This document shows, piece by piece, positions 1 to 64,000 of a stretch of 64,000 nucleotides of DNA (positions within the stretch are counted from its first letter, which is position 1; each line of letters starts with the position of its first letter). The position numbers and the translations under genes are program-made. Below the pieces are notes generated by a model. The model searched no databases and was not told the origin of the DNA. It saw only the letters and a program-made list of their open reading frames with translations. The stretch covers positions 6,153 through 70,152 of the forward strand of contig JAFWZG010000039.1 in NCBI GenBank assembly GCA_017517385.1. The letters are read 5' to 3'. The DNA comes from Akkermansia sp. (lineage in GTDB: Bacteria; Verrucomicrobiota; Verrucomicrobiia; Verrucomicrobiales; Akkermansiaceae).

Positions 1-96
1 AAGTTGGAGCCCGGCAGCCACCGTCTCTGCCTACAGTTGGATGACCGTGACGCCCCAGCTCCCGCCTCTGCCACACTAACACAGTTAAGCAGATAA
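1..96 (+). CDS. Possible 3' end of an upstream gene (partial)
   Basis: Frame 1 is open from base 1 to TAA at 94-96 (KLEPGSHRL...TQLSR*). No family recognised. Confidence 0.3.
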   Translation, partial: KLEPGSHRLCLQLDDRDAPAPASATLTQLSR

Positions 97-123
97 ACAC
101 TACTCAGCGCACAATTTTTTCGC

Positions 124-152
124 TTGACGCCGCGGCGCTTCAGGAGTAAAGT
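124..152 (+). promoter_or_regulatory. Sigma70-type promoter
   Basis: TTGACG (124-129), 17-bp spacer, TAAAGT (147-152). ATG at 159. Confidence 0.55.
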
Positions 153-158
153 GGACAT

Positions 159-1079
159 ATGAAAAAGACGTTGACCCTCGGAGCGCTTGCCTCCATGCTG
201 CTGAGCAACTGCACCTGCCCTGATAACTGGCGCGAGGTGCCGCGCCCTCGCGTGCGCACGGCCGCACAGGTAGCGGAACTCACGGACTGCCAGATAAAGC
301 ACTACGGCACCACCCTGCTCTCTGAAGCAACTACTCCCGGAGTCGTACGGGCGCTGCTGGCCCGCGGTGCGAAGCCGAACGGCATCATCATCCGTAACAA
401 CGAAGCGTACCGAGGCACAGCTCTCATGGGCATACAGGATTCCTCCATCACCCGCCAGCTCATTGCAGCCGGGGCAGATGCAAACATGGCAGGCGGCGGA
501 GATACGCCCCCGCTCTGCAATGCAGCTATGAAAGGAGACACCGCCGCACTCTCCACTCTTCTGGCCGCAGGCGCAGACCCGAACAAGCCAGATAAAGACG
601 GCAACACCCCGTTGCTTTTGGCTGCCGCCCGCCTGCACACAGATGTGTGCAATCTCCTGCTCGCCCGTGGAGCGCGCGCAGATATGGGTAATATTGCAGA
701 TGGCAATACCCCGCTACTGGCCGCGCTGAAAGCCTCCGGCTCAGACACAAAGAAATGCGCCGTAGCGCAGGCCCTACTCGCAGCCGGAGCTAACCCCGTA
801 CTTCCGGATGCCGATGGCAATACCCCCCTGCACTTGGCTCCCGCAGAGTTAACCTCGGCCTTTCTAGCTCGCGGTGCCTCAGTACACGCCCGAAATAATC
901 AGGGACGCACTCCCATCTTCTACTGCAGCTCCATTGCTCAGGCGGATTTACTCATACGCGCCGGGGCGGACATCAACGCAAGCGACCATCAAGGCTACAG
1001 GCCCTTCGATATCATCTCAAACGCTCAGGTAAAATCATACCTTCTCACGCGTGGCGCCAGCGGCAGCTCTCACTATTGA
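159..1079 (+). CDS. Ankyrin-repeat lipoprotein
   Basis: Signal peptide with lipobox LSNC. Repeated ankyrin motifs (GDTPPLCNAA, GNTPLLLAA, GNTPLLAA, GNTPLHLA, GRTPIF). Confidence 0.9.
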   Translation: MKKTLTLGALASMLLSNCTCPDNWREVPRPRVRTAAQVAELTDCQIKHYGTTLLSEATTPGVVRALLARGAKPNGIIIRNNEAYRGTALMGIQDSSITRQLIAAGADANMAGGGDTPPLCNAAMKGDTAALSTLLAAGADPNKPDKDGNTPLLLAAARLHTDVCNLLLARGARADMGNIADGNTPLLAALKASGSDTKKCAVAQALLAAGANPVLPDADGNTPLHLAPAELTSAFLARGASVHARNNQGRTPIFYCSSIAQADLLIRAGADINASDHQGYRPFDIISNAQVKSYLLTRGASGSSHY

Positions 1080-1094
1080 TTTTTTATTCTGCTC

Positions 1095-1781
1095 ATGAAG
1101 CGACACCTCATAATCTGTGGCCTCTGCCTGTTTACCTTCACCTCATGCCAGACGGTGCGAACTGTCTATGATGAAAGTGGCAATGAAGTTAAAGAGCGTG
1201 AGGGGGGCGAGCGCTCGCTGGAGGATTACATGAGCGAAACCTTTGACCGCGACGTCACCCGCAAGAAGAATGATGAGGGTGTTCCGGAATCCAGCTCCAC
1301 CAAGGTGAGCCGCTACCAGAGTGCACTGGATAACGCCCGCCGGGACAACACCACATTTAGCACCGGCAGCTACAGTGGCCTGCGCTCCTATGGCGGAACG
1401 GGGCGCTATGCAGAAGCAAACCGCACATTTGACCGAGGCGCTGCATACTCCGGCACTCACGAGAACACAGAGTACCGCACGGATTTGCGCCCGGATTTCA
1501 TGAGTGATACCCGCGGTGTTTTCAGCCGGGATGATGCCTACAGCGTGAGCTCCGCGAACCGAGCCTCAGCTGATGGCCGAGCCAACGCCGCCTACAGCAC
1601 GGCAAACACATACAGCACCGGCAGCAGCAATATCTCCCGCAATACCACCAGCGGCTATTACGAAAGCCGACTGAATAATTTCCCCAGACCACGTATCATT
1701 AATCGTGATGATTACTACCGCCGCACCATCGAGGAAACTCGCTCCATGCTGGGCAGGGATGACGCATCAAACGCACAATAA
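1095..1781 (+). CDS. Hypothetical lipoprotein, Ser/Thr/Tyr/Arg-rich
   Basis: Lipobox FTSC after hydrophobic N-terminus. 15 bp downstream of the ankyrin gene. Confidence 0.8.
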   Translation: MKRHLIICGLCLFTFTSCQTVRTVYDESGNEVKEREGGERSLEDYMSETFDRDVTRKKNDEGVPESSSTKVSRYQSALDNARRDNTTFSTGSYSGLRSYGGTGRYAEANRTFDRGAAYSGTHENTEYRTDLRPDFMSDTRGVFSRDDAYSVSSANRASADGRANAAYSTANTYSTGSSNISRNTTSGYYESRLNNFPRPRIINRDDYYRRTIEETRSMLGRDDASNAQ

Positions 1782-1872
1782 CAAAAATACCAACTCAGAT
1801 AAGCTAGCGTAATTTTGCCCAAGCGCACGCTCTACCAGCGGTATAAAGATAACAACGGCATAACATTTACAC

Positions 1873-1901
1873 TTGACGCGCAGCCGTATTTTCTTTATAC
1901 T
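1873..1901 (+). promoter_or_regulatory. Sigma70-type promoter
   Basis: TTGACG (1873-1878), 17 bp, TATACT (1896-1901). ATG at 1913. Confidence 0.65.
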
Positions 1902-1912
1902 GCGCGCGCCGC

Positions 1913-2974
1913 ATGACCACGCTGACACAAAATAACAACAAACGGCAAATTGTTCAGTCTTTGTACTTGTGCAAAGCCCTCATGGCCTTTCTGATTGTCA
2001 CGAGGCATACCTCTTTCTGCTACAAGGAAGCCCTGCTTCCTATCATCAGCATAGCCACCCCCACCTTCTTTTGCATTACGGGCTATTTTCTTTTCTCTAA
2101 TTCCCGGGAAAGAGACATCGCCAAAGCTTCTCGCTGGATAAAAAAAGGGCTGATACTCTGTATCGGCATGAACCTTTTCTACCTGCTGCACCATCTGGTG
2201 GATGCTGCCATTTGCGGCCGCGGCTATACCCCCTCTTTAAGAGTCTGGGAAAGTATTCCACTTGGAGACACGCTCATCGGCGAGTTCATCCTTAACACCT
2301 TCACCGGCATCGCCTACAGCTACCACCTGTGGTACCTGAGCGCCTTCTGGATGGCCATGGTGATGTTCTATGTACTCCGCCGTTTTTGCCCGGTCCTCAT
2401 TTACGCCGCTCCACTGCTGTTCGCATGGGCTCAGGCGTGCCACTTATGGGGCAGAGATCTCTTTCCCGGAGCAAGTGAGACCGTTCTGATTGTATTGCGC
2501 TGCAATTTCTTTGCCATGGCGCTCCCCTTCATCTGCACGGGCTACCTGATAGCAAAGCACAGCCGGACGCTACTGCGCATACCCGCCATTCCCCTTTGGC
2601 TCGTACTCTGCTACACGATCCTCTACAAAGGCGGCCTGTGGCTCTCATACCTCCATATCTACACCCATGGGTGGTGCTACCACGTCACAGTCTACCTCTC
2701 GGTGTGCTTCACCCTGCTTACATGCCTCAAGTACAACAGTGCACGCATACCCCTCATCAACGCCATCGGCCAGCGCCATTCTGCTAACATCTACTACACA
2801 CACATTCTTATTTACACGCACCTCGTCCGCACACCATTCTACAACGATGAGCTGAACGCTGTGATTGTTTACCTTGCCTCCATCCCGCTCTCTTTCGGTA
2901 TCATCTATCTTTCAAAAGGCTGGAAATACATAAAAGAACGGCTCAAACTTCAGGCCGCCCGAATGATAAACTGA
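1913..2974 (+). CDS. Acyltransferase family 3 (OafA-like multi-pass membrane protein)
   Basis: About 10 hydrophobic segments. N-terminal L-x-K-A-L-MAFLIVTRH, FFCITGYFLF and HLWYL motifs typical of Acyl_transf_3. Confidence 0.8.
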   Translation: MTTLTQNNNKRQIVQSLYLCKALMAFLIVTRHTSFCYKEALLPIISIATPTFFCITGYFLFSNSRERDIAKASRWIKKGLILCIGMNLFYLLHHLVDAAICGRGYTPSLRVWESIPLGDTLIGEFILNTFTGIAYSYHLWYLSAFWMAMVMFYVLRRFCPVLIYAAPLLFAWAQACHLWGRDLFPGASETVLIVLRCNFFAMALPFICTGYLIAKHSRTLLRIPAIPLWLVLCYTILYKGGLWLSYLHIYTHGWCYHVTVYLSVCFTLLTCLKYNSARIPLINAIGQRHSANIYYTHILIYTHLVRTPFYNDELNAVIVYLASIPLSFGIIYLSKGWKYIKERLKLQAARMIN

Positions 2975-3080
2975 TGCCTTACCGGCTGGCTTGGATATTA
3001 TTATTACAAAGCCGCTTATTTAATACTTATCAGGAGAATACATCTTCTTCTGTCGCGCAATTCTACGCTCTTACTCAATC

Positions 3081-4024
3081 CACATGTGTCCCAAAGATTT
3101 TCTGAAAGGATAGCAAAAATCAGGGCAAAGAAAATGGAAGGTTGATTTTTTCACCAGCAAAACGTATGCTGGTGTTGCTTCAAAAAAAACACCTTCCATG
3201 AGCACTGTACACCTTTTCTCCCAAGTTGCAAGCTTAATCGATCGAACCATAGTCGTTTCTGCTGCAAAAAAGCGACATACAGACAAATATTGCCAAACTC
3301 TCGACACATGGACGCATCTTATTGCCCTGTTGTTCTGCCATATGGCAGACTGCCAATCCCTGCGTGATATCTGCAAGGGGCTACAAGGAATAAGAGGTGG
3401 GCTCAACCACTTGGGAATTCAAAAAGCACCATCTCGTAATGCGCAGAGCCATCAGAATGCTAAGCGAGATGCTATGGTGTTTCGGGATATCTATCAACTT
3501 CTTCACAAACGCTTGGGACAGCAGGCCTTCACCTGTCGCTTCCGGGAGGGTATCAAGGCATCACGCATCATGTTGCTTGATTCTAGTGTTATCACACTCT
3601 GCCTCAATATATTCAATTGGGCTCACTACAGTGAGGAAAAAGGCGCAATCAAGCTTCATACTCTCTTTTCTCTGAATGATTTTCTTCCCATCGACGTACA
3701 CGTTTCAGATGGTAAGATGTCGGATAACATAAGCGCCTACCACCTGATGCCGCCGGGGCGCAGCATCATTGTAGCCGACCGTGGATACGATGATACACAG
3801 CTCTGGAGGGATTGGGACAGCAGGGGAATCAGCTTTGTCGTGCGTTTACGCAAAGATATCAAATTTACCCGTAAAGAGGCTTTCCCGCAACCTGACGACC
3901 GGGAACAGGATATCGGCCATTAACTGAAAATTGCATACAGGGGGGCTTCGAAAAAGCCCCTTTTCGGAAAGCCTAGGAATTATCGGCACTTGCGTCTCTC
4001 AGAAAAATCTTTGGGACACATGTG
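3081..4024 (+). mobile_element. IS4-family insertion sequence, internally deleted
   Basis: Terminal inverted repeats CACATGTGTCCCAAAGATTTTCTGA (from 3081) and TCAGAAAAATCTTTGGGACACATGTG (to 4024) flank a truncated transposase. Confidence 0.85.
3198..3923 (+). pseudogene. Truncated IS4-family transposase (DUF4372-like N-terminus plus partial DDE domain)
   Basis: LFSQ...KY...TW.HL..LLF N-terminus. First two catalytic Asp motifs present (LLDSSVI, VADRGY). The YxxRWxIE segment with the catalytic Glu is absent. Only 241 aa. Confidence 0.8.
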
Positions 4025-4055
4025 GTGCACTCAATCAGTTTGACTGAATTTTAGA

Positions 4056-4084
4056 TTGACATCCACCAAAACAAATGTTATTCT
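4056..4084 (+). promoter_or_regulatory. Extended -10 sigma70 promoter of the autotransporter gene
   Basis: TTGACA (4056-4061), 17 bp, TGT-TATTCT (4076-4084). Confidence 0.65.
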
Positions 4085-4175
4085 TATCGATAGTCTCAGG
4101 TTGCGGTTCTGATAGTTCATTTCGTCTACCACCGTTGATTAGGAAAAGGGACACATCTTACTTTACCTTCATACT

Positions 4176-7100
4176 ATGAAATTACACTTACCCAAACTGT
4201 TATATACTGCTCTGATGAGCGTGTTTGTTCTGCCTGTATTGGCAAATCAAACGATGACGAATATTGCTCCGGAAGGGGCAGATTATAGACTTCTGGAAAT
4301 TGGTGGAGGAGACTCCAGCCTTCACCCGAAAGATAATATTGTACAGCATAACGGGGACCTCACGCTTGAAAGCGGAGACAAGCTGGGGCACTTTGATTCT
4401 AGCGGCAATCTAATCAAATATGATAACGGGGATGGCTGCACCGTCATTCAGGTTACCCAGAAGTATAACAATTCTACCGTTAACACCTATAACGAGTACC
4501 AGGGTAACAATGAGTTCTCGAACATGGTAAATATAACGGGTACCCTCACGCTGAATGGCACCGCACAGGTCTCCATTGGCGGTCAGTACAAAGTGCAGAA
4601 ACGCACTGATACCGTAGACGCTGATGGCAATCTTGTAAAGACCGGCTCAGTGAGTTCCTATTTAGACCATTACTCTGCACTCCACGCTGATACCGTCATA
4701 GTCAACGGCACAGGTAGTGGTACCCATCTTCAGGCTACATCTGCGGTAATAGGAAATCTGGAGGTAAACAGTGGTAATGTTTCATTCCATCAGGATCAGT
4801 ATAGTGGCAACGGTTTCTACTCTGCCCTGAATACTGATTTCACCTCTTTCAAAGCAGTACGAATTGAAGATAGCCTGACACTCGGGGGAACGGCTAACGT
4901 AACGATGGGACGCACTCACAGTAAACACAACAATACGACAACGTCCCATATTGTTAACGTCTTCGGCTCCACAAAGAATGCAATTACCATCACGCAAGAA
5001 GGTGGCACCTTCCAAGCAATCGGCTATTCTTACGCCATGTCCGGCATGAGCATCACCCAGAGCGGTGGCTCCATGACGTTCCGTGATTACCTTCAGTTCT
5101 CCGGCACAAAAACAAATGTAATTGAACAAAGTGGTAACGCCTCGCTTACAATCGGTCAGCTCAAAGGCAGCAACGGCTCCACCTTTGACATCTCTCAGAG
5201 TGGCAGCGGCTCCATAACGTTATGCTACGGAACAGCTCTTGGCTCAAAGAACAGTGTGGTAAATATCACCCAGACCGGTTCCGGTACCATTACCTTGGGC
5301 GGCGGTAATAAACAGCACACCTATTCCGGTGTAAAAAATTATCCCACATCCTATGCAACGGGTGGAACCACGTATAACATCAGCCTGACCGGCAGTGGTA
5401 CCCTTCATTTGTATAGCCGTGATAATATCACCCCGGCCATCACCGCTTCCGCTGTAGAGCTTAGTTCAACTTCCGCCCTCGTACTGGACGCCGGAACCAA
5501 GCTTACCACCAAAGAGCTATCCGTAAGCTCCGGCGCTACAATTGACAACAACGGACTCATCACAGTAGGTACCGGAACTAGTGGCAGCACCGCAGGCTCA
5601 CTATATGTGACAGAAGGTGGCACGCTTTCTGCAGTATTAGATGGTACAAACGCAGCCTTGAACGTAGGCGCCCTCGCTGACAGTGACACCATCACAGGGT
5701 GGACTATGGACAGCGGCAGTACCTTCGGCATCGGCATGACTGATACATACTTCAGCTCGCTCACTATGGTGGATAACAATGGTGAAAAGCAGATATCGTT
5801 CAACAATATTCTTGTTGCCACAGTCGCCACGGGTTCCTCAGTTGACGCGGGTTCTTTCAACTGCGAATATGTAGTAGGTGACATCGCCGGCATGGACGCT
5901 GAACACTGGGAGGTAAAGAATGCCACCCTTACGAATGATTCTGCCGGCAATGTGGTGCTGAACGGTACTCTCACCTATAATCCGTGGATTACCATTGACG
6001 ACGGCGGCACTGAAAACCGAGACTTCACCTATGATAAGGATTATCTCGTCGGCCTCATCATCACAGACAATGACGTTACCCTGAGCGGAGATAACACCCA
6101 CACTCTGGGCACAGAGATTAACGGGGTAGAAGTAACACTGGCCCATGAAAACGCTCTCGGTAACGGAGCCATCACCACTAAGGGCGAATCCGGACTGGTA
6201 ACGGCCGAAGGCATTACAGCCAATCTACCTGAAGCAATTCAGAACTCTGGTGCTTTAACGATACAAGGCCAGTTCAAGCTCGATAACAACAGTGCTTATA
6301 GTGGAGAGGTTGCTGATACATACGTAGACGTGGACAATCAGGAAGGAGACAACGGCTTTAAGCGCGAAGGCCTCACTTATCAGGTTGTTGTGAATAATGG
6401 TCAGGACGCCACCCTGACCGTGGGCCGTGACACCACTGTGCAGGTTGGAACGGATAACCTGCGCCTCTTCGTTGACGGCCTCGCCGGTAAGTTAAACCTC
6501 GAAACTTATTACATTCGAGCTGCAGGTGACGGCAGCGAAACCAGCTCACAGGAAATTCTTAGTGCAGCAGCTACGGGCGGAATTACAAGCGTCACGGTGG
6601 AATTAACGGAAGAAACCGGTAAACTGACGGCCAACAGCGACATCGAGGTAAATGCCACAGCCGGCACACTGATTACCGAGGCCGGAGCAAATGTGACAGG
6701 CACCCTGTCTAATACCACTATCAACGCAGCAGGCGGCACAATCGGAGCAACGATTGAAAATGGCTCTACGGTAACTGTGAGCGGGAATGATACCACCACC
6801 CTCTCTGGTAACAACAGCTATGATGGCGGCACTCTGATTGATGGCGGCTCTCTCTTGGTTGAGAATGCTAACAGTTTGGGTTCCGGTGACGTTGAATTGG
6901 CAAATAATGGCGTACTGGATCTCGGAAATCTGGCTGTAACGAATAACATTCTGGTGTCGGGTTGCACCCTGAAACGCGCCGGGGCATTGGATGCAAATCT
7001 TACCGTATCCGGTGAACTGATGCTGACGGATAACACCACAGCTAAAACACTCACTCTCCGGGACAACGGCACCATTCGCAGCGCTCCCGGCTCCTCCCTG

Positions 7101-8300
7101 ACAGTGGATAACGCTGACATACAAACGAATGGTGACGCCTCAATTACGGCTAACTTGTCCATCAACAATAACGGCACTATTACTCTGAACAACGGTAACG
7201 TACTGAATGTAACCGGAAGTATTACTCTGAGCGGTATTACGACCCTCCGCCTGAACGGTCAGTACGCCGTCGGCACCGCCCTTGTAACCGCCACAGAGGC
7301 TCTGGAAGCCGATAATGTTCAACTGGATTATGATGACAAGAGCGTCAGACTGGAGCAAGTGGGTAACAGCCTCGTGCTGACACTGAACTTCAAGCAGGAA
7401 AGTGCGGATACCTTTACACAGGGCAACTGGGGTATTGCCACGGCATCCCGCGCCTTCGTCAACACCGTTCGTGGCCAGCGCAATAACACGGGCTGCATCG
7501 CCAATGGTCGAGGCACGGCATGGTTCAGCATACTTGGAGCCCAAAACAATATGGATGGCTCTGATGTATCCGTTCAGGGTGCGGCTGTGGGTGCAGACTT
7601 CAGAATCAAGCCTGCCCACATGATGGGTATCGCGTTCGGTTATGCTGACGGTGATGTATCCCCCACCGGCCTCAGCAAGGTAAATCAGGAAGGCTACTAC
7701 GCTGCGGTGTATGGCGAACATATGCTTGCCACCCCCACGCCTACCAGAAGTTGGGTATTTGACTGGGTGCTGGCATACGGCACCACGGAGTCCAAGCAGA
7801 ATAGCGACTCGTGGGAGCAGGACAGCCTGCAGGTTAATGCCCGAGTGAGCCGCCACAGCAGAATTTCCGAACGTCTGGGCGTGAATGCCTTTGCCGGGCT
7901 GGAATACTTTGCTACCGGCTCAGATACAGTGAACGGTACGAAGACAGGCTCTATCCAGAACGTCCGCGGAGAAATCGGCGTGGGTATCAACTATATACTC
8001 TGGGGTACAGCTAACAGAAGCAATAGCGAAACAGCTCCGGGGCTTAGCAACGCCTGCCGCCGCCTGGAAGTATATGGTGAGCTCTCCTACTTCAATGACA
8101 TGGTGCGTCACAACCCTGTAATACGCATGAATGGCATGAGCGGGGACAGCTGCAACCCGGGCCGCAATGGCATCGAAGTACAGGCAGGTGCAACCTATCG
8201 CATTAATACCAGATGGACCACCTCTGCCAACTACTCCTTCAGTGCCATGGAGGATTCCACAGAACACCGCTTCAATGTGGGTGCTTCCTTGTCCTTCTAA
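4176..8300 (+). CDS. Autotransporter (type Va) with beta-helical passenger
   Basis: MKLHLPKLL leader. Gly/Thr/Asn-rich passenger with passenger-associated repeats (LSGDNTHTLGT, LSGNNSYDGGT). C-terminal beta-barrel ending NVGASLSF. Confidence 0.9.
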   Translation: MKLHLPKLLYTALMSVFVLPVLANQTMTNIAPEGADYRLLEIGGGDSSLHPKDNIVQHNGDLTLESGDKLGHFDSSGNLIKYDNGDGCTVIQVTQKYNNSTVNTYNEYQGNNEFSNMVNITGTLTLNGTAQVSIGGQYKVQKRTDTVDADGNLVKTGSVSSYLDHYSALHADTVIVNGTGSGTHLQATSAVIGNLEVNSGNVSFHQDQYSGNGFYSALNTDFTSFKAVRIEDSLTLGGTANVTMGRTHSKHNNTTTSHIVNVFGSTKNAITITQEGGTFQAIGYSYAMSGMSITQSGGSMTFRDYLQFSGTKTNVIEQSGNASLTIGQLKGSNGSTFDISQSGSGSITLCYGTALGSKNSVVNITQTGSGTITLGGGNKQHTYSGVKNYPTSYATGGTTYNISLTGSGTLHLYSRDNITPAITASAVELSSTSALVLDAGTKLTTKELSVSSGATIDNNGLITVGTGTSGSTAGSLYVTEGGTLSAVLDGTNAALNVGALADSDTITGWTMDSGSTFGIGMTDTYFSSLTMVDNNGEKQISFNNILVATVATGSSVDAGSFNCEYVVGDIAGMDAEHWEVKNATLTNDSAGNVVLNGTLTYNPWITIDDGGTENRDFTYDKDYLVGLIITDNDVTLSGDNTHTLGTEINGVEVTLAHENALGNGAITTKGESGLVTAEGITANLPEAIQNSGALTIQGQFKLDNNSAYSGEVADTYVDVDNQEGDNGFKREGLTYQVVVNNGQDATLTVGRDTTVQVGTDNLRLFVDGLAGKLNLETYYIRAAGDGSETSSQEILSAAATGGITSVTVELTEETGKLTANSDIEVNATAGTLITEAGANVTGTLSNTTINAAGGTIGATIENGSTVTVSGNDTTTLSGNNSYDGGTLIDGGSLLVENANSLGSGDVELANNGVLDLGNLAVTNNILVSGCTLKRAGALDANLTVSGELMLTDNTTAKTLTLRDNGTIRSAPGSSLTVDNADIQTNGDASITANLSINNNGTITLNNGNVLNVTGSITLSGITTLRLNGQYAVGTALVTATEALEADNVQLDYDDKSVRLEQVGNSLVLTLNFKQESADTFTQGNWGIATASRAFVNTVRGQRNNTGCIANGRGTAWFSILGAQNNMDGSDVSVQGAAVGADFRIKPAHMMGIAFGYADGDVSPTGLSKVNQEGYYAAVYGEHMLATPTPTRSWVFDWVLAYGTTESKQNSDSWEQDSLQVNARVSRHSRISERLGVNAFAGLEYFATGSDTVNGTKTGSIQNVRGEIGVGINYILWGTANRSNSETAPGLSNACRRLEVYGELSYFNDMVRHNPVIRMNGMSGDSCNPGRNGIEVQAGATYRINTRWTTSANYSFSAMEDSTEHRFNVGASLSF

Positions 8301-8327
8301 TTCACCAGCAAAACTAGCTATATCAGC

Positions 8328-8370
8328 ACTCCGGCATCATGCAGCAATGCAGATGCCGGAGTCCTTTTTT
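8328..8370 (+). terminator. Rho-independent terminator
   Basis: Stem ACTCCGGCATC/GATGCCGGAGT followed by CC and a T6 tract. Confidence 0.8.
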
Positions 8371-8479
8371 AAACCACATTCGCTATGATAGAGCCATATA
8401 CTTGTCTCTCAATTTATTGCGCTGAGTTACCTCCTTTCTCCTTGACATAACTTACCAAAAATGCTAGTAATAAAGCACT

Positions 8480-10291
8480 ATGACTCTAAATCGTACCATT
8501 GCCGCAGCCGCGGCCTTAATCACGGGCATGCTCTCAGCCGCCACAGCTGCTGACGAGAGGCCAAACATTCTCTTTATCATATCGGATGACCACGGCGTGA
8601 ACGCGCTGGGCACCTGCGAGCAGGATAGCCCCGTCCCCCTGCCCGGTTTCCGCCGCTTGGCAGATGAAGGCATGGTGTTTGACCGAGCCTACTGCGCAAA
8701 CTCCCTCTGCGGCCCCTCACGCGCCTGCATGCTCACGGGGCGCCACTCCCACAACAACGGCTTCCTGTACAACTATGGCGGCCCGGCCTTCAATGGAGAC
8801 CAGCCCACGTATCCCAAGATGCTGCAGGCAGGTGGCTACCAGACCGGCATCGTGGGTAAATGGCACCTCATCTCCCGCCCCACTGGCTTTGACTCATGGC
8901 AAGTATTCCCCAGCCAAGGTGATTACCTGAACTCCACCTTCCTTTCTGCCGGCCCGAACGGCTCCACCCGTAGCAACCGCCTGCGCGGCTACGTGACAGA
9001 CGTGGTCACGAACATGGCCATCAACTGGATGGAAAGCCGCGACCGCAGCAAGCCCTTCGCTCTCATCGTAGGCCATAAGGCTCCGCACCGCAACTGGCTT
9101 CCTGCTGTGCGCCACCTCCAGATTATCAAAGAGCACGTTGCCCGCATGACGCCGCCCGCCACCCTGCATGATGACTGGAGTAACCGCCCTGAGTTCCTCC
9201 GCCACAATGGCCAGAGTGTGGGATGGAACCTCTGCAACTGGAATGATAATCACCTCGTGCGTGACCGCATTCCCTTTGACGTGATGAAGGAAATCGTACC
9301 CAAGGGGCAGCTGCGCAACATGATTAACAATGGCCTCTTCGCTGGCCAGATACCGGCTGATTTCAATATCGATACTCACGAGCCGCGCTTCGCCCCCAGA
9401 ACAAACCTCGGCTGGGAGATGAACTGGATTGAACCCGGTCTGCAGGACGTTTACCGCGCTTTCTACAACCAGCGTACGGACGAGTTCGTGGCCAACATGC
9501 GTGCAGGCAAGTACCAGACACAGGAGCAAATGACCGAGCAGCGCTGGCGCTGGTACATGGAGGATTACCTCGGCTGCATACTCTCGCTGGATGAATCCAT
9601 CACCAGCCTGCTGGAGTATCTGGACAAGGCCGGCCTTTCCGAAAACACGCTTGTCATTTACGTGGGTGACCAGAGTTTCTATCTTGGCGAGCACGGTCTG
9701 TACGACAAGCGCTGGATCTTCGAGGAATCCATGCGCATGCCGCTCATTATGCGCTGGAAGGGCCGCATTCCTGCCGGTGTACGCAGTCAGGCCATGGTAC
9801 AGAACATTGACTACGCGCCCACCCTGCTGGAAGTCACCGGCAATAACACACCGGAGAACACCCGCACTATGGAGGGCGTTTCCCTCGTACCGCTCTTCGC
9901 CACCGGTGAGGCTCCGCAGTTCGTGGATCGTTCCCTCTACTACGCTTTCTACGAACAGCCCGGTGAGCACAATGCCCCCCGCCATGACGGCATTCGCACA
10001 CAGCGCTACACCTTCGCCCGCATTTGGACGCCCACGGGTGAGGAACGCCGCACTGGCGTGCGCAAGCCTGAGAATGAGTGGATGCTCATCGATAACGAAA
10101 CAGACCCGCAGCAGATGCGCAACGTGGCTCAGGATCCCGCCTACGCCGAAGTAGTGGCCGAGCTCATGCAGCGCTACAACGCCGCCCGCACCCTCTACCG
10201 AGTGCCTGCTGACTGCCCCGGCAGCGGCCATAAAATCCCGGATTACCTGCCCTCCTGGGGCCCGGGTGAAAATGATCGCATTCGCCGCTAA
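8480..10291 (+). CDS. Exported formylglycine-dependent sulfatase (S1, S1_11-like, probable 6-O-sulfo-GlcNAc sulfatase)
   Basis: Signal peptide. PNILFIISDDH, CGPSRACMLTGRHSH, GKWHL, HKAPHRNW and GEHGLYDKRWIFEES motifs. The subfamily call is by motif resemblance. Confidence 0.9.
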   Translation: MTLNRTIAAAAALITGMLSAATAADERPNILFIISDDHGVNALGTCEQDSPVPLPGFRRLADEGMVFDRAYCANSLCGPSRACMLTGRHSHNNGFLYNYGGPAFNGDQPTYPKMLQAGGYQTGIVGKWHLISRPTGFDSWQVFPSQGDYLNSTFLSAGPNGSTRSNRLRGYVTDVVTNMAINWMESRDRSKPFALIVGHKAPHRNWLPAVRHLQIIKEHVARMTPPATLHDDWSNRPEFLRHNGQSVGWNLCNWNDNHLVRDRIPFDVMKEIVPKGQLRNMINNGLFAGQIPADFNIDTHEPRFAPRTNLGWEMNWIEPGLQDVYRAFYNQRTDEFVANMRAGKYQTQEQMTEQRWRWYMEDYLGCILSLDESITSLLEYLDKAGLSENTLVIYVGDQSFYLGEHGLYDKRWIFEESMRMPLIMRWKGRIPAGVRSQAMVQNIDYAPTLLEVTGNNTPENTRTMEGVSLVPLFATGEAPQFVDRSLYYAFYEQPGEHNAPRHDGIRTQRYTFARIWTPTGEERRTGVRKPENEWMLIDNETDPQQMRNVAQDPAYAEVVAELMQRYNAARTLYRVPADCPGSGHKIPDYLPSWGPGENDRIRR

Positions 10292-10317
10292 AACAGCTCA
10301 GCACCGCTAATCCTTCG

Positions 10318-10353
10318 GCCACCGCAGCAGCTCGCTGCGGTGGCTTTTTTTTT
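10318..10353 (+). terminator. Rho-independent terminator
   Basis: GCCACCGCAGC/GCTGCGGTGGC stem followed by a T run. Confidence 0.85.
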
Positions 10354-10442
10354 CGCAGCGCCCCACTGCGGCGATGTGAATGAAAGATTGAAATACACCG
10401 CGTACCGGTATAATCATACTCCCGGAATCCCCCATTAACAGC

Positions 10443-10964
10443 ATGAAGACAATCCCTACTTTAATCAATAGGCAATACTGCCTGAGCGCCACCACGGCCT
10501 GCACTATTACGAGCGACAGCGGTATCACACTCTGCTCCGCGCAGCCGGGAGAGCAGAAGATTTTTACCGCCATCGGAAATCATGTAGAAGTCAGCGATAA
10601 CCACGCCGTCGTATCCTTGCTCTTCGGCAAATTCTGCGACAATAGCGCGGCCCAACTTCCCCGCCCCTACCACAGTGGCACCATGCCCAGCACCCTACAA
10701 GCCGGGCATATATACGACCTCGGTCAACTTACGGAGAATACCGATTTCTCCGCTCTGAAACTCAATGAGACCGCAAACTGTCAAACGATTGAACTGTGGT
10801 TCAGTACCGGCAGCAGTGTACCGACTATCACCTGGCCGGCAAATGGCGTATGGGTAAACTCAGAAGAACCGATACTCTCCCTGTCAACCGCCTATCGCTT
10901 CGCGCTGCGCCGAGAACCTAACGGAAATCTAATCATTAACCTCGCTTATGAATATTCCATCTGA
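10443..10964 (+). CDS. Hypothetical protein, phage tail-associated-like
   Basis: C-terminal 'ELWF...VPTITWP..VW...P.L...YRFALR....IINLAYEY' resembles C-terminal domains of gut-phage tail proteins. Coupled (TGAC-ATG) to the next gene. Confidence 0.55.
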   Translation: MKTIPTLINRQYCLSATTACTITSDSGITLCSAQPGEQKIFTAIGNHVEVSDNHAVVSLLFGKFCDNSAAQLPRPYHSGTMPSTLQAGHIYDLGQLTENTDFSALKLNETANCQTIELWFSTGSSVPTITWPANGVWVNSEEPILSLSTAYRFALRREPNGNLIINLAYEYSI

Positions 10965-10965
10965 C

Positions 10966-12021
10966 ATGCAACCACACGGAAACAGCATAAACTCACTCCC
11001 GACGGAGTATATTCCGTGCTCGTTTCTTAATTTCAATGCAAATTCCGTTTTCGACACCAACTACACGACAACCCCGGATACTGGTTTCTCTTTTGACATA
11101 TACGTTAAAAAGGATGATACATTCCGAGTTCTGGCCGGTAGTTACGACAGGGATAAGCCTCTCCAGTATATTTATGTTTTTTTTACTTATACCGGAAAAG
11201 TCGGTCTTTCTATCGATGCTCCATATTATCCCCTTCGAGATGGCGGATATGCCAATTCCGCCGCCGATGCATCTGGGCTTAATTCCTATACAGCCGAAGA
11301 CACAAGAATTCTCGGAATGCTTAACTGGAAGAATGATAATCACTTCATGTTTAATCTAGGCGGAGAAATTCTCCGGCGCAAACTGCCCTCCCGTTTTTCA
11401 CAGACAAGCTCTCAGCTAGCTATAGGAAACGGGATGAGTTTGCGCCCCATAGGACATGCTTTTGTTGGCAGGCTCTATCGTTTTGCCATATCTCAAGGCT
11501 CAAAGCTCGTGAGGGATTTCATACCAGTGCTTTCCGTGGCAGGAGATGTCTGTTTATACGACCGAAGCAGCAATAGCTCACCGCTCCTGAATACCACAGG
11601 CACTCAGCCCATCCCCGGATTCACCCTCACACAAGCTCGAAAACTTGCCCGGTTATCAGATGGTGGTGGTAATTTGACTATACAGCTGCCTGCCGGATGG
11701 GACGCCGCCCCAAACGTAATATTGTCTCTTGAAATAGCAAAAAGTAAGGGCTGGACCATTAGCGTGCAAACACTGCAAATAAACAACCGCGCGTCAACAT
11801 ACAGCCTCAGAAGAGGGCGGTCGGTGGTATGGTGTAGAAAAACAGCATGCCCTGACGGCCTTTATGTTGCTAACGACGGCTCTCGCTGCCAAATCGAGTG
11901 GTGCTCAGCAATATACTCACCTCATGGGAACAACCCGTTGATATTTGACTATGAGGCATTTGATTCCATAGAATCCGCCACTGAGTTCTGGCAACTACAA
12001 ACCTATGCCGAGACACGGTAG
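10966..12021 (+). CDS. Hypothetical protein, phage tail-fibre-like with concanavalin/LamG-like beta domain
   Basis: LPTEYIPCSFL..N...FDT N-terminus and GRLYRFAI...LVRDFIPV....VCLYD motif. Start placed at ATG 10966; the ORF track uses 10948. Confidence 0.6.
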   Translation: MQPHGNSINSLPTEYIPCSFLNFNANSVFDTNYTTTPDTGFSFDIYVKKDDTFRVLAGSYDRDKPLQYIYVFFTYTGKVGLSIDAPYYPLRDGGYANSAADASGLNSYTAEDTRILGMLNWKNDNHFMFNLGGEILRRKLPSRFSQTSSQLAIGNGMSLRPIGHAFVGRLYRFAISQGSKLVRDFIPVLSVAGDVCLYDRSSNSSPLLNTTGTQPIPGFTLTQARKLARLSDGGGNLTIQLPAGWDAAPNVILSLEIAKSKGWTISVQTLQINNRASTYSLRRGRSVVWCRKTACPDGLYVANDGSRCQIEWCSAIYSPHGNNPLIFDYEAFDSIESATEFWQLQTYAETR

Positions 12022-12152
12022 TTCTACTTACGGCATAGGTGTCTCCTCTCTATCTACGCCGGACGCATGGATTGTTTTACCTGCGTCTGGCACCAACTCT
12101 ATTGCCAAAGAACTACTTTCAGGTTCTCGGGTAAAGAGATTTCACAATGAGG

Positions 12153-13229
12153 TCACCGTCTTTTCAATTTACCAGCAATATATTTGGCATTTACATAAGA
12201 ATAAGCCAACATTGTTGCTAGACCTGCGTAACCGGCGGCTATCAGCCGCAACACATATCGCAAAACTTTACCATTCTGTCGAGGAATACCGTCACGTTCC
12301 TTATCTACTATCGGCTTTATCTGTTTTGCAGTAAAGGCCGCAATCTCCGATACCGAGACCACAGATTTATTCGCTTTATTTAAGTGACGGTACAGAATAC
12401 GGGTCACCATTCTATCCAATATGTAATTACTTGCAAACTCGCGAACACAATCCACCCCACTATTGTCGGACAACGCAATGAGGGCATTGTAATTCTGCAG
12501 CTGATTATGCAAAAAATCTTCGGGGGAACGCAGCTTTGTACCTAAGCCGGTGGCTCGCAAATCACTAGGCCAAATCATGACATAGTAAAAGGAATAATTT
12601 ATAAAGGTCAGAGACCTAGCGTACTTCAAGTATTCACAGACAAAAATTTGGTCTTCACCCAAAGAAACGGTTGTACTGAAGCTGATGTTATTTTCGTGTA
12701 TTGTTTTTGCACGGAATACCTTATTTACAACGCTGAAGTAGTGATTAAATTGGGGAATGTATTTAGTGTAAATCCATTCTACAAGTTCCCGATTTCCTTC
12801 TAATCTCGTAATCTCAAGTTTATCTTCTGTCACGGCACTGATTTCATGCCTTTTCTCCGCAAACACACTATTGACCGGGTACATCAGCAAATCTGTACCG
12901 GCCGCCACAATAGACGCAATAACCTTTATTGCATCCGGACACAAGGTATCATCCGAATCAACAAACATTATATAATCACCTGTAGCCTTCGTAATCCCAA
13001 GATTTCTTGCAGTACTCACCCCACCGTTGGTTTTGGTATACACATGGAGTCGGGGCTCATTTTCAGCAATCTTTTGGCACACGGCAAGCGTTTTATCGCT
13101 GCTGCCGTCATCTACAACGATAAGCTCTACGTTGTCATAACCTGAGTTTAGAATACCCGCTATACAGGCACCTATGGTATTCTCCCTGTTAAATGCAGGA
13201 ACTATCACTGAAAACTTAGGGCCACTCAT
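12153..13229 (-). CDS. Glycosyltransferase family 2
   Basis: SVIVPAFN, VVDDGSSD, NGGVSTARNLG and FVDSDD motifs. Confidence 0.92.
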   Translation of the reverse strand: MSGPKFSVIVPAFNRENTIGACIAGILNSGYDNVELIVVDDGSSDKTLAVCQKIAENEPRLHVYTKTNGGVSTARNLGITKATGDYIMFVDSDDTLCPDAIKVIASIVAAGTDLLMYPVNSVFAEKRHEISAVTEDKLEITRLEGNRELVEWIYTKYIPQFNHYFSVVNKVFRAKTIHENNISFSTTVSLGEDQIFVCEYLKYARSLTFINYSFYYVMIWPSDLRATGLGTKLRSPEDFLHNQLQNYNALIALSDNSGVDCVREFASNYILDRMVTRILYRHLNKANKSVVSVSEIAAFTAKQIKPIVDKERDGIPRQNGKVLRYVLRLIAAGYAGLATMLAYSYVNAKYIAGKLKRR

Positions 13230-13259
13230 AGATTGTTCGAAAGTGATGAATATCTGAAG

Positions 13260-14498
13260 TTAGTGACTGCGCCCGAAAAATCTTCTCTTAATTCTTCGGA
13301 GAACATTGTACGCTTTATATAGCAAAGAACTTTTGCGCAGTCGGAACGGACCACATCTTTCATAAGCAAAAAGATTGTGGTAAATTTGGCAGAGCTTTTC
13401 ATCCCGGAGAGCTCTGAGTACTTGTTCACGATTAGGCGGCAAAGCTTCGGCATGTCTTATATAAGTAGGCCGTTGACCGTCAATGAGATTATCTAATACA
13501 TCTGCTACAAGAGTAACTGAGCCAGATGCAGAAAGCCGCTGCAGAAGAGCCTTACCTTTGGGCGAGTTTGCGAGAATGGAGCCAATTCCATCAGGGATGG
13601 GCCAATCCGGATGAAGTTTTTGTAAATCCCCCCAAAAATCCCCCAGAGTGATGTCGCCCACGCGAGGGAAACGGGCATGTGGGCAAGCGTAGCAAGCCTT
13701 GTTCAGCGCATAATCACCAACAAAAAGGCGAATAAACATATCTTGCCTATTGATATGGCCAAGGGAACTACCATCAGCAAAAATCTTTTTCACTTGATAT
13801 TGCTGCCAATTACCGGCTTTATCACGGAATTGAATACGCTCAAGTTCTTTACCCGTAGAAACCTCAAACTCACGAATATAGGCCTGCAGCAGACTGCGAC
13901 TTGGCACGCCATGGCACAGGATATCCACCAGCAATAATTTTTCGTAATCCTTTCGCAAATAACGCTTTAACGCATACACCTGACATGAAGTTCCGCAGAA
14001 AAGCACTTGGCGTCCCCGTTTCAATTCTTCTTTAACATCCCGATACACCATCCCCGGAACCGCTTGCGTGTACTTGGAACCACGCATAGCTGCCAATTCA
14101 GCCATATTTTCCGCCTTTGTATATCGGGCTATATCCTTACCGGACCAAACAACTCCGAATACGCAACCGCCGGCGGCGAAGATGTGTTCAGCCAAAGCGG
14201 AGAAAACACCTCCGCTGCTACTGTTTAAATGAATATCTTTATCCTTATGCCAACCACCATAAGCCTCAGGAGTTTCGGTAGCGGACGATTCCGCTCGAAG
14301 TTTTTCCAGATGAGCCGGCTGTGCCGGACAAGTTCTTACGCACGCGCCACAGTTGATGCACGCATTCACATTAACCTGAGGAACCAAAAAACCGTCGCCA
14401 CTCCACACCATGTTAATGGCATCGGTAGAGCATACATTGGCACAAAGAGCACAACCTGTGCATTCCTGCGGCGGAGTGATATATTTGGGGGAACTCAT
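13260..14498 (-). CDS. 4Fe-4S dicluster plus coenzyme F420 hydrogenase beta-subunit (FrhB)-like protein of polysaccharide loci
   Basis: CTGCALCANVC and CINCGACVRTCP ferredoxin motifs. SSSGGVFS, GSKYTQ, FCGTSCQ, LCHGVPS, CYAC and GDITLGDFWG motifs. Confidence 0.85.
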   Translation of the reverse strand: MSSPKYITPPQECTGCALCANVCSTDAINMVWSGDGFLVPQVNVNACINCGACVRTCPAQPAHLEKLRAESSATETPEAYGGWHKDKDIHLNSSSGGVFSALAEHIFAAGGCVFGVVWSGKDIARYTKAENMAELAAMRGSKYTQAVPGMVYRDVKEELKRGRQVLFCGTSCQVYALKRYLRKDYEKLLLVDILCHGVPSRSLLQAYIREFEVSTGKELERIQFRDKAGNWQQYQVKKIFADGSSLGHINRQDMFIRLFVGDYALNKACYACPHARFPRVGDITLGDFWGDLQKLHPDWPIPDGIGSILANSPKGKALLQRLSASGSVTLVADVLDNLIDGQRPTYIRHAEALPPNREQVLRALRDEKLCQIYHNLFAYERCGPFRLRKSSLLYKAYNVLRRIKRRFFGRSH

Positions 14499-14530
14499 GA
14501 AAAAATCTTATGTAAATGAGGAATAGACTA

Positions 14531-15979
14531 CTAACTTCGTTTTCTGGCTATTTTTTCTTTAGCATACGCAAGGAGATAGGCCGCAGCCCGATCACGTTTT
14601 ACCAAAAGAATACAACCGTAAATAAGAATCGACGTAGACAAGCCCAAGGCTAAACGACATATCGGCAACCAATCAAGTTTGTCAATGAAAAAGGATGGTA
14701 TATTTGCCACCAAAGCCATGACTAGGTATGGGAAAAAGTCAGCAGCGAGGTCGCGAATACGAATGGAACTAATGCGCGTAACCAGATAACAGGTTGCAGA
14801 AAAACTGATCCCCGCCGCAAAGATAGCAGAGAAGCAAAGAGCGCCAACACTATGAAAGGCACACAAAATCATCACAATGATGCTGATGGGACGAAGTATA
14901 ACTGCAATTTTCATGTGCAAATCAGATCTCCCCTGAACTGCGAAGAAATTCGTATTTAGGAGCGTCAAAGGGTTAAGCATCCAACCGAAACAGAGTATCC
15001 GGGCATATTCAGCCGCAGTTTCCCAGTTTTCACCGTATAAGAGAACAATAATAGCCGCAGAATTTGCCGCCAAGGTTATCATCCCCCATTCAATAACCAT
15101 GGACATGAGGCGCACGAATTGGCGAAAAACCTGAGCCAAACGCTCCTGATCATGTTGCAACGTGGCTAAAACGGGAAGAGTAATCGGGGTTAATATGCTT
15201 GTTGCTAATTGAAGCGGCGAGCTACAAGTATGCTGACCTCTAGTGAAATAAGCCAGCTGAGCCGGAGAATAAAACTTACCTATGATAAAAGTTCGGGCTT
15301 CCAAGTAAAATTGGGTGATTATACCCGAAATAGCCAGATTGAGACCAAAGCGGAAAAACTCCCGGAAGGAGGCGGTTGAGAAACAACATTTGGGCTTCCA
15401 AGGTGAAATAACCCAGATGGTTATGAGAGTCAGTACACCTGTAATGATTCCTTGAAGCATGGGCGCCCAGTAACTCCACCCCGAAAAAGCTGCCCAAATA
15501 GTGAACGGCATAGCAACAAGTGTGGTACACATGGAGACAAGGGCAGGCGTTTTAAAATCGCGACGAGCCTGATAAAGTGTCATGTGAACACTTGTAGTAG
15601 AATTTAAAAACATCAGCAGCGCCGATACGCGAGTCAAATTGACAAGAGCCGGCTGATTAAAGAAAGCGGCAAACAAAGGAGCTGACAGAAAGAGAATGAA
15701 CGATAGAACAAAGCTCATCCCCACATTGAACCAGAAAACGGTACAAATATCCTCGTGAGTGCGGTTCTGCTTACGTATGAGCGCTGTACCAAACCCACAC
15801 TCCTGAAGCTGGCCGGCCAAAGCAAAGAAGATAGCAGTAAGCCCCAAAATACCCATTTCATCAGGTGAGATGAGACGAGCAAGAATGATACCGTATAGGA
15901 ACTGCAGGGGCTGCATGGTGAGCTTCTGGATAAGCCCCCATTTAATGCCCCTAGCGGTTTCTTCTTTAACGTTAGCCAT
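14531..15979 (-). CDS. wzx: Wzx-type polysaccharide flippase
   Basis: About 12-14 TM segments. ILARLISPDEMG, ALIRK and IIGKFYSPAQLAYF motifs of the WzxC-like family. Confidence 0.88.
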   Translation of the reverse strand: MANVKEETARGIKWGLIQKLTMQPLQFLYGIILARLISPDEMGILGLTAIFFALAGQLQECGFGTALIRKQNRTHEDICTVFWFNVGMSFVLSFILFLSAPLFAAFFNQPALVNLTRVSALLMFLNSTTSVHMTLYQARRDFKTPALVSMCTTLVAMPFTIWAAFSGWSYWAPMLQGIITGVLTLITIWVISPWKPKCCFSTASFREFFRFGLNLAISGIITQFYLEARTFIIGKFYSPAQLAYFTRGQHTCSSPLQLATSILTPITLPVLATLQHDQERLAQVFRQFVRLMSMVIEWGMITLAANSAAIIVLLYGENWETAAEYARILCFGWMLNPLTLLNTNFFAVQGRSDLHMKIAVILRPISIIVMILCAFHSVGALCFSAIFAAGISFSATCYLVTRISSIRIRDLAADFFPYLVMALVANIPSFFIDKLDWLPICRLALGLSTSILIYGCILLVKRDRAAAYLLAYAKEKIARKRS

Positions 15980-15982
15980 GAA

Positions 15983-17116
15983 TCAGCCCTTTTTAAGATT
16001 GTTTTTTAAGAAATCAAAGGCGCGCTCCTGTTCAGCCTTGCGGATAGAGTTAACTTTTTCCCAATCAATAGGACTGCGCATAAAATGCAACAACTGTTCC
16101 GGGGGCGGATTTGTAATCAGCCTCTCCTGCAAACCAAAGGTTCCCAGCAGGGAATCAAAACGGGCAGTGCCACGATTCTCATTCCCTAGGCAAATAAACG
16201 GCTTGTTGTATATGATGCAAAATACACAACCATGGAAAGAGTCGGTCAACACACACTCCGCATCTCGAATGTAACGCAGCCATTGCGGCACGGACATAGG
16301 TAGTCTATCCATGAGTTTTTCAGCGCCGGGCTGGTACATGAGATGCTGAGTGTAAAGCCCTGTTGCTTTACTGAGAGCTTCTGTAAGAGCTTGCTTTTCT
16401 CCACTCTTATCCAGTAGATAGGTTGCGATAAAAGGACTCTTCAGAGTATGCGTTTTCGACTGAGTTATGAGGTTATTATAATCTTCCTGCTCCAGCAACA
16501 AAGTAGGGTCCGGCATTTGCACCGCATCAACTCCAAACACATCACGGCACAAGCGGACGCCGCTGTGCTCCCGCACGGAAACAGCCTTAAATTCCTGAAC
16601 GAGCCGCTTACATTCTTCCGTTTCCTCTGGGGTGCCTTCCCATTCATCAGAGCCAAAAGATGCAGCATAAGCGATGCTTTGCCGACGTTGTTGCGGTGAC
16701 GCAAAATTAAGGAAGAAAAAAGGAGCTGATTCTATGCACCGACCATACGAAGCTCGCCATACTTGGTCACTGCCTACAATAAAAGCGTGCTCATCAGAAA
16801 TCTGCTGAAGCTGTTTGCGCTGAAAACCTACATGCAGAAGCTTCATAAACCGACGTTTGAATCTTCTGCTAACAAACGGGAAGAAAAGTAGAGGGAAGGA
16901 CTTGTGGCGTGCAAAAAGGATAATCAGAACCAACTGCTTAATACTGCGCACTATGTGACCGAGGTTGAATAAATCAACATGGCTACGCCAGCTCTGAGAA
17001 AGAAACGAAATAACTCGTGATTGGATCCCTAGGCGACAAAGAGCCTTCTGCAGAGCAAATGCCTGAAGAATGCCACCGAAATTACTGACAATCGGATGCG
17101 GTAAAATATGGTACAT
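15983..17116 (-). CDS. Polysaccharide pyruvyl transferase family protein (paralogue 2)
   Basis: NFGGILQAFAL, IVGSDQVW, YAASFG, VSVRE, PDPTLLL and TDSFHG motifs. Confidence 0.88.
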   Translation of the reverse strand: MYHILPHPIVSNFGGILQAFALQKALCRLGIQSRVISFLSQSWRSHVDLFNLGHIVRSIKQLVLIILFARHKSFPLLFFPFVSRRFKRRFMKLLHVGFQRKQLQQISDEHAFIVGSDQVWRASYGRCIESAPFFFLNFASPQQRRQSIAYAASFGSDEWEGTPEETEECKRLVQEFKAVSVREHSGVRLCRDVFGVDAVQMPDPTLLLEQEDYNNLITQSKTHTLKSPFIATYLLDKSGEKQALTEALSKATGLYTQHLMYQPGAEKLMDRLPMSVPQWLRYIRDAECVLTDSFHGCVFCIIYNKPFICLGNENRGTARFDSLLGTFGLQERLITNPPPEQLLHFMRSPIDWEKVNSIRKAEQERAFDFLKNNLKKG

Positions 17117-17250
17117 GTTTGAAATACTGTGATTGGCGAAGCGTGGAAGGTATTGTTTCCTGATTATCCATTATGTTTCACTCAAAATCGATGAGCTGGA
17201 TTCTTTAGTATGCTTATCCTTGACTAAGAAAGAAATAACATTATATCTGT

Positions 17251-18336
17251 TTATTTATATCGAAATATTTTTTTGATTTTCGCATATACGAATTTGAGAT
17301 TTGAGAAGAAGAATGCATAGGTAATGGCCAATCGCGTATGCCCTGATGTAATAAGTTGAAGGATTCGACGTATATGTTTATTTTTTTGTGCAGATATACC
17401 GGTTTTCTCAGCATCAAGAACAGGCTTAATCTTATTTTCAGTAAATGAGATTAACTCCGATATAGAAGCCCTAATTTTATTATTAAAACACAAATGTCTG
17501 ATGAGAATCCGGGAAACCGGACGGTCTAAGATGTAATCTCTGGCATATTGGTGAACACATTCCAGACCGCAATGTTGATACAACCCCATAAGGGCTCGGT
17601 AGTTCTGTAGCTGATTGTGCAGAAAATCTTCTGGTGAACGTAACTTCAACCCTAGGCCATAGGGTCTCAAATGATGCTCCCATAATAAAATATAGCTTAA
17701 GGGGTGATGAATGGCGACCAAAGACTGGACGCATTTCAGATATTCGCAAACGAAAATCTGGTCTTCGCCCAATGAAACATCTGTATGGAATCTGATATTC
17801 TTGTTTCGCAGTATTCTTGTATTAAATACTTTATCAATAACGCTAAAGTAACTATGCTTTGTAATATAGACCGTATAAATCCAATTTATAAGCTGCTGAT
17901 TACCGATGATTTTCGACGAGTCAATCTCAGATATATCAGGCACATGAATTTCGGGCACTTTTTCGGCTAAAGTTTCCACATGGGGATACATCAGCATATC
18001 CACACCGATTGCAGTATATGCCGTGATTATTTTTAAAGCATTGGGACACAATGTGTCATCAGAATCTACAAACGTTAAATATTCACCCGTAGCTTTCTGT
18101 ATACCTAAATTTCTGGCGGCACTTACTCCTGCATTTTGTTGAGAAAAAACATGAATTCTAGAGTTTTTTTCTGCTAATTTCTGGCAATTTTGGAGTGAGT
18201 TATCAGTACTGCCATCATCGACAATAATAATTTCATATGACTCAAAATCCGTATTACAGATACCCGCAATACATGTGGCAATAGTATTTTCCCTGTTGAA
18301 AACGGGTACAATAACTGAAATTTTAGGAGCTTGCAT
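17251..18336 (-). CDS. Glycosyltransferase family 2 (paralogue of 12153-13229)
   Basis: GT2 motifs. Shares SLGEDQIFVCEYLK and KLRSPEDFLHNQLQNY with the other copy. Confidence 0.92.
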   Translation of the reverse strand: MQAPKISVIVPVFNRENTIATCIAGICNTDFESYEIIIVDDGSTDNSLQNCQKLAEKNSRIHVFSQQNAGVSAARNLGIQKATGEYLTFVDSDDTLCPNALKIITAYTAIGVDMLMYPHVETLAEKVPEIHVPDISEIDSSKIIGNQQLINWIYTVYITKHSYFSVIDKVFNTRILRNKNIRFHTDVSLGEDQIFVCEYLKCVQSLVAIHHPLSYILLWEHHLRPYGLGLKLRSPEDFLHNQLQNYRALMGLYQHCGLECVHQYARDYILDRPVSRILIRHLCFNNKIRASISELISFTENKIKPVLDAEKTGISAQKNKHIRRILQLITSGHTRLAITYAFFFSNLKFVYAKIKKIFRYK

Positions 18337-18354
18337 AGTACAATGCGTAACTTA

Positions 18355-19473
18355 TCAACGTTCTAGTTTTTCCTTCAAGAATAAGGTAGCCCTCAGCTGC
18401 TCAGCCTTACGAATATGGTTGACATTTTCCCAATCGATAGGTGTATTCAAGATTTGAAGAATAGTATCAGGCTCGAGCTTGGTTACCAGCCTGTCCTGCA
18501 AACCAAAGGTACCCAGCAGGGAATCAAAGCGAGCTGAACCGCGTTTTTCATTACCCAAACAAACGAAGGGCTTGTTGAAGATGATGGCAAAGGCACAGCC
18601 ATGGAAGGAATCTGTAATGAAATAATCACAATTGCGAACGAGATGCAACCATTGAGAAACAGTTGGCAGAATTCGGTCACGTAATTTTTTTGCACAGGAG
18701 TGAGACAGAAGATGCTGAGGCTCGAGCTTCAGTACCTGCGCGCATCTCATTAGAATGTCGTTTAGCTGGGGAGAGTCATCCAATACATAGATGGATAACC
18801 AGGGCTTTTTGGGAGACCAAGTGAAACGCTTGCGAATTATTTTTTCATATTCCTGCGCATCCAGAAGCAATGTAGGGTCTGGCATTTGGCATACCTCACG
18901 CCCGAATACGTTGCGGCATATATCTATGCTGCTGTGCTCTCGGACTGAAACAGCTTTTAAATCCATCATCAATTGCTTGCATGTTGCTGTTTCTTCGGGA
19001 GTTCCTTCCCACACATCTGTACCCATTGATGCGGCGTAGGCAATACTATTGCGGCGTTGTTCAAGTGTTGCAAAATCCAGAAAGTAAAACTCCGGACTCT
19101 TCATATTGCGGCAATAAGATGCACGCCACACCTGATCACTTCCAATCCAATATCTGACATTTTTGTCTTGAGTAGCAGGTGATACAGCTTTATGCATGCG
19201 CAACCCTTTAGTGAATTGTTTTGCTACTGAAAGTTTACGCCACATATTGTGCCACATTGAAGTCCCATATCCATAACGCCCCAAAATATACTTTATATAC
19301 ATTTTGAGGTAAAGCATGCGTGAACGAAAGTCAAGAGGAAGATCTTTCGAAGCATACTTGTAGATATACGGAGAAAACCCCATGGATTCAAGGGTCTTAT
19401 AGCTGGCATACGCTTGTAGTAAGCCACCATAATTCCCTGTAAGAGGGTGCGTTAGTATGTAAACTTTTTTCAT
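18355..19473 (-). CDS. Polysaccharide pyruvyl transferase family protein (paralogue 1)
   Basis: NYGGLLQAYA, GSDQVW, YAASMG, VSVRE, PDPTLLL and TDSFHG motifs. Confidence 0.88.
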   Translation of the reverse strand: MKKVYILTHPLTGNYGGLLQAYASYKTLESMGFSPYIYKYASKDLPLDFRSRMLYLKMYIKYILGRYGYGTSMWHNMWRKLSVAKQFTKGLRMHKAVSPATQDKNVRYWIGSDQVWRASYCRNMKSPEFYFLDFATLEQRRNSIAYAASMGTDVWEGTPEETATCKQLMMDLKAVSVREHSSIDICRNVFGREVCQMPDPTLLLDAQEYEKIIRKRFTWSPKKPWLSIYVLDDSPQLNDILMRCAQVLKLEPQHLLSHSCAKKLRDRILPTVSQWLHLVRNCDYFITDSFHGCAFAIIFNKPFVCLGNEKRGSARFDSLLGTFGLQDRLVTKLEPDTILQILNTPIDWENVNHIRKAEQLRATLFLKEKLER

Positions 19474-20639
19474 TTATTTGAGGAAAGTTTTTCTATTAAT
19501 GATTCCCAATTCGGGGCTATTTTCTCAATATCGAAGGTGGCCAGATGTGCTGCGACCTCTTCCATATGCTCCCGGTTACTTGTATTGGTTTGTATCGCTT
19601 TTGACATAGCTTTTGCCAATGCCTTAGTACTGTGTTTGATTCGCGTACCAAGCCGGGAGTTCGGTATGACAACCGGGGCCGAGGGGTAATCGAATACAAT
19701 AGGATGGCAACCATAAGCCATGCTTTCCAGCACAACGCAGGAGAATGATTCGTGCTTGGACGGCAAGACGAGGTATTCTGCACGATTGTAGAGAGCACCT
19801 ACGTTTTCCACATGCCCATGGAATTGAACTCGGGGAATCTTCAGTTCCACTACCAGTTGGAGTAGGTTATCCAGCATGTTTCCACTGCCGGCAATTTCCA
19901 GTTTCCATTCCGGGTAACGGGACGCGATTTTTGCCCAGGCCTTAAGCAAGAGGTCTACATTTTTTTCTTGTGACAATCGCCCCACGAATAAAATCATTTT
20001 TTCCTTTGATGCTGCATCATATGTAGAAACGATGTTTTCAAAAGGAAGCGGGTTGAGAATGGGGACAATTTTTTCCGAATGTATACCTGTTAATCGTTTC
20101 AGCTGCTTGGCAATGATTGGGGTAACAACTACTACCGCATCAGACACTCGGAGCATTTTCCGATATCTTGAACGGAACTCGAGTAACCGTTTGACTCGGT
20201 ACAAATTGATACCTAGACGATTCAAGAAATCAATTATGAAGCGTTTGACGGGATTGCTAGGGCGTCCGTTAGAATGTGACTTTATTGCGCCAAATACATC
20301 ATAATGAAGACAAGTAATAATCTTGATTCCGGGTAGTACGTTTTTCGAGAAGATGGAAAAATTGTCCCACGTTCCCCATTCGTTGATGAGGATGTCGATT
20401 TGAAGGCTCTGACAGAGATTGTAAATGATTTTTTTTCGACCTTCTACATCAAGTTCGGGATTGAGAAAAAAGTGATTGGAAGATTGAAGTTGTTTTATGT
20501 CGTCTGAGGCTGCATCTGTTGCCAGATAATAGATATTATGCCCCTTTTCCTGTAGACTGCTTGCCACGCAGTGCGTTACACGTTCAGTGCCACCTCTCGA
20601 GGGGATAATTGCCGTAAGATAAACAAAAAGAATATTCAT
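19470..20639 (-). CDS. Glycosyltransferase family 4
   Basis: GGTERV, FVGRLSQEKN and ESFSCVVLESMAYG (EX7E) motifs. 4-bp overlap with the downstream gene. Confidence 0.9.
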   Translation of the reverse strand: MNILFVYLTAIIPSRGGTERVTHCVASSLQEKGHNIYYLATDAASDDIKQLQSSNHFFLNPELDVEGRKKIIYNLCQSLQIDILINEWGTWDNFSIFSKNVLPGIKIITCLHYDVFGAIKSHSNGRPSNPVKRFIIDFLNRLGINLYRVKRLLEFRSRYRKMLRVSDAVVVVTPIIAKQLKRLTGIHSEKIVPILNPLPFENIVSTYDAASKEKMILFVGRLSQEKNVDLLLKAWAKIASRYPEWKLEIAGSGNMLDNLLQLVVELKIPRVQFHGHVENVGALYNRAEYLVLPSKHESFSCVVLESMAYGCHPIVFDYPSAPVVIPNSRLGTRIKHSTKALAKAMSKAIQTNTSNREHMEEVAAHLATFDIEKIAPNWESLIEKLSSNK

Positions 20640-20706
20640 AATATCAGTCAGCCTGCCAACAAATTACGTTGTGGTATTGCGTACTCTACGGTTATGTCGT
20701 TTTCTA

Positions 20707-21648
20707 TCAATCCTCTCGTTCAAAGGGGGATTTTAGAGGGAAGCGCGTTTCTAGAAAACGCACCACTTGCTCACGAGCCTCATCTGTAGAGAATTCCCCA
20801 TCATTGATGCAAAATAGGGCAGGTCGATAAGGAATCAAAATTTCAGGTGGTTGGAGGTTGGATAGATGCATGGAATCAATGCGGGCTATATGAAGTCTCT
20901 TCATAATCCGTTGGATTATAGTTTTGCTGACATCTTTCATCTTGGCCTGCTTTTTGACTAACGCATATAAGTGAAATAACAGACGTTGCAAGCATGCTTC
21001 ATTGCGAAATGGTTGATGGATAGTATAATGGAATAAATCAGAGAACTCCTTTTCACAATTAGCCAAGATGTTTTTTGTGTACGCATCCATATTGTGATGC
21101 GGTTCATAGCAACCGTAAGTAACGCCATAGCGTTGTTTAATAGTATTATAAGCGGCTTGTAAAGTTGTCCAATACAAATCTTCCCAAGGAGTGGTTTTTT
21201 TCCACCGGACTATGGGTTTTCCCATCCGTTCGTAAAAGAAAGACGGGGATACATTTCGTCCTACAAAACAGTCGTCGTTAGCATAAATAAAATGCTCTGC
21301 CAGATTGGGGATCTTATGCAAGCAGCACTCTAATGCCTGAGAATTAAAGCAGGGACGTGCAGATTCGGGAAGTATTTCGGAGTGGTCGACAATGGTAATT
21401 TTTTCGTGCGGGCGAAACCATTTCGGCACTTGATTATTGGTGACAATATAGATGTGGTGAATCCAGGGCATGTACATAGCCACGCTTCTGAGGCTGTATT
21501 TCAGCTCATCTACTTGCACATATCGACAATCTTCGTTGCCTTTTGCTGTTGCACCGCATTGTTGCATTCGAGCACACTTCTGCTGCGCGAACTTTGTATC
21601 GCTTCCATCACACCACAGATAGACTAAATCTATATCAAAGTTTTTCAT
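20707..21648 (-). CDS. Stealth family hexose-1-phosphate transferase
   Basis: CR1 IDLVYLWCDGSD. CR2 ELKYSLRSV...PWIHHIYIVT...FNSQALE...IYANDD. CR3 H...AYTK. CR4 FCIND. Confidence 0.9.
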   Translation of the reverse strand: MKNFDIDLVYLWCDGSDTKFAQQKCARMQQCGATAKGNEDCRYVQVDELKYSLRSVAMYMPWIHHIYIVTNNQVPKWFRPHEKITIVDHSEILPESARPCFNSQALECCLHKIPNLAEHFIYANDDCFVGRNVSPSFFYERMGKPIVRWKKTTPWEDLYWTTLQAAYNTIKQRYGVTYGCYEPHHNMDAYTKNILANCEKEFSDLFHYTIHQPFRNEACLQRLLFHLYALVKKQAKMKDVSKTIIQRIMKRLHIARIDSMHLSNLQPPEILIPYRPALFCINDGEFSTDEAREQVVRFLETRFPLKSPFERED

Positions 21649-21663
21649 GGTTTTATGGGGAAA

Positions 21664-21810
21664 TTATCGGGTTGATAACGGAATATATACGCATTTACAC
21701 CCAAAGAATTCAGCGCTGTGTTTCAGCACTGTATAACTAGCATACGCCAGTAAAAGCCCCCCGTAATTTCCTGTAAGAGGGTGAGTGAGAATCAATGTTT
21801 TTGCTTTCAT
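21664..21810 (-). pseudogene. 5' relic of a third polysaccharide pyruvyl transferase gene
   Basis: Translates MKAKTLILTHPLTGNYGGLLLAYASYTVLK..., matching MKKVYILTHPLTGNYGGLLQAYASYKTLE of 18355-19473, then diverges and stops after 48 codons. Not in the ORF track. Confidence 0.8.
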
Positions 21811-21824
21811 CCTTTAAAATACTA

Positions 21825-22829
21825 TCAGAACTCACGTACTCCCAGTTCTACTTCATACAGAGGTGAGAGTTTCTTCATTTTCCGAACTACAGCATTAAAC
21901 AGTAACCTGACAATCTTAGCGTAGCACAAGCAAAAAAAGTGATTCACATATGCACCGGCCAGTAGCCAAGAAGTAAGAAAAGCGCCATTAAGAGCTTTGC
22001 GCTGCCTGATTTCATCCTTCCATGAGAGCAGACTACACCCTCTAATGCGGCCCCACCAATTCAGCAGAGAATAAAAACGGAAGAACAGTTTTGCGGCCGG
22101 AGTACAATCTTTCTTAAGATACAACTCCTGATGACAAATAAAAGCCCCATTATAAGAGCTATCACGCCCCAGCATTTTTACAGAATAATTATGAGATGCG
22201 GACGTATCGCGCATTCTGTATTGAACAGTTGAACAATTTGCCACACCGATTGCAGGGTGTTGCATAGCGATGCGGCACCACGCAACATTATCCTCATACA
22301 TCTTAATGCCAAGCGGAAATAATTCATCATGACAAATGGCAGACTTACGAATAATACAACTTGAACTCATCGGGTCATTACTTGCCCCAAGGAACCAATT
22401 AACGGCCCTATATTCAACCTTACCTTTTATACCAGACGCAACCAATTTATCATCAATAACTGAGACCATCGAAGGGCGAGTATAAAACCACTTGTATTCA
22501 GGATAATCTCTGAAAAACTTTAATGCAATTTCTAAATGGTTGCATACCCATATATCATCACCATCCAAAAATGCAATGAATTCACCTCGAGCTTCTCGTA
22601 TTCCCTTGTTACGGGCTACACTTACTCCGGAATTACTCTGATGAAACACACGAAGTCTAGCATCTGCCTGTTTCGAAAGAATTTCAGCGGTTCTGTCCGT
22701 TGAGCCATCGTCAATAATGACTATTTCATAATCACCAAACGTTTGCTTATATACGGATTGCAATGTTCGCTCCAAATACTTCGCGACATTGTATACCGGA
22801 ATAATGACGCTAAAAACGGGAGTATTCAT
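21825..22829 (-). CDS. Glycosyltransferase family 2
   Basis: SVIIPVYN, IIDDGSTD, NSGVSVARNKG and FLDGDD motifs. Confidence 0.9.
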   Translation of the reverse strand: MNTPVFSVIIPVYNVAKYLERTLQSVYKQTFGDYEIVIIDDGSTDRTAEILSKQADARLRVFHQSNSGVSVARNKGIREARGEFIAFLDGDDIWVCNHLEIALKFFRDYPEYKWFYTRPSMVSVIDDKLVASGIKGKVEYRAVNWFLGASNDPMSSSCIIRKSAICHDELFPLGIKMYEDNVAWCRIAMQHPAIGVANCSTVQYRMRDTSASHNYSVKMLGRDSSYNGAFICHQELYLKKDCTPAAKLFFRFYSLLNWWGRIRGCSLLSWKDEIRQRKALNGAFLTSWLLAGAYVNHFFCLCYAKIVRLLFNAVVRKMKKLSPLYEVELGVREF

Positions 22830-22846
22830 AACACATTTAGAATTAA

Positions 22847-23752
22847 TTACACACTCTTAACTCTCATCTTAAAATACTCTGTCCAGTAAATCCATTTGAG
22901 GCGCCACAGGTAATGTCTAGCGACCGTATTCGGGTACATTATTGTTTTGGAAAACAAAGGCTGCACCACATCATCAATGGCAGAAACGATTTCCTCGCGG
23001 GTCCACCTGTTATCATATTGACTATCCATGATAGCAAATACGGTTTGCTCTGCAAAATCCCCACAATGTTCAGCCTGATAGCGAATACACTCCAGCGCTT
23101 TGTCATTGAGCATTTTCAAGCCGCCGTGAATGTAAACAACGCCACAATTTATCGGCTCCTCTGTATCATACAAGTACTCAGAACCCGAGGCTTTAATAAA
23201 ATGAGGGTCATAGCTATGACATGAGTCGATAGAAATCTTGAAATCCGTTGTGTTCCACTCATCATTCCGCAGGGGAGTACCATACCACAATACATCAGGA
23301 TCAGAGAAAAGCACCCTATCTGTCTCTGAAAGATAAAGAATGGCAGCCATCTTCTTCCCCCAGATGTGCTTTTCAGCCCAGGTTGTTAGTTCAGGCAGAG
23401 TATTTAGGTAAAAATCCGCACAGTGCTTCCAAGTCAGACATTCCACTTGGAGCCCCCGCTTTCGGAAATATCGAACACCATATTCCGGCTCCCAGGAACC
23501 GTCGGACACAATGACAACTCGAGAAGGCACAACTTCAGAATTACGATACAAACTAAACAACGACGCCTCTACCATGTCCAATGCAGATTTTTTACTGATG
23601 CTCAGGTACGTATAATCACCAACGCTCTTTTCTTTGGCCGGAATTCGGGCAGGAAACACTCTGGCGAGAACTCTGCACGCACGCACAAAGTTCCGCTGGC
23701 TCCAATCTCGCTTCCCCGAGACAGAGCGTATGAAATCTGAGTTATCTATCAC
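22847..23752 (-). CDS. Putative GT-A fold glycosyltransferase (GT8-like)
   Basis: First gene of the locus (GTG start). VLFSDPDVLW (DxD), INCGVV and AEQT motifs. Confidence 0.55.
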   Translation of the reverse strand: MIDNSDFIRSVSGKRDWSQRNFVRACRVLARVFPARIPAKEKSVGDYTYLSISKKSALDMVEASLFSLYRNSEVVPSRVVIVSDGSWEPEYGVRYFRKRGLQVECLTWKHCADFYLNTLPELTTWAEKHIWGKKMAAILYLSETDRVLFSDPDVLWYGTPLRNDEWNTTDFKISIDSCHSYDPHFIKASGSEYLYDTEEPINCGVVYIHGGLKMLNDKALECIRYQAEHCGDFAEQTVFAIMDSQYDNRWTREEIVSAIDDVVQPLFSKTIMYPNTVARHYLWRLKWIYWTEYFKMRVKSV

Positions 23753-23759
23753 GATTTAG

Positions 23760-23787
23760 ATTATATTTAAAGCTCGAAAATAAGCAA
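23760..23787 (-). promoter_or_regulatory. Promoter of the polysaccharide locus
   Basis: Minus strand TTGCTT, 16 bp, TATAAT, ending 7 nt before the GTG start. Confidence 0.55.
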
Positions 23788-23871
23788 GTCTATTCTGGTT
23801 CATGCCAGCTCAAAAAATGCCTATCACCTACGCGGCTCCCCCCTTTGCGTGGCGAGATGCCTAAAAGCATA

Positions 23872-23899
23872 CGGGTAGAGAAGTTGCCTTCTCTACCCG
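23872..23899 (-). terminator. Hairpin or terminator downstream of the SlyB-like gene
   Basis: Perfect 12-bp stem CGGGTAGAGAAG/CTTCTCTACCCG. Confidence 0.7.
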
Positions 23900-23925
23900 G
23901 AATATGAGAATCTAAATCACCGGCA

Positions 23926-24402
23926 TTAATACCCATCGGGTACAAAGTGAGCATCGGAACCGTGGTGGTAGTTACCGTGCATGCCGGCGGAAACGGGGCC
24001 GAACTCTTTGTATACGGGCTGTACGAAGGAGTAGGTAGCGCCGTTACGGCCGTCCACCTTCACGGTGACGCGCTGACAACGGGTGTTACCCATGGAATCG
24101 GTCAGGTAGCGACCGGCAAGAGCACCGGCTACACCGAAACCGGCAGTGGATACGATACGGCCGGAACCGCCACCAAGCATCTGGCCAAGGCCGGCACCCA
24201 GAACAGCACCCACACCGGTGCCAACAGCCTTAGAAGTGGAGGAGGTCTCACCCGTCACCTCATAGGCGGAAACTACAGTGGCGGGCAGCACCTGCTGAGT
24301 CACACCGATTTTGTTGGAAGAAACAGAACCGTAGCTGGAATCCCAAGCACAGGAAGAAAGACCAAGTGCAGCTGCCACAAGAAGAATGGTTGTCTTGTAC
24401 AT
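23926..24402 (-). CDS. Outer-membrane lipoprotein, glycine-zipper 2TM (SlyB/Pcp-like)
   Basis: Lipobox LSSC. GTGVGAVLGAGLGQMLGGGSGR...GALAG zipper. Confidence 0.85.
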   Translation of the reverse strand: MYKTTILLVAAALGLSSCAWDSSYGSVSSNKIGVTQQVLPATVVSAYEVTGETSSTSKAVGTGVGAVLGAGLGQMLGGGSGRIVSTAGFGVAGALAGRYLTDSMGNTRCQRVTVKVDGRNGATYSFVQPVYKEFGPVSAGMHGNYHHGSDAHFVPDGY

Positions 24403-24479
24403 AATTCTAATAGATTGGTTGTATGATAAATATTTGTGGCCGTTAGCAGACGCCGACTGCGCCTCCTCGTCACATCGTT

Positions 24480-24508
24480 ATGCTACCCTTTTTCACATCA
24501 TCCGTCAA
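24480..24508 (-). promoter_or_regulatory. Sigma70-type promoter of the SlyB-like gene
   Basis: Minus strand TTGACG, 17 bp, TAGCAT. Confidence 0.55.
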
Positions 24509-24568
24509 GCAAAAAAGAGTTACAAATAAAAAATAATTAAAAATTGATATATAAAAACTTCTCTAACG

Positions 24569-24605
24569 AAAAAAAGCGGGGTATCCGTATAACCAGACAC
24601 CCCGC
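24569..24605 (-). terminator. Terminator of aspS
   Basis: Minus strand GCGGGGTGTC...GATACCCCGC followed by T7. Confidence 0.8.
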
Positions 24606-24627
24606 GAATTGAAAACGGTATATTTTA

Positions 24628-26481
24628 TCAGGCGTTCTGCTCAGCTTCAGCAGCAGCCTTTTCAGCCTCAAGCTTCAGGCGAAGTTTCTCAGGAAGCTTG
24701 ACCTGAATGTGAATGTCACGCAGCTGATTAGGCTCAGCCGGAGCGGGAGACTCACTCATAAGGTCTGCGCCACGATTGTTCTTGGGGAATGCAATCACCT
24801 CACGAATGGATTCGCACTGCCCGATAAGCATCACGACACGATCCAGACCAAGGGCAAGACCACCGTGGGGGGGAGCACCGAAGGAGAATGCTGCCAGCAG
24901 GTGGCCGAACTGCTCCTCAATGGTGGCGTCATCCAAGCCAAGGGCGCGGAAGGTAGCATCCTGCAGATCCTTCTCGTGAATTCGGATAGACCCACCGCCC
25001 AGCTCATTACCGTTGAAGATAACGTCATAAGCCTCAGCGCAAAGATCCGTAGAAATCTCGCCCTTAAGCACCTTCTCCACATCCTCAGGAACAGGGCGGG
25101 TGAAGGGGTGGTGCACAGCGCAGAAGCGCTGCTCCTCGGCGTCCCAGCCGAAGAGGGGGAAGCGGTTCACCCAGAAGAGGTCAATGTCAGTATTGCCCTT
25201 GAGCAGTTCCATGAACTCACCGCAAGCCAGACGCACACGGCCGAGGATGGTGCAGCTCTGCTCCCACTCACCGGCGGCGAAGAAGATGCAGTCACCGCTC
25301 TCGATGTTCAGGCGCTCGATGAGGGCATCAATCTCAGCCTGAGAAAGGCGCTTGGTAATGGGGCTCTTCCACTCCTTGGTGTTAGCGACGTCACGCACCT
25401 TGATGTAAGCAAGGCCCTTAGCACCGGCCTCAATAGCGGTCTGAGTGAGGGAATCCACCTGACCAACGGAGGGGTTGAAGCCCTTGGCGTTAATAGCCTT
25501 CACCACGCCACCATTGGCAATAGCACCGGAGAACACGCGGAACTCGCTGTTGGCGAAGATGTCAGAGCAATCCGTAATCTTCATTTCGAAACGGCGCTCA
25601 GGCTTGTCAGAACCATACTGATCCATGGCGTCCTTCCAAGTCATGCGGGGGAAGGGAGTGACGATGTCACGCCCCACGGACTCCTTGAACACGCGCTTAA
25701 GCATGTTCTCAATCCATGCGTACACGTCCTCAGGGGTAATGAAGGAGGCCTCGATATCAATCTGAGTGAACTCGGGCTGGCGGTCTGCGCGGAGGTCTTC
25801 ATCGCGGAAGCAGCGGGCCACCTGGAAGTACTTCTCCATACCGGCCACCATAAGCAGCTGCTTGTACTGCTGAGGAGCCTGAGGAAGAGCGTAGAACGTG
25901 CCGGGGTTCAGGCGGCTGGGCACGAGGAAGTCACGAGCGCCCTCGGGTGTGCTCTTGGAGAGGATGGGGGTTTCAATCTCAAGGAAGCCCTGCTCATCCA
26001 AGTAGTCACGCATGGTCTTGGTAATGCGGTGACGCAGAATCATGTTGCGCTGCATGGGGGTACGGCGCAGGTCGAGGAAACGGTACTTCAGGCGGATATC
26101 CTCGTTGGCGATGTTGCGATCCAGCTGGAAGGGGAGCACAGCCGCGCGGTTGAGCACGTTCATGGAGGCGGCGTCCACCTCAATCTCACCGGTAGCCAAA
26201 TCAGGGTTTGTGGCGTCCACCTCATCCGTCTTCAAGCGGGCTACAACCTTGCCACTCACCTGAATAACGGATTCCACGCGAAGATTTTCAGCATCATTAG
26301 CCAGCTGAGCATTATTCTCAGGGTGGAAAACCACCTGAGTTTTGCCAGCGCGGTCACGGAGGTCGATGAAAATCACACCACCGTGGTCGCGAACGGTATC
26401 CACCCAGCCCACAAGCGTCACCTGCTTGTCGACATCAGAAAGGCGGAGCTCATCGCACGAATGTGTACGGTAACTGTTCAT
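24628..26481 (-). CDS. aspS: Aspartate--tRNA ligase, probably non-discriminating (Asp/Asn)
   Basis: Start reassigned to MNSYRTHSC (26481). RDHGGVIFIDLRD, LPQAPQQYKQ, FRDEDLRADRQPEFTQ, GAD insert and GAPPHGGLALGLDR motifs. Confidence 0.97.
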   Translation of the reverse strand: MNSYRTHSCDELRLSDVDKQVTLVGWVDTVRDHGGVIFIDLRDRAGKTQVVFHPENNAQLANDAENLRVESVIQVSGKVVARLKTDEVDATNPDLATGEIEVDAASMNVLNRAAVLPFQLDRNIANEDIRLKYRFLDLRRTPMQRNMILRHRITKTMRDYLDEQGFLEIETPILSKSTPEGARDFLVPSRLNPGTFYALPQAPQQYKQLLMVAGMEKYFQVARCFRDEDLRADRQPEFTQIDIEASFITPEDVYAWIENMLKRVFKESVGRDIVTPFPRMTWKDAMDQYGSDKPERRFEMKITDCSDIFANSEFRVFSGAIANGGVVKAINAKGFNPSVGQVDSLTQTAIEAGAKGLAYIKVRDVANTKEWKSPITKRLSQAEIDALIERLNIESGDCIFFAAGEWEQSCTILGRVRLACGEFMELLKGNTDIDLFWVNRFPLFGWDAEEQRFCAVHHPFTRPVPEDVEKVLKGEISTDLCAEAYDVIFNGNELGGGSIRIHEKDLQDATFRALGLDDATIEEQFGHLLAAFSFGAPPHGGLALGLDRVVMLIGQCESIREVIAFPKNNRGADLMSESPAPAEPNQLRDIHIQVKLPEKLRLKLEAEKAAAEAEQNA

Positions 26482-26542
26482 AATATGATGCTTGATAGAG
26501 ATTACGGCCGGCCAAACAAACACGTAGGCCGAAGCAGCCAAG

Positions 26543-26570
26543 ATTCTACTCTTTGCAGGCCTATTGTCAA
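26543..26570 (-). promoter_or_regulatory. aspS promoter
   Basis: Minus strand TTGACA, 16 bp, TAGAAT. Confidence 0.65.
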
Positions 26571-26603
26571 GACAAATTTGGCCTCTTAAGGAAGAGCTGC
26601 CAC

Positions 26604-26643
26604 AAAAAAGCAAATACGGCGGAGCCTTGTACAAACTCCGCCG
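26604..26643 (-). terminator. Terminator closing the Hsp70-like cluster
   Basis: CGGCGGAG/CTCCGCCG stem, then TATTTGCTTTTTT on the minus strand. Confidence 0.65.
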
Positions 26644-26688
26644 CAAAAATAATCTTTTTCGCCGTTTAGCGACAGGTGGCGAAAAGCG

Positions 26689-28359
26689 TTAGCCCCTTCC
26701 CTCCAGCTTGGCGCGAATGAGCTCTGCGCACTCGGTGTGCCTGTAACGTTCAGCCACGCGAATGGGGGTGCTGCCATAGCCATTGGGCTTATCCGGCTGA
26801 ATGGTCGGAGCAGCCAGAAGCGCCTTCACACAGCCGGCATACCCCTTGTAAGCGGCGTACCAGAGAGGAGGCCATCCGTTATCGTTCGGTTTGTTCACAT
26901 CCGCACCGGCAGCAATAAGAAGCTTCAGGCAAGGTACCATGGTTTCACGCAGAGCAGATTGCAGAGGAGAACGGCCAGAGCTATCAAGCTTGTGAACATC
27001 CGCGCCGGCGTCTATTAGGGCCTTCAGGCATGCGGCATCATTTACTTCAAGTGCCAGGAAGAGGGGAGTCCTCCCGTTATCATCTGTACAATCCGGAGAA
27101 ACGCCGCCGCGGAGAATAGCTTCCACGCTTTGGGCATCCTTCCTCTCCACTGCGTCAAAAAGCATAGCAGGAGTCGCCTCCACACTATTAACTGCACTAT
27201 TAACCGGGGGCAATTCCTCACCCACAAAAAGGGTTGATAAAATCGTATTTGCGATATCCGAGACTTCGTCATCCTTGCTAACCTCCGCTAATGATGACTG
27301 CCACTTGCGATACGGAACCAGCATAAGAGCACCCTCAGCCGCAGCCTCCGGGAAGGACGCCCAAGTACGCGTCTTCAATCCGATACCGCCAGCCAACTGG
27401 GAGGAAATGTATGTCAACACGGGAGATGAACCTATGAGCAATACCATTTCAGGCTTTTCTTTAGCATCCGCCTGCTTGTCAATATCCTGTATGGCCGAGG
27501 CTATACGCTCCACGTCCCGTGTCAGCAATTTCTCGAAATCCGCGCGGTTAATATCGGCGGCTGTCAGTACTCCATTTTTAACAACACGGAAGACGCAGGC
27601 CTCAGCGGCCGACAGCCTGCGCTTCATCTCGCGCACACCGGCAAGAACAGCTGTAGCAGGAGACAACACACCCCCTGCCCCCTGAGCTTTAATCAATTCG
27701 CCCACATAAGAAGCCAACTTTTCATCAATAGCCTCACCACCCGCAGCATTTCCTAAATGAACACTGCGAGTTAAATACCCCTCCGCAGAACTGCGCACCA
27801 CATGGGCAATCTCCGGCGTACCACCGCCCCAATTCACCACCAGAGCACTTGTATTGAACGCCTTTGCGCCACTATAGCAACAATAGGCAGCGCCGGCTGC
27901 CTCCACCTCCGGCACAATCATTACCCGGGGAAATCCAGCGCTTAATGCGGCGGCAGACAACTCTTCCTTCTGAGCGGCCTGAAATCTTGCAGGACACGTC
28001 AGCACGGCCCCTGTAATTTCTACAGCCTCCTGATTTTCATCCTCCTTTACTCGGGCCAGAATCTTTTTCAGGAACTCACGCAGCAAATCACAGGCCTTGT
28101 ACTGCCCGAGCAGACACTTATTACTCCCCAAATGGGATTTGAACGCACGGCAATAAGAGGCCGGATTTTCCAAGCCCATCTCGTCAGCATCCTCACCAAA
28201 CACCAACTGCCCATCCTCACAGAGGAAAGCAGTAGAGGGAATAGGTGCATCATAGCGGCCAAGACGGAAGAAATACGGGCGACCGGTGTTCACATCAGCC
28301 GCCGCAAGGGTTTTTGACGTGCCGAAATCTATAGCAAGTGTTACTTCTTTTTTTGTCAT
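26689..28359 (-). CDS. Hsp70-like ATPase domain (degenerate) fused to ~5 ankyrin repeats (Hsp70-D)
   Basis: AIDFGTSKT, VLTCPARF..AQK, PEVEAAG, NWGGGTPE, GGEAID, RADFEKL, LIGSS. No substrate-binding domain. C-terminal GRTPLF, GRSPLQ and GWPPLW ankyrins. Confidence 0.85.
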   Translation of the reverse strand: MTKKEVTLAIDFGTSKTLAAADVNTGRPYFFRLGRYDAPIPSTAFLCEDGQLVFGEDADEMGLENPASYCRAFKSHLGSNKCLLGQYKACDLLREFLKKILARVKEDENQEAVEITGAVLTCPARFQAAQKEELSAAALSAGFPRVMIVPEVEAAGAAYCCYSGAKAFNTSALVVNWGGGTPEIAHVVRSSAEGYLTRSVHLGNAAGGEAIDEKLASYVGELIKAQGAGGVLSPATAVLAGVREMKRRLSAAEACVFRVVKNGVLTAADINRADFEKLLTRDVERIASAIQDIDKQADAKEKPEMVLLIGSSPVLTYISSQLAGGIGLKTRTWASFPEAAAEGALMLVPYRKWQSSLAEVSKDDEVSDIANTILSTLFVGEELPPVNSAVNSVEATPAMLFDAVERKDAQSVEAILRGGVSPDCTDDNGRTPLFLALEVNDAACLKALIDAGADVHKLDSSGRSPLQSALRETMVPCLKLLIAAGADVNKPNDNGWPPLWYAAYKGYAGCVKALLAAPTIQPDKPNGYGSTPIRVAERYRHTECAELIRAKLEGRG

Positions 28360-28387
28360 TGCAGGAAAAAAATATCTTTAGTCCATA

Positions 28388-30310
28388 TTAATATGCGGTA
28401 GCGGCAGCTTTCAGCAAAGCCTCACACTCAGCATGCCCATACCGCCCGGCCAAACTCAGCGCGGCATCTCCCTCCGGAGTCTGCTTATGAATATCAAGAC
28501 CACCAGAGGTAAGAAGCAGGCGCAGAACAGAGGCGGCCCCGGTACTGGCGGCATGGTGCAGCAGAGTCCAACCATGCTCATCCACGCGGTTCACATCTGC
28601 CCCGGCATGCAGAAGCAGCCTCAAGCAATCCAGCTTTTCAGCGAAGGCGGCGGACCACAGAGGGGTCCAGTTCAGCTCATTTGCGGCCTCTAAGCTTGCG
28701 CCGGAATATAAGAGATTACGGAGCACCCTGGCATGCCCGGCATGAGCAGCCTCGTGCATAGGAGTATTGCCGCCATAGCCGGCCTTCGCCGGGTCTATCC
28801 CGGGAGAGAGCAGCAGCATCCCCACAATAGCCTCCTGCCCACAGGCAGCGGCACGGCATAAAGGCAGTTCGCCTCGGCTATTGGGCCGGTTCACATCCAC
28901 TTGCCCGGCATTCAACAGCTCACGAACAACTGCCTGCTTATCAGTATAAGTTGCTGCCCAAAGAGGAGTCCAGCCCACAGCATCAGCTGCGTTCACGTCC
29001 CCGCCGTTAGCTATAAGCTTACGCAGCAACTGCACATCCCCCTCTGCTGCAGCGGAGACAACGTCCGCCGGGGTGGTGGGAAGCGGCTTCGCGGGGGGAG
29101 GCTCAGTAGCAGGGCCCGGAGGAACAGGAGGCAATGCCGGATCCGAAGGAACAGGCGGTAACACCGGCCCCGGAGGAACAGGCGGTAGCACGGGCTCTCC
29201 AACCGGCTCAGTCGGAACGGGCACGAACTCAGCCTCAAAAAGCTCTGTAAACAGCTTCTGCTGCTGAAGCTTAATACATGCGCCCTTTACTGACGCCCCG
29301 ACAGAACGGTACAGATGCACTTTAGCATTAGGAAGTTCCGCCGCAATCATGCGTCCGGCTGCAGGAATATCCGCCCCCGGTCCACTCAGGAGGATCTGCT
29401 TAGGAGGCGCGCCTCGAAAATTTGTTCTGACAAAGCGGCGCAAGGCTGCTCCGGCCTGCTTCATGTAAGGAGCGAGAAGCTCCTCATACTCCTCAACCGT
29501 ACCGGGCACCGTAAGCTTCTTCCCTCTCAAACTCAGGCGAATTTCAGCTTTACCCTCTGTGAGTAGCTGTTTTCTGAACTCGCGAACGAGATTCATAAAA
29601 CGGGGCCAGGAGAGCCCGGTCACCTTAGTCTGAACGGCCATTTTAGCAAGTAGGTGCATCGCGAGGGTATCATCCAGCTCTTCGCAGCCTACAGAGCACA
29701 CATTAAAAGAACGCCCCAGCTTACAGGAAGAAAAATCGGAGGCCACGGTCACCTGCACGGCTTCCAGAGATCCATCCCCCCAGAACAGCATCACAACATC
29801 CTGTGCAGCAAACACCTTGCGCCCGCCGTACATGCAGACGGAAACCAGCGCCTCGGACTGAGATATGAGCTCTACCGCAGGAAAACCAGCCGCCAGAGCA
29901 GCCTCCTTCAAAAGCTGCCGCTGTGCAGCGCTGAATGCGGCAGGACAAGTCAGCATCACGCCGGAAATCTGACGCCCCTCAGCCATAGAGGAGCCATTCA
30001 CTTTGCGAAGAATCCACGCAAGATGCTCCCGCACTAAATCAGCCGCGGTAAACTCCCCGAGAAGAGGTGCCGGGCTCCCCAGTTTCATCTTATATGCGCG
30101 GCAGTAACCGGCAGGCTCCTCAAGGCCCAGCTTCTCAGCCTCATCACCAAAACATAAGCGCCCACCCTTCATCAGATAAGCAGAAGAGGAGGCACAAGCG
30201 CCACTACTGCCCAAGCGAAAAAAACGCGGCTTCGCACCCGGCACAACCTCAGCTACAATAGATGAGGTTGTGCCGAAATCCACGGCCAGTCTGATATATT
30301 CGGCAGACAT
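28388..30310 (-). CDS. Hsp70-like ATPase domain (strongly degenerate), Pro-rich linker, ~7 ankyrin repeats (Hsp70-C)
   Basis: AVDFGTTSS, LTCPAAFSAAQR, SQSEAL, FWGDGSLE, GCEELDD, LSGPG. Polyproline linker. GWTPLW, GELPLC, GNTPMH and NWTPLW ankyrins. Confidence 0.85.
   Translation of the reverse strand: MSAEYIRLAVDFGTTSSIVAEVVPGAKPRFFRLGSSGACASSSAYLMKGGRLCFGDEAEKLGLEEPAGYCRAYKMKLGSPAPLLGEFTAADLVREHLAWILRKVNGSSMAEGRQISGVMLTCPAAFSAAQRQLLKEAALAAGFPAVELISQSEALVSVCMYGGRKVFAAQDVVMLFWGDGSLEAVQVTVASDFSSCKLGRSFNVCSVGCEELDDTLAMHLLAKMAVQTKVTGLSWPRFMNLVREFRKQLLTEGKAEIRLSLRGKKLTVPGTVEEYEELLAPYMKQAGAALRRFVRTNFRGAPPKQILLSGPGADIPAAGRMIAAELPNAKVHLYRSVGASVKGACIKLQQQKLFTELFEAEFVPVPTEPVGEPVLPPVPPGPVLPPVPSDPALPPVPPGPATEPPPAKPLPTTPADVVSAAAEGDVQLLRKLIANGGDVNAADAVGWTPLWAATYTDKQAVVRELLNAGQVDVNRPNSRGELPLCRAAACGQEAIVGMLLLSPGIDPAKAGYGGNTPMHEAAHAGHARVLRNLLYSGASLEAANELNWTPLWSAAFAEKLDCLRLLLHAGADVNRVDEHGWTLLHHAASTGAASVLRLLLTSGGLDIHKQTPEGDAALSLAGRYGHAECEALLKAAATAY
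29111..29191 (-). repeat. Three 27-bp tandem repeats encoding (V/A)LPPVP(PG/SD)P
   Basis: Plus-strand units AGGGCCCGGAGGAACAGGAGGCAATGC, CGGATCCGAAGGAACAGGCGGTAACAC and CGGCCCCGGAGGAACAGGCGGTAGCAC. Confidence 0.8.
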
Positions 30311-30472
30311 ATTATCTAAGTAATTTGTGAGAAAATCCGTTTAATACTAGGCGATTCCCAGCACCACACCGGATAAAGCTTACCGGATTCCCTTATACCA
30401 TACGCATTATCGCGTTGTCAATCATATTTTGAAGTGCATATACCCCCCTGCCGAAAAAATAGAACGCCAGCC

Positions 30473-30625
30473 TCACGAATTATTCTGGAACAAAGCGTTG
30501 TAGATACCACGCAGCAGCAGAGCAGCCAGAACAGTCACCACAAAACCACCACCGGCCTCCATGCGAATAAGCACAGCAGCCATTATCACCATAGCGAAAA
30601 TCATTATAAACAGTACTACTTTCAT
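30473..30625 (-). CDS. Unannotated 50-aa two-TM membrane protein (paralogue of 35396-35542)
   Basis: MKVVLFIMIFAMVIMAAVLIRMEAGGGFVVTVLAALLLRGIYNALFQNNS*. Shares MK.V....ME.G....L.LRGIY.A...N with the other copy. Below the ORF-track cutoff. Confidence 0.8.
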   Translation of the reverse strand: MKVVLFIMIFAMVIMAAVLIRMEAGGGFVVTVLAALLLRGIYNALFQNNS

Positions 30626-30751
30626 TGTTTTTTTTCTTTCTTTTTAAGTTTTTCAGGAGAGCGCCCTATGTGAGCTATCATATATTCTCCCCCTCTGCTT
30701 AAATAGACACAGCATCTCCATTCTTCGTTCATTCTTTTTTTATTCTACAGT

Positions 30752-30793
30752 AAAAAAACTAACACCGCCACTCCCGCACAAGGAGAGGCGGTG
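30752..30793 (-). terminator. Terminator after Hsp70-B
   Basis: CACCGCC-(T/A)-CTCC stem followed by TTAG and T7 on the minus strand. Confidence 0.7.
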
Positions 30794-30854
30794 CTGCAAA
30801 TACTGGTTAAAACAGCGGAAGTTACGGAGAATCCACGCAAGAAAACTTGCATGA

Positions 30855-32807
30855 TTATTTATTGAAAAGGCCGCTAAACCATTTCTTAATCTTCTTAGCA
30901 CGGAGATATGCAGAGGCCCCACTGACGCCGGCTTTGCTGGCGTCTTCCAGCAAGCGAAACCCTCTACGCTGAAGCTCAACAGAACCGGTCTGATCCGCTT
31001 GCTCCAGATAGAGCCGTGCCAATTCATACCCGGCGCACTTATCGCCCTTACTAAGGGCGATGGAATACCACTTCGCCGCGGCGTTCAAATCCTTTTTCAC
31101 ACCGTAACCCAGCCAATAGCAAAGGCCCATACGGCGGGCGGCTGAAGCATCCCCACGCTCTGCCTTTTTCTTGTATTCCGCTGCGGCCTGCGCCGGCTCA
31201 TAAATTATCCCCGCTTCGTCAATATACGGGGTCATTTTTTCCTCATTGAAATTTCTTTCACACTTCCAATCATATGCGCCACAGTTTTCGACCACGCCAA
31301 GATGACGCACAGCACTCATCTTTACAATTTTGGCCTTCGTGCTCCCCAGATAAATAGCATCATCCAGCCACTTATGAGCAGAAGTAAAGTGGAACTGCTT
31401 CAACATAGCCACGGGAGTGTCATCTATAATGCAGAGATGACAAGCCCCCAGCTGCGCCATAGCCTCCACGTTACCACGTACAGCCGCACGCCGATACCAT
31501 TTCGCGCAAAGAATATAATCCTTCGTCTTCTTGAGCATCACCGAGGCAGCGTTTTCCAACGCGCCGGGCTCGCCCCGCACCGCTGAGGCTGCCAACCAGT
31601 TCTCCACGCCATTCCTCAACAGCTCCTCTATTTCGTCAGCATAAGGTTCTTTCGGCTTAACCGGCTGCGCGGGAGGCGGAGGATAAGGCGTAGGCGCAGG
31701 CGTAGGCGTGGGGGGACGCTTCACCGGCGCCTCCGGGGCCTTTGCCTTTTCAGGCGGACGCGTTGTAAGAGCCGCTCCCATCACCACGGCTGCACGAGCC
31801 TTGTTCCACGTTCGGGCCGGCAAACCGGTAACCCGCTCAAGCTCCTTACGTATGCAGGGAATAAGCGCAGTACCGCCCACCAACACCAGCATTTCAGGCT
31901 GTAGGGATTCCGGAAGCCCGCTTAACAGGTTCTTTACGGCATCCGCCGCAGCGGATACATCAGAATGTATACTCTTCTCGAAATCAGCACGTTTCACCTG
32001 AGCAGAAAGCAGCCCACCGGACGTCACCTGATGAAAAGCCCCGGTCTCTGCAGAGGAAAGCACCATCTTCAGATTGCGAACGCCCTGAGCAAAACGCTGC
32101 CAGGACATATGCTCCGGCAGAGTCTTGCCCTCCAGTTGTTCCATGACAAGCTCACTGAGGCGATCATCAAACACCTCGCCGCCCATGCTGTTATTGCCGA
32201 AGGCTGCGCGCTTCTGAGCATTGATTTTCTTGCCACTGCGAGAAACGAGCGCCACGTCTAGTGTACCGCCACCCCAATCCACCACCAGGGCATTATTCTT
32301 AAACGCCTGAGCGCCACTGAAGTGGCAAAAGGCAAAGCCCGCAGCCTCCGGCTCAGTAATGAGTTTTACTTCCGAAAGCCCGGAGGCAAGCGCCGCATCC
32401 GTCAGCTGTTTTTTCTGAGCAGCACTGAAGTTCACCGGGCAGGTCAGCACAGCACCGCTGATTTTCATTTTATACAGAGTGGCATCATCCTTTACCCGGC
32501 GCACGAGGTGAGATAAGAACTCACGCACCAAATCCTGTGCTGTATAATGCCCCAGCACGGGCGCTGTACTACCCAGCTTCATCTTAAATGCACGGCAGTA
32601 GCAGGAGGCGTTCATCTCCGCCATATCGTCCGCATCATCACCAAACAAGAGGCTGCCGTCTTCCTGCAAATAAGCAGTTGTAGGAATCAAATCCGCATTT
32701 CGGCCCATTTTCAGAATACGAGGCTCGCCACGCTCATCAGCATAAGCAATGAGCGTCTTGGTTGTACCGAAGTCTATGGCTAAAGTGATGGAAGGAGAGG
32801 TACTCAT
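30855..32807 (-). CDS. Hsp70-like ATPase domain (intact motifs), Pro-rich linker, Sel1-like repeats (Hsp70-B)
   Basis: AIDFGTTKT, TEPEAAG, DWGGGTLDV, GGEVFDD, LVGGTALIP, AVVMGAA. Sel1 motifs AKWYRRAAVRGN and GLCYWLGYGVKKDLNAAAKWY. Confidence 0.88.
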   Translation of the reverse strand: MSTSPSITLAIDFGTTKTLIAYADERGEPRILKMGRNADLIPTTAYLQEDGSLLFGDDADDMAEMNASCYCRAFKMKLGSTAPVLGHYTAQDLVREFLSHLVRRVKDDATLYKMKISGAVLTCPVNFSAAQKKQLTDAALASGLSEVKLITEPEAAGFAFCHFSGAQAFKNNALVVDWGGGTLDVALVSRSGKKINAQKRAAFGNNSMGGEVFDDRLSELVMEQLEGKTLPEHMSWQRFAQGVRNLKMVLSSAETGAFHQVTSGGLLSAQVKRADFEKSIHSDVSAAADAVKNLLSGLPESLQPEMLVLVGGTALIPCIRKELERVTGLPARTWNKARAAVVMGAALTTRPPEKAKAPEAPVKRPPTPTPAPTPYPPPPAQPVKPKEPYADEIEELLRNGVENWLAASAVRGEPGALENAASVMLKKTKDYILCAKWYRRAAVRGNVEAMAQLGACHLCIIDDTPVAMLKQFHFTSAHKWLDDAIYLGSTKAKIVKMSAVRHLGVVENCGAYDWKCERNFNEEKMTPYIDEAGIIYEPAQAAAEYKKKAERGDASAARRMGLCYWLGYGVKKDLNAAAKWYSIALSKGDKCAGYELARLYLEQADQTGSVELQRRGFRLLEDASKAGVSGASAYLRAKKIKKWFSGLFNK

Positions 32808-32895
32808 CTTGTAAAATAATCAGTAGGTTTATAAGTTAACGAAAGCCCTTTTCAGCTTGTATGACGCCCCAACAGGCAGAATTGTTCATGCAATT

Positions 32896-35349
32896 TTAAT
32901 ATCTCGCACGCCTCATGGCCGCCTCCAGCAAGCGAACACACTCAGTGTAACCTCTGCTCCGAGCATACTCCAAATGCGTTTTCCCATATTGGGTTGCGTG
33001 TACATTTATATGCGGGTACTGTAATAAAGCCTCCACCATCGGCACGTCATTATTTTCTATAGCCACCCTAAGAAGGCTTTCACTAGCTGAATTGACCAAT
33101 TCATACTTGGCGCCGGGAGCTGTCACAAATATCCGTACAGCTTCCGCGTCATGCTTCTCCACTAATTTGGCAATGAAATAATTATCACAGCGGTATCCCT
33201 TCTGTACAAGCATTTGCAAATCCGCACCGTTCAATGTACCATGCATTATACGAGCCTCCAGCGCACTTGCAACAGGGCTACTGGTAAATACTTCACCATT
33301 CCAAGATGATACCAACCACTCATTACTTGCCATACCCGGATACTCCACGAACAACAACACAAACATAAAAGCACCTAGGAGTATCCCGCCCATCCCTATG
33401 AAGATGGATTTTGTATAGTCAGTATGCCTACGGCCACAATATCTGGCAAACATTATTAGGCCGCATAAATAGACCAACCCAATAAGCACCCCTAGCAATA
33501 CATGACCATTGTATATCATATAGGTCAGCACCAAGGCCAGTAGAACAAGCAGCAGCAACAACATCTTCGCCACATACCAGAACATGCGCAGCTTGGCCCT
33601 CTTACACCCGGCAACAGAAGCACGATAACATAACGACAGAGGCGATTTAGCCGTATGCAAAAAAAGCTCATAAAGTGCTTCCGGGTGCCCATTATCAGCA
33701 GCAGTTTTATACCACGTCAATGCATCATCGGAGCTCTTTGCCACAGCGGTGCCATTTTCATACATCTTAGCTATGCGGTACTGAGCATCAGTCACGCCCT
33801 TATCAGCCGCCCTTCGCAGCCAAAGGTATGCCTGACCGGCATCTGCGTCGACGCCGATACCATCCTCATAACAACGCCCAAGCGCCCACATACCATAAGG
33901 ATGCCCTTTCTCCGCGGACTTCCGATAATACCCCACCGCTTTCATGGAATCAGGGCTGAGCAGAGTCCCCTTCTCTGCCCCTATGCCTAGGCGGTACAGA
34001 GCATCAGCATTTCCGGCATCCGCCGCGCGCTGATATAGTCCGAGAGCCTTTTTCGCATCCTTTGTAGTGCCAATGCCTTCTTCATAGCAAAGGCCAAGGC
34101 TGAACATAGCGGGGCAATAATCACGGGCAGCAGATTTCGTGAGCCACATGACCCCCTCAGCTTCATTATGATTATTCAAGCAACTCTTCCCCACCTCATA
34201 CTGAGCGCGCCTGTAACCACTCTTGGCCAGCACAAGCAGTTTCCCGGAATCCTGAGGAAGCGGCTCGGAATCCACCTCCTCAGTCGCAGTCGCCTCTGAA
34301 TTAGCAAGAAGAGCTGCGCCCATTACCACAGCCTCACGTGCTTTTGCCCATGTACGGGCAGGAAGGCCTGTAACAGCCTCCAGCTCGCGGCGTATGCAGG
34401 GGATAAGAGCTGTACCCCCCACTAGTACCAGCATCTCCGGCTTACAATCTGCCGGCAGCCCCGCCATGAACTCCTTCACCGCGGCTACAGCAGCAGTCAC
34501 GTCTCTCGCTATCAGTTTTTCGAACGTGGCACGCTTCACCTTCAGAACAAGCGGGCTTCCTCCCACCACCATTCGCAATACACCCTCTTCACCGGCAGAA
34601 AGCGACACTTTCAGAGAGCGCACATTTTTCATCAGCTCCGGCATACTAAGGCTGCTCACCTCCATACGAGAAGCCAGCTCGCCCAGCACATACTCACCTA
34701 AACAATCATCAAAAACCTCGCCACCCACCGTATTGAGGCCAAAGGCATAGCGCCTATGGGAACGAATACTTTTCCCTTGGCGGGTAATGAGTGCTACGTC
34801 TAGCGTGCCACCTCCCCAGTCCACCACCAGAGCATTTTTTCGGAAAGCCTCTGTGGTGCAGCTGAAACAGAAGGCACTACCGGCAGCCTCCGGCTCCGTC
34901 ACAAACTCCACCTCCGGCAGCCCCGCGGCCAAAGCGGCTTCTCGCAGCTGGTGAATCTGCGCTTTGCTAAAATCCACCGGGCAAGTCAGCACCGCACCAT
35001 TTATCTGCACGCCAAGCATTGTGGCATCGGCCTTCACCTTCTGCAGCAAGTACGCCAGGTACTCCCGCACCAGCTCCTGTGCCGTATAACGCCCCAATAC
35101 AGGAACCTTGCCTCCCAGCTTCATCTTAACACCCCGGCTGTAATTCCCGGGATCTATCACAGCCATATCGTCCGCATCCTCGCCAAACAGCAGGCTACCG
35201 TCTTCCTGCAAATACGCGGTCGTCGGTATCAAATCCACATTTCGCCCCATGCGCATAACGCGGGGCTCGCCCTTGTCATCAGCGTAGGCCACAAGTGTTT
35301 TCGTCGTTCCGAAATCAATTGCCAGAGTAATACCCGAATGATAGCTCAT
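32896..35349 (-). CDS. Hsp70-like ATPase domain (intact motifs), ~6 Sel1 repeats, 3 TM helices, ankyrin repeats (Hsp70-A)
   Basis: AIDFGTTKT, TEPEAAG, DWGGGTLDV, GGEVFDD, LVGGTALIP. Sel1 e.g. AMFSLGLCYEEGIGTTKDAKKALGLYQRAA. Hydrophobic block MLLLLLVLLALV...LFVEYP. Terminal ankyrins. Confidence 0.88.
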   Translation of the reverse strand: MSYHSGITLAIDFGTTKTLVAYADDKGEPRVMRMGRNVDLIPTTAYLQEDGSLLFGEDADDMAVIDPGNYSRGVKMKLGGKVPVLGRYTAQELVREYLAYLLQKVKADATMLGVQINGAVLTCPVDFSKAQIHQLREAALAAGLPEVEFVTEPEAAGSAFCFSCTTEAFRKNALVVDWGGGTLDVALITRQGKSIRSHRRYAFGLNTVGGEVFDDCLGEYVLGELASRMEVSSLSMPELMKNVRSLKVSLSAGEEGVLRMVVGGSPLVLKVKRATFEKLIARDVTAAVAAVKEFMAGLPADCKPEMLVLVGGTALIPCIRRELEAVTGLPARTWAKAREAVVMGAALLANSEATATEEVDSEPLPQDSGKLLVLAKSGYRRAQYEVGKSCLNNHNEAEGVMWLTKSAARDYCPAMFSLGLCYEEGIGTTKDAKKALGLYQRAADAGNADALYRLGIGAEKGTLLSPDSMKAVGYYRKSAEKGHPYGMWALGRCYEDGIGVDADAGQAYLWLRRAADKGVTDAQYRIAKMYENGTAVAKSSDDALTWYKTAADNGHPEALYELFLHTAKSPLSLCYRASVAGCKRAKLRMFWYVAKMLLLLLVLLALVLTYMIYNGHVLLGVLIGLVYLCGLIMFARYCGRRHTDYTKSIFIGMGGILLGAFMFVLLFVEYPGMASNEWLVSSWNGEVFTSSPVASALEARIMHGTLNGADLQMLVQKGYRCDNYFIAKLVEKHDAEAVRIFVTAPGAKYELVNSASESLLRVAIENNDVPMVEALLQYPHINVHATQYGKTHLEYARSRGYTECVRLLEAAMRRARY

Positions 35350-35395
35350 AATGATATGTCAGGAGAGAGTGAAAGACGGCATAGCTGCGCCATGC

Positions 35396-35542
35396 TCAGT
35401 TTTTGTACATAGCACTGTAAATACCTCGTAAAATCAAACAAGGAACAACAGCAAAATAAGTGGGAGCACCTACTTCCATACATAAAAGCACGACAGCTAC
35501 TGTTAATATAACACCAATAATCGCAAATACAACAATTTTCAT
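35396..35542 (-). CDS. 48-aa two-TM membrane protein
   Basis: MKIVVFAIIGVILTVAVVLLCMEVGAPTYFAVVPCLILRGIYSAMYKN*. Start reassigned to 35542 by alignment with the paralogue. Confidence 0.8.
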   Translation of the reverse strand: MKIVVFAIIGVILTVAVVLLCMEVGAPTYFAVVPCLILRGIYSAMYKN

Positions 35543-35666
35543 CTCATTTTTCCTTTCTTTTTTATTTTTTTCTGGGAGCAAGCCATATAGGCTAACTTTT
35601 ATTCACCATTCTGGTTACTCCGACGCTATCACCTCCCGGCACGTTCAAGCATTTCATTCAGTCCAT

Positions 35667-35705
35667 AAAAAAAATCCCCAGCACAGGTAACCCATGCGCC
35701 AGGGA
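35667..35705 (-). terminator. Terminator after the second dynamin-like gene
   Basis: Minus strand TCCCTGGCGCA/TGTGCTGGGGA (with G-U pairs) followed by T8. Confidence 0.7.
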
Positions 35706-35798
35706 GTGTGATAAGGAAATGTAAAAACACTACATAATGACCCACTCAGAAACCACAAAAAATCTGATAAAAACAGGCGAGAACAATGGAAGTATTCA

Positions 35799-37424
35799 TC
35801 AGTGAGAAGAGGTAATCATGAGGTGAGAGTATACGGCACGCACTTTAGCAGCACATTCGCGGGCAAACTTATTAGGCACAAACGCAAGCAGGCCGGCAAT
35901 CTGCTGCAAGGTCTCCACATTATCAGCCGGCCGTGGCTGTGCTTCCGTAAGTACGAGGTTGGCACAGCGATCCACAATCTCCAACTGGGCAGGATTCAGC
36001 CAGCGGCTGCGCTCCTTCCAGTCCTGAAGAAGATACAAGGCATCGTCCATCAGCTGAACCCGCTCTGCTATGGAGCAGCGGAGCATATCAATGGAGAGTA
36101 ACGCTTCTTCCATGCGGGCAAGCTCAGCCCGGGCCCGAGAAGTACGCTCCTCCGTCTGCTTCCGCAGCTGAGTAGAGCGCAGCTCGTTAGCGACCTCGGA
36201 GAAGTAATCCACCTCCATTCGCTGAGCCTCAATAACGTCATCCAGAGCATAATTCACCTCTTGGAGGAGAGTCTGCACCTTACTGCGAATCTGCCGCAGG
36301 CTGATAACGGCCCTGCGCTTGAAGAATGAAGTATCCAACAGGTGGCGAAGGCGGGGGATGCCACTGAGCTGCATGGTCATAGCGGCGGCATCCTCCGCGG
36401 AGGCCGGCTGCTTATCATACAAGTAATGGAGCATCATGCGGAACGAGGAAAGGGGCAGCTCCAGCTCACGCAGAGAGCACCACAGGGCGTAAATGGCAGG
36501 GTATTTTTCCTGCCAGCGCACTTCATTGCGCTTTACTGCTTTTCGCAGGTCATCAGCAGTATCAAATGAGGCTAGTAAATCAAGCACGTCCAGCCAGAAG
36601 CTTCGCGGAGCTACAGCGGCAAGCAAGCCCAAAGGTGCGCTCACCGGCACAACCTCAGAAAGCAGGTGAGAAAACTGGCCGCGAAGAGTCGCCACATGCT
36701 CCTCCACGGTAGCAAGCGCCTCATCCGCCGAAGCCCCGGCGGAGGCATTCCAATAAAGGTCATCCCAGAGGTGCATCACGCCTACGCAGTTATACGTCTC
36801 ATACCCCTGCAGGCCCATCTGACGGAACTTTTCAAGGGCCTGAACGTCCTCTTCACGCCCAACATGGCCGAATACATAGAGCAGAGCATCCGTATTTCCA
36901 CCGCAAAGGAACTGCTGCGCCACGGCCTCATGGAAATCCACCGCGGCGCCGATACCGGGAGTATCAATGATATTCATCTGGCTCACGATGGGGGCATCGG
37001 AATAGAACTCCAGGTGGTTAACGCCTGCTACCATCTGCTCCACATCTGAGCCTTTTCCGCTCCATTCCTTGAGCCTAGCGAGGGGGTAACGCTCCGGCTG
37101 AGAGTTTTTCCAATAAGCAGAGAATTCCTCACAAGCGGAGCCGGTGCCGTAAGTAATGTGGTTCACGGTGGCAGTCGTTTCCTCGGTACCGGTGACGGCC
37201 AACTTCTTACCGACCAGCGCATTAATGATACTACTTTTACCCCGCTTCATGTAGCCGAACACGGCTATTCTGAAGGGGTTATCCATATTACGCACGAGCT
37301 CACGCAAGCCCAGCTCCCATTCATGCACCTGCACACAGGGGGCGAGCATATCAGCAAGCTTGAGCAGGTTCTGTGCATATTCCCGGCGGTAACGCACGGC
37401 ACCCAGTTCTACTTGTTCGGACAT
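35799..37424 (-). CDS. Bacterial dynamin-like GTPase (IniC/DLP2-like)
   Basis: G1 GYMKRGKSS, G2 TEETT, G3 IDTPGIG, followed by a helical coiled-coil stalk. Confidence 0.88.
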   Translation of the reverse strand: MSEQVELGAVRYRREYAQNLLKLADMLAPCVQVHEWELGLRELVRNMDNPFRIAVFGYMKRGKSSIINALVGKKLAVTGTEETTATVNHITYGTGSACEEFSAYWKNSQPERYPLARLKEWSGKGSDVEQMVAGVNHLEFYSDAPIVSQMNIIDTPGIGAAVDFHEAVAQQFLCGGNTDALLYVFGHVGREEDVQALEKFRQMGLQGYETYNCVGVMHLWDDLYWNASAGASADEALATVEEHVATLRGQFSHLLSEVVPVSAPLGLLAAVAPRSFWLDVLDLLASFDTADDLRKAVKRNEVRWQEKYPAIYALWCSLRELELPLSSFRMMLHYLYDKQPASAEDAAAMTMQLSGIPRLRHLLDTSFFKRRAVISLRQIRSKVQTLLQEVNYALDDVIEAQRMEVDYFSEVANELRSTQLRKQTEERTSRARAELARMEEALLSIDMLRCSIAERVQLMDDALYLLQDWKERSRWLNPAQLEIVDRCANLVLTEAQPRPADNVETLQQIAGLLAFVPNKFARECAAKVRAVYSHLMITSSH

Positions 37425-37447
37425 AGGAATATAGGTAAAAAGTTTGA

Positions 37448-37966
37448 TTAATTTGAAACGGAGGAGGATTCAGCGGGCATATCCAGCTCCACCTCCTGTT
37501 TGCGCAGGAGCTGAGAGCCTATTCTAACGCCCGTGGAAAATGAACGGGTAACGATGGGGAATGCGCCGGGGGCAAGCACGCGGTTCACCTTCACGGCCCG
37601 CTGCAAGGCAGGCGTCCAATCAGCGGAGCGCAGCAGCTCCACCCCCTGCGTTTTCAGCAAGGCTCGCAATTGATCTGCAATTTCACCGATGGCGGCTCGC
37701 TCCGCGGGAGGATAAACTGACAAGCTTTCCAGTTCATCCAAAAAATCCACCATCAGCAGTATGCGCGTTGCAGGGGCGTCAACAGGAGCCTGCAGGCCGG
37801 CAAGGCGGCTGAGAAGAAAATCCTGCAAGTCTCCCTCCGGCACTCTGCGGGCGATATCCTGCTGAAGGGCTAATTCATCCTCCAGAGCGCGCCCCTCGGG
37901 AACGGCCTCCTCAGAGGCGGTTCCCGGCTTTCCGGAGAAGAGGTATTTTGAGAGAAACTCCCACAT
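37448..37966 (-). CDS. GrpE-like protein
   Basis: Helical N-terminus, then LKTQGVELL...WTPALQRAV...V.....GVRIGSQLLRKQEVEL, matching the GrpE head pattern L...GV....FDP..H.AV...V.....GY.L..RLLRPA.V.V. Confidence 0.65.
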   Translation of the reverse strand: MWEFLSKYLFSGKPGTASEEAVPEGRALEDELALQQDIARRVPEGDLQDFLLSRLAGLQAPVDAPATRILLMVDFLDELESLSVYPPAERAAIGEIADQLRALLKTQGVELLRSADWTPALQRAVKVNRVLAPGAFPIVTRSFSTGVRIGSQLLRKQEVELDMPAESSSVSN

Positions 37967-37997
37967 GGTTCCAATTACTTCAGGCGTTTAAATGGTA

Positions 37998-39872
37998 TCA
38001 AGCAGGAAAAAGCACCGCAAGAACATCATTGAAGAGCTTCTTTCCGGCAGCCAGCTCAGTCTTGGCCTCACGCAGCTCGCGAGCTGAGATACCGGCTCGA
38101 TTCTGGATTTGCTGAGCCTCTCGCTGCAAGGCGGCCTCTTCATTCCTGAGGTACTCTTCCACGGATTCCGTAGCCTCGGTTGCAGCGCGATTGTGCAGTA
38201 AGCCTACAGAGCGGGAAATCTCCTGACCGGCCACATTCAGCGCGCGCTCCAGCAGGGAAATCAGAACCTGCTTTTGCTGCTTCAGGTTAGCCTCATTCAC
38301 ATTACTGCCGCCCTGTACACCACCCCAGATAGCACCGATTGCCGCACCGGCAAAACCGCCAAGAGCCGTACCAACAATCGGCACAACGGAGCCAACGATA
38401 GAGCCCACAACGTATCCGGCACTGGAGCCAAGAGATACACCCATGGAGGCACCCCGCACCTGCTCATAGAGCTTTGCCCCGTTCACGCCGTCCTCTATCG
38501 GGCTGAGCACGTTCGCCACTCGAGCGTCCGTCATGGCGCAATTCTCCACGGAAAGCTTACTTGCCGTAACCTCGTTTGTGAGACGGCAAATTCCTTTACT
38601 TACGCCCTGTGCATAGGTATCTACAATGGCCCGGAACTCATTCTTAAGAGACTCTAAGAGGGCTTCTTTCAACGGCAACTGCCCGGCAGAGCTATCACCC
38701 TCCAGAAGCTTCTTAAGACTGCCGAAATCCTGGCAAGCGTTCACCTTTGAGATAATCTCCATATACATGGCACCGCCCAGCCCCACAGAGGTGCAGCTCT
38801 GCATAGCCTGTTGATAGTTCAAATCCATCATACGCTTGAGGGGCGTGAGATAATTATTTTTAATATTCAGCTTCCACTCAGTGAAATCAGCTTTGGCTTT
38901 TTCCGCCTGCTTCATCAGTGCGTCCAGCTCTTCCTGAGCCTCCGTGTCCAGCATCTTGCTGCGAGAAGTAAGCAGAGTGCGGCAGCGCTGAAGCACCGGT
39001 GTCCACAACTGGGCCTGACGCTTCACGGCCATCATATTCTTCTCTATCAGCATCTTATCACAGCAGAAGGATTGCAGGTTCGGATACCCGCTGTCATCCA
39101 AATCATCCTCATCAGCATCCGGGTTAAACACATCCGCACAATCTAGGAGGAAATAGAGGCAGCCGGTCTTATAAAAATCCGGAAAGTTCTCATTAATGAT
39201 GGAAAGGTTATTCTCGCGACGGCGCTGAGCATCAGCCATCCCTATGGAGAGCACTTTGGTCTGCACGAAGAAGAGGTTGGACGTCACCTCCAGCACATCC
39301 TTAATGTACTGGCACTCCAGATTGCCGAAGGGGGCTTTATGATCCGTTACAAAGAATACGGCATCCGCCTGAGATACATAGCGATAAGTAATGGCTCGGT
39401 GGGCCTTGTACATACCGCCCAAACCGGGCGTATCTATCAGACAGAAACCACTCTTCAGGAACTCAGAGGGGCATGTTATCTCGATATAATCCACGCCCTT
39501 TTCATTCAAGGGATTGCCCTTTTCAGTACCATATGCCGTCACTTCACAAGCCGGAATGAAGAGGGGCTCCCTTGCAGGGGTGCCATCCTCTGCGGGCAGA
39601 AAGTGCACAGCGTAGGTAAGATGCTCACCGTAGGTCACCCGGTACACACAGGATGTGGCAATCCCGGTATCCACCGGCACAAGATTTTCCACCCCCAGAA
39701 GCGCGTTGACGAAAGAAGATTTGCCTTTCTTCACTTCACCCAGCACCACGATATTAAACAAGCCTTTCTCGAACTCATCAAGCTTGCTCATGTAATGCCC
39801 GGATACCGGCTCTCCGGCCAGTTTCTCATGCAATTTTGCCAGTTGTTTTAAAGACGATACGATATTTTTCAT
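37998..39872 (-). CDS. Bacterial dynamin-like GTPase (IniA/LeoA/DLP1-like) with glycine-zipper membrane paddle
   Basis: G1 GEVKKGKSS, G2 GIAT, G3 IDTPGLG. Hydrophobic Gly-rich hairpin GVSLGSSAGYVVGSIVG...GGFAGAAIGAIWGG. Confidence 0.9.
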   Translation of the reverse strand: MKNIVSSLKQLAKLHEKLAGEPVSGHYMSKLDEFEKGLFNIVVLGEVKKGKSSFVNALLGVENLVPVDTGIATSCVYRVTYGEHLTYAVHFLPAEDGTPAREPLFIPACEVTAYGTEKGNPLNEKGVDYIEITCPSEFLKSGFCLIDTPGLGGMYKAHRAITYRYVSQADAVFFVTDHKAPFGNLECQYIKDVLEVTSNLFFVQTKVLSIGMADAQRRRENNLSIINENFPDFYKTGCLYFLLDCADVFNPDADEDDLDDSGYPNLQSFCCDKMLIEKNMMAVKRQAQLWTPVLQRCRTLLTSRSKMLDTEAQEELDALMKQAEKAKADFTEWKLNIKNNYLTPLKRMMDLNYQQAMQSCTSVGLGGAMYMEIISKVNACQDFGSLKKLLEGDSSAGQLPLKEALLESLKNEFRAIVDTYAQGVSKGICRLTNEVTASKLSVENCAMTDARVANVLSPIEDGVNGAKLYEQVRGASMGVSLGSSAGYVVGSIVGSVVPIVGTALGGFAGAAIGAIWGGVQGGSNVNEANLKQQKQVLISLLERALNVAGQEISRSVGLLHNRAATEATESVEEYLRNEEAALQREAQQIQNRAGISARELREAKTELAAGKKLFNDVLAVLFPA

Positions 39873-39913
39873 AACGGTAAACTTTGCGGTTAAGTTTAAA
39901 AATTGTTTTAAGG

Positions 39914-40759
39914 TTAATACAGGTCCATATCCTCCGAGATGTTCATATCCAGGTCATTATCCACCCCCGAATCCGGCAAGTCGTCATCATCATCATTGAG
40001 GCTAGCAAGCCCCGGAGAGTACCCGGCAGCCAGAGCCGGCTCAAGTGTAGTATCATCCGCCATAAAGTCCTCAATCATGCCACCGATGGTCTCACACACC
40101 ATTCCCAACGCTCCACCGGGTGTCACAATTTCAGAAACCTGAGAGATAATGGAACCCGCAGAGGACAACAGAGAATCCGTAAAACTTTCATCCAGATTGG
40201 CTACCTCAGGAATATCCGGAGCTTCAGTGGTAGAAACCATGAAGAAGTTCGAGTCGGACCACGCATCCACAAACTGCTCGTACGGATAACTGCGGCAACA
40301 GCCGGAGCCGGGATCCGTCACTATCACCTGCACATTCTGAGGGTCTCTCACATCCACACCGGTCACAAGAAGGGCATGATCCGGCACCTGCCCCAAAGCG
40401 CTATCCTCATAAAACTCCTGCAGGGGTTCCCAAAGCTCACCGGAATCCACACCGACTATCACCTGATGCCCCTGTGCCAACTCATTCATAAGAGTGGCGA
40501 CGTTACCCGAGAGGAACGTCTGAGTGCTCACGCCGTGCAGTTCAAGCAGCTTACCGATATCCCCCATGGGGGTACCATTCGTTGTCAGCAATCCATGCTC
40601 AAAAGCTACATCCATAAGCTGCTGCTCCGTTACATCCACCCCGAACATATTGAGGATGAGCTGCTGGCTTTTAACAGCACAGGTATAATCGGTACCCTGC
40701 TGAATTTCATCGGGAGAGAACGGGCTGATAGTCTGGCCGTACACTGAATCTGTAGTCAT
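39914..40759 (-). CDS. C39-like papain-fold cysteine peptidase with acidic C-terminal tail
   Basis: QQGTDYTC (oxyanion Gln and Cys), DHALLVTG (His), TDPGSG (Asp). Tail DDDDDLPDSGVDNDLDMNISEDMDLY. No signal peptide. Confidence 0.8.
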   Translation of the reverse strand: MTTDSVYGQTISPFSPDEIQQGTDYTCAVKSQQLILNMFGVDVTEQQLMDVAFEHGLLTTNGTPMGDIGKLLELHGVSTQTFLSGNVATLMNELAQGHQVIVGVDSGELWEPLQEFYEDSALGQVPDHALLVTGVDVRDPQNVQVIVTDPGSGCCRSYPYEQFVDAWSDSNFFMVSTTEAPDIPEVANLDESFTDSLLSSAGSIISQVSEIVTPGGALGMVCETIGGMIEDFMADDTTLEPALAAGYSPGLASLNDDDDDLPDSGVDNDLDMNISEDMDLY

Positions 40760-40907
40760 AATCTTAGCGTAAATGATAATGTTTTGCGGATGTGGGAATG
40801 AATTCGCTCAGCATCCGAACTGAGTCGAATTGTAATACCGTCTATCTTCTCTGACACTGAATATCAGTTTTTATTCAAAAAAATTTTACCCCATAGCTTT
40901 GTCCAAC

Positions 40908-40936
40908 ATATTACAATACACCAGAACATGAGTCAA
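40908..40936 (-). promoter_or_regulatory. Promoter of the peptidase-dynamin operon
   Basis: Minus strand TTGACT, 17 bp, TAATAT. Confidence 0.55.
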
Positions 40937-40939
40937 CAT

Positions 40940-40972
40940 AAAAAACCGCCTCTCCTGCGAAAGGAGAGACGG
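40940..40972 (-). terminator. Terminator of the dehydrogenase gene
   Basis: Minus strand CCGTCTCTCCT/AGGAGAGGCGG followed by T6. Confidence 0.8.
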
Positions 40973-41002
40973 CGCTGTGTATACAGGTGAAGCTTAAGAG
41001 AA

Positions 41003-42232
41003 TTACTCCGTCACGCGGAGAGCAGCGGCCTGCTCTTCTGTGAGCTCGATGCACTGCCAAGGCAGCCCGTACTGATTCAGAGCCTCCATGAAGGGATCAG
41101 GGTCATTCTGCTCCATGTTGAACACGCCCTCACCGCTCCAAGTACCGGTCATCATCATGCGGCCACCGATGGCGGCGGGCACGCCGGTCGTGTAAGAAAT
41201 AGCCTGGGAACCTACCTCGCGGAAGCACTCTTCGTGGTCGCAGATGTTGTAGATGTATACAGCCTTGTACTTACCATCCTTCTTACCCTGAATCACGCAG
41301 CCAATGCAGGTGCGGCCGTGAGTGGTCTTGCCGAGGTCACCGGGGTTCGGGAGCACAGCCTTGAGGAACTGGAGCGGTACGATTTCCACGCCATTGTACA
41401 TCACGGGGTCGATGCGGGTCATACCCACATTCTTCAACACGGTGAGGTGGTTGATGTAGTTCGGGGAGAAGCTCATCCAGAACTGAGCACGCTTAATGGT
41501 GGGAATATGCTTCACGAGGGACTCCATCTCCTCGTGGTACATGCGGTAAATCTCATAAGTCCCCACGCCATCCGGGCAGGTAAAGGGCTGGTGCATGCTC
41601 ATGGCACCGGTCTCTTGGAAATCACCGTTCTCCCAGTGGCGACAGGGGGCGGACACCTCGCGGATGTTAATTTCCGGGTTGAAGTTCGTAGCGAAGGCTT
41701 GGCCATGGTCACCGCCGTTCACGTCAATGATATCAAGGTACTCAATCTCATCAAAGTGGTGCTTGAGAGCCCAAGCGGTGTACACATTGGTCACGCCGGG
41801 GTCAAAGCCGGAACCCAGCAGAGCGAAGAGGCCGGCCTTCTGGAAGCGCTCATGATAGGCCCACTGCCAGCTGTACTCGAATTTGGCCACATCGCGGGGC
41901 TCATAGTTAGCAGTATCCAAGTAGTTCACTCCGGCCTCAAGGCAAGCGTCCATGAGAGGAAGGTCCTGATAAGGCAGAGCCACATTCAGCACGAGGTCGG
42001 GCTGCACTTCCTTGATGAGAGCCACCGTGGCAGCCACATCATCAGCGTCCACCGCGTGGGTGGTAATCTGCACGCCGCTGCGCGCCAGCACATCGGCCGC
42101 AATCGCATCGCACTTGCTCTTGGTACGCGAAGCCAGATGGATGTTCTTGTAGACATCTGCCATCTGGGCACACTTGTGAGCCACCACATGGCCCACACCA
42201 CCAGCTCCGATAATGAGTACAGTGTTGTTCAT
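41003..42232 (-). CDS. Carboxy(nor)spermidine dehydrogenase (saccharopine dehydrogenase family)
   Basis: Start reassigned to MNNTVLIIGAGGVG. NVALPYQD, YLDTANYE, GSGFDPG, NFNPEINIRE, HEE.ESL and SYTTGVPA motifs. Confidence 0.9.
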   Translation of the reverse strand: MNNTVLIIGAGGVGHVVAHKCAQMADVYKNIHLASRTKSKCDAIAADVLARSGVQITTHAVDADDVAATVALIKEVQPDLVLNVALPYQDLPLMDACLEAGVNYLDTANYEPRDVAKFEYSWQWAYHERFQKAGLFALLGSGFDPGVTNVYTAWALKHHFDEIEYLDIIDVNGGDHGQAFATNFNPEINIREVSAPCRHWENGDFQETGAMSMHQPFTCPDGVGTYEIYRMYHEEMESLVKHIPTIKRAQFWMSFSPNYINHLTVLKNVGMTRIDPVMYNGVEIVPLQFLKAVLPNPGDLGKTTHGRTCIGCVIQGKKDGKYKAVYIYNICDHEECFREVGSQAISYTTGVPAAIGGRMMMTGTWSGEGVFNMEQNDPDPFMEALNQYGLPWQCIELTEEQAAALRVTE

Positions 42233-42314
42233 TGCGCCGCAAGAGTGCACTATAACGGGCAGGAAGTCAATGCGAAAATACTCACGCAAATAAATAAGTC
42301 GGTCATACAGACGA

Positions 42315-42344
42315 AGCAGGGCGGCTTAATGAGGCCGCCCTGCT
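42315..42344. terminator. GC-rich hairpin after the aldehyde dehydrogenase gene
   Basis: AGCAGGGCGGC/GCCGCCCTGCT perfect 11-bp stem. Confidence 0.6.
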
Positions 42345-42363
42345 CTGTATGCGCTCTGTTATA

Positions 42364-43728
42364 TCAGCGTAAGAAGAAGCGTAAAAGCTTCTCGGCAAAG
42401 GAAGAATAGGGATGGTAGCGCATGGGCAAATCCAGCCAATTTGCCTTCGTCAGCACGGATTTGTAGTGCGTGAAGGTATCAAAGCCGGCCTTGCCATGGT
42501 AGGAGCCCATTCCGCTGTCACCCACACCGCCGAAGGGCAAGCCATGCACGGCGAGGTGAATGATGGTATCATTCACGCAGCCGCCACCAAAGGAAAGGTG
42601 GTTCACAAAGCGTTTTTCATTCTTGGAGCTGGTGGTGAAAAGATAGGATGCCAACGGGCGGGGGCGGCTAAGTACGAAGCGCTCTACCTCCTCCCACTTG
42701 TCCCAAGTGAGCATAGGCAGAATCGGCCCGAAGATTTCCTCCTGCATGCAGGGAGAGTCCGGCGTCACCTCATCCAGCAGCGTGGGCTCAATACGGAGCG
42801 TAGCAGCATCCCCCTTACCGCCGATGACGGCAGTAGCCCCCTGCATGAGAGACATCAGGCGGTTAAAGTGCTTCTCGTTGATAATATGGGTGAAAGTTTC
42901 ATCCTGAAGCGGGTTCTCGCCGAGCATGCGCTTCACCTCCTCACGATAAGCAGTGATGAACTCCTGCTTACGGCTGCTGTGAATGAAGAGATAATCCGGG
43001 GCCACACAGGTCTGGCCTGCATTCAGAATCTTACCGAAGGCAATACGGCGAGCTGCCACGCGGATATTTGCCGTTTCATCCACGATGCAGGGGCTCTTGC
43101 CGCCCAGCTCCAGAGTAACGGGGGTAAGGTGGCGGGAGGCAGCCTCCATCACCACATGCCCCACCACGGGGCTACCGGTGAAGAAGATGTAATCAAACTT
43201 CTCCTTCAGCAAGGCGCCGATTTCGTTTCGCCCGCCCAGCACAGTAGTCACATACTCCGCGGGGAAAATGCTGCCGAGCATCTCAGCAATCACAGCGGAG
43301 GTGGCGGGAGACATGGAGGAAGGCTTCACCACGGCACAGTTACCTGCCGCCAGAGCCGCGGCCAGCGGGTCTAGGCAAAGCAGGATGGGGTAATTCCACG
43401 GGCTCATGATGAGTGTCACACCATAGGGCTCCGGCTGCACGCGGCAAGTGGACGGGAACTGAGCCAGCGGAGCCATCACCTTCTTGGGACGGCTCCATTT
43501 GCGCAGGTGGCTGATATTTTCGCTCAAGCCGGCCAGCACCATACCGATTTCGGTCATGTAGGTCTCCGTGCCGCACTTACCGAGGTCAGCCATCAGCGCC
43601 TCAGCAATTCGGGGCTCCCACTCCTGAATAGCTTTCTTCAGCTTCTTTAAAGCGGCAAGACGAAACTTAACGTCACGCGTGGCATGCGTGAGGAAAAAAC
43701 TGCGTTGTTTTTCAACAATATCGTGCAT
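42364..43728 (-). CDS. Aldehyde dehydrogenase (ALDH3/CALDH-like)
   Basis: PWNYP, FFTGS, LELGGKSP, NAGQTCVAPDY and EEIFGPILP motifs. Confidence 0.95.
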   Translation of the reverse strand: MHDIVEKQRSFFLTHATRDVKFRLAALKKLKKAIQEWEPRIAEALMADLGKCGTETYMTEIGMVLAGLSENISHLRKWSRPKKVMAPLAQFPSTCRVQPEPYGVTLIMSPWNYPILLCLDPLAAALAAGNCAVVKPSSMSPATSAVIAEMLGSIFPAEYVTTVLGGRNEIGALLKEKFDYIFFTGSPVVGHVVMEAASRHLTPVTLELGGKSPCIVDETANIRVAARRIAFGKILNAGQTCVAPDYLFIHSSRKQEFITAYREEVKRMLGENPLQDETFTHIINEKHFNRLMSLMQGATAVIGGKGDAATLRIEPTLLDEVTPDSPCMQEEIFGPILPMLTWDKWEEVERFVLSRPRPLASYLFTTSSKNEKRFVNHLSFGGGCVNDTIIHLAVHGLPFGGVGDSGMGSYHGKAGFDTFTHYKSVLTKANWLDLPMRYHPYSSFAEKLLRFFLR

Positions 43729-43729
43729 A

Positions 43730-44917
43730 TCAGTAAGCGGCTTTTAGGATTTCAATAACCTGATTTTCATCAGCCGTACGCGGGTTCACAATGAGGGCGC
43801 CGTCATTAATCGCCACCTGTGCCACCTGAGCGAAAGAATCCGGGCTGACGCCGGCATCCTTCAGCGTCAGCGGAATACCGCAGATATTAGCCAGATTACG
43901 GCAGAGTTTTTCCAGAGCCTCGATAGCAGCTTCTGCTCGCTCGGAGGCGGGCACACTCTGCGCGGCGTCCATCCCTACCAAATAGGGCAAGAGTTCAGCA
44001 TAGCCCGCGCGGCAGTGGCTGAGATTGTAACGCATCACATGCGGAAGCAGAATCGTCATAGCGACAGCATGAGGCACATGGCACACACCGCCCAGCGCAT
44101 GGCCAATGGCATGCACCGCGCCCACCATGGAGTTAGAGAATGCTATACCGGCCATGGTGGAAGCAAGAGCCATGGAGAAGCGAGCCTGCTTATCCTTGCC
44201 ATTACGTGTGGCCGTTTCCACGTTTTCGGCCAGAAGACGGATAGCTGCCGTGGCATATGCGGAGCTGAGAGGGTTCGCCTGCTGGCAGGTGTAAGCCTCG
44301 ATAGCATGCACCATGGCATCCATACCGGTGGTCGCCGTAGCCTTCGGGGGAAGGCCGATTGTCATACGCGGGTCAATTACTGCGATATCAGGCTCCACAT
44401 AGGGTGAAAGGAACTCCATTTTCACGCCGTTATCATCATTGCGGATAACAGCCACGCCCGTACACTCCGAGCCGGTTCCGGCCGTGGTGGGCACCACAAT
44501 AAACGGCACGTGGCGTCCACGCACCAAATTATTCAGCCCACTGAGCGAAAGAATATCCTGCTTATTCTGCGAAAGCACGAGGCGCACCCCCTTAGCAGTA
44601 TCAATCACAGAGCCACCGCCCACAGCCACGATGGAATCGCAGCCCTGCTCGCGGTAGAATGAGGCAATCTGATTCACCACTGCCAAGGAAGAATCCACCG
44701 GAATATCAGAGAACACGGCAGTAGGGCTCACCCCTTCGGATTCCATGGCGCAGATAACTGTAGAAAGCGTGCCGATTTTTGTCAGCACAGCATCAGAGAG
44801 CATCAGGGGCTTCTCCGCGCCCATGAGCTCAAGCTCAATGGCTATGCGCTCCAGTGACAATTCGCCGCAAAGCAGTTTCACGGCATTCTGAAATTCAAAA
44901 TATGGTACCATAATCAA
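43730..44917 (-). CDS. Iron-containing alcohol dehydrogenase
   Basis: GGGSVIDTAK, PTTAGTGSE, DAMVHAIEAY, HAIGH and HAVAM motifs. Confidence 0.95.
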   Translation of the reverse strand: MIMVPYFEFQNAVKLLCGELSLERIAIELELMGAEKPLMLSDAVLTKIGTLSTVICAMESEGVSPTAVFSDIPVDSSLAVVNQIASFYREQGCDSIVAVGGGSVIDTAKGVRLVLSQNKQDILSLSGLNNLVRGRHVPFIVVPTTAGTGSECTGVAVIRNDDNGVKMEFLSPYVEPDIAVIDPRMTIGLPPKATATTGMDAMVHAIEAYTCQQANPLSSAYATAAIRLLAENVETATRNGKDKQARFSMALASTMAGIAFSNSMVGAVHAIGHALGGVCHVPHAVAMTILLPHVMRYNLSHCRAGYAELLPYLVGMDAAQSVPASERAEAAIEALEKLCRNLANICGIPLTLKDAGVSPDSFAQVAQVAINDGALIVNPRTADENQVIEILKAAY

Positions 44918-45414
44918 CGGGAAAGTTTATATTTACATGTCAGGAAGCCCAGCGCAATACGGGCATAGGCGCGCAGAAAACACACCTCAGTCTCCGGCAC
45001 ATCCGTCATGATGCGCCGCGTGATGACCTTCGGGAACAAGTAGGACTCCACCAGATTTACCAGACGCGCCAAGCGCATCACATCCGCCACTTCTCCTCCC
45101 ATGGTGAATGCCTGGCGGGCATAGGCCTGAGAAAGCCCCATCTGCCCGGTGAAAAGTCGGAAAGAAAGCGGCATACTCTTAATGCGCAGGGCACAGGTGG
45201 GCAGCGGCAAATCAGCGAGGCGGTGCAGCTTCCCATCCTTCCACTGCACATGCAGCACAGGGCCGCCGTGACCGGTGCGGATGCTATAGCTAAGCCCCTC
45301 GGGCATGCGGGCGAACTCCTGCGCCACCCGACTGTCCAGCGCCATAAGCTCCACCAGTGCAGCGTGCACCACACGCAGCACAATAGCGACGATTAACGAT
45401 TGAATGGCTCTCAT
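44914..45414 (-). CDS. SCP2 (sterol carrier) fold-like lipid-binding protein
   Basis: Pattern 'L.I...L...LFTGQMG..QAYA....T..G.V...M.L' typical of SCP2/UbiJ-like folds. Translationally coupled to the ADH gene. Confidence 0.55.
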   Translation of the reverse strand: MRAIQSLIVAIVLRVVHAALVELMALDSRVAQEFARMPEGLSYSIRTGHGGPVLHVQWKDGKLHRLADLPLPTCALRIKSMPLSFRLFTGQMGLSQAYARQAFTMGGEVADVMRLARLVNLVESYLFPKVITRRIMTDVPETEVCFLRAYARIALGFLTCKYKLSR

Positions 45415-45420
45415 GCGCGT

Positions 45421-46473
45421 TTAAGACTCTTCGCGTTTGGCGGCTGCCCGGCGCAGGCGGTCCATCATGGCGCAGCCAAGCCCCGTCTCCGGCAGCTCTT
45501 CCGCCACGATAACCTGCACATTCTCGTTCTCATCCATGGCGCGCATCACAGCAAACAGGCGCACAGCCGCCTCAGCCAGTCTCCCGCTGCCGGGTGAAAG
45601 GGGCATCACCTCAGCCCAGCAATCCTGCTGAGCCAAGTCGGATTCACCCTCATAGCTAATAAGGCCATAGCTCACGCCCTCCTCCGGCACGAACTCCTCA
45701 CGGGGATTGCAAAGAATAAGAGGCTTACCGGGGGCATAATGGCTCTTAAGCTGCCCGGGAGCGTTCGGCAGGAGCTCCTCGGCGCCCTTCCCCTTGCCGG
45801 GCTTAATCACGCGGCAAATGCCGCGAAGCTTCTCGCGCGTAATGGGCCCCTCGCGCAGCAAGCGCACTGCGGGCTTACCCTTCTCATCCACACAGGGCAT
45901 GAGGATGGTGCTCTCGAGCCCCTCGGAACAGGCACCGGAATCCAGCACCAACGGAATGGAGCCGCCCAGTTCCGTCTGCACCGCCTGAGCGCTCGTGGGT
46001 GAAATGTGGCCAAAACGGTTAGCACTCGGCGCCGCAATGGGGTGCCCCAATGCCTTCGCCACACCGCGCATCACCTCATGCGAGGGTACGCGGCAAGCCA
46101 CTGTGGGCAAGCCACTCGTCACAATATCAGGAATAATCGGTTTGCGCGGCAGAACCAGCGTCAGCGGGCCCGGCCAAAACTCCTTTGCCAGTGTATCCAC
46201 AAGCGGCTGAAGCTCTGCAGGCACATCGGTATACTCTGCAATATCCTTCGCGCGGGAGAAATGGCAGATAAGCGGGTCAAAACTCGGGCGTCCCTTCACA
46301 GCAAAGACATTCGCCACAGCCTCCGTATTCAGCGCATCTGCGCCAAGGCCATACACCGTCTCTGTGGGCAGAGCCACCAAGCCACCTTCTCCAAGTACTG
46401 CGGCGGCCTCTTTATACACACTCCGGCAGTCCTCCAACGGGTCTACCTCGATTACTCGTGTTTCCATGCGCAC
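45421..46473 (-). CDS. sua5: L-threonylcarbamoyladenylate synthase (Sua5 type)
   Basis: PTETVYGLG, KGRPSFDPLI, FWPGPLT, AAPSAN, GLESTI and C-terminal SUA5 domain (PGQLKSHYAP). Confidence 0.95.
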   Translation of the reverse strand: MRMETRVIEVDPLEDCRSVYKEAAAVLGEGGLVALPTETVYGLGADALNTEAVANVFAVKGRPSFDPLICHFSRAKDIAEYTDVPAELQPLVDTLAKEFWPGPLTLVLPRKPIIPDIVTSGLPTVACRVPSHEVMRGVAKALGHPIAAPSANRFGHISPTSAQAVQTELGGSIPLVLDSGACSEGLESTILMPCVDEKGKPAVRLLREGPITREKLRGICRVIKPGKGKGAEELLPNAPGQLKSHYAPGKPLILCNPREEFVPEEGVSYGLISYEGESDLAQQDCWAEVMPLSPGSGRLAEAAVRLFAVMRAMDENENVQVIVAEELPETGLGCAMMDRLRRAAAKREES

Positions 46474-46568
46474 ATCATACTCCCGAACAGCACATTTGTC
46501 AACGACAAACGCTCAGCTCTCTCCGCACTACACCCTTGAAGGTGCTACAATTGGCGCAAAATCAGCAC

Positions 46569-47078
46569 TCAACGCGCCGCGAATTCTCGAGCCAACTCTA
46601 CATACCCTCGTGCATGGAGGTAATTCTGCTCTTCCACTTCCGGGGAAAGTTGCTTCACGACCTTAGCAGGCGAGCCCAGCACAAGGCTATGAGGCGGAAT
46701 GATGGTATTCTTCGTCACGAGCGCGTGAGCACCAACAATGGAGCCGTGACCTACCACAGCACCATCCAGCACAATAGCCCCCATACCAATCAGGCATTTA
46801 TCCTCCACCGTGCAAGCATGCAAAGTAACGCTGTGCCCCACAGTCACATACTCACCCACATGGCAACCCAGCTCATAATCCACATGCAAGCAGCAGTTAT
46901 CCTGCACATTACTTCCGCGGCCGATGCTGACGGGAGCCACATCCCCGCGCACCGTAGCGTTATACCAGACAGAAGCCTCCGGCCCCACCTTCACCTCTCC
47001 TATAATATCTGCACTACCGGCGATGAAAGCAGGCGCCTCCATCTGCGGACTCTTCCCTCTAAACTGCTCAATTGCCAT
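46569..47078 (-). CDS. Gamma carbonic anhydrase family (hexapeptide repeat) protein
   Basis: SVWYNATVRGD, SNVQD...H, TVGHSVTLHAC and IGMGAIVLDG motifs. Confidence 0.92.
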   Translation of the reverse strand: MAIEQFRGKSPQMEAPAFIAGSADIIGEVKVGPEASVWYNATVRGDVAPVSIGRGSNVQDNCCLHVDYELGCHVGEYVTVGHSVTLHACTVEDKCLIGMGAIVLDGAVVGHGSIVGAHALVTKNTIIPPHSLVLGSPAKVVKQLSPEVEEQNYLHARGYVELAREFAAR

Positions 47079-47306
47079 ACCGAAACTCTACCACAAGGCA
47101 ATGGGAATGACAAGAAAATCCGTAATCCACCCCGGCATATTATAAAGTAGCACGCCTGAGCAGGAGAAGCCTCAGCCATTCAGCCCGGCATTTATTCTCC
47201 AGAGAGAGAACACACCAAACTCTATAGTTTACAGTCAGTAAAAGCAAATAACCCCTCAATTTACTCTTGCAATTAATGATTAAGTATGATAGCATGCGCC
47301 CCGTTC

Positions 47307-48365
47307 ATGATTACTGACTCTCAGTCCCTGTTTGAATGGAAGGTACGCGCTATGGCTCAGCCGAAGGGGCGCACCGTGCTGGATTTGGAAGCTGACAGCA
47401 TGCACCGCCACCACGAAAAGCTCTGTCTTATCCAGTATGCTGATGAGCAGGGAGTCGCTATCATTGACCCGCTCACCATCGAAGACCTCCGCTCATTCGC
47501 CGTCTGGATGGAAGAAGCTGACGTCTGGATGCACGGTGCAGACTATGACATGAACCTCCTGCAAACAGCCTTCGGAACCCTTCCCCATCTCATTCTGGAC
47601 ACCCAGATTGCGGCCCGCCTGCTAGGGTTCCGCCAATTCGGCCTTGCAGCACTTGTGGAACACTTTTTTGATGTAACCCTGAGCAAGAAAAACCAGAAGG
47701 CGGATTGGGGGCTGCGCCCCATGAGCGAAAGCATGAAGGAATACGCCCAAGGAGACGTAAAATACATGCTCCGCATGGCAGACATTCTCGTGGAACGCCT
47801 GAAGAATGCCGGGCGTTATGAATGGTTCATTGAAAGCTGCGAACTGCAAATGCAAAAGGGCCGCGAACGACACCTTGCAGCGGATACGGACCCGTGGCGC
47901 ATCAAGGGCAGCGGCAATCTCGAGGCACGCGGCCTCGCGGCACTGCGCGAACTCTGGAACTGGCGTAATGATGAAGCCTCCATGTGGGACCGCCCCGCGT
48001 TCATGGTATGCTCCAATGATGAGCTCATTCGCTGGAGCTACACACTGCAGGAGTTCCGCAGCGTTCACACCCCGCACTACTTCCATGCCCACCGCGCCAC
48101 CCGCTTCCGCCGCGCGATTGAGCGCTTCCAGTTGCTGGACGAAAGCGAGTACCCCCAGCCGCCCAAGCGCACCCGCCACGAGACAGCCCCCGAGTTTGAA
48201 GAGCGCTTAGAGCACTGGCAGAAGCGCCGTAACGTCTTGGCTGAGACACTCAATCTGGAGCCCTGCATCATTGCTACCCGCAGCCAGCTGGAATCCATCG
48301 CCAATGATTATGAGCGCGGCATGAGCAAGCTCATGAACTGGCAGCGGCAGCTACTGGAGCACTAA
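47307..48365 (+). CDS. rnd: Ribonuclease D (DEDDy exonuclease plus HRDC)
   Basis: LDLEADSMHRHHEKLCLIQ, DTQIAA, ADWGLRP and EYAQGDV motifs. Start placed at MITDSQ downstream of TTGCAA-17-TAGCAT. Confidence 0.88.
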   Translation: MITDSQSLFEWKVRAMAQPKGRTVLDLEADSMHRHHEKLCLIQYADEQGVAIIDPLTIEDLRSFAVWMEEADVWMHGADYDMNLLQTAFGTLPHLILDTQIAARLLGFRQFGLAALVEHFFDVTLSKKNQKADWGLRPMSESMKEYAQGDVKYMLRMADILVERLKNAGRYEWFIESCELQMQKGRERHLAADTDPWRIKGSGNLEARGLAALRELWNWRNDEASMWDRPAFMVCSNDELIRWSYTLQEFRSVHTPHYFHAHRATRFRRAIERFQLLDESEYPQPPKRTRHETAPEFEERLEHWQKRRNVLAETLNLEPCIIATRSQLESIANDYERGMSKLMNWQRQLLEH

Positions 48366-48412
48366 TTCCCCCTCCAAGTGCGTAAAAAATTAGCCTGTGA
48401 CCCGATTTTATC

Positions 48413-48441
48413 TTGAAAGACGCCGTCTGAACGGGTAGAAT
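48413..48441 (+). promoter_or_regulatory. nagA promoter
   Basis: TTGAAA, 17 bp, TAGAAT. Confidence 0.6.
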
Positions 48442-48493
48442 ACAGGCAGGAAACAGGAGGCGTACTGACGCGCCCCCTTACGTTACGCACACC

Positions 48494-49636
48494 ATGAAAA
48501 CGCTCATCACTAATGCACGTATCATCTCCCCCGGCGTAGACATCGCGGGCGGGTCCGTACTCATTGACGGCAAGAAGATTGCCGCTGTTCTCATGCCCGG
48601 CGAGACTACCGAGGCTGATAAGACCATCGATGCCGACGGCGCTATGCTCATGCCCGGCTTCATCGACATCCACTCCCATGGTGCCGGCGGCTGTGATACC
48701 TGCGACTGCAAGGTAGAGAGCATCCGCACCATCGCTGACTGCAAGATGAAGGAAGGTGTGACCACTTGGCTGCCCACCACCCTGACCCTCGGCACCAACA
48801 CACTGGCCGATGTATGCCGCGTGGTGAAGGAATACGCCGAGAGCCCGAATGGCTCCAAGACCCCCGGCATACACCTGGAAGGGCCCTACATCAACCCCAA
48901 ACAGTGCGGCGCTCAGAACCCCGCCTTCGTTCGCCCAGCAGACTTCGAGGAAGTCAGCATGCTCAATGATATCTACCCCGTGCTCTACATATCCATGGCT
49001 CCCGAGATGCCCGGCGCCGTAGACTTCATCGCCAAGGCAAGCGCCATCGGCATCACCTGCTCTGCCGGCCACTCCGCCGCCAGCTACGCAGACTTCAAGA
49101 AGGCCAAGGCCGCCGGCCTGAAGCACCTCACCCACTTCTGCAACCAGATGAGCCCCCAGCACCACCGCGAAATCGGCCTCGTGGGCTCCGGCATGCTGGA
49201 TAAGGATATTAAGATTGAAATCATCTGCGACAAGATTCACCTGTGTGAGGACATGCTGAACCTCACCTTCACCAACAAGGACATCTCTCAGATGATTATG
49301 ATTACGGACTCCTTGGCCTGCTCTTGGATGCCCGATGGCCCCGGCCAGCTGGGCGGCCTACCCATCATCGTGAAGGGCGGCGTAGCTCGTCTGGAGAGCG
49401 GCAATCTGGCCGGCTCCACCCTGCGCTTCGCCAAGGGTCTGAAGAATGTACAGGAGCTTACAGGCAAGCCCCTCAGCGAGCTGGTGAAGGCCACATCCTG
49501 GAACGCAGCTCAATCTCTGGGCCTGTACGACTTGGGCAAGGTAGCCCCCGGCTACACCGCCGACCTCGTGCTATTGAACGCCGAGTACGACACCGTGATG
49601 ACCATCATTGACGGCGAAGTACGCTACACGGCATAA
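48494..49636 (+). CDS. nagA: N-acetylglucosamine-6-phosphate deacetylase
   Basis: PGFIDIHSHG, HLEGPYI, GHS, THFCNQM, ITDS and LAGSTL motifs. Confidence 0.95.
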   Translation: MKTLITNARIISPGVDIAGGSVLIDGKKIAAVLMPGETTEADKTIDADGAMLMPGFIDIHSHGAGGCDTCDCKVESIRTIADCKMKEGVTTWLPTTLTLGTNTLADVCRVVKEYAESPNGSKTPGIHLEGPYINPKQCGAQNPAFVRPADFEEVSMLNDIYPVLYISMAPEMPGAVDFIAKASAIGITCSAGHSAASYADFKKAKAAGLKHLTHFCNQMSPQHHREIGLVGSGMLDKDIKIEIICDKIHLCEDMLNLTFTNKDISQMIMITDSLACSWMPDGPGQLGGLPIIVKGGVARLESGNLAGSTLRFAKGLKNVQELTGKPLSELVKATSWNAAQSLGLYDLGKVAPGYTADLVLLNAEYDTVMTIIDGEVRYTA

Positions 49637-49737
49637 GCCCACAGCTACAGCATCATTTCCGGCCCCCGGTAGCAACAAACTCCTGTTACCGGGGGTCACC
49701 CACAAAACAAAACCGCTTTTCTCCAGCCACTGCCGTC

Positions 49738-50496
49738 ATGCTCATCTCTCCCTTAGCTGCGAAATTATGTGCCGCCCGCGGCATTAACCCCGCCACCCTC
49801 AGTGGCTCCGGCCCCCGTGGCAGAATCATGGCCGCTGATGTACTAACAGCCGGCAGCGCACCACAGAAACGCGGCGGCACCATTCTGGCAGACCCTGCCT
49901 CTCAGCCCACTCGCGAAGCCAAGGACGGCTATTACATCTATGATGACGAGGTGGATATGAGCGCGCTTGTCGCCATCAGCATGCCCATCGCCGTGCAGTG
50001 CGAAAAACTGCTGGAGAACCGCTATTCTCTCTTTGACTATATTATTCGGGCCGCCGTAAAAGCCTGCTCCACCTGCCCCTCATGGCTGGATCCCTCCGGC
50101 AAAATTGACGTCATGCTCTTCGAGCACAAAGGCAACATGGTTACCGCCATTGAAAACGCCCAGAACAAGAGCATTTACCGCATAGCCAAGGAAACCGCCG
50201 CACCTCAACCGGTTCCCGAAAACTTCGCGCCCCACATCATCGTGTGTGACGCCCACACCTCACGAGACCAAGTAGCAGCCCGCCTTCAGTCCGGCAATCG
50301 TCCCGGCTTTGCCATGCTCGCACGCGGTAGCCGCGAAAAAGATACCATCCGGGCCGGCACCGATGAGAAGTACAAAAACACCCTCTCATACACCTTCTAT
50401 GCAGCCGCCACTCTGCCGGAGCAAGAAGCCAACCGCATCGCCGCTGCACTGCGAGCCCTGCTGTATAACCCGGTCAGACTGCTGCTACTCTCTTGA
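49738..50496 (+). CDS. E3-binding (PSBD) domain plus degenerate 2-oxoacid dehydrogenase E2 catalytic-like domain
   Basis: ISPLAAKLCAARGINPATLSGSGPRGRIMAADV at the N-terminus. No lipoyl domain. C-terminus 'ANRIAAALRALLYNP.RLLL' lacks the DHRxxDG motif. Confidence 0.65.
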   Translation: MLISPLAAKLCAARGINPATLSGSGPRGRIMAADVLTAGSAPQKRGGTILADPASQPTREAKDGYYIYDDEVDMSALVAISMPIAVQCEKLLENRYSLFDYIIRAAVKACSTCPSWLDPSGKIDVMLFEHKGNMVTAIENAQNKSIYRIAKETAAPQPVPENFAPHIIVCDAHTSRDQVAARLQSGNRPGFAMLARGSREKDTIRAGTDEKYKNTLSYTFYAAATLPEQEANRIAAALRALLYNPVRLLLLS

Positions 50497-50554
50497 TATT
50501 GACCATCTCTGACCTGTTTTTCAAGGAAAGAGAGAAGAAAATACAGGAATCTCA

Positions 50555-50583
50555 TTGACTTCACGCCGGACTTACGGCATAAT
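50555..50583 (+). promoter_or_regulatory. kdsA-lpt operon promoter
   Basis: TTGACT, 17 bp, CATAAT. Confidence 0.6.
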
Positions 50584-50611
50584 ATACGCATCATTAAACA
50601 CACTTTTACTC

Positions 50612-51430
50612 ATGTCCTTCCTCATTCAGAACGTAGAAATCGGCGGCAAGGCTCCCTTCTATCTGCTCGGGCCCTGCTCTCTTGAGAACGAAGAATTCGC
50701 TTGGCAGATGGCTCGCAGCATTAAGGAAATCTGCACCCGCATGGGCGTTCCCTTCATCTTTAAGGCCTCTTATGACAAGGCCAACCGTACCAACGTGAAG
50801 AGCTTCCGTGGCCTCGGCATCGCTGAAGGCTGCCGCATCCTTTCCGAAATCGGCAAAGAACTGCAGATTCCCGTGGTAACGGACGTCCACACTGAAGAAC
50901 AGGCAGAATACGCCGCTCAGTACGTAGACCTGCTGCAGATTCCTGCTTTCCTGTGCCGCCAGAGCGACCTTTTAGAAGCCTGCGCCAAGACAGGCCGCCC
51001 CGTGAACATCAAGAAAGGCCAGTTCCTTGCTCCTTGGGATTGCAAAAACATCTGCGAAAAGATGCACGCCTTCGGTTGCGATAAGTTCATGCTCTGCGAG
51101 CGCGGTACCACCTTCGGTTATAACAACCTCGTGGTAGATATGCGCGGTCTGTACTGGATGCGCCAGTTCGGTTGCCCCGTAGTATTTGACGCCACACACT
51201 CCGTACAGCGTCCCGGCGGCCTCGGTGGCGCCACTGGTGGTGACCGTGATTTGGCCCCCGTACTGGCCAACGCAGCCATGGCCGCCGGCATCGATGGCGT
51301 CTTCATGGAAGTTCACAGTGACCCTGACAACGCCATGTCCGATGGCCCGAACCAGGTTCGCCTGGATGATCTGGAGCGCGTGCTGACCAATATGCAGCTC
51401 GTGCGCAAGGCATACGACCAGATGTCCTGA
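50612..51430 (+). CDS. kdsA: KDO8P synthase (3-deoxy-D-manno-octulosonate 8-phosphate synthase)
   Basis: GPC, KASYDKANRT, QIPAFLCRQ, NIKKGQF, ERG, FDATHSVQ and MEVHSDP motifs. Start reassigned to MSFLIQ. Confidence 0.96.
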   Translation: MSFLIQNVEIGGKAPFYLLGPCSLENEEFAWQMARSIKEICTRMGVPFIFKASYDKANRTNVKSFRGLGIAEGCRILSEIGKELQIPVVTDVHTEEQAEYAAQYVDLLQIPAFLCRQSDLLEACAKTGRPVNIKKGQFLAPWDCKNICEKMHAFGCDKFMLCERGTTFGYNNLVVDMRGLYWMRQFGCPVVFDATHSVQRPGGLGGATGGDRDLAPVLANAAMAAGIDGVFMEVHSDPDNAMSDGPNQVRLDDLERVLTNMQLVRKAYDQMS

Positions 51431-51906
51431 TGAAGCGCTGCCTTATCACCCTCTGCGCCCTTACGGCACTTACCTCCACAGCTGTGGGGGAAGTGCCGGT
51501 GGATGATTTAGTAGGCAATGAGTTCCCCGGCCTGCAGTTACTGCCTCCCGGCAGCAAGATACGGGGCATTTCCCTGCCGCGTTATGAAAATCACCGTGTA
51601 TCAGCCCTGCTGATGACGGAGCTGCTGGAAATTCTCACTCGCTCAGAAATCAGATTCACCGGCATCCGCGCTCAGCTCTATGCAGAAAACGGGGAAGTCA
51701 CCACAGTATTCTGCCCTCAGGCTGATTATGATTTCAGTAAATCAGCCGTAACAACAACGGGCAACGCAGAGGTGACCAGCCCCCGATTCTCAGCTCGTGG
51801 TGAAGGCGTTATTTTCAGCACTAACACTAATACGGGTATTCTGCGAGGGCCTGTTCGCACCACCGTGAATAACTCAGCATTCAACCGAAAAAACGGGGAA
51901 AGATGA
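51430..51906 (+). CDS. lptC: LptC-like LPS export protein
   Basis: N-terminal hydrophobic segment and beta-jellyroll pattern (A.YD......T.G...V......ARGEG...F). Position between kdsA and lptB. Confidence 0.65.
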   Translation: MKRCLITLCALTALTSTAVGEVPVDDLVGNEFPGLQLLPPGSKIRGISLPRYENHRVSALLMTELLEILTRSEIRFTGIRAQLYAENGEVTTVFCPQADYDFSKSAVTTTGNAEVTSPRFSARGEGVIFSTNTNTGILRGPVRTTVNNSAFNRKNGER

Positions 51907-54170
51907 AACCTCTGCGCGCTGTCTTATGCCTACTGGCCGCCGTGTCAGCCTCTGCAGCCACGCCTCCGGAACTGCAGCAAGCTATGGCGGAACGCATGCA
52001 GACTATAGAAGAGCTGCAGCTTAACAGAAACGCGACCGATGAAGCCATCATCAGCCTCCTTGGGGCTCTGCCGCTCCCTGCCGAAGAGCCTGATACCTCC
52101 ATGCCGGAACAAAACGGCACGGATACCGTGGCTGTGGCGGATAGCGGCATGCTCTTTGACGCGAACAACGCCCGCTTAGTATACCTGAATAACGTCCGCG
52201 TAGCGGATTCCCGCTTGGAGCTGCGTTGCGCGGACCGACTCTACATCCAATTTCCCCAGAGCGAAACGGTGAAGGCAGCCCAAACGAGTGCCTCCCGGCC
52301 GTCAGCCGCACAGCCAGAACAAGAAGAAGAGCCTGAGCATACCATCATCCTGACGGAAGAACAGGGTGAGCCGGTCAGCATCAATGCCGGCACGGCCATA
52401 GTGGACGCCGTTAAAAACCTGATATATCTGGAAGCCGCCAATGAGGACGCGTCACGCCTCTCCATCAGCCACAGTGGCTCTCAGCTTCTCCTCACCTCCG
52501 CGCAGGACACACCTGCAATCATCCTTGCGGATACGAACGGAGACATTCTTTTCCGCTCCGATTCTATTAACATGCAGTGGGTGGATAGCGAAGGCCGCAC
52601 TAGCACGCTAATTAACCAGCACGGCACAGCCTATTACCGGGCAGAAACCAACACGCTGCACTTTAGCGGCCCCACCAGCCTCTGCACCCCGGACGGCACC
52701 ATATCCGCAGAAGAAAGCCTCGTACTGAAGCTCGTGGTGAAGCAGAACGAAACAGGCTCTGACTTCATGTCGCAGTTTACCGGCATAACGATTGAGGGGG
52801 TAGAATCCGGCACGGCGCGCGGCAAAGTGGTATTGACACGTCCGGCGGTTGATGGCAGTCCCGCCTCCGAAATTCACGGTGATGAGCTCTCATATAACGG
52901 CGCCACAGGAGAAGTCCACATCAGCGGCGAAGAAACAGCGCTCGTATACGGAGAGCAGAAGCTTTACACAAATGGCTTCCTGAAACTGGCAAATAATGGT
53001 GATATCACCCTGCAAGGTGACACCATCCACGGCGTATACGCTCGCCCCAGTGCAGAGGAAGGAGCTGACGCCCTCCCGGGCACATTCAGTACTTCCGGCT
53101 GCATCACTTTCACAGCGGAGACTCATACTATTAGCCTGCCGAACGGCCTAACAGCAGAAGACGCGCTCAGCAAGGTCTGCGCCCGAGGGCGTGTGGATAT
53201 TCTACTCCAGCCGGAGGCGGAGGCTACAGCTCCTCAGCAGGAGAAGGCAGGAATGCTGAATCTGGCCATTGCCGGATACAGAGATATCGCCTCCATTCGC
53301 ACTACGGGCGGCCTCAGCATTCAGCACCGCAGCAGCGAGCAGGAGGAAGGCTTTTCCATTACCGCGGATGAGGCGGACATCAACCTCCTGACAGCGGAAG
53401 CCACCCTTACAGCAGCCGCCGGCAATACTGCTGAACTGCGTTACAACGGCCACAGACTCGCAGCCACCTCAGAGAATGGAGCCGCCTCCCTTAATCTTGC
53501 TTCAAATGGCGATTTGATGATGATGGGTGAGCTGCTCACTGTAGAACTCCCGGGCAAACAGTCTCCCACCGTAGCCACGTGTACAGAAACACTTACCCTG
53601 AACCGCGAAGTCGGCAAAATACACCTCGGCCCGCGCGCCCGGATGATTGCCGATAGCGGTAGGCTTTCCGCAAATGGTGAGCTGGAGCTCTCCCTCTACC
53701 CCGGTCCGGAGGAGAAGAACCGCCCCGTCATGGAACGTTATCCCCAGCTTGTGTTCAATTATGCGGGCCTGAAGGTGGCTAATACCCCCCATGGTGGCAC
53801 GATTCAGACCCCGCAGGGTTCCATGCAGTGTACCGGCCCCATTCACGTAGAATTACTCCCGCCTGATGCCGCTCAGAACAATGAGATGGCAGGGGTACGT
53901 ATCGCCACGGCTGAGGGTAATGTTGCCATTGCTGGCAGAGATAACTCCGGGCGCATGCTGAGAGCCACCGGCGACAGACTCAGCGTAGACGGCACCACCG
54001 GCACCAAGACCCTCAGCGGTAACCGCGTCACCCTGCAAGATGCTCGTAACACGCATATCGCCTCCGGCGGTGGAGCTCGCGTAGTGGTGGATCGTAACAA
54101 TAATGTGCGTATCAGCGGCGCACGGCAAAGCACCTCTGCCACACGCGTCCGTGACCAGATTGATAACTAA
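51903..54170 (+). CDS. Large exported LptA/OstA-like beta-jellyroll protein
   Basis: Signal peptide. Repeated beta-rich units (VYLNNVRV, LRCADRL, ATAEGNVAI, ATGDRL). Occupies the lptA position. Confidence 0.5.
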   Translation: MKPLRAVLCLLAAVSASAATPPELQQAMAERMQTIEELQLNRNATDEAIISLLGALPLPAEEPDTSMPEQNGTDTVAVADSGMLFDANNARLVYLNNVRVADSRLELRCADRLYIQFPQSETVKAAQTSASRPSAAQPEQEEEPEHTIILTEEQGEPVSINAGTAIVDAVKNLIYLEAANEDASRLSISHSGSQLLLTSAQDTPAIILADTNGDILFRSDSINMQWVDSEGRTSTLINQHGTAYYRAETNTLHFSGPTSLCTPDGTISAEESLVLKLVVKQNETGSDFMSQFTGITIEGVESGTARGKVVLTRPAVDGSPASEIHGDELSYNGATGEVHISGEETALVYGEQKLYTNGFLKLANNGDITLQGDTIHGVYARPSAEEGADALPGTFSTSGCITFTAETHTISLPNGLTAEDALSKVCARGRVDILLQPEAEATAPQQEKAGMLNLAIAGYRDIASIRTTGGLSIQHRSSEQEEGFSITADEADINLLTAEATLTAAAGNTAELRYNGHRLAATSENGAASLNLASNGDLMMMGELLTVELPGKQSPTVATCTETLTLNREVGKIHLGPRARMIADSGRLSANGELELSLYPGPEEKNRPVMERYPQLVFNYAGLKVANTPHGGTIQTPQGSMQCTGPIHVELLPPDAAQNNEMAGVRIATAEGNVAIAGRDNSGRMLRATGDRLSVDGTTGTKTLSGNRVTLQDARNTHIASGGGARVVVDRNNNVRISGARQSTSATRVRDQIDN

Positions 54171-54192
54171 AACGACTGATAACTTTTTTTCT

Positions 54193-54930
54193 ATGGACAG
54201 AGAGATTTTATTGAAAGCCGAGGGGCTGTGTAAATCCTACAACGAGCGCAAAGTCGCAGATAATGTGAGTCTGGAGGTACACGCCGGTGAAATCGTGGGC
54301 CTTCTGGGGCCAAATGGCGCCGGTAAGACCACCTCCTTCTACATGGTGGCCGGCTTGGTTCGCCCTGATGCCGGCAGCGTGATGTTCGCCGGGCAGGACG
54401 TTTCCGGCCTGCCCATGCATCTGCGAGCCCGCCTCGGCATGGGCTACCTGCCGCAGGAAGAATCCATCTTCCGCAAGCTTTCCGTCATCGAGAACCTGAT
54501 GGCCATTCTGGAAACACGCAAGGATCTCACCTCCAAACAGAAAAAGGCAAAAGCTGATGAACTTCTCGAGCGCTTCAACATCACCAAACTGCGCAATAGC
54601 CAAGCCATCCAGCTCTCCGGTGGTGAGAAACGCCGCCTGACTATCGCTCGCGCTCTGGCCAGTAACCCCACCCTGCTCATGCTTGACGAGCCCTTCGCCG
54701 GTGTGGACCCCATCGCCGTGCAGGATATTCAGCACATCGTCGCATCCCTGCGTGAGACGGACGGTCTCTCTATTCTTATCACGGACCACAACGTGCGCGA
54801 AACCCTCGGCATCGTGGACCGCGCTTACATCCTTTTCGAAGGCAAGGTCATTAAGCAAGGCAGCTCTGAAGAGATTGCTAACGACCCCAAGACCCGAAAA
54901 ATCTATCTGGGCGAACACTTCAAGATGTAA
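54193..54930 (+). CDS. lptB: LPS export ABC transporter ATP-binding protein
   Basis: GPNGAGKTT, YLPQEESIFRKL, LSGGEKRR, DEPFAGVDP and TDHNVRETL motifs. Start at MDREILL. Confidence 0.96.
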   Translation: MDREILLKAEGLCKSYNERKVADNVSLEVHAGEIVGLLGPNGAGKTTSFYMVAGLVRPDAGSVMFAGQDVSGLPMHLRARLGMGYLPQEESIFRKLSVIENLMAILETRKDLTSKQKKAKADELLERFNITKLRNSQAIQLSGGEKRRLTIARALASNPTLLMLDEPFAGVDPIAVQDIQHIVASLRETDGLSILITDHNVRETLGIVDRAYILFEGKVIKQGSSEEIANDPKTRKIYLGEHFKM

Positions 54931-54958
54931 GCAGGCCCTTCAGCCATTCTTTCTCTAT

Positions 54959-54991
54959 CTGCACACGGCCAACGCTGTGTGCAGTTTTTTT
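54959..54991 (+). terminator. Rho-independent terminator
   Basis: CTGCACACGGC/GCTGTGTGCAG followed by T7. Confidence 0.85.
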
Positions 54992-55095
54992 AACGCAGAA
55001 CCCAAATTGAGGCAGTCCTTTTTCTTCCGGCACCCTTTTCTGTGGTTAAGATTATCCCCCCCGCATCAGCAAATCTGAAACATCCCCAATAAAAT

Positions 55096-55110
55096 TTAGA
55101 ATTATTTTAA
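55096..55110. promoter_or_regulatory. PerR/Fur-like box upstream of rubrerythrin
   Basis: TTAGAATTATTTTAA versus the Per box TTATAATnATTATAA (2 mismatches). Abuts the -35 of TTGCTT-17-TATATT (55113-55141). Confidence 0.55.
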
Positions 55111-55192
55111 TCTTGCTTTTTTTAAATTTCCGTGCTATATTACGCATAGCCGCTGAGGCAGCGGAGAAATTCATACACCAAGATACAGCATT

Positions 55193-55735
55193 ATGAAAGA
55201 CCTTAAAGGCACCAAGACTGAGGCAAATCTGGCCGCCGCTTTTGCCGGCGAATCCCAGGCTCACACGAAGTATCTGTACTACGCATCCCGCGCAAAGAAG
55301 GATGGCTACGTGCAGATTGCCAAGATTTTTGAGGAGACTGCACACAATGAGAAGGAGCACGCCAAGCTGTGGTTCAAGTACCTGCATGGCGGCAGCGTGC
55401 CTAACACCATGACCAATCTTGCCGATGCCGCATCCGGCGAAAACTATGAGTGGACGGACATGTACAAGACCTTTGCCGAGGAAGCTCGCGCCGAAGGTTT
55501 TGACGAAATCGCCGAGAAGATGGAGGGTGTGGCCATCATCGAAAAGCAGCACGAGGAACGCTATCGCAAGCTGCTGGCAAACATCGAGGAAGGCATCGTC
55601 TTCTCCCGCGAGGGTGACACCATCTGGCAGTGCGCCAACTGCGGCCACATCTGCATCGGCAAGAAGGCGCCCGAGGTATGCCCTGTGTGTGACCACCCGC
55701 AGGCACACTTCGCTATTCTGGCTCAGAATTACTAA
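55193..55735 (+). CDS. rbr: Rubrerythrin
   Basis: [19 protein letters not shown], diiron ExxH motifs, C-terminal CANC...CPVC rubredoxin-like domain. Confidence 0.96.
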
Positions 55736-55758
55736 AATCAGGCTAACCAACTTAACAC

Positions 55759-55787
55759 AGCGCGCAGGCTCAGCCCTGCGCGCTTTT
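55759..55787 (+). terminator. Hairpin or terminator after rubrerythrin
   Basis: AGCGCGCAGG/CCTGCGCGCT stem followed by a short T tract. Confidence 0.6.
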
Positions 55788-55803
55788 CCCATACACCACG
55801 CAC

Positions 55804-56565
55804 ATGTTCTGGAAAGCGAATAAGGGAGCAGCCATTGTACTGCTGATAGGGATGATTGCGGCGTTTGCCGCCTACTTCATCATCGGCAGTGGGCCCCAAG
55901 GTGATATAGACCTTGCGAAAAAAGTACTCTCCACAGCCATTTGCGTGGTCCTATTTGTCGCCGCACTCCTGTCATTCATTCTGTCCAAGAGCGGACCCAC
56001 TCTTGAGATTGTGGACGAACTGACAGAGCAGCACTTCGAACAAATGGCGGCGCTCGAAGCCCAGTACTACGGAGAAGACTGCATCACCCCGGCTGCGGAA
56101 GCCTACCGCTGGTACAAGCGCTACCCCGGCACCACTATCGCCGCCGCCATTGGAGGAAAGATAGTCGCGTTCGTGAATCTTTTCCCGGTAAAAGAGCCCA
56201 TATACAAAGCACTTCGCGAAGGCAGTTTCAACGATCATACTCTCACCCTCGAAGGGCTTGCTGACCCATTTGATGAGAGCGAGGAGCCGCTGCACATGTT
56301 CCTGTGCTGTGTACTCACCGAGCCGGCCTATCGCGGGCTGGGACTCACCCGCCACCTGATCTCCCTAGCAGTAGAGCAATACGAGCCCGTCAAATCCCGC
56401 TGCCGCCGCATCATCACGGATAATGTCACCCCTGAGGGAGCAGAGTTTTCCCGCCGCTACGGTTTCGAACAGGTGCAGACCAGCAAACACGATTCCCTCA
56501 TCTTTGAGCAGGACTACGCCGCCTTCGCCGCCAAAGTGCTCGGTACCGAACAACAGGCTCAATAA
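55804..56565 (+). CDS. Membrane-anchored GNAT-family acetyltransferase
   Basis: Two N-terminal TM helices. Acetyl-CoA motif VLTEPAYRGLGLTRHL. Confidence 0.65.
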   Translation: MFWKANKGAAIVLLIGMIAAFAAYFIIGSGPQGDIDLAKKVLSTAICVVLFVAALLSFILSKSGPTLEIVDELTEQHFEQMAALEAQYYGEDCITPAAEAYRWYKRYPGTTIAAAIGGKIVAFVNLFPVKEPIYKALREGSFNDHTLTLEGLADPFDESEEPLHMFLCCVLTEPAYRGLGLTRHLISLAVEQYEPVKSRCRRIITDNVTPEGAEFSRRYGFEQVQTSKHDSLIFEQDYAAFAAKVLGTEQQAQ

Positions 56566-57095
56566 TCCCGCACCCGTGTCAACACAAGGTGGCCATCGCG
56601 CACCTGCACGGAAAGCTCACGCCTTAACCGAGTAAGTTCCATCATGAGGGCCTCACGGTACGGTTCAGAGGCTTTATCAGGGCTACGTGTGGCCGCCTCC
56701 CACAAAGTATAAGCAGAATACAATTCTGCATATACCCCGCCACACGAGAAAACTGGATAACCGAGCACCCAAGGAAAGCTCTCTGCCTCACCATGGCGAA
56801 TCTCGTACAACAACCACAGCTGCCCGGCTAACTCAGCGTCCGGCAGTTCTACGCCCAGCGCCATGCACAAACGGCGCATAGCGTCCTCAAACTCACAGTA
56901 CGAAGTTCGCTCTACACTGCCCATCCAAGGAGCGAGCTCCAATAGGGCGGCGTCCAGCTCTTCTCCGAGGTTATCCGCCAAGCAAGCCTCAGCCCAGTGG
57001 ATACAATAGCTGTAATCCGAATGATGAAGGAAGGAAAAAAATAGCTCTGCCCCTTCTCGTCGGAGTAATTTTTCTATCACTTTATTCATCTGCAA
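56559..57095 (-). CDS. Hypothetical protein
   Basis: 178-aa ORF overlapping the start region downstream of the YbjQ-like gene. No motif recognised. Confidence 0.55.
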   Translation of the reverse strand: MQMNKVIEKLLRREGAELFFSFLHHSDYSYCIHWAEACLADNLGEELDAALLELAPWMGSVERTSYCEFEDAMRRLCMALGVELPDAELAGQLWLLYEIRHGEAESFPWVLGYPVFSCGGVYAELYSAYTLWEAATRSPDKASEPYREALMMELTRLRRELSVQVRDGHLVLTRVRDY

Positions 57096-57471
57096 GTTTC
57101 ACAGCCGTACCGTACGCGCATACTTCAGCCACGCCCGCCCCGATATCAGAAGTCGTCAAGCGTATGCCAACCACGGCATTTGCCCTAACCGCAACGGCCT
57201 GCTGCATCAGCCTGCTCAGTGCCGTCTGACGCGCAGTCTGCAGCAGTGCATTATAATCCGGCACATCACCTCCGCCCAGTAGCTGCCCCAGCCCGGCTGT
57301 CAGCCCTTTGGAAATCCCCAGCACCTGAGCACTACTGCCCATGACTAGGCCGATTGTCTTGGTAATCTCACGCCCGGGGACGAAATCAGTCGTTACCATC
57401 AGCATGCCACCAATGCCGGTAGGCATGACTACTTTATTTACTTTACGGAGAGTTGTTTTTTTCTCTTGCAT
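57082..57471 (-). CDS. YbjQ/UPF0145 heavy-metal-binding-like protein
   Basis: VTTDFVPGREI..TIGLV.G and ARQTALSRL..QA....ANAVVGIR....EVCAYGTAV motifs. Exact start uncertain. Confidence 0.85.
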   Translation of the reverse strand: MQEKKTTLRKVNKVVMPTGIGGMLMVTTDFVPGREITKTIGLVMGSSAQVLGISKGLTAGLGQLLGGGDVPDYNALLQTARQTALSRLMQQAVAVRANAVVGIRLTTSDIGAGVAEVCAYGTAVKLADE

Positions 57472-57602
57472 GGTAGCACTAAAGTTAACTGAACTCATTC
57501 TACAGAAACGCTACGAACTTGGCAAGAAGAATCCTCCGTGCTGGCTCATTTACGCGCAACAAAACATTGACACCACACGCCTTATCTGCTAGGCTCTCAT
57601 AC

Positions 57603-58061
57603 ATGAACACACTCACTGCCGATGAACAGGCCCGTGTACATGCCATCCTGCGCCCGCAGGAGGAGCTGCTGTGGGTCGGCAAGCCCCTATCCACGGCCCC
57701 GACAGCAGTTACCGTGCAACCGGAAGGCTTTATGGCAAAGCTGAAAGTACTTTTCGGTAGCCGTCCTCACCCCGCACCCGCCGCGGCAGCAGTCCCGCTT
57801 TACCTGCTCACGGCCAAACGCGCCGTGGTACTCCTCACCACCGGAGAGCTGCAAGAATGGCCTCTGATGCTCGGCATGATTCAAAAGGTAAACGAAGAGG
57901 CGGATGGCAGCGGCGATGTCATCTTCGATCACGATTACGATGAGCGCACCGAAACCCGCACGCCGCGAGGCTTCCTGCGCGTGGCAGATGTAGACCGCGT
58001 GCGCATGCTCGTCAGCTCCGCGGCAGACGCCGCCTACAACGCGTCCCCTTGGTCCGTATGA
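57603..58061 (+). CDS. Hypothetical protein, bacterial PH-domain-like
   Basis: L.PQEELLWVGKP, YLLTAKR, GSGDVIF and GFLRVADV pattern. Start reassigned to MNTLTAD. Confidence 0.55.
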   Translation: MNTLTADEQARVHAILRPQEELLWVGKPLSTAPTAVTVQPEGFMAKLKVLFGSRPHPAPAAAAVPLYLLTAKRAVVLLTTGELQEWPLMLGMIQKVNEEADGSGDVIFDHDYDERTETRTPRGFLRVADVDRVRMLVSSAADAAYNASPWSV

Positions 58062-58084
58062 TACCCTAATTCACTGCTCCGGCC

Positions 58085-60283
58085 ATGGCTATACGACACC
58101 TGCTCCTTCTACCGCTTCTTTTCATCAGTATGAGCCCGGCTCAGCCGGTTGCTCAGCCAATGGCAGAGCTGCAGGCTCACCCCTTTTTCCGCACGGAACA
58201 GTACCCACGCTGGTCACAGATGACACCGCAGCGAGCTCTGCGTGATGTGCACGCAGCCCTTGCAGAAGCGGCGCGTAAGCAAGCGGCCATCGCAGAGCTG
58301 CAGCCGCACGAAATGACCTTTGAAAACACCTTTCTGGCCTGCTATGAATCTGATGAAAACCTGCGCCAAGTACAGAGTTTTCTCTATCACATCTCGAACA
58401 TAGCAAGCCACCCCACATGGCAGCGTGTCATGAACGCCATGGGAAACGCCATTGCGGAGCATGAAAAAAGCCGCCCGAATCCTGCGCAGATATGGGCCGT
58501 GTTACAACAAGCGGCAGCAGCGCCCTTCATGCAGGAGCAAAGCCCTGCCAGGCAGCGTTTTGCCCGGCGTATTCTGGATGACATGCAGCTCTCCGGAATA
58601 ACGCTTTCCTCGGAGCAACGAGCAAGACTGGTTGAAATCGAGCAGGAACTCAAGCAACTTGGCTACGTCTTCAATTCCTACGCCGCTCAGGGGGCCTCAC
58701 GCTGGCAGCTTCTCATTACAAATCAGAGCGAGTTACACGGCATGCCAGCACAATGGATGCAGCAGGCCTCCGCAGCTGCCATAGCACAAGGCAGCGCATC
58801 CGCCGAAAATCCGGCGTGGTTAGTGACAGAGCAGAGCGCACATCAGGTACTGAGCCTCTGCACAGTGGAAGAAACACGCCGCAAGTGTTGGATTGGCGTC
58901 CACTCAGCCGGCACCATGCATGCCATGGCGGACAACGAGCCCATCATCGCGCGCATCATGGAATTGCGGCAGGAAAAAGCTAACCTGCTCGGCTTCAGGA
59001 ACTATGCCGACCTGCAGACCCGAACCCGAATGATGGGAAATGCGGAGGCCGCTCTGGCCTTTGTGAATGACATGCTGGCACACAGCAAGCCTGCGTGGGA
59101 CGCCTATGTGGCAGAAAAACTCGAGCGCCACTCCCGACTGTACGGCAGACCGCTGCAACAGATTAATCCTTGGGATGAAGCATATTATGACAATATGCTG
59201 CCGGGACGCGCTCCGGCATTCCATGCAGCGGCCCTCACCCCATACCTACAGGCGGACCGCGTACTGGATGGCTTAATGAACCTCTGGGCCGGCATGCTCG
59301 GCATACGCTTTCAGGAACTGCCCACGGCTTGCGTGGCCAGAGGAGCAGCTTACCCGGAGAGGCACGTGGAAGTATGGCATCCGCAGGTACGCGCGTTTGC
59401 CGTATATGATGCTGAGAGCGGAGGCCACTTAGGTAGTTTCTATCTGGATTTATACCCGCGCCGGAATAAACGGAGCCAGGCATGGTGCATGCCCCTGCGC
59501 TTCGGCAATCCGGCCCCGGGCGGCGGCGTAGGCACCCCGCACCTCGCATGCCTGTGTGCCAACCTCACCCCACCACCGAGGCAAGAGGGGCACCCGCACT
59601 TATTCACGCACAATGATTTATACACACTATTCCACGAGTTCGGGCATCTGATGCACATCATGCTGGCACATGGCGAACTTCGCGCACATCATGCCATGAG
59701 CGTGGAGCGAGATTTCGTGGAGTTTCCTAGCCATTTGATGGAAACGTGGATTTGGAGCCCGGAAGTCCTCCGCACCTTTGCCTGCCACTTTGAAACCGGA
59801 GACCCCATGCCCGCCCATCTCGCAGACATGCTGGCAGCTGGTCTGAATCATCTTCCCATCCAGCAGCACATCTACATGCTTTGCTCCGCCAAGCTGGATT
59901 TGGAGATGAACATGTACTACGATGAAAAGTTCAAAGGCCGCCCACTGGATGAAGTCTCAGCTGAGATTCTCGCCCCATGGAGCATGCCCTACACCCAGCA
60001 GCCGCCCAGCGTCATGCGCACGATGACTCATTGCATATCGGATGGTTACGCTGCCAACTTGTACACCTACAAGTGGTGCGAAGTCATGGCAGCGGACGCC
60101 TTTGAACGCTTCCGCAGAGAAGGCCTTCTGAACCCCGCTATCGGCGCGGAATATCGCCGCACCATCCTGAACAGAGGCAGCAGCGTCCCTGCAGCCGAAC
60201 TAATTCGTGATTTTCTGGGCCGAGAGCCCACCCCTGAGGCGCTCATGCGCCGATACCAGCCACACACCTCCCCCACGCCATGA
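58085..60283 (+). CDS. M3A oligopeptidase (OpdA/Dcp-like) with signal peptide, copy 1
   Basis: FYLDLYPR, FHEFGHLMH, ERDFVEFPS and YTYKWCEV motifs. N-terminal Sec signal. Confidence 0.92.
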   Translation: MAIRHLLLLPLLFISMSPAQPVAQPMAELQAHPFFRTEQYPRWSQMTPQRALRDVHAALAEAARKQAAIAELQPHEMTFENTFLACYESDENLRQVQSFLYHISNIASHPTWQRVMNAMGNAIAEHEKSRPNPAQIWAVLQQAAAAPFMQEQSPARQRFARRILDDMQLSGITLSSEQRARLVEIEQELKQLGYVFNSYAAQGASRWQLLITNQSELHGMPAQWMQQASAAAIAQGSASAENPAWLVTEQSAHQVLSLCTVEETRRKCWIGVHSAGTMHAMADNEPIIARIMELRQEKANLLGFRNYADLQTRTRMMGNAEAALAFVNDMLAHSKPAWDAYVAEKLERHSRLYGRPLQQINPWDEAYYDNMLPGRAPAFHAAALTPYLQADRVLDGLMNLWAGMLGIRFQELPTACVARGAAYPERHVEVWHPQVRAFAVYDAESGGHLGSFYLDLYPRRNKRSQAWCMPLRFGNPAPGGGVGTPHLACLCANLTPPPRQEGHPHLFTHNDLYTLFHEFGHLMHIMLAHGELRAHHAMSVERDFVEFPSHLMETWIWSPEVLRTFACHFETGDPMPAHLADMLAAGLNHLPIQQHIYMLCSAKLDLEMNMYYDEKFKGRPLDEVSAEILAPWSMPYTQQPPSVMRTMTHCISDGYAANLYTYKWCEVMAADAFERFRREGLLNPAIGAEYRRTILNRGSSVPAAELIRDFLGREPTPEALMRRYQPHTSPTP

Positions 60284-62475
60284 AGACTACTGCTCTTATC
60301 CTCCTTAGTACCCTGCTCGGGTTATCTCCCCTTCTTCCTGCTGAGCAGCCAGCCCCCCAGCAGATAGCCGCAGCAGAAGCACAGCAAACGCCCTTCTTTC
60401 GCACAGCTCTGTACCCCGCATGGTCACGCATGACGCCGCAGCAGGCGCTGCATGACGTCCGAATCGCTATCGCGGAGGCCCGTGAGCGTTACGCCGCTAT
60501 CGCAGCCGTCACTCCGGAAACCGCGACATTCGAAAACACATTCCTCGCTTTGTATGAGGCTGATGAAAACCTCAAGCAAACCATGAACTACGTCTACCAC
60601 CTGCACCTCACCCTAGGGAACAGAGAGATGCAACACATGATGGAGACCTTAATGCAGGAAACAACCGCCTTCCGCGCGGATGGCACGTACACGGCTCGCA
60701 TTGCTGAGGTGCTCAGGAGCGCAGCTTCCGCCCCTTGGGTGCAGGAACTAAGCCCGGCTAAACAGCGCTTCGTGCAGCAGACCATGGCTCAGCTCACCGA
60801 AAGTGGTATCTTCCTCAGCCCGGAACAACAGGCCAGAAAAGCGCAGATTGAACTGGAGCTCACCAAGCTCGGCTTCCGCTTCAGCCAATACGCCAAAGTA
60901 TCCCCGCAAATATGGGAGCTCGTTATCACAGACCCCGATGAACTTAGAGGCATGCCCCAAGGATGGATGAACCGTGCCGCCCAAGAAGCACAGCAGAGAG
61001 GCCTCGCCACCCCTGAGGAACCGGCATGGCTCATCAACCTGACGACCTCACCCGCCAATGCCGTGCTGCAATACTGTAAAGTGCCGGAAACCCGCCGCCG
61101 CTGCTGGCTGGGCATCACCTCAGCTGGCACATCCCGCACACTTGATACGGAGCCCATTATCGCACGCATACTAGAGCTGCGCCACGAGCTGGCCAACCTG
61201 CGGGGGTACAAGAACTTCGCGGATATGGAAGCGGCCCACCGCATGATGGGCAGCGGAGAAGCCGCCCTCGCTTTCATTAATGACCTGCTGGAGCGCAGTA
61301 AGCCCGCGTGGGATGCCTATGTAGCAGCCGAAATGCAGCGTTATTCCCAAGCCTGCGGGCAGGAGCTCAGCGCCGTTAACCCATGGGATACGGCCTACCT
61401 GAACCGCCACATCCCCCCACAGCGTAATCAGTTCGACGTAAGAGCCATCACCCCCTACCTGCAGGAAGAAAAAGTCATTGATGGGCTACTGAACATCTGG
61501 AGTAACCTACTCGGCCTTAAGTTTGAAGAACTCCCCTGCGTCTGCCTCAAGCCGGAGGAAACCTGCCCGGAAGGCAGCGTGGAAGTCTGGCATCCGACTG
61601 TACGCTGCTTCAAGGCAACAGATGCCGAAACCGGCACACACATGGGCAGCTTCTATCTGGATCTCTACAAACGCCCGGGCAAACGCGCCATGGCTTGGTG
61701 CATACCGCTGAGAGACGGCAATCCCGCCGCTGATGGCAGCGTGGGAGAGCCACACTTGGCTGCCCTCATGGCAAACTTCGCGTCGCCCGCCCCCGGCCGC
61801 CGGCAGCTGCTGCACCACGGCGACCTTTACATGCTCTTCCATGAGTTCGGCCACCTGATGCACATGATGCTCGGCCACGGCGAAATCAGGCCTCACTGCA
61901 CCGCTGAAGTGGAGCGAGACTTCGTGGAAATGCCCAGCCACCTGCAGGAAAACTGGATTTGGGAGCCGGAAGCCCTCGCCACCTTTGCCTTCCACCATGA
62001 AACCGGCGAGCCCCTTCCCGCTGAGCTGGCACAGCAGCTGGCAACCTCACGAGGGAGCAACCCCATCGAATCCCACATGCGTATGCTGCTGGCATCCAAG
62101 CTGGATTTAGAGCTCCACATGAACTATATGGAGCGCTACCGAGGTCGCCCCTTGGAGGAGGTAACAAACGAAATTATAGGGCCTTGGTTGTTCCCGTACA
62201 CAGTACAGCCACCGAGTGAACTCCGCACACTTACCCATGTATTCTCGGAGGGGTACGCCGCCTGCCTGTACACCTACAAGTGGTGCGAAGTGCTGGCAGC
62301 GGATGCTTTCAACCGCTTCCGTCAAGAAGGCATTCTGAATCCGGCCACCGGGGCAGCTTATCGCCGCGCCATTCTGAACCGTGGCAGCAGCATACCCGCT
62401 GCGGAGCAAATTCGTGCTTTCCTTGGAAGAGAGCCCTCCCCCGAGGCCCTCATCCGCCAGTATTCGCACCCCTGA
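60280..62475 (+). CDS. M3A oligopeptidase with signal peptide, copy 2
   Basis: FHEFGHLMH, ERDFVEMPS and YTYKWCEV motifs. ATGA overlap with copy 1. Confidence 0.92.
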   Translation: MKTTALILLSTLLGLSPLLPAEQPAPQQIAAAEAQQTPFFRTALYPAWSRMTPQQALHDVRIAIAEARERYAAIAAVTPETATFENTFLALYEADENLKQTMNYVYHLHLTLGNREMQHMMETLMQETTAFRADGTYTARIAEVLRSAASAPWVQELSPAKQRFVQQTMAQLTESGIFLSPEQQARKAQIELELTKLGFRFSQYAKVSPQIWELVITDPDELRGMPQGWMNRAAQEAQQRGLATPEEPAWLINLTTSPANAVLQYCKVPETRRRCWLGITSAGTSRTLDTEPIIARILELRHELANLRGYKNFADMEAAHRMMGSGEAALAFINDLLERSKPAWDAYVAAEMQRYSQACGQELSAVNPWDTAYLNRHIPPQRNQFDVRAITPYLQEEKVIDGLLNIWSNLLGLKFEELPCVCLKPEETCPEGSVEVWHPTVRCFKATDAETGTHMGSFYLDLYKRPGKRAMAWCIPLRDGNPAADGSVGEPHLAALMANFASPAPGRRQLLHHGDLYMLFHEFGHLMHMMLGHGEIRPHCTAEVERDFVEMPSHLQENWIWEPEALATFAFHHETGEPLPAELAQQLATSRGSNPIESHMRMLLASKLDLELHMNYMERYRGRPLEEVTNEIIGPWLFPYTVQPPSELRTLTHVFSEGYAACLYTYKWCEVLAADAFNRFRQEGILNPATGAAYRRAILNRGSSIPAAEQIRAFLGREPSPEALIRQYSHP

Positions 62476-62485
62476 TTCCTGCTGA

Positions 62486-63313
62486 ATGAAAGCCGTTCTG
62501 CGATACACGCTTCTAGTGCCACTCATATTCTACCTGTGCGCAAGCAGCGGCATCCACCTGCTGGAGCATCTGGCGGCTGAACGTGCATGGGCTTCCGCCG
62601 CAGCGCCTTGGCTGGGAGACTCCCCGGAGCGCATGGTATTCCACCCGAATGGGTATGACCATGAGCTTCAGGAATGGCGCCCGGTGTACTTCTCCTTTCC
62701 CGCTTCAGAGGAATGGATACAAACCGCGCTGAGTAATCTCCAGCTCACTCCGGCCGAACTCCCCCGCAAACACTACGCCGAAATTAACAAAGCCATCTCC
62801 CGCGAAGGTGGTACCACCGCCGTCAGACACGTTTACAACCGCAGCGAAAAACTCATCGTCCAAAGTGATCTTCCGGAATATACACTGGACTGCACCCCCT
62901 GGCTCATTCAGCTACGGGATGGCCGCTGCCTGTACCTGGCCGAATACGGAACGCTAGAGCCGGCACGCAGCCCAAGCCCTGCTACATACCCGGATAAAAT
63001 ATACCTCGGCGCCCCCGAATGGCAAAGATATGCCGAAACCGCATTACTGCATGTGCTGCTGATTATCCCAGCCCTCCTGTGCGGAATACCGTATTTACTC
63101 AGCCTGAAAAAGATGAACAGAATCAGCAATCCGAGTACAGCGTACATCTGCCTGCTGCTCCCCCTGCTCACTTGCCTGCTCTGGTATATCATATCCCCCA
63201 CACCGAATGAAGACGGCATATACCTGACCATTCCGGCTTTGATTTTAAACGCACCTATAGCCTTAATGCTCTCCCTTTTAGCCCTAACGAAAAAAAATAA
63301 CGATTATCACTGA
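62486..63313 (+). CDS. Hypothetical membrane protein
   Basis: One N-terminal and three C-terminal hydrophobic segments. 10 bp after the M3 gene. Confidence 0.65.
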   Translation: MKAVLRYTLLVPLIFYLCASSGIHLLEHLAAERAWASAAAPWLGDSPERMVFHPNGYDHELQEWRPVYFSFPASEEWIQTALSNLQLTPAELPRKHYAEINKAISREGGTTAVRHVYNRSEKLIVQSDLPEYTLDCTPWLIQLRDGRCLYLAEYGTLEPARSPSPATYPDKIYLGAPEWQRYAETALLHVLLIIPALLCGIPYLLSLKKMNRISNPSTAYICLLLPLLTCLLWYIISPTPNEDGIYLTIPALILNAPIALMLSLLALTKKNNDYH

Positions 63314-63398
63314 ACAAAGCGGATAGTTTTTGAGTCTACCTTATCAGTAGGCTGTTTCTGATACAATCAGATTTCAGCGATACGCTCACAAAATTCCC

Positions 63399-63427
63399 TT
63401 GACAGCACATGGGAGCGAAGGTATTAT
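63399..63427 (+). promoter_or_regulatory. Near-consensus sigma70 promoter
   Basis: TTGACA, 17 bp, TATTAT. Confidence 0.65.
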
Positions 63428-63481
63428 TACGAATGATCTCTTCCGAGGAGTTATCCTCTTCAATCATTATTATTTTTTCAG

Positions 63482-64000
63482 ATGACACAGCTCGCTTCAA
63501 GCCTCATCCAAGACACTTTCGGAGAAGTCAATGCATGGAAATTGCAAGATGGCTCCGTGAGAGTGAAGGCGTATGTACTAATGCGGCCTATTCTGGAACA
63601 TGCTCAGACAGGGCTAGCGATTAATGGCGCAAGCTCTATGGCTGATATATACGGAGGCCGCAGTGTAAGTGATTTATTCGGTGGCATTATTTCCCCCAAC
63701 TGTGTAGAGACGGTTGCTAGAAGCATGGCTTCATTCCTTGCCGACTTTGACAAAGATAGAAAGACAACCGCCATCTATTTCGGGCTAAACAAAAAAGACA
63801 AAATAGAAGGCGGCTCCGAAGGCTCAGAGATTCAAGAAATCGGAGAGCTTACCCGAAGCGCAGCTGAAACTCATACTTTCGGGCTTCCGGCAAACGCCGG
63901 CCAAACCGCCTGCCTTGCACCGGCCATTCGCTATTTCCTGAATCACTTTGATTCCCGCAGCTGGCTTCTCTGCCTCTTCTTGACGAATGGCAGGATCAGT
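63482..64000 (+). CDS. vWA-like domain protein (partial, runs off the window; absent from the ORF track)
   Basis: Open from ATG 63482: MTQLASSLIQDTFGEVNAWK...AQTGLAINGASSM...TTAIYFG...AIRYF...LCLFLTNGRIS. MIDAS-like positions are substituted. Confidence 0.65.
   Translation, partial: MTQLASSLIQDTFGEVNAWKLQDGSVRVKAYVLMRPILEHAQTGLAINGASSMADIYGGRSVSDLFGGIISPNCVETVARSMASFLADFDKDRKTTAIYFGLNKKDKIEGGSEGSEIQEIGELTRSAAETHTFGLPANAGQTACLAPAIRYFLNHFDSRSWLLCLFLTNGRIS

Follow-up and report, generated by a model that had tools for sequence, protein, structure and literature searches.

The window analysed here is a 64,000-nucleotide stretch of Akkermansia sp. contig JAFWZG010000039.1, and contains four minus-strand genes that each code for a protein with a DnaK-type nucleotide-binding domain (NBD): A (32896–35349, 817 aa), B (30855–32807, 650 aa), C (28388–30310, 640 aa) and D (26689–28359, 556 aa). 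The original prediction described these as four tandem Hsp70 NBD genes; all four open reading frames are present, but they form two juxtaposed modules, A/B and C/D, that differ in history and catalytic state, and one homogeneous array is excluded. Between B and C lie a terminator hairpin (30765–30820, minus strand), identified by alignment and RNA folding, and a small minus-strand ORF (30473–30625) coding for a 50-aa two-helix membrane micro-protein at the head of the C/D unit. Upstream of A, on the same strand, are a 48-aa two-helix membrane micro-protein (35396–35542; taken from the ORF list, and called as a 48-aa gene in sister assembly L073), a dynamin-like GTPase of 541 aa (DLP2; 35799–37424; Pfam Dynamin_N, E 5e-19), a 172-aa GrpE-fold protein (37448–37966), a second dynamin-like GTPase of 624 aa (DLP1; 37998–39872; Dynamin_N, E 6e-22), and the first gene of the cassette, coding for a 281-aa C39-like (papain-fold) cysteine peptidase with an acidic C-terminal tail (39914–40759; Pfam Peptidase_C39_2, E 2e-4).

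The segment from the peptidase gene through B, including DLP1, the GrpE-like gene, DLP2, the micro-ORF and A, constitutes a 10.1-kb indel (30821–40941) that is missing in four sister species in which both flanks are collinear (blastn of the window against L044–L047). Junction alignment shows that the indel is bracketed by two hairpin copies, that after B being an imperfect copy of the one after the saccharopine-dehydrogenase gene (40942–41000). The hairpin RNAs fold with −27 and −22.9 kcal/mol (z about −3.5) and each is followed by a U-run; a terminator scan also recovers the latter copy at 40945–40973.

All four proteins match Pfam HSP70 above its cut-off of 20.6 bits (A 95.1, B 102.4, C 21.9, D 59.1), with the match ending at profile position ~368–373 of 599 in A, B and D, and at position 313 in the weak match of C (E 5.8e-5); these matches stop mid-profile, and thus only the NBD is present. 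When aligned to the genome's own DnaK, A–D all stop at the '(E)AVVMGAA'-equivalent helix, beyond which they diverge; each lacks the VLLLDVTPL-type interdomain linker. The AlphaFold2 model of B (pLDDT 85) consists of the NBD, a disordered Pro-rich linker (350–389) and a repeat tail made up entirely of helices. The model lacks a beta-sandwich substrate-binding domain (SBD), and its best Foldseek matches are DnaK/Hsp70 NBDs (TM-score about 0.8 normalised to target); the tails of the other proteins are accounted for by Sel1, Ank, transmembrane (TM) or Pro-rich segments. The original prediction that each NBD ends at the 'AVVMGAA'-equivalent motif and that the DnaK linker and SBD are missing from all four is therefore confirmed by the Pfam extent and the DnaK alignment, and in B by the structural model. 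We considered canonical Hsp70 chaperones (DnaK, HscA, HscC) as an identity for A–D and rejected it: there is no hydrophobic linker, beta-sandwich SBD or helical lid, and scores against these NCBIfam families are about 100 bits with cut-offs of 650–820.

The catalytic set scored (DnaK D8, K70, E171, D194, T199 and the GG-x-x-x-P motif, GG-IP) is complete in A, B and every cassette-type NBD. The NBD of C is degenerate (E171 to Q, D194 to F, GG to GP) and that of D partly so (D194 to N, GG to GS), and the same patterns are seen in the C and D orthologues.

The tails are as originally described, Sel1, TM and Ank in A, Sel1 in B and Ank in C and D. In A, the NBD (1–352) is followed by four Sel1 repeats, three hydrophobic TM segments (587–665) and a hypervariable C-terminal Ank module (671–817; Pfam Ank_2 at 731–808), the latter probably periplasmic, judging from the positive-inside rule and from LysM-bearing relatives. 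The Pro-rich linker of B leads into a helical Sel1-like tail with one Sel1 above the Pfam threshold; C has a Pro-rich linker and Ank over ~413–635 (about seven repeats), and D has about four to five Ank repeats over ~397–541. The genome as a whole has 137 Ank-module matches. Among the 120 listed relatives, tails include Sel1, Ank, TPR, LysM, L7/L12-CTD, DUF805, TM2, GYF_2 and DnaJ zinc-finger domains, among others; TM segments lie downstream of the NBD in 58 of these, and in several a single TM precedes Ank and LysM. Tandem paralogues may have NBDs that are 63–81% identical, yet their tails are unrelated.

The dynamin/GrpE/peptidase cassette is accessory and previously undescribed. Its genes, namely GrpE-like, C39, DLP1, DLP2 and one to four NBD genes (here A and B), share a strand, and the set recurs at 34 non-redundant loci. 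Almost all of these belong to Verrucomicrobiota, Kiritimatiellae or Lentisphaerae, with hosts assigned to Akkermansia, Akkermansiaceae, Prosthecobacter, Verrucomicrobiales, Kiritimatiellae and Lentisphaeraceae; most of the sequences compared are metagenome-assembled genomes. DLP1 and DLP2 form a heterotypic pair in all cassette loci, their Dynamin_N genes lying next to each other on the same strand, and the G1, G2 and G3 residues of DLP1 are conserved. C39-like homologues are found in nearly every cassette locus, with Q21, C27, H128 and D149 conserved in at least 90% of 30 homologues; no linked transporter was found. A/B-type genes nearly always lie downstream of the GrpE-like/C39/dynamin-pair cassette, and so look more like parts of a larger machine than like receptors acting alone, although some family members are found without an adjacent cassette.

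The GrpE-fold protein is recognised by its structure: the AlphaFold2 model (pLDDT 89.5) has GrpE or GrpEL1 as its top 11 Foldseek matches, followed by a gap to E about 0.7. Its sequence resemblance is weak (NCBIfam E 0.007 and 15.9 bits with a cut-off of 233; PDB profile E 0.1), with no Pfam match. The family shares a conserved W-P-QRAV / GL-G-RKQEV motif and most homologues have an N-terminal TM helix. From the modelled fold it is a putative dedicated nucleotide-exchange factor for A/B; no J-domain partner is present in the locus.

The micro-protein, C and D form an autonomous unit, a separate transcription unit in the slot between aspS and the saccharopine-dehydrogenase gene, and its presence or absence is polymorphic among sister species. 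The slot is empty in G167 and G109, C/D are present in G124, G120, G161 and G157, and in G092, G144 and G127 it holds pairs that are only 35% identical, though the flanks are 80–87% identical at the nucleotide level. G124 and G120 both carry C/D and have no dynamin homologue. Orthologues of C are 84–90% identical overall (omega 0.10–0.14) and those of D 79–88% identical (omega 0.13–0.20). The tails are of the Ank type throughout, even in the 35%-identical versions, with omega of 0.12–0.25, and are under purifying selection; such invariance and constraint speak against the diversifying tail originally proposed, which fails for C/D. In HMM searches the micro-protein family is found only at this locus and with C/D orthologues (in L044, L045, L047 and L073 it precedes the C orthologue), and the copies upstream of A and C are paralogous.

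A behaves differently from C/D, and here, as family-wide, the idea of a constant NBD with a diversifying repeat tail stands. Five alleles of A have exchanged the C-terminal module against a 98–100% identical NBD, and omega is 0.72 in this variable module as compared with 0.08 for the NBD of B within the same recombination tract. The expected tail exchange and elevated dN/dS between strains are thus seen in A and not in C/D; as omega remains below 1 and the pattern is recombination-driven, the variable module is not evidence of positive selection.

The evidence for an immune role of the A/B cassette is only circumstantial. Some cassette loci lie in defence islands, and in A. massiliensis-type contigs the cassette sits between Fic/RhuM/kinase genes and RM, GmrSD, HEPN, PDDEXK, AAA_15/21, HNH and HipA genes. 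Among the 149 nearest-neighbour ORFs of the 34 cassette loci there is no general enrichment of known defence families. For the cassette proteins, DLP1 among them, PADLOC returns weak LeoBC/LeoA matches (E 1e-8 to 1e-16) that are partial and mainly cover G-domain stretches, and catalogued phages and plasmids yielded no relative above 30% identity.

We give an even chance to the reading that A/B serve as the variable subunits, adaptors or sensors, of a membrane-associated system for conflict or repair, with C/D a separate degenerate-ATPase pair. Membrane topology, switch behaviour, dynamin coupling and a defence role are what we infer here: the ATP/ADP state of A/B would be reset by the GrpE-like factor, and through this switch a ligand bound by the tail, which may be cytoplasmic (Sel1/TPR/Ank) or periplasmic (Ank/LysM behind TM segments), would lead to the dynamin pair being recruited or assembled at the inner membrane. 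The most likely role would be a response to conflict or envelope breach, for example blocking or sealing phage-inflicted membrane damage. C/D would be a dynamin-independent and probably nucleotide-independent scaffold.

It is possible, if on the unlikely side, that the cassette serves conditional membrane remodelling or maintenance, with the dynamin pair repairing or shaping the inner membrane (vesicles, endomembranes or envelope stress), the NBD-repeat proteins acting as Hsc70/auxilin-type factors or anchors, and the GrpE-like protein as exchange factor. All components appear membrane-proximal; most GrpE-like homologues and half of the NBD proteins have TM helices, the genes that recur beside the cassette code for membrane proteins (TM2, PrsW and GYF_2, for example), flanks are mostly housekeeping genes, and bacterial dynamin pairs are generally tied to membrane repair or fusion (PMC6104087). 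However, the NBD family is patchy, occurring in 34 of 121 congeneric species and at different insertion loci, and differences in NBD gene copy number and tails between close relatives, together with C-terminal shuffling between near-identical strains, would be unusual for maintenance.

Rather unlikely is transmembrane Hsp70-based sensing in a full sense, peculiar to this group of bacteria, in which periplasmic Ank/LysM or membrane-anchored cytoplasmic Sel1/TPR modules would detect envelope breach or invader proteins, and an ATP/ADP switch served by a dedicated, membrane-anchored GrpE would set off the dynamin pair and C39 peptidase, so that the membrane is either sealed or sacrificed, as an actin/Hsp70-fold analogue of NLR immunity.

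The original prediction likened A–D to NLR/STAND-like receptors, and this holds as an analogy only, with a putative functional role, in that a constant NBD is joined to diversifying tails. That each protein is a self-contained receptor, whose tail senses a ligand and whose nucleotide switch oligomerises and signals alone, is improbable, although an NTPase with superstructure-forming C-terminal repeats and diversifying tails would fit, C/D and some other members can be found without an adjacent cassette, and replacement of STAND modules by an Hsp70-like NTPase has been proposed (bioRxiv 10.64898/2026.10.19.760177). The near-constant association of A/B-type genes with the cassette argues against it, as do the stand-alone C/D, which lack the catalytic residues for a switch and have invariant tails. 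With the NBD starting at residue ~5, A–D lack an N-terminal effector domain. Membership of STAND/NLR was also rejected for all four on fold, which is Hsp70/actin-like, with no P-loop NOD (NACHT/NB-ARC) with Walker A/B.

Highly improbable is peptide processing or protein handling, in which small membrane peptides would be cut by the C39-like peptidase and the NBD-repeat proteins would deal with exported factors or with the very large set of Ank/Sel1 proteins of this genome: the peptidase catalytic set, the ...EAGGG / ...EVGA motifs that follow the first micro-protein helix and the abundance of Ank modules are in keeping with this, but the micro-proteins occur only with C/D-type units, including in genomes without the cassette and hence without its peptidase, and there is neither a transporter nor an SBD for clients.

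If the cassette, with A/B as its adaptors or sensors, is a defence or membrane-breach system, Hsp70 NBDs would join STAND, AP-GTPase and ParA as sensing NTPase switches, bacterial dynamins would have a defined recruitment mechanism, and a dedicated GrpE would act outside protein folding. Some cultured Akkermansia lineages (A. massiliensis-type contigs) carry the cassette; the genus is of interest as a probiotic, and its strain-specific resistance to phages and envelope properties bear on colonisation and manufacturing. From their sequences, C/D would be a natural example of Hsp70 NBDs kept as pseudo-ATPase scaffolds.

Several known systems share parts of this organization. A/B resemble DnaK, HscA and HscC in NBD fold, catalytic motifs and a GrpE-fold partner, but have no linker, SBD-beta or lid. 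The STAND/NLR receptors Avs and bNACHT similarly combine an NTPase with C-terminal Ank/Sel1/TPR-type repeats, and have a patchy distribution, diversifying tails and alleles exchanged between strains; the proteins here differ in their actin-like/Hsp70 fold, lack of an N-terminal effector, dependence on a multi-gene cassette and the many transmembrane members. CnuD of the CoCoNuT systems likewise has Hsp70-like ATPase domains, some degenerate, with helical repeats in GTPase-containing defence operons, but retains an NBD/SBD unit and works together with nucleases and McrB-type GTPases, whereas the locus here has neither a nuclease nor McrBC (PMC10542128). Bacterial dynamin-like pairs are also encoded by two adjacent genes in one operon in Campylobacter (DLP1/2) and Bacillus (DynA), the Campylobacter operon also holding a Sel1-type (HcpA-like) gene, and DnaK-like genes lie downstream of cyanobacterial dynamin-like proteins of a 'chaperone group' (PMC5827413); neither these nor Eleos (LeoA/LeoBC), whose likeness to the cassette dynamins is confined to the G domain, has the fixed GrpE-like, C39 and NBD-repeat set. 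The GTPase-centred DO-GTPase/GAP1-N2 conflict systems combine Hsp70, GrpE and an NBD-only Hsp70 (Kaur, Burroughs, Iyer, Aravind 2020, PMC7159879). We rejected assignment of the cassette to these systems since both GTPases match Dynamin_N and not DO-GTPase models, and no GAP1 or FNIII-DnaJ component was found in the cassette; DO-GTPase2 occurs only as a separate neighbour (2 of the 149 flanking ORFs). The cassette also has a C39-like peptidase core and no full-length Hsp70, and is found in the Verrucomicrobiota group rather than in actinobacteria and firmicutes. The two nonetheless share paralogous GTPase pairs with an Hsp70 homologue and GrpE, an Hsp70 without peptide-binding domain (in a subset of the DO-GTPase systems), and variable repeat-bearing components predicted to act near the membrane (PMC7159879).

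The four neighbouring Hsp70-like proteins of the window are encoded on the minus strand as ORFs of 817 aa (A, 32896–35349), 650 aa (B, 30855–32807), 640 aa (C, 28388–30310) and 556 aa (D, 26689–28359), at exactly the positions of the original prediction; the source genome belongs to the genus Akkermansia, and its assembly is 2.66 Mb in 157 contigs. That each protein has the nucleotide-binding domain (NBD) of Hsp70 with neither the DnaK linker nor a substrate-binding domain (SBD), as had been proposed, is borne out. The Pfam HSP70 match covers only the NBD portion in A, B and D, stopping at about position 368–373 of 599 in the profile, and a weak match in C stops at position 313; scores against the NCBIfam DnaK/HscA models are about 100 bits (cut-offs 650–820). 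When aligned to the DnaK of the same genome, all four end at the final NBD helix and the hydrophobic interdomain linker is absent from each. The tails match their earlier description, with four Sel1 repeats, three hydrophobic segments (587–665) and a short ankyrin (Ank) module in A, a Pro-rich linker and Sel1-like repeats in B, a Pro-rich linker and approximately seven Ank repeats in C, and approximately five Ank repeats in D. An AlphaFold2 model of B (70 homologues, pLDDT 85) comprises the NBD, a disordered linker and an all-helical tail, and its top PDB matches in Foldseek are DnaK/Hsp70 NBDs (TM ~0.8); together with the Pfam coverage, this model rules out a cryptic SBD.

The four genes are not a single homogeneous array, as revealed by an indel, a terminator, and the catalytic motifs. 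In blastn comparisons with four sister species (L044–L047) the window is collinear to 30820 and again from 40942, and 30821–40941 is therefore a 10.1-kbp indel, coding for a C39-like peptidase, dynamin-like GTPase 1 (DLP1), a 172-aa protein, dynamin-like GTPase 2 (DLP2), a 48-aa ORF, A and B. A ~55-nt terminator hairpin brackets it as two imperfect copies, which follow the saccharopine-dehydrogenase gene and B, respectively; a terminator thus follows B, and a 50-aa ORF, C and D form a separate unit. Beyond this duplicated hairpin, a search of the island ends gave neither att-like sites nor long direct repeats. Between aspS and the saccharopine-dehydrogenase gene lies a slot that is empty in two genomes (G167, G109), holds C/D orthologues in four (G124, G120, G161, G157; 82–91% NBD and 71–89% tail identity to the window), and holds pairs that are ~35% identical in three (G092, G144, G127), where the flanks have 80–87% nucleotide identity. 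C/D and the cassette occur together in the source genome and in a single assembly that is nearly identical to it (L073). There is no dynamin homologue in G124 or G120, though both carry C/D, so C/D does not depend on the cassette.

A, B and every cassette-type NBD examined retain the phosphate-1 Asp, K70, E171, the DxGGGT motif (as DWGGGTLD) and the GG-x-x-IP adenosine motif. Substitutions are present in C (E171Q, D194F, GG to GP) and in D (D194N, GG to GS), and degeneration in the diverged slot pairs is of the same kind or more severe. C and D are under purifying selection (omega 0.08–0.17 in the NBD, 0.12–0.25 in the tail), and the tail type is Ank in all versions, including those that are 35% identical; the predicted diversification of tails therefore fails for C and D. 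We conclude that C and D, whose ATPase motifs are degenerate and whose Ank tails do not vary in type, are an independent pair that has a small membrane partner.

Two paralogous micro-proteins are encoded on the minus strand (30473–30625 and 35396–35542), and have the sequences ...MEAGGG and ...MEVGA after the first hydrophobic helix, loosely resembling double-glycine cleavage sites. The C39-like peptidase is encoded nearby, but the micro-protein family is also found in cassette-free genomes. It is not a general cassette component, as matches in an HMM search are confined to this island and to C/D-type units.

Profile searches of loci from two sources, 121 congeneric genomes and a scan of 185,579 species with one genome per species, identify the same gene set on one strand in each case, namely the GrpE-like, C39, DLP1 and DLP2 genes and one to four NBD genes. 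The cassette is present at 34 non-redundant loci, 33 of which are from Akkermansia, other Akkermansiaceae, Prosthecobacter, Verrucomicrobiales, Kiritimatiellae and Lentisphaeraceae. The other (L088) is in a MAG labelled Bacteroidales, with the full cassette on a 9.7-kbp contig and an NBD 37% identical to B, which points to horizontal transfer or else to misbinning. NBD relatives at greater distance (≤30% identity), from Planctomycetota, Acidobacteriota, Thermotogae, cyanobacteria and other groups, do not have the cassette. The NBD family is present in 34 of the 121 congeneric species, at 1–6 copies per genome, and in 5/61 genomes sampled across the host family; catalogued phages and plasmids have only DnaK/HscC-level matches (≤30% identity). 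We note that three complete Akkermansia genomes (L069, G054:C1; L070, G034:C10; L071, G169:C1) lack the cassette-type NBD family and encode two other SBD-less Hsp70 proteins in tandem, of ~560 aa, each with an unassigned ~190-aa tail and with NBDs far nearer canonical Hsp70 (Pfam E 1e-102, 1e-85).

The 172-aa protein is predicted to have a GrpE fold (AlphaFold2 pLDDT 89.5), with the top 11 Foldseek matches all being GrpE/GrpEL1 and the next at E ~0.7. Its C-terminal motif is also GrpE-like, and an N-terminal transmembrane (TM) helix is present in most homologues. The Q/C/H/D set of the C39-like peptidase is retained in at least 90% of 30 homologues.

The proposal of a constant NBD with swapped tails is supported for the family as a whole, as tandem paralogues share 63–81% NBD identity and their tails have no detectable similarity. 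The Hsp70 match stops near profile position 370–380 in all relatives examined, and among the 120 relatives listed the tails include Ank, Sel1, TPR, LysM, ribosomal L7/L12 C-terminal, DUF805, TM2, GYF_2, DnaJ zinc-finger, Fn3-associated and pyruvyl-transferase domains. The L7/L12 C-terminal domain, which recruits translational GTPases on the ribosome, is the tail of several cassette NBD proteins (P0061, P0085, P0039, P0073; L153 12302–14446), and is intriguing in that the operon encodes two GTPases. Several Sel1 proteins matching the tail of A (P0132, P0139, P0128, P0150, P0137) are fused to dynamin/GTPase, TIR_2, caspase-like (Peptidase_C14) and protein-kinase domains. TM-like segments follow the NBD in 58 of the 120 relatives listed, and several have one TM immediately after the NBD and then an Ank region of 150–590 residues that may include LysM, implying an extracytoplasmic tail in these relatives. 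In A there are charged loops before TM1 (RAKLRM) and between TM2 and TM3 (RYCGRRHTDYTK), and by the positive-inside rule the NBD and Sel1 repeats would be cytoplasmic and the C-terminal Ank module periplasmic.

Comparison with L073, against a background dS of ~0.01, shows DLP1, DLP2, the GrpE-like protein, C and D to be 99–100% identical, with just 56–88% identity in a ~1.8-kbp tract (window ~33450–31650) spanning the C-terminal module of A and the NBD and linker of B. Within this tract the A module has dN 0.287, dS 0.398 and omega 0.72, and the B NBD has dS 0.771 and omega 0.08. The five A alleles compared are mosaic; relative to the window A, P0003 and P0004 are 99–100% identical in the NBD and 61% and 49% in the C-terminal module, and P0013 is 87% and 91% identical, respectively. 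Recombination thus does exchange the tail of A in the strain comparison that had been suggested, and the omega of its module, below 1, does not in itself demonstrate positive selection. Silent cassettes or a shufflon for the A C-terminus can be discounted, as there are no adjoining partial copies and the sole inverted repeat is a trivial 14 nt. The many further genomic matches to the module are ordinary Ank proteins; ankyrin-repeat ORFs are very strongly expanded in the source genome (G000), with 137 matches to the 149-aa Ank module of A in ORFs of 500–2075 aa that are often clustered (outside the window, on contigs C50, C99, C105, C37, C92, C111, C60, C59). A second tract diverging from the otherwise near-identical L073 (window ~23063–23763, 73–88% nucleotide identity), lying in small ORFs between a glycine-zipper lipoprotein gene and a glycosyltransferase/pyruvyl-transferase locus, is probably another recombination patch.

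Our preferred reading of A and B is as adaptor or sensor subunits, ATP-competent and served by the GrpE-like protein, of a conserved accessory dynamin cassette that would act at the inner membrane. We give even chances to a role in conflict or breach response, for which we cite the patchy distribution, differing insertion sites, paralogue expansion with new tails, shuffling of the A module, and defence-island context. In A. massiliensis-type contigs the cassette lies among Fic, RhuM, kinase, RM, GmrSD, HEPN, PDDEXK, AAA_15/21, HNH and HipA genes; in such islands (L151/L152 13690–15582) a TM2-domain protein is encoded after the cassette NBD gene, and then come 5–6 tandem small genes (~75–120 aa) that lack Pfam matches. 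Against the conflict role, or neutral to it, are the genes nearest the 34 loci, the weak matches of the cassette proteins to defence models, and the lack of close relatives on catalogued phages and plasmids. The 149 nearest-neighbour ORFs are mostly housekeeping genes, with GYF_2, TM2, PrsW and Sel1 as recurrent extras and VWA and DO-GTPase2 twice each; they are not generally enriched for PADLOC families, and the matches derive from few proteins, such as one kinase. A conditional role in membrane maintenance is the alternative, and we regard it as rather unlikely. The original likening to NLR/STAND-like immune receptors survives in part, as an analogy only: A does exchange its tail, but C/D tails are invariant, and A–D are neither STAND/NLR members nor canonical chaperones.

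Matches of the cassette proteins to models of known defence systems, among them the PADLOC Eleos models, are weak, and the cassette is not a DO-GTPase system. Searches for literature on an Akkermansia dynamin/Hsp70 locus returned nothing relevant, and what has been described elsewhere offers parallels and not this gene set. GTPase-centred conflict systems with Hsp70, GrpE and NBD-only Hsp70 have been described (PMC7159879), Hsp70-like domains are stated to be able to replace STAND NTPases (bioRxiv 10.64898/2026.10.19.760177), and CoCoNuT systems contain the Hsp70-like CnuD (PMC10542128). Cyanobacterial dynamin-like genes have DnaK-like genes downstream (PMC5827413), and the Campylobacter DLP operon includes a Sel1-type gene (PMC6104087).

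Follow-up and report, generated by a model that had tools for sequence, protein, structure and literature searches.

Hsp70-derived pseudoenzymes are well known in eukaryotes, the examples being Ssz1/HSPA14 and, in part, Hsp110. To our knowledge, bacterial ones have so far only been predicted. Ssz1 and Sse are Hsp70s that bind ATP but hydrolyse it little or not at all, and they act via contacts between nucleotide-binding domains (PMC8476630). In the ribosome-associated complex, the Hsp70 domain of Ssz1/HSPA14, with its little or absent hydrolysis, has been retained as a stably bound partner that contacts the nucleotide-binding domain of another Hsp70 (PMC8476630), and in this respect it would resemble the gene pair C-D of Akkermansia described here. 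Unlike C-D, Ssz1/HSPA14 is eukaryotic, has a beta-type substrate-binding subdomain and a J-protein partner, and carries no ankyrin repeats; in C-D both partners appear to be degenerate Hsp70 domains, of which C probably binds no nucleotide. At the sequence level, D is the one member that would fit an Ssz1-type arrangement, and no J-protein partner is seen. Hsp110/Sse1, too, is related to Hsp70, has marginal ATPase activity and depends for its function on nucleotide-binding-domain heterodimers (PMC8476630). It differs from C-D in having a full substrate-binding domain and largely intact catalytic motifs, and in serving as a nucleotide exchange factor of canonical Hsp70.

Among prokaryotic proteins, CnuD of CoCoNuT type III shares with C and D an Hsp70-like domain with degenerate nucleotide motifs, and is predicted to bind ATP/ADP and hardly hydrolyse it (PMC11090510). 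Unlike C and D, it combines nucleotide- and substrate-binding domains, is found with GTPases of the McrBC type and with HEAT repeats, and represents another lineage in another genomic context (PMC11090510). Hsp70-like proteins are also encoded beside bacterial dynamin-like pairs, as in the cyanobacterial 'chaperone group' of dynamin-like proteins (PMC5827413). The DO-GTPase/GAP1-N2 conflict systems combine paired GTPases with Hsp70, GrpE and a nucleotide-binding-domain-only Hsp70 (PMC7159879), a likeness that bears on the cassette neighbouring C-D and not on C-D. For that cassette, a DO-GTPase/GAP1 identity was set aside because the GTPase family is a different one: the DO-GTPases are TRAFAC GTPases other than dynamins, and their systems need a GAP1 protein (PMC7159879). 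A search of the literature on Akkermansia, dynamin and Hsp70 returned nothing relevant.

The window, the whole stretch of 64,000 nucleotides that was analysed, carries two pairs of Hsp70-like genes. The original prediction held the first pair, A-B, to be intact and the second, C-D, to be catalytically dead and retained as decoys, scaffolds or constitutively set switches. As it stated, both ORFs of the second pair are full length (640 aa for C and 556 aa for D); D starts 28 nt past the C stop codon.

28388..30310, minus strand: gene C, 640-aa ORF with a pseudo-Hsp70 nucleotide-binding domain, a Pro-rich linker and ankyrin repeats
29261..30310, minus strand: nucleotide-binding domain of C, residues 1-350 (from AF2, Foldseek and dN/dS)
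29075..29260, minus strand: Pro-rich linker of C, residues 351-412, with PVLPPVPPGP repeats
28391..29074, minus strand: ankyrin array of C, residues 413-640, about six repeats (Pfam Ank_2 1.2e-32, Ank 2.5e-29)
26689..28359, minus strand: gene D, 556-aa ORF with a crippled Hsp70 nucleotide-binding domain, a disordered linker and ankyrin repeats
27310..28359, minus strand: nucleotide-binding domain of D, residues 1-350 (DnaK match in the PDB, E 6e-15)
26692..27174, minus strand: ankyrin array of D, residues 396-556, four to five repeats (Pfam Ank_2 5.6e-25; AF2 pLDDT 82-95)

Both proteins pass the gathering score of Pfam HSP70 (PF00012, cut-off 20.6 bits), D with 59.1 bits and C barely, with 21.9 bits. 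Ank matches were obtained for D and strong ones for C, and the tandem 33-residue ankyrin repeats of both were confirmed with Pfam Ank_2 and Ank (E 1e-19 to 1e-32). No substrate-binding domain was found C-terminally in either protein: the HSP70 match breaks off near position 370 of the 599-position profile, and ankyrin repeats follow; all C and D scores against the NCBIfam DnaK and HscA models lie far under the cut-offs. This architecture fits an uncharacterised family, of which 602 clusters were found by profile search at E<=1e-30, in which an N-terminal Hsp70 domain without a substrate-binding domain is followed by variable repeats. C and D nest within the clade of this family that holds A, B and P0007, with a support of 99 in a quick tree and 93/96 in a careful tree. 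A, B, P0007 and others are intact family members, and in the loci examined (this window, L031 and L068-L070) such members adjoin paired dynamin-like GTPases. Unlike them, C and D mostly occur away from dynamin genes: the pair stands alone in loci L026-L030, and no strong dynamin pair was found in species G120 and G124.

The motifs of A and B are canonical (IDFGTTKT, EPEAA, DWGGGTLD and LVGGT), as had been claimed, and all altered motifs that had been quoted for C and D are present in the sequence:

30260-30283, minus strand: phosphate-1 of C, VDFGTTSS (residues 10-17)
29846-29866, minus strand: connect-1 of C, ISQSEAL
29762-29791, minus strand: phosphate-2 of C, FWGDGSLE
29363-29395, minus strand: adenosine loop of C, LSGPG
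28309-28332, minus strand: phosphate-1 of D, IDFGTSKT
27895-27915, minus strand: connect-1 of D, VPEVEAA
27811-27840, minus strand: phosphate-2 of D, NWGGGTPE
27412-27444, minus strand: adenosine loop of D, LIGSS

Residues were mapped by alignment to the DnaK of the same genome and are given in E. coli DnaK numbering. C carries the changes E171Q, D194F, G197D, T199S, D201E and G342P and retains D8 and K70. In D, P172V, D194N, D201E and G342S are found, while D8, K70, E171, T199, K270, S274 and the GGG loop are retained; the EVEAA of D had been listed as an altered connect-1 Glu, but the catalytic Glu is still there and only the adjoining Pro has changed. The catalytic set of a competent Hsp70, scored as D8, K70, E171, D194, T199 and D201, is thus absent from C, which has lost four of the six residues in addition to G197D and G342P, and from D, which has lost D194 and D201 in addition to G342S. 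In a census of 159 sequences (the best 150 family representatives plus the sequences of this study), all six residues were present in 141, and every substantial exception was a C-type or D-type protein. The motif changes in C and D are beyond chance and are not family noise.

Motif loss is also kept across the orthologues of both proteins. C orthologues of 81-90% identity retain every altered motif. Among close D orthologues (78-87% identity), the T199 position is T in four and V in four; D-type lineages each miss different subsets of K70, E171, D194, T199 and D201, and some D-type proteins of other species lack both K70 and E171. Same-genus matches in G034 and G054 were rejected as C or D orthologues, being ordinary Hsp70 paralogues with canonical motifs.

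The AF2 model of the C domain has a pLDDT of 90.6 and a pTM of 0.87, with the AF2 models resting on shallow alignments of 12-13 sequences. All of its top 50 Foldseek matches are Hsp70 nucleotide-binding domains (TM 0.73-0.84), the best being those of DnaK (TM 0.80-0.84); the Ssz1 structure 4gni is among them. The model thus indicates that C retains the four-subdomain fold of the Hsp70 nucleotide-binding domain. In the full-length model of D, the nucleotide-binding domain reaches a pLDDT of about 70-94, the linker (residues 356-392) stays below 50, and the ankyrin region forms helix-pair repeats with a pLDDT of 82-95.

The nucleotide-binding domains are under purifying selection, with a dN/dS of 0.07-0.11 for C and 0.10-0.16 for D, comparable to the 0.075-0.08 of the intact paralogue B. 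The ankyrin array of C is similarly constrained (0.07-0.13), and the C linker differs in length among orthologues and has a dN/dS of 0.24-1.06. Reading frames are intact in all copies found, with no internal stop in any C or D copy of about ten carrier genomes in the genus survey, so that the neutral evolution with frequent disruption that would have spoken against retention was not seen. An arms-race signal on the ankyrin surfaces was rejected for short time scales, since in close orthologues the recognition positions are not more variable than the framework (6/30 vs 45/165 in C and 6/20 vs 28/110 in D).

The constraint on the nucleotide pocket was measured as column entropy, 16 pocket columns being compared with all other columns. 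Entropy was 0.07 in the pocket vs 1.12 elsewhere for A/B-like proteins (P<1e-4), 0.75 vs 1.33 for the D-type (P=0.002) and 1.16 vs 1.28 for the C-type (P=0.23). As no constraint remains on its 16 pocket positions, C has probably lost nucleotide binding. The D-type keeps the glycine loops and adenosine contacts and has lost varying subsets of the catalytic residues; it probably binds a nucleotide and does not hydrolyse it. The prediction of a catalytically dead pair thus holds insofar as both domains lack residues needed for hydrolysis, but the two are unequally dead: the C-type pocket has no residual constraint, whereas the D-type has lost only catalytic residues. Conserved motif loss, purifying selection and the absence of disrupted copies together fit non-catalytic proteins that have been retained better than pseudogenes; the retention that had been proposed stands, and a scaffold, a decoy and a locked switch would all be possible roles.

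C and D fall into a single clade (support 98/95), which is old, split once and then co-diverged. Within it the C-type (99/96) and D-type (100/98) clades show mirrored branching, and this clustering could be inflated by long-branch attraction. The pair occurs in six of the 101 Akkermansia species sampled and is among the fastest-diverging genes of the genus, with 33-39% identity between species vs 94-98.5% for the flanking genes. In most carrier genomes (L026-L030 and G092), it stands by itself, flanked by the saccharopine dehydrogenase gene and aspS. A single-protein scan for related loci gave only four close ones, three from Akkermansia sp. and one from an uncultured Verrucomicrobiales bacterium. 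In 28 loci without the pair, the first 1.5 kb past the saccharopine dehydrogenase gene showed no pseudogene remnants of C or D; other genes fill the site.

The signals around the pair and the neighbouring cassette are as follows.

30392..30421, minus strand: promoter-like site before C, TTGACA, 18 nt, TGgTATAAG (extended -10)
26615..26645, minus strand: terminator-like hairpin past D, 13-bp stem, then a T run
26543-26570: promoter-like site for aspS, past the hairpin of D
30473..30625, minus strand: ORF for a micro-protein upstream of C, 50 aa, predicted membrane, paralogue of a 48-aa ORF upstream of A
30823..41002, minus strand: inserted cassette with a C39-like peptidase, dynamin-like 1, GrpE-like, dynamin-like 2, micro-ORF, A and B

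In four genomes, both hexamers, the extended -10 TG and 15 of the 18 spacer bases of the C promoter-like site are invariant, and its surroundings vary. The 50-aa micro-ORF was found in L027, L028, L068 and L069; the intergenic space is too short for it in L029, L030 and G092. A hairpin past B (30763-30794) aligns with the terminator directly 3' of the saccharopine dehydrogenase gene in L026-L028, and the cassette is missing from L026-L030. By this match to the terminator of cassette-free loci, the cassette with A-B is an insertion, present in some genomes only, that separates the stop codon of the saccharopine dehydrogenase gene from the terminator of that gene. C-D is a distinct and older unit of two genes, which has a promoter-like site and a terminator-like hairpin of its own. 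With these signals and its occurrence without A-B, the pair is not simply a dead half in a four-gene system, the picture that had been implied. Searching with PADLOC gave no Leo protein match (LeoA/LeoBC, Eleos) for C or D, weak Leo matches (1e-8 to 1e-10) for the neighbouring 541-aa dynamin, generic ankyrin matches (PDC-M72A) and a very weak PDC-M61B match on A and B; assignment to a defence system was rejected, the matches being generic or very weak.

It is unlikely, though conceivable, that D still works as an ATPase, its active site being atypical in that Asn176 and Glu183 replace the Asp pair in metal and water coordination; turnover would be slow or triggered by a partner, and for C the idea is less plausible. 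Such activity would be possible in D because D8, K70, E171, the GGG loop and T199 are kept, with K270 and S274, in the protein of the window and because Asn and Glu can ligate metal; the D-type pocket columns are also still more conserved than average. Against it stand the Val at the T199 position in half of the close D orthologues and the persistence, under the same selection, of D-type proteins that have neither K70 nor E171, while in C the glycine loop is broken by G197D and a GG has become GP. Wilbanks and colleagues (1994) reportedly found kcat to be lowered by one to two orders of magnitude when D199 and D206 of Hsc70 are substituted, and 1qqm and 1qqn in the PDB are mutants of this kind.

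Still less probable is a role of C and D as regulatory or decoy subunits of the adjacent cassette of A-B, dynamin and GrpE-like proteins. The two units do adjoin, in L068-L070 as well as in this window, upstream of each pair there is a paralogous micro-ORF with a leader, and the C/D clade is nested among cassette-type nucleotide-binding domains. Species G120, G124, G127 and G144 nevertheless carry C-D and have no A/B-like domain, the first two lacking a strong dynamin pair and the last two having only an unrelated dynamin cluster; in G092 the cassette sits on a different contig, in the window a terminator and then a separate promoter-like site lie between B and C, and the cassette is the insertion described above. 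That C and D are functionless relics on their way to becoming pseudogenes is very improbable and already contradicted by the selection tests. Eroded motifs, very fast divergence between species and the patchy distribution would suit such decay, but dN/dS is 0.07-0.16 in nucleotide-binding and ankyrin domains alike, the frames are intact in each copy, the promoter-like site is conserved, the two genes co-diverged across deep branches, and the 28 pair-less loci hold no remnants in the 1.5 kb past the saccharopine dehydrogenase gene.

The explanation that we consider probable is that C-D is a co-transcribed, co-evolving non-catalytic pair, the Hsp70 fold of which is kept as a platform that presents ankyrin arrays. 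Both would be cytoplasmic proteins made up of an Hsp70-type nucleotide-binding domain, a flexible linker and an ankyrin array. Their ancestors would have belonged to the large ATP-hydrolysing Hsp70 family without a substrate-binding domain and with variable C-terminal repeats, hydrolysis being lost later. The pocket of C would no longer be selected, and C most likely binds no nucleotide. D, having kept the phosphate-clamping glycine loops and the adenosine contacts and lost the catalytic Asp pair, most likely holds a nucleotide in a structural role or is fixed in a single state. Purifying selection would keep the fold as a platform for interactions, of which pairing of C and D via their nucleotide-binding domains is the most plausible; this platform would position the two ankyrin arrays on a partner, and the unit would work without the neighbouring A-B and dynamin cassette. 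Adjacency and co-divergence are all that the pairing idea draws on, and linkage by itself would yield both.

As a rather unlikely extension, C-D could be an obligate heterodimeric, non-hydrolysing sensor or decoy, of which the diverged alleles (33-39% identity between flanks of 94-98.5%) are under frequency-dependent selection. If so, a disarmed Hsp70 switch would here have become a hypervariable locus that sets the specificity for proteins of phages, competitors or the host, a bacterial counterpart of pseudoenzyme immune decoys.

In conclusion, C-D appears to be a case from bacteria in which an enzyme fold has been put to non-catalytic use, since the residues that split ATP are lost and yet the genes are kept intact by selection. 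A single genome of Akkermansia, a gut genus of health interest, holds a natural series of two intact paralogues (A and B), a probable non-hydrolysing binder (D) and a protein with an unconstrained pocket (C), and in other species the erosion of the orthologues has reached additional stages; purifying selection acts on all of them. It thereby becomes testable what the Hsp70 nucleotide-binding fold is used for once ATP turnover stops, and how ATP is used in the family of Hsp70s, widespread and uncharacterised, that occurs alongside dynamin-like GTPases.

The four Hsp70-type genes A, B, C and D of the window are paralogues, all located on the minus strand, and an ordinary DnaK is encoded elsewhere in the same genome. 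A-D lack the Hsp70 substrate-binding domain and score far under the NCBIfam cut-offs for DnaK and HscA. The locus contains the following features:

26615-26645, terminator-like hairpin of C-D
26689-28359, minus strand, gene D, 556 aa: Hsp70 domain, disordered linker, 4-5 ankyrin repeats
28388-30310, minus strand, gene C, 640 aa: Hsp70 domain, Pro-rich linker, ~6 ankyrin repeats
30392-30421, conserved promoter-like site of C-D, TTGACA-18-TGgTATAAG
30473-30625 and within 35350-35798, paralogous membrane-hairpin ORFs of ~50 aa (MKVVLFIMIF..., MKIVVFAIIG...)
30855-32807, minus strand, gene B, 650 aa: Hsp70 domain, Pro-rich linker, Sel1 repeats
32896-35349, minus strand, gene A, 817 aa: Hsp70 domain, Sel1 repeats, membrane segments, ankyrin
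35799-37424, upstream of A, dynamin-like GTPase
37448-37966, upstream of A, small GrpE-like ORF
37998-39872, upstream of A, second dynamin-like GTPase
39914-40759, upstream of A, C39-like peptidase

Each Hsp70 pair in the window is preceded by one of the small membrane-hairpin ORFs; in L029, L030 and G092, which carry C-D at the same chromosomal site, the intergenic space is too short for one. The longest ORF for aspS (24628-26646, TTG start at 26646) covers the terminator hairpin that follows D as well as a promoter-like site at 26543-26570. Translation most likely begins at the ATG of 26481 (MNSYRTH), matching relatives.

The original prediction held that C and D form a catalytically dead Hsp70 pair, with A and B intact. 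All motifs quoted in its support were found upon alignment of A-D to the genome's own DnaK, with positions converted to E. coli DnaK numbering. A and B are canonical throughout (D8, G10, T11, T12, K70, E171, P172, D194, G196-198, T199, D201, G341, G342). C retains D8, T11, T12 and K70 and carries the substitutions E171Q, P172S, D194F, G197D, T199S, D201E, K270R, S274L and G342P. D retains D8, K70, E171, the GGG loop, T199, K270 and S274, with the substitutions P172V, D194N, D201E and G342S; its motif EVEAA is indeed altered by P172V, but the catalytic Glu E171 is still there. The motifs ISQ(S/T)EAL, FWGDG(S/T)LE and LSGPG are retained across C orthologues (81-90% identity), as are PEVEAA and NWGGGxPE across D orthologues (78-87% identity); at the T199 position, four of the latter carry Thr and four carry Val.

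Such changes are rare in the family. When a profile built from the four nucleotide-binding domains was run on 1.84 billion representative proteins, it retrieved 602 clusters at E<=1e-30; in all of these the domain is N-terminal, with C-termini of widely different length. The complete six-residue catalytic set was present in 141 of 159 sequences (the best 150 of the family plus our own). The substantial exceptions were C-type or D-type, i.e., orthologues of C or D, and the others were fragments and one or two conservative changes. C and D thus depart from an active site that hardly varies in the rest of the family.

The extent of the loss differs between the two. Distant orthologues were taken from L029, L030 and G092 and from the further representative proteins P0240, P0253, P0271 and P0281. 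The distant C-type proteins are eroded much further than C of the window: phosphate-1 reads IEPGAAET or IDVGAAET, V or I replaces K70, A or D replaces E171, phosphate-2 has become NWSADRLE, HWTAGRME or NWSPARVE, and the GG loop is GD or GE. Changes of T199 to Arg, N13 to Glu and T11-T12 to Ala-Ala are common to C-type proteins of other species (L029 8109-9974, L030 8081-9970, L063 3920-5707), where these side chains may plug the former phosphate site. Distant D-type proteins retain GGG, GAG or GSG, together with K270, S274 and GG, and have lost K70, E171, D194, T199 and D201 in varying subsets. Pocket constraint was expressed as column entropy, with 16 pocket positions compared with the remaining columns:

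Whole family: pocket 0.10, other columns 2.18
A/B-like: pocket 0.07, other columns 1.12 (P <1e-4)
C-type: pocket 1.16, other columns 1.28 (P 0.23)
D-type: pocket 0.75, other columns 1.33 (P 0.002)

At the sequence level, C can be read as a true pseudo-domain with a pocket that is no longer selected, and D is probably a nucleotide binder without hydrolysis.

Both genes are nevertheless maintained. Nei-Gojobori dN/dS values were as follows:

Nucleotide-binding domains: C 0.07-0.11, D 0.10-0.16, intact B (for the same pairs of genomes) 0.075-0.08, intact A 0.14-0.22
Ankyrin arrays: C 0.07-0.13, D 0.06-0.15
Linkers: 0.2-1.06

No internal stop occurred in any C-D copy found in the genus survey, and no C-D remnants were found within 1.5 kb downstream of the saccharopine dehydrogenase gene at 28 loci without the pair. 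Together with the low dN/dS, this argues against neutral evolution with frequent disruption of C and D, the outcome named beforehand as contrary to their retention. The model of the C domain is confident (pLDDT 90.6, pTM 0.87) and is matched by DnaK nucleotide-binding domains at TM 0.80-0.84, and that of full-length D consists of a nucleotide-binding domain, a disordered linker (residues 356-392) and an ankyrin array. For A, the whole-gene dN/dS was 0.35-0.66, as against 0.14-0.22 for its nucleotide-binding domain; thus, the Sel1/membrane/ankyrin part (32896-34284) outpaces the ATPase domain.

In a maximum-likelihood tree, all C-type and D-type domains formed one clade (ultrafast bootstrap/SH-aLRT 98/95), nested among the cassette-type domains, which include A and B. 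Its two branches, C-type (99/96) and D-type (100/98), have the same internal topology, indicating one duplication followed by co-divergence of both genes. As D201E occurs in all members of the clade but one and D194N in most, the catalytic Asp pair was probably lost before the duplication; the losses of K70 and E171 appear to have come later, in both partners of the same sub-lineage.

The pair has a history separate from that of A and B. In L026-L030 and G092, C-D stands alone between the saccharopine dehydrogenase gene and aspS. The hairpin after B (30763-30794) aligns with the saccharopine dehydrogenase terminator of pair-alone genomes (L026-L028), which identifies the block ~30823-41002 (peptidase, dynamins, GrpE-like, A, B) as an insertion, placed exactly between the saccharopine dehydrogenase stop codon and its terminator hairpin. 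The same cassette is found at a different locus in L031 and adjoins C-D only in close kin of the window (L068-L070). C-D is present in 6 of 101 species of the genus, two of which are without A/B-like domains and without a strong dynamin pair. Two species with C-D have, elsewhere in the genome, a three-gene dynamin-like cluster (696, 662 and 402 aa) without family-type Hsp70 domains (G127:C43:27637-31812, G144:C47:42673-46848). What lies downstream of the saccharopine dehydrogenase gene varies across the genus (L077 2810-4226; L080 2982-4214): a 272-aa zinc-ribbon ORF resembling a restriction enzyme and then a Sel1-like ORF in one species, rpsA in another. Window positions 12000-24000 have a low GC content (0.42-0.46 vs ~0.55 elsewhere) and glycosyltransferase genes. 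As L026 and L030 carry different genes downstream of aspS, the stretch resembles a hypervariable glycan locus beside C-D.

Between the window and L029/L030, flanking proteins are 94-98.5% identical and C and D just 33-39%, with dN of 0.68-0.84 for C and D versus 0.01-0.12 for flanking genes. Compared among close relatives, C and D have two to three times the dS of the flanks. Either old allelic classes swapped by recombination or bursts of rapid change would account for this divergence. Between the window and L068, dS is mosaic along 30855-39872 (dynamin 1, 0.014; dynamin 2, 0.003; A, 0.08; B nucleotide-binding domain, 0.77), showing that recombination is active here; C and aspS gave 0.024 and 0.16. 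The pattern suggests that tracts within the locus have recombined recently. No excess variability was observed at ankyrin recognition positions among close orthologues.

The best-supported reading is that of a non-catalytic, co-evolving pair in which the Hsp70 fold would provide a platform for interactions and a putative partner would be bound by the ankyrin arrays; we infer ATPase loss, nucleotide binding by D and pairing of C with D. Precedent is provided by Ssz1 and Sse/Hsp110, ATP binders that hydrolyze little and work via contacts between nucleotide-binding domains (PMC8476630), and by the CnuD Hsp70-like proteins, for which low activity was predicted (PMC11090510). Dynamin genes are linked with genes for DnaK-domain proteins in cyanobacteria (PMC5827413), and conflict systems combine Hsp70, GrpE and an Hsp70 without peptide-binding domain with another GTPase family (PMC7159879). 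The proposal of a dead pair retained as decoys, scaffolds or switches thus holds as to conserved motif loss and purifying selection; it needs amending in that C and D are unequally dead and that the A-B cassette is a separate insertion. C-D adds a bacterial variant to the known theme of atypical, non-hydrolyzing Hsp70.

Follow-up and report, generated by a model that had tools for sequence, protein, structure and literature searches.

Dynamin-like GTPases linked to Hsp70-type ATPase heads: a rare but widely conserved gene module in Akkermansia and other bacteria, with a plausible role in membrane surveillance

What do a cysteine peptidase, two dynamin-like GTPases, a GrpE-like protein and four Hsp70-type ATPase heads have in common, that their genes should lie side by side in an Akkermansia genome? 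The window analysed here (the whole stretch of 64,000 nucleotides) contains ten co-oriented genes at positions 26689-40759 of the minus strand, on which all parts of the locus lie, in the order C39 peptidase, Dyn1, GrpE-like, Dyn2, mic1, H70A, H70B, mic2, H70C and H70D. All ten open reading frames (ORFs), together with their domains and three terminator-like hairpins, lie where the original prediction had put them. Unit 1 closes with a hairpin followed by a U8 tract at 35667-35705 (RNA fold of -22.1 kcal/mol, z -2.61), unit 2 with a hairpin and a U7 tract at 30752-30795 (-26.1 kcal/mol, z -3.25), and unit 3, before aspS, with a 13-bp hairpin and a U-rich tail at 26603-26645 (-25.8 kcal/mol, z -4.07), the last being the only one of the three listed by a simple consensus scan. 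A cassette of three genes, one for a micro-protein and two for heads, occurs here in duplicate, and its second copy carries catalytically degenerate heads. The answer favoured here, with a probability of about 50%, is that these genes make up a real accessory module of the cytoplasmic membrane, complete in itself and probably dedicated to immunity-like surveillance by the mechanism outlined below.

Three terminator-like sites split the locus and housekeeping genes surround it, which is what would be expected if unrelated neighbours had been juxtaposed by chance. The comparison of related loci refutes this explanation, to which we assign a negligible probability. A Dyn1 profile collected 57 such loci, mostly from PVC bacteria, and the partners were scored with our own HMMs: Dyn2 is found in 51 loci, the C39 peptidase in 50, Hsp70 heads devoid of a substrate-binding domain (SBD) in 47, and 33 loci carry the GrpE-like gene. 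The complete core of four genes is seen in 42 loci, and 55 have one partner or more. Such an arrangement lies far outside what chance would produce: the linkage recurs in 55 of the 57 loci, across at least four phyla-level groups; moreover, component genes are fused to each other, and this genome has no member of the Hsp70-head family outside the locus. The proposal that the genes form one conserved multi-gene system is thus borne out, and no other conserved gene family emerged from all-against-all clustering of the loci. Relatives from the same genus keep the genes in a different order, the closest relative locus (L018) has no Hsp70 head within 13 kb, and the phylum of a 'Bacteroidales' MAG has a variant of the module on a contig of 3.29 Mb.

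The module is rare, being carried by about 4% of the sampled genomes, and highly divergent: the Dyn1 profile matched 12 of 301 genomes of the phylum, 10 of 251 in the Planctomycetota sample and 3 of 21 further genomes of the genus, in addition to the window's own genome, and within the genus Dyn1 is 29-36% identical between the same genomes whose AspS proteins are 77-88% identical. Rare though it is, the combination of dynamin pair, cysteine protease, private GrpE-like factor and Hsp70 heads with swappable domains is widely conserved.

Both GTPases are recognised by Pfam Dynamin_N, Dyn1 (37998-39872) at E 6.4e-22 and its partner Dyn2 (35799-37424) at 5.2e-19; Dyn1 has a Gly-rich hydrophobic segment at residues ~475-525, a putative paddle, which Dyn2 lacks. 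The G1 (GxxxxGKS) and DTPG (G3) motifs of a dynamin-type GTPase domain are conserved in 56 Dyn1 and 49 Dyn2 members, while a hydrophobic segment is present in 45 of the 56 Dyn1 members and, beyond residue 300, in only 2 of the 49 Dyn2 members. The best solved relatives of the Dyn1 profile are the BDLP of Nostoc (2j68, 2.4e-26) and IniA (6j72, 2.1e-23); Pfam Dynamin-like_hel_bact matched neither protein.

How far do known dynamin systems account for the locus? Eleos is a dynamin-type anti-phage system composed of LeoA and LeoBC, and it shares with the module the presence of paired dynamin-like GTPases in an accessory setting. The LeoBC and LeoA models are the only defence matches given by PADLOC on the ten genes (57.1 and 52.5 bits for Dyn1, 38.6 and 32.4 for Dyn2), and these are partial and fall mostly on the G domain. 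Eleos is ruled out by its different gene content and by the lack of full-length LeoA or LeoBC matches, and PADLOC has no models for the components of the module other than the GTPases. The PADLOC matches being weak and mainly on the GTPase domains, the claim that no characterised system matches in full still stands. Heterotypic pairs of bacterial dynamin-like proteins (DLPs), namely Cj-DLP1/2 of Campylobacter (PMC6104087), mycobacterial IniA/IniC, DynA of B. subtilis (PMC8844932) and the Nostoc BDLP, share with the module side-by-side DLP genes, conserved G motifs and one partner with a membrane paddle (putative in Dyn1), and they have roles in membrane repair, to which DynA adds one in phage resistance (PMC8844932). 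Hsp70 heads, GrpE or a C39 peptidase are not reported in DLP-pair operons in the literature searched, where no published description of the full gene combination was found either.

The Hsp70 component is present here in four versions. H70A (32896-35349) consists of an Hsp70 nucleotide-binding domain (NBD), four Sel1 repeats, three TM-like helices predicted from hydrophobicity (residues 589-668) and ankyrin repeats, with Pfam matches to HSP70 (4.1e-27, profile positions 113-373 of 599), Sel1 and Ank. H70B (30855-32807; HSP70 2.5e-29, Sel1) joins its NBD through a Pro-rich linker to Sel1-type repeats; H70C (28388-30310; HSP70 5.8e-5, Ank) has an NBD with degenerate catalytic motifs, a Pro-rich linker and ankyrin repeats; and H70D (26689-28359; HSP70 3.4e-16, Ank) has an NBD followed by ankyrin repeats. 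The heads of H70A and H70B are 61-63% identical and their catalytic motifs are intact, whereas those of H70C (E152Q, D177F and T182S relative to the family consensus) and H70D (D177N and an altered adenosine motif) are degenerate; H70C is also the longest branch (1.8) among the four heads of the window in the NBD tree. Across the family the actin-fold NBD keeps its catalytic residues, and 52 of 58 heads retain all six D-K-E-D-G-T residues, so that, as in the canonical DnaK-DnaJ-GrpE machinery, they are intact in most members. The likeness to DnaK extends to a J-domain gene that adjoins the module in locus L049 and to DnaJ client-binding domains fused to two heads. It stops at the end of the NBD: the head-family profile aligns with residues 2-348 only of the DnaK NBD in the PDB (E 4.5e-61), and no Pfam HSP70 match goes past the NBD, the last profile position reached being at most 373 of 599. 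Unlike canonical DnaK, the heads lack an SBD and lid, and their tails are Sel1, Ank and other domains. Housekeeping dnaK and grpE genes are located elsewhere in the genome.

The tails are the variable part of these proteins, as had been anticipated. They comprise 54 different Pfam families over 55 sequences, including Sel1, ankyrin, TPR, FGE-sulfatase, L12-CTD and the DnaJ domains just mentioned, as well as TM-like segments in 11 of the 55, and in loci L032 and L041 the tails of paired proteins are unrelated although their heads are 93-94% identical. Given that paralogues group by locus in the NBD tree, the sequences indicate that heads duplicate locally and exchange their C-terminal halves. 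Two of the 55 tails contain Pfam Dynamin_N: in L051 a head and a full-length dynamin are joined in one ORF of 1064 aa, and in L055 a second such fusion begins.

The small gene at 37448-37966 encodes a divergent GrpE-like protein, the putative nucleotide-exchange factor of these heads, identified by profile-profile comparison. No Pfam family matches it, PF01025 (GrpE) detecting only the true grpE of this genome, and the NCBIfam GrpE model PRK14142 reaches it at E 0.007 with 15.9 bits, against a cut-off of 233, so that it falls outside GrpE by family membership in both collections. When 34 GrpE-like relatives were aligned with 14 true GrpE sequences in hhalign, the probability was 94.3% (E 1e-7) over GrpE columns 57-163, which cover the four-helix bundle and the beta domain. 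A PDB search with the 34-sequence profile did not find GrpE, and one with a 4-sequence profile found it at E 0.087 only; the Atlas structure neighbours of the protein include a GrpE cluster (TM 0.54). Complex models of the protein with an Hsp70 head gave ipSAE values of 0.69, 0.67 and 0.75, against 0.00 for the best control, with at least 90% of contacts in agreement between runs and a partner pLDDT of at least 84; 116 of 157 solved complexes and 2 of 215 mismatched pairs attain the ipSAE mark used, and the score may owe something to solved DnaK-GrpE structures already familiar to the model. The predicted interface lies on head residues 33-39, 60-65 and 235-268, which we take to be lobes IB and IIB, where GrpE binds DnaK; like canonical GrpE, the homologue is thus predicted to bridge the two lobes. 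Sequence comparison and modelling together point to a protein homologous to GrpE in its four-helix bundle and beta domain and predicted to bind the Hsp70 NBD, which upholds the proposal of a divergent GrpE. It differs from the canonical factor in having no detectable long N-terminal helix region and in being often membrane-anchored, with an N-terminal TM-like segment in 23 of 34 ORFs, the protein of this locus being one without an anchor. Among the 57 Dyn1 loci our HMM did not detect the gene in any from Planctomycetota, and it is limited to the branch of Verrucomicrobiota, Kiritimatiellota and Lentisphaerota.

The peptidase (39914-40759), a C39_2-type enzyme, ends in an acidic tail. Its own match to Peptidase_C39_2 (E 2.2e-4, 22.3 bits) is slightly below the 24-bit cut-off of Pfam; in the family, 44 of 52 members match this model (best E 1.6e-10) and 13 match Peptidase_C39. 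Residues Q21, C27, H128 and D149 are almost invariant (98-100% of the 52 sequences), which indicates a papain-like fold with catalytic Cys, His, Gln and Asp, and the sequence has neither a hydrophobic segment nor a signal-like N-terminus, as befits a cytoplasmic enzyme. No ABC transporter is fused to the peptidase, encoded in the locus or conserved in the flanks; a bacteriocin-processing C39 peptidase with its ABC exporter and double-glycine leader substrates was accordingly ruled out, the enzyme being standalone.

Ankyrin and Sel1 proteins belong to the eukaryote-like repertoire typical of host-associated bacteria, and the processing of exported peptides is a task of C39 peptidases. It could thus be imagined that the dynamins form vesicles that carry Ank and Sel1 proteins to an animal host, especially since the organism occurs in gut metagenomes of animals, NCBIfam matches the tails to Legionella Ank effectors (matches driven by the repeats), and the Ank repeats in the tail of H70A may come to lie on the other side of the membrane. 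We consider such an export function unlikely: the heads are cytoplasmic ATPases, the peptidase has no signal peptide or ABC-transporter fusion, and in other carriers the tails consist of FGE-sulfatase, L12-CTD, DnaJ and other domains rather than host-mimicking repeats. Carriers of the module also include a marine isolate and MAGs whose record titles name lake, offshore and other non-host sources.

A precedent is found among predicted conflict systems. Kaur, Burroughs, Iyer and Aravind (eLife 2020; PMC7159879) predicted DO-GTPase/GAP1-N2 systems in which paired GTPases accompany HSP70, GrpE and an HSP70 lacking the peptide-binding domain, and whose GAP1-N2 carriers include planctomycetes and verrucomicrobiae. 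These systems have in common with the module two paralogous GTPases, GrpE and an HSP70 truncated in this way, components rich in TM segments, repeat or binding domains that vary, the two bacterial groups and an accessory vocabulary of FGS/FGE-sulfatase, GYF, trypsin and kinase. DO-GTPase2 genes even adjoin the module in L035 and L065, so the locus might be regarded as a plain member of these systems. This is very unlikely. Dyn1 and Dyn2 match Dynamin_N and not DO-GTPase1 or DO-GTPase2 at E<=0.01, models that do detect true members in L017, L035 and L065; no GAP1 or FNIII family of Pfam is found on any of the ten proteins, and the module has no tubulin or full-length HSP70. It differs, too, in having a C39_2 peptidase among its core genes and in the direct fusion of variable domains to the Hsp70 head, and the words 'dynamin' and 'C39' are absent from the main text and supplements of PMC7159879 to the extent that these were covered.

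The mechanism we propose for a surveillance module would have as its core a heterotypic dynamin-like pair (Dyn1 with a membrane-inserting paddle, Dyn2 without), a cytoplasmic papain-like C39_2 cysteine peptidase, and one to four Hsp70 NBDs in which an interchangeable C-terminal binding or anchoring domain replaces the SBD; a fifth part, in Verrucomicrobiota, Kiritimatiellota and Lentisphaerota only, would be the divergent, usually membrane-anchored GrpE-like nucleotide-exchange factor. Each head-plus-tail protein would act as an ATP-driven adaptor or sensor whose tail binds a specific target. As homology and the complex model suggest, the private GrpE-like factor would open the head and reset its nucleotide state. 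This state would in turn gate the recruitment or assembly of the Dyn1/Dyn2 pair, which would tether, fuse or seal the membrane, two steps suggested by the BDLP relatives and the head-dynamin fusions. The peptidase may cleave a component or the bound target and so cause activation or release, as its catalytic residues would allow, and the degenerate heads of the second cassette may serve as regulators or decoys. A role in immunity-like surveillance against invaders or membrane damage is plausible but unproven. More tentatively, the module may represent a new prokaryotic immune type in which a chaperone-style nucleotide cycle takes the place of the STAND or AAA switch: an array of Hsp70 heads with fast-swapped tails would trap proteins of invaders or proteins associated with damage, the threshold would be set by a private GrpE anchored in the membrane or, in other lineages, by a J-protein, and the dynamin pair and cysteine protease would execute the signal at the membrane.

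A strong rival to immunity, which we regard as possible rather than probable, is a machine for envelope stress and membrane maintenance, in which the two dynamins would mend or remodel the cytoplasmic membrane, a role proposed for DynA, IniA/IniC and Cj-DLP1/2. The heads and the GrpE-like factor would then drive a cycle of assembly and disassembly of the dynamin polymer or of membrane clients, and the tails would target sites or clients. A parallel would be found in chloroplasts, where Hsp70 (Hsc70) and a GrpE-type factor act on VIPP1 oligomers; Hsc70 also acts on coats. HcpA, for its part, is presumably a Sel1-repeat protein. An HcpA-like gene shares the operon of the Campylobacter DLP pair (PMC6104087). 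Membrane features run throughout the module (the putative Dyn1 paddle, the GrpE-like anchors and the TM-like tails, at the frequencies given above), and BDLP and IniA are the best solved relatives. The surroundings fit as well: the flanks show no recognisable defence island and in Akkermansia are housekeeping genes, no relatives of the module were found in IMG/VR viral contigs, and in several Planctomycetota loci an ECF sigma factor lies directly upstream, which fits an envelope-stress regulon as well as immunity. Maintenance, on the other hand, would not lead one to expect a presence in only about 4% of genomes, the divergence of Dyn1 relative to AspS, or repeated local duplication and tail swapping. 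In loci outside Akkermansia, moreover, an FGE-sulfatase is fused to a kinase, caspase or GYF domain, and PrsW, trypsin and DO-GTPase2 genes are found nearby, caspase, kinase and FGE-sulfatase neighbours and fusions being typical of predicted conflict systems. For 137 flanking ORFs, among the 25 families with most members out of 59, the recurrent PADLOC matches (four members each) are to models that fit the four Ser/Thr-kinase neighbours recognised by Pfam.

Bacterial dynamins are poorly understood, and their triggers and partners are mostly unknown. The module supplies a pair with defined partners, namely ATPase heads, an exchange factor, a protease and natural head-dynamin fusions, and this set makes the recruitment and regulation of such a pair directly testable. 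It also presents the Hsp70 ATPase head as reused in the form of a modular switch with interchangeable binding domains, while the dedicated GrpE implies that nucleotide exchange is the regulated step. PVC bacteria are noted for unusual membranes; should the module serve in repair, it would give this group regulated machinery of a new kind for membrane maintenance. If it is immune, gut Akkermansia would possess a membrane-acting mechanism not listed in current defence catalogues, and the immune type described above, if true, would provide a bacterial precedent in PVC bacteria for the eukaryotic coupling of Hsp70 and dynamin in membrane traffic.

Some elements of the locus are local. The micro-proteins, which had been counted as part of the system, are specific to this genome and fall outside the conserved core: homologues of mic1 were not found in the other related loci, and mic2 has matches at E<=0.01 in 2 of 61 genomes of the genus, one being this genome with both paralogues. 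The other match, in G003 (E 0.0086), was not counted as a homologue, being weak, inside a 217-aa frame and on an unrelated contig. By hydrophobicity and paralogy, mic1 (35396-35542; 48 residues counted from MKIVVF) and mic2 (30473-30625; 50 residues) are candidate two-helix membrane micro-proteins, each with two hydrophobic stretches and both with an A-rich leader, and they are 42% identical over 48 residues without gaps (E 3e-12).

The upstream neighbour of the module, earlier named a spermidine dehydrogenase, is by Pfam and NCBIfam a saccharopine-dehydrogenase-family protein instead, with carboxynorspermidine synthase as its best NCBIfam match (1.1e-127, below that model's cut-off), and on the other side the start given for the aspS ORF is probably some 50 codons too early. 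In RNA libraries of a single study, contigs span 25 of 30 and 16 of 30 bins along the locus, which is consistent with its expression without proving it. In animal gut metagenomes, runs of nine studies contain the stretch, and some of these runs may be its source.

The ten genes between 26689 and 40759 are co-oriented, as originally predicted, with minus-strand open reading frames lying head to tail from 40759 down to 26689. The series opens with a C39-like peptidase (39914-40759, 281 aa; Pfam Peptidase_C39_2, E 2.2e-4, slightly below the cut-off), followed by the dynamin-like GTPase Dyn1 (37998-39872, 624 aa; Dynamin_N, 6.4e-22), a GrpE-like protein (37448-37966, 172 aa; no Pfam match) and a second dynamin, Dyn2 (35799-37424, 541 aa; Dynamin_N, 5.2e-19). 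Thereafter come four genes that join an Hsp70 nucleotide-binding head to a C-terminal tail: H70A (32896-35349, 817 aa; HSP70, Sel1 and Ank), H70B (30855-32807, 650 aa; HSP70 and Sel1), H70C (28388-30310, 640 aa; HSP70 and Ank) and H70D (26689-28359, 556 aa; HSP70 and Ank). Each Hsp70 pair is headed by one of two micro-ORFs of 48-50 residues, which are paralogues (42% identity, gapless, E 3e-12) with two hydrophobic stretches each and similar A-rich leaders; a search of the other loci with the micro-protein HMM detected no counterpart up to E 50. Three terminators had been thought to divide the genes into three units: the hairpins with U tracts at 35667-35705, 30752-30795 and 26603-26645 do all fold (RNA fold z of -2.6, -3.3 and -4.1, respectively), and the unit layout drawn from them is plausible. 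The module is flanked on one side by aspS and on the other by a gene taken earlier for a spermidine dehydrogenase, which belongs instead to the saccharopine-dehydrogenase family (carboxynorspermidine-synthase-like) and precedes aldehyde and alcohol dehydrogenase genes. In five complete genomes of the same genus aspS and the polyamine gene are not adjacent, so these genomes offer no comparison of the insertion site.

A scan with the Dyn1 alignment, taking one genome per species, gave 57 loci, which belong to Akkermansia, other Verrucomicrobiota, Kiritimatiellae, Lentisphaerae/Victivallales and Planctomycetota, and also to one 'Bacteroidales' MAG, one 'Doudnabacteria' MAG and two Bacillaceae. 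With HMMs built from four Akkermansia modules, Dyn2 was detected in 51 of these loci, the C39-like peptidase in 50, Hsp70 heads in 47 and the GrpE-like protein in 33, and the four core genes (both dynamins, peptidase and head) occur together in 42/57, a linkage that bears out the multi-gene system of the original prediction. Among the 15 loci without at least one core gene, the two Bacillaceae have none, several are truncated by contig ends, and three (L018, L045, L046) show no Hsp70 head in the stretch examined. All-against-all clustering of the loci revealed no other widely conserved neighbour, which makes the module self-contained. It comprises two dynamins, a C39-type peptidase and Hsp70 heads that lack the substrate-binding domain (SBD) and carry variable tails; one branch adds a GrpE homologue. 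No GrpE-like gene was detected in the Planctomycetota loci.

At E<=1e-30 the Dyn1 profile matches 12/301 genomes of the window's phylum, 10/251 genomes of the Planctomycetota sample and, within the genus, 3/21 genomes besides the window's own. The modules of three same-genus genomes, ordered GrpE-like, C39, Dyn1, Dyn2 and then one or two Hsp70 heads, share just 26-45% identity with the window's proteins, and Dyn1 identity is 29-36% between genomes with an AspS identity of 77-88%. In the phylum of the 'Bacteroidales' MAG, a Dyn1-like match is present in 7/301 genomes; four of the seven were inspected, and they hold three lone dynamins and one full variant, with the gene order C39, dynamin, head, YbjN-like, dynamin, head-FGE-sulfatase on a contig of 3.29 Mb. 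In this Bacteroidota-type variant (L104) the YbjN-like gene between the first head and the second dynamin encodes 140 aa (6746-7168). The module is rare, divergent and diversifying.

The absence of the SBD from the Hsp70 fusions stood up to closer analysis. Pfam HSP70 matches never extend beyond profile position 373 of 599, and the family profile, made from 58 heads, covers in DnaK nothing but the nucleotide-binding domain (2v7y, residues 2-348 of the chain, E 4.5e-61); the SBD is truly missing. Six catalytic-motif residues are kept in 52/58 heads; in the window they are intact in H70A and H70B, and substitutions occur in H70D (D177N) and H70C (E152Q, D177F, T182S). In a tree of the heads, paralogues cluster by locus, and the window's A+B and C+D pairs stand beside the closest Akkermansia locus. 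The tails are variable, as had been proposed: in L032 and L041 the heads are 93-94% identical, yet the tails share at most 24-43 alignable residues. Altogether, 55 tails carry 54 Pfam families, including Sel1 (10 tails), ankyrin (9), the ribosomal L12 C-terminal domain (5), FGE-sulfatase (3) and, with 2 each, Dynamin_N, NosD and the zinc-finger domain of DnaJ; in H70A the Sel1 and Ank parts are separated by three TM-like helices. In locus L051 a 1064-residue ORF (15609-18800) joins an Hsp70 head to a full dynamin, direct evidence that heads and dynamins act jointly. A second such fusion, truncated at the locus end, lies at L055:20790-22361; both come from Verrucomicrobiales genomes.

As for the GrpE-like protein, the Pfam GrpE model detects in the window's genome only the true grpE, which lies elsewhere. 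A four-sequence profile searched against the PDB placed M. tuberculosis GrpE at the top, but with E 0.087, and GrpE was absent among the matches of a 34-sequence profile to PDB sequences. When the profile of 34 relatives was compared with a profile of 14 true GrpE proteins, however, the match had a probability of 94.3% (E 1e-7) across the four-helix bundle and beta domain, which upholds the assignment despite the missing Pfam match, and the ESM Atlas model has a GrpE cluster among its nearest structures (TM 0.54). The proposed modelling of complexes gave the H70B head with the GrpE-like protein an ipSAE of 0.69 (runs 0.69, 0.67 and 0.75) against 0.00 for the best of three controls, a score that indicates likeness, not binding, and may lean on solved DnaK-GrpE structures. 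Contact agreement across runs is at least 90% and partner pLDDT at least 84; the mark used was attained by 116/157 solved complexes and 2/215 mismatched pairs. The modelled interface covers head residues 33-39, 60-65 and 235-268, in lobes IB and IIB, the GrpE site on DnaK. An N-terminal TM-like segment is present in 23/34 relatives and absent in the window copy and its closest relative. In Candidatus Kuenenia (L049), where no GrpE-like gene was detected, the C39 gene has a J-domain gene (233-1036) just upstream. In several Verrucomicrobiales genomes, long open frames (363 to 1649 aa) contain a second and weaker match to the GrpE family (for example, G007:C1:1924541-1925008), which suggests other non-canonical GrpE fusions.

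The best solved relatives of the Dyn1 profile are Nostoc BDLP (2.4e-26) and IniA (2.1e-23). P-loop and DTPG motifs are conserved in Dyn1 and Dyn2 alike, and a Gly-rich hydrophobic segment, the putative paddle, is found in 45/56 Dyn1 and 2/49 Dyn2 members, the same asymmetry as in heterotypic bacterial dynamin pairs. In the peptidase family, Peptidase_C39_2 matches 44/52 members and Gln, Cys, His and Asp are conserved at 98-100% (52 members); neither a signal peptide nor a transporter partner was found, and the profile has no match among PDB sequences. Catalytic motifs are mostly intact, and membrane features occur throughout the module.

Among known systems, Cj-DLP1/2, IniA/C and DynA also comprise a BDLP pair but, in the literature searched, are not reported with the module's other partners. 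The GTPase-centric HSP70/GrpE systems predicted by Kaur et al. (2020; PMC7159879) work in a like manner, but they use DO-GTPases and the GTPases of the module are, by Pfam, dynamin-like; with GAP1 and FNIII also absent, membership in that class was rejected. Eleos was excluded by the PADLOC result on the module proteins, and CoCoNuT systems were set aside as relatives because their Hsp70-like domains sit in a different, McrBC-based context (PMC11090510). The combination of dynamins, Hsp70 heads, GrpE and C39 is undescribed in the full texts searched, in agreement with the original prediction, although subscription journals and the Kaur source tables may still hold a description.

As to function, the heads would be ATP-driven adaptors or sensors, reset by a private GrpE, that gate the dynamin pair, and the peptidase might activate or free a component. 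We favour an immunity-like surveillance role, with a probability of roughly 0.5 for this statement as a whole. Outside Akkermansia, the co-oriented neighbours of the module include FGE-sulfatase fused with a kinase in L056, with a caspase in L055 and with GYF in L036, besides GYF-TM2 (L048), PrsW proteases (L035, L039), trypsin (L043) and DO-GTPase2 (L035, L065), and the planctomycete GAP1-N2 GTPase systems share this accessory vocabulary, according to Kaur et al. (2020; PMC7159879). The caspase-FGE-sulfatase (L055:7306-9237) and kinase-FGE-sulfatase (L056:6987-8990) genes lie immediately upstream of the module, and domain arrangements of this kind typify predicted conflict systems. A role in repair under envelope stress, the main rival and less likely, draws on two observations. 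In four loci (L052:7382-8020, L054:7269-7865, L051:6501-7052, L063:7853-8518) the module is directly preceded by a gene for an ECF-type sigma factor, which in L052 is followed by an unassigned 283-aa ORF; similar upstream ORFs occur in seven loci, mostly of Planctomycetota, and a sigma/anti-sigma pair may govern the module. The ECF-sigma-linked version is also present in a cultured species, Aporhodopirellula aestuarii (L066). A defence-island context is also lacking: no RM, CRISPR or toxin-antitoxin genes were seen around the loci, and PADLOC on 137 flanking ORFs gave, in the first 25 of 59 families, recurrent matches (4 members each) that fit four Ser/Thr-kinase neighbours already seen by Pfam. 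Rarity, divergence and tail swapping speak for conflict. The module is a strong candidate for experiment.

No relative of the module was found in viral contigs. Near-identical DNA is present in animal gut metagenomes from several studies, and metatranscriptome contigs from two runs of one study cover 25/30 and 16/30 bins of the region, which is compatible with expression, short of proof. The Akkermansia loci, including the window, have housekeeping or glycan neighbours and sometimes extra stand-alone Sel1 or Ank genes. In the closest relative locus, L018, no Hsp70 head lies nearby; 4 kb downstream, on the far side of an M16 peptidase gene in convergent orientation, a protein of 998 aa is encoded (9792-12788) that has some 22 ankyrin repeats. 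Another locus of the genus (L017; G011:C26:12500-25247) has a DO-GTPase2-like gene and then two Dynamin_N genes, a dynamin system without Hsp70 heads or C39. The window's own genome (a 2.66 Mb Akkermansia-like assembly) contains two more Dynamin_N-type ORFs on other contigs, remote from the module (G000:C40:4656-5225 and G000:C54:5513-6124, in open frames of 649 and 668 aa). The aspS ORF as called (24628-26646) starts with TTG, and its true start is probably internal, because homologues from ten genomes of the genus match it only from about residue 50-56 onward; a promoter-like site scoring 11/12 lies at 26570-26543. Just past aspS, a minus-strand run of glycosyltransferase genes with a Wzx-type flippase (12153-23752) looks like a variable surface-polysaccharide cluster, and GC falls from about 0.55 in the surroundings to 0.41-0.47 at 22-24 kb.
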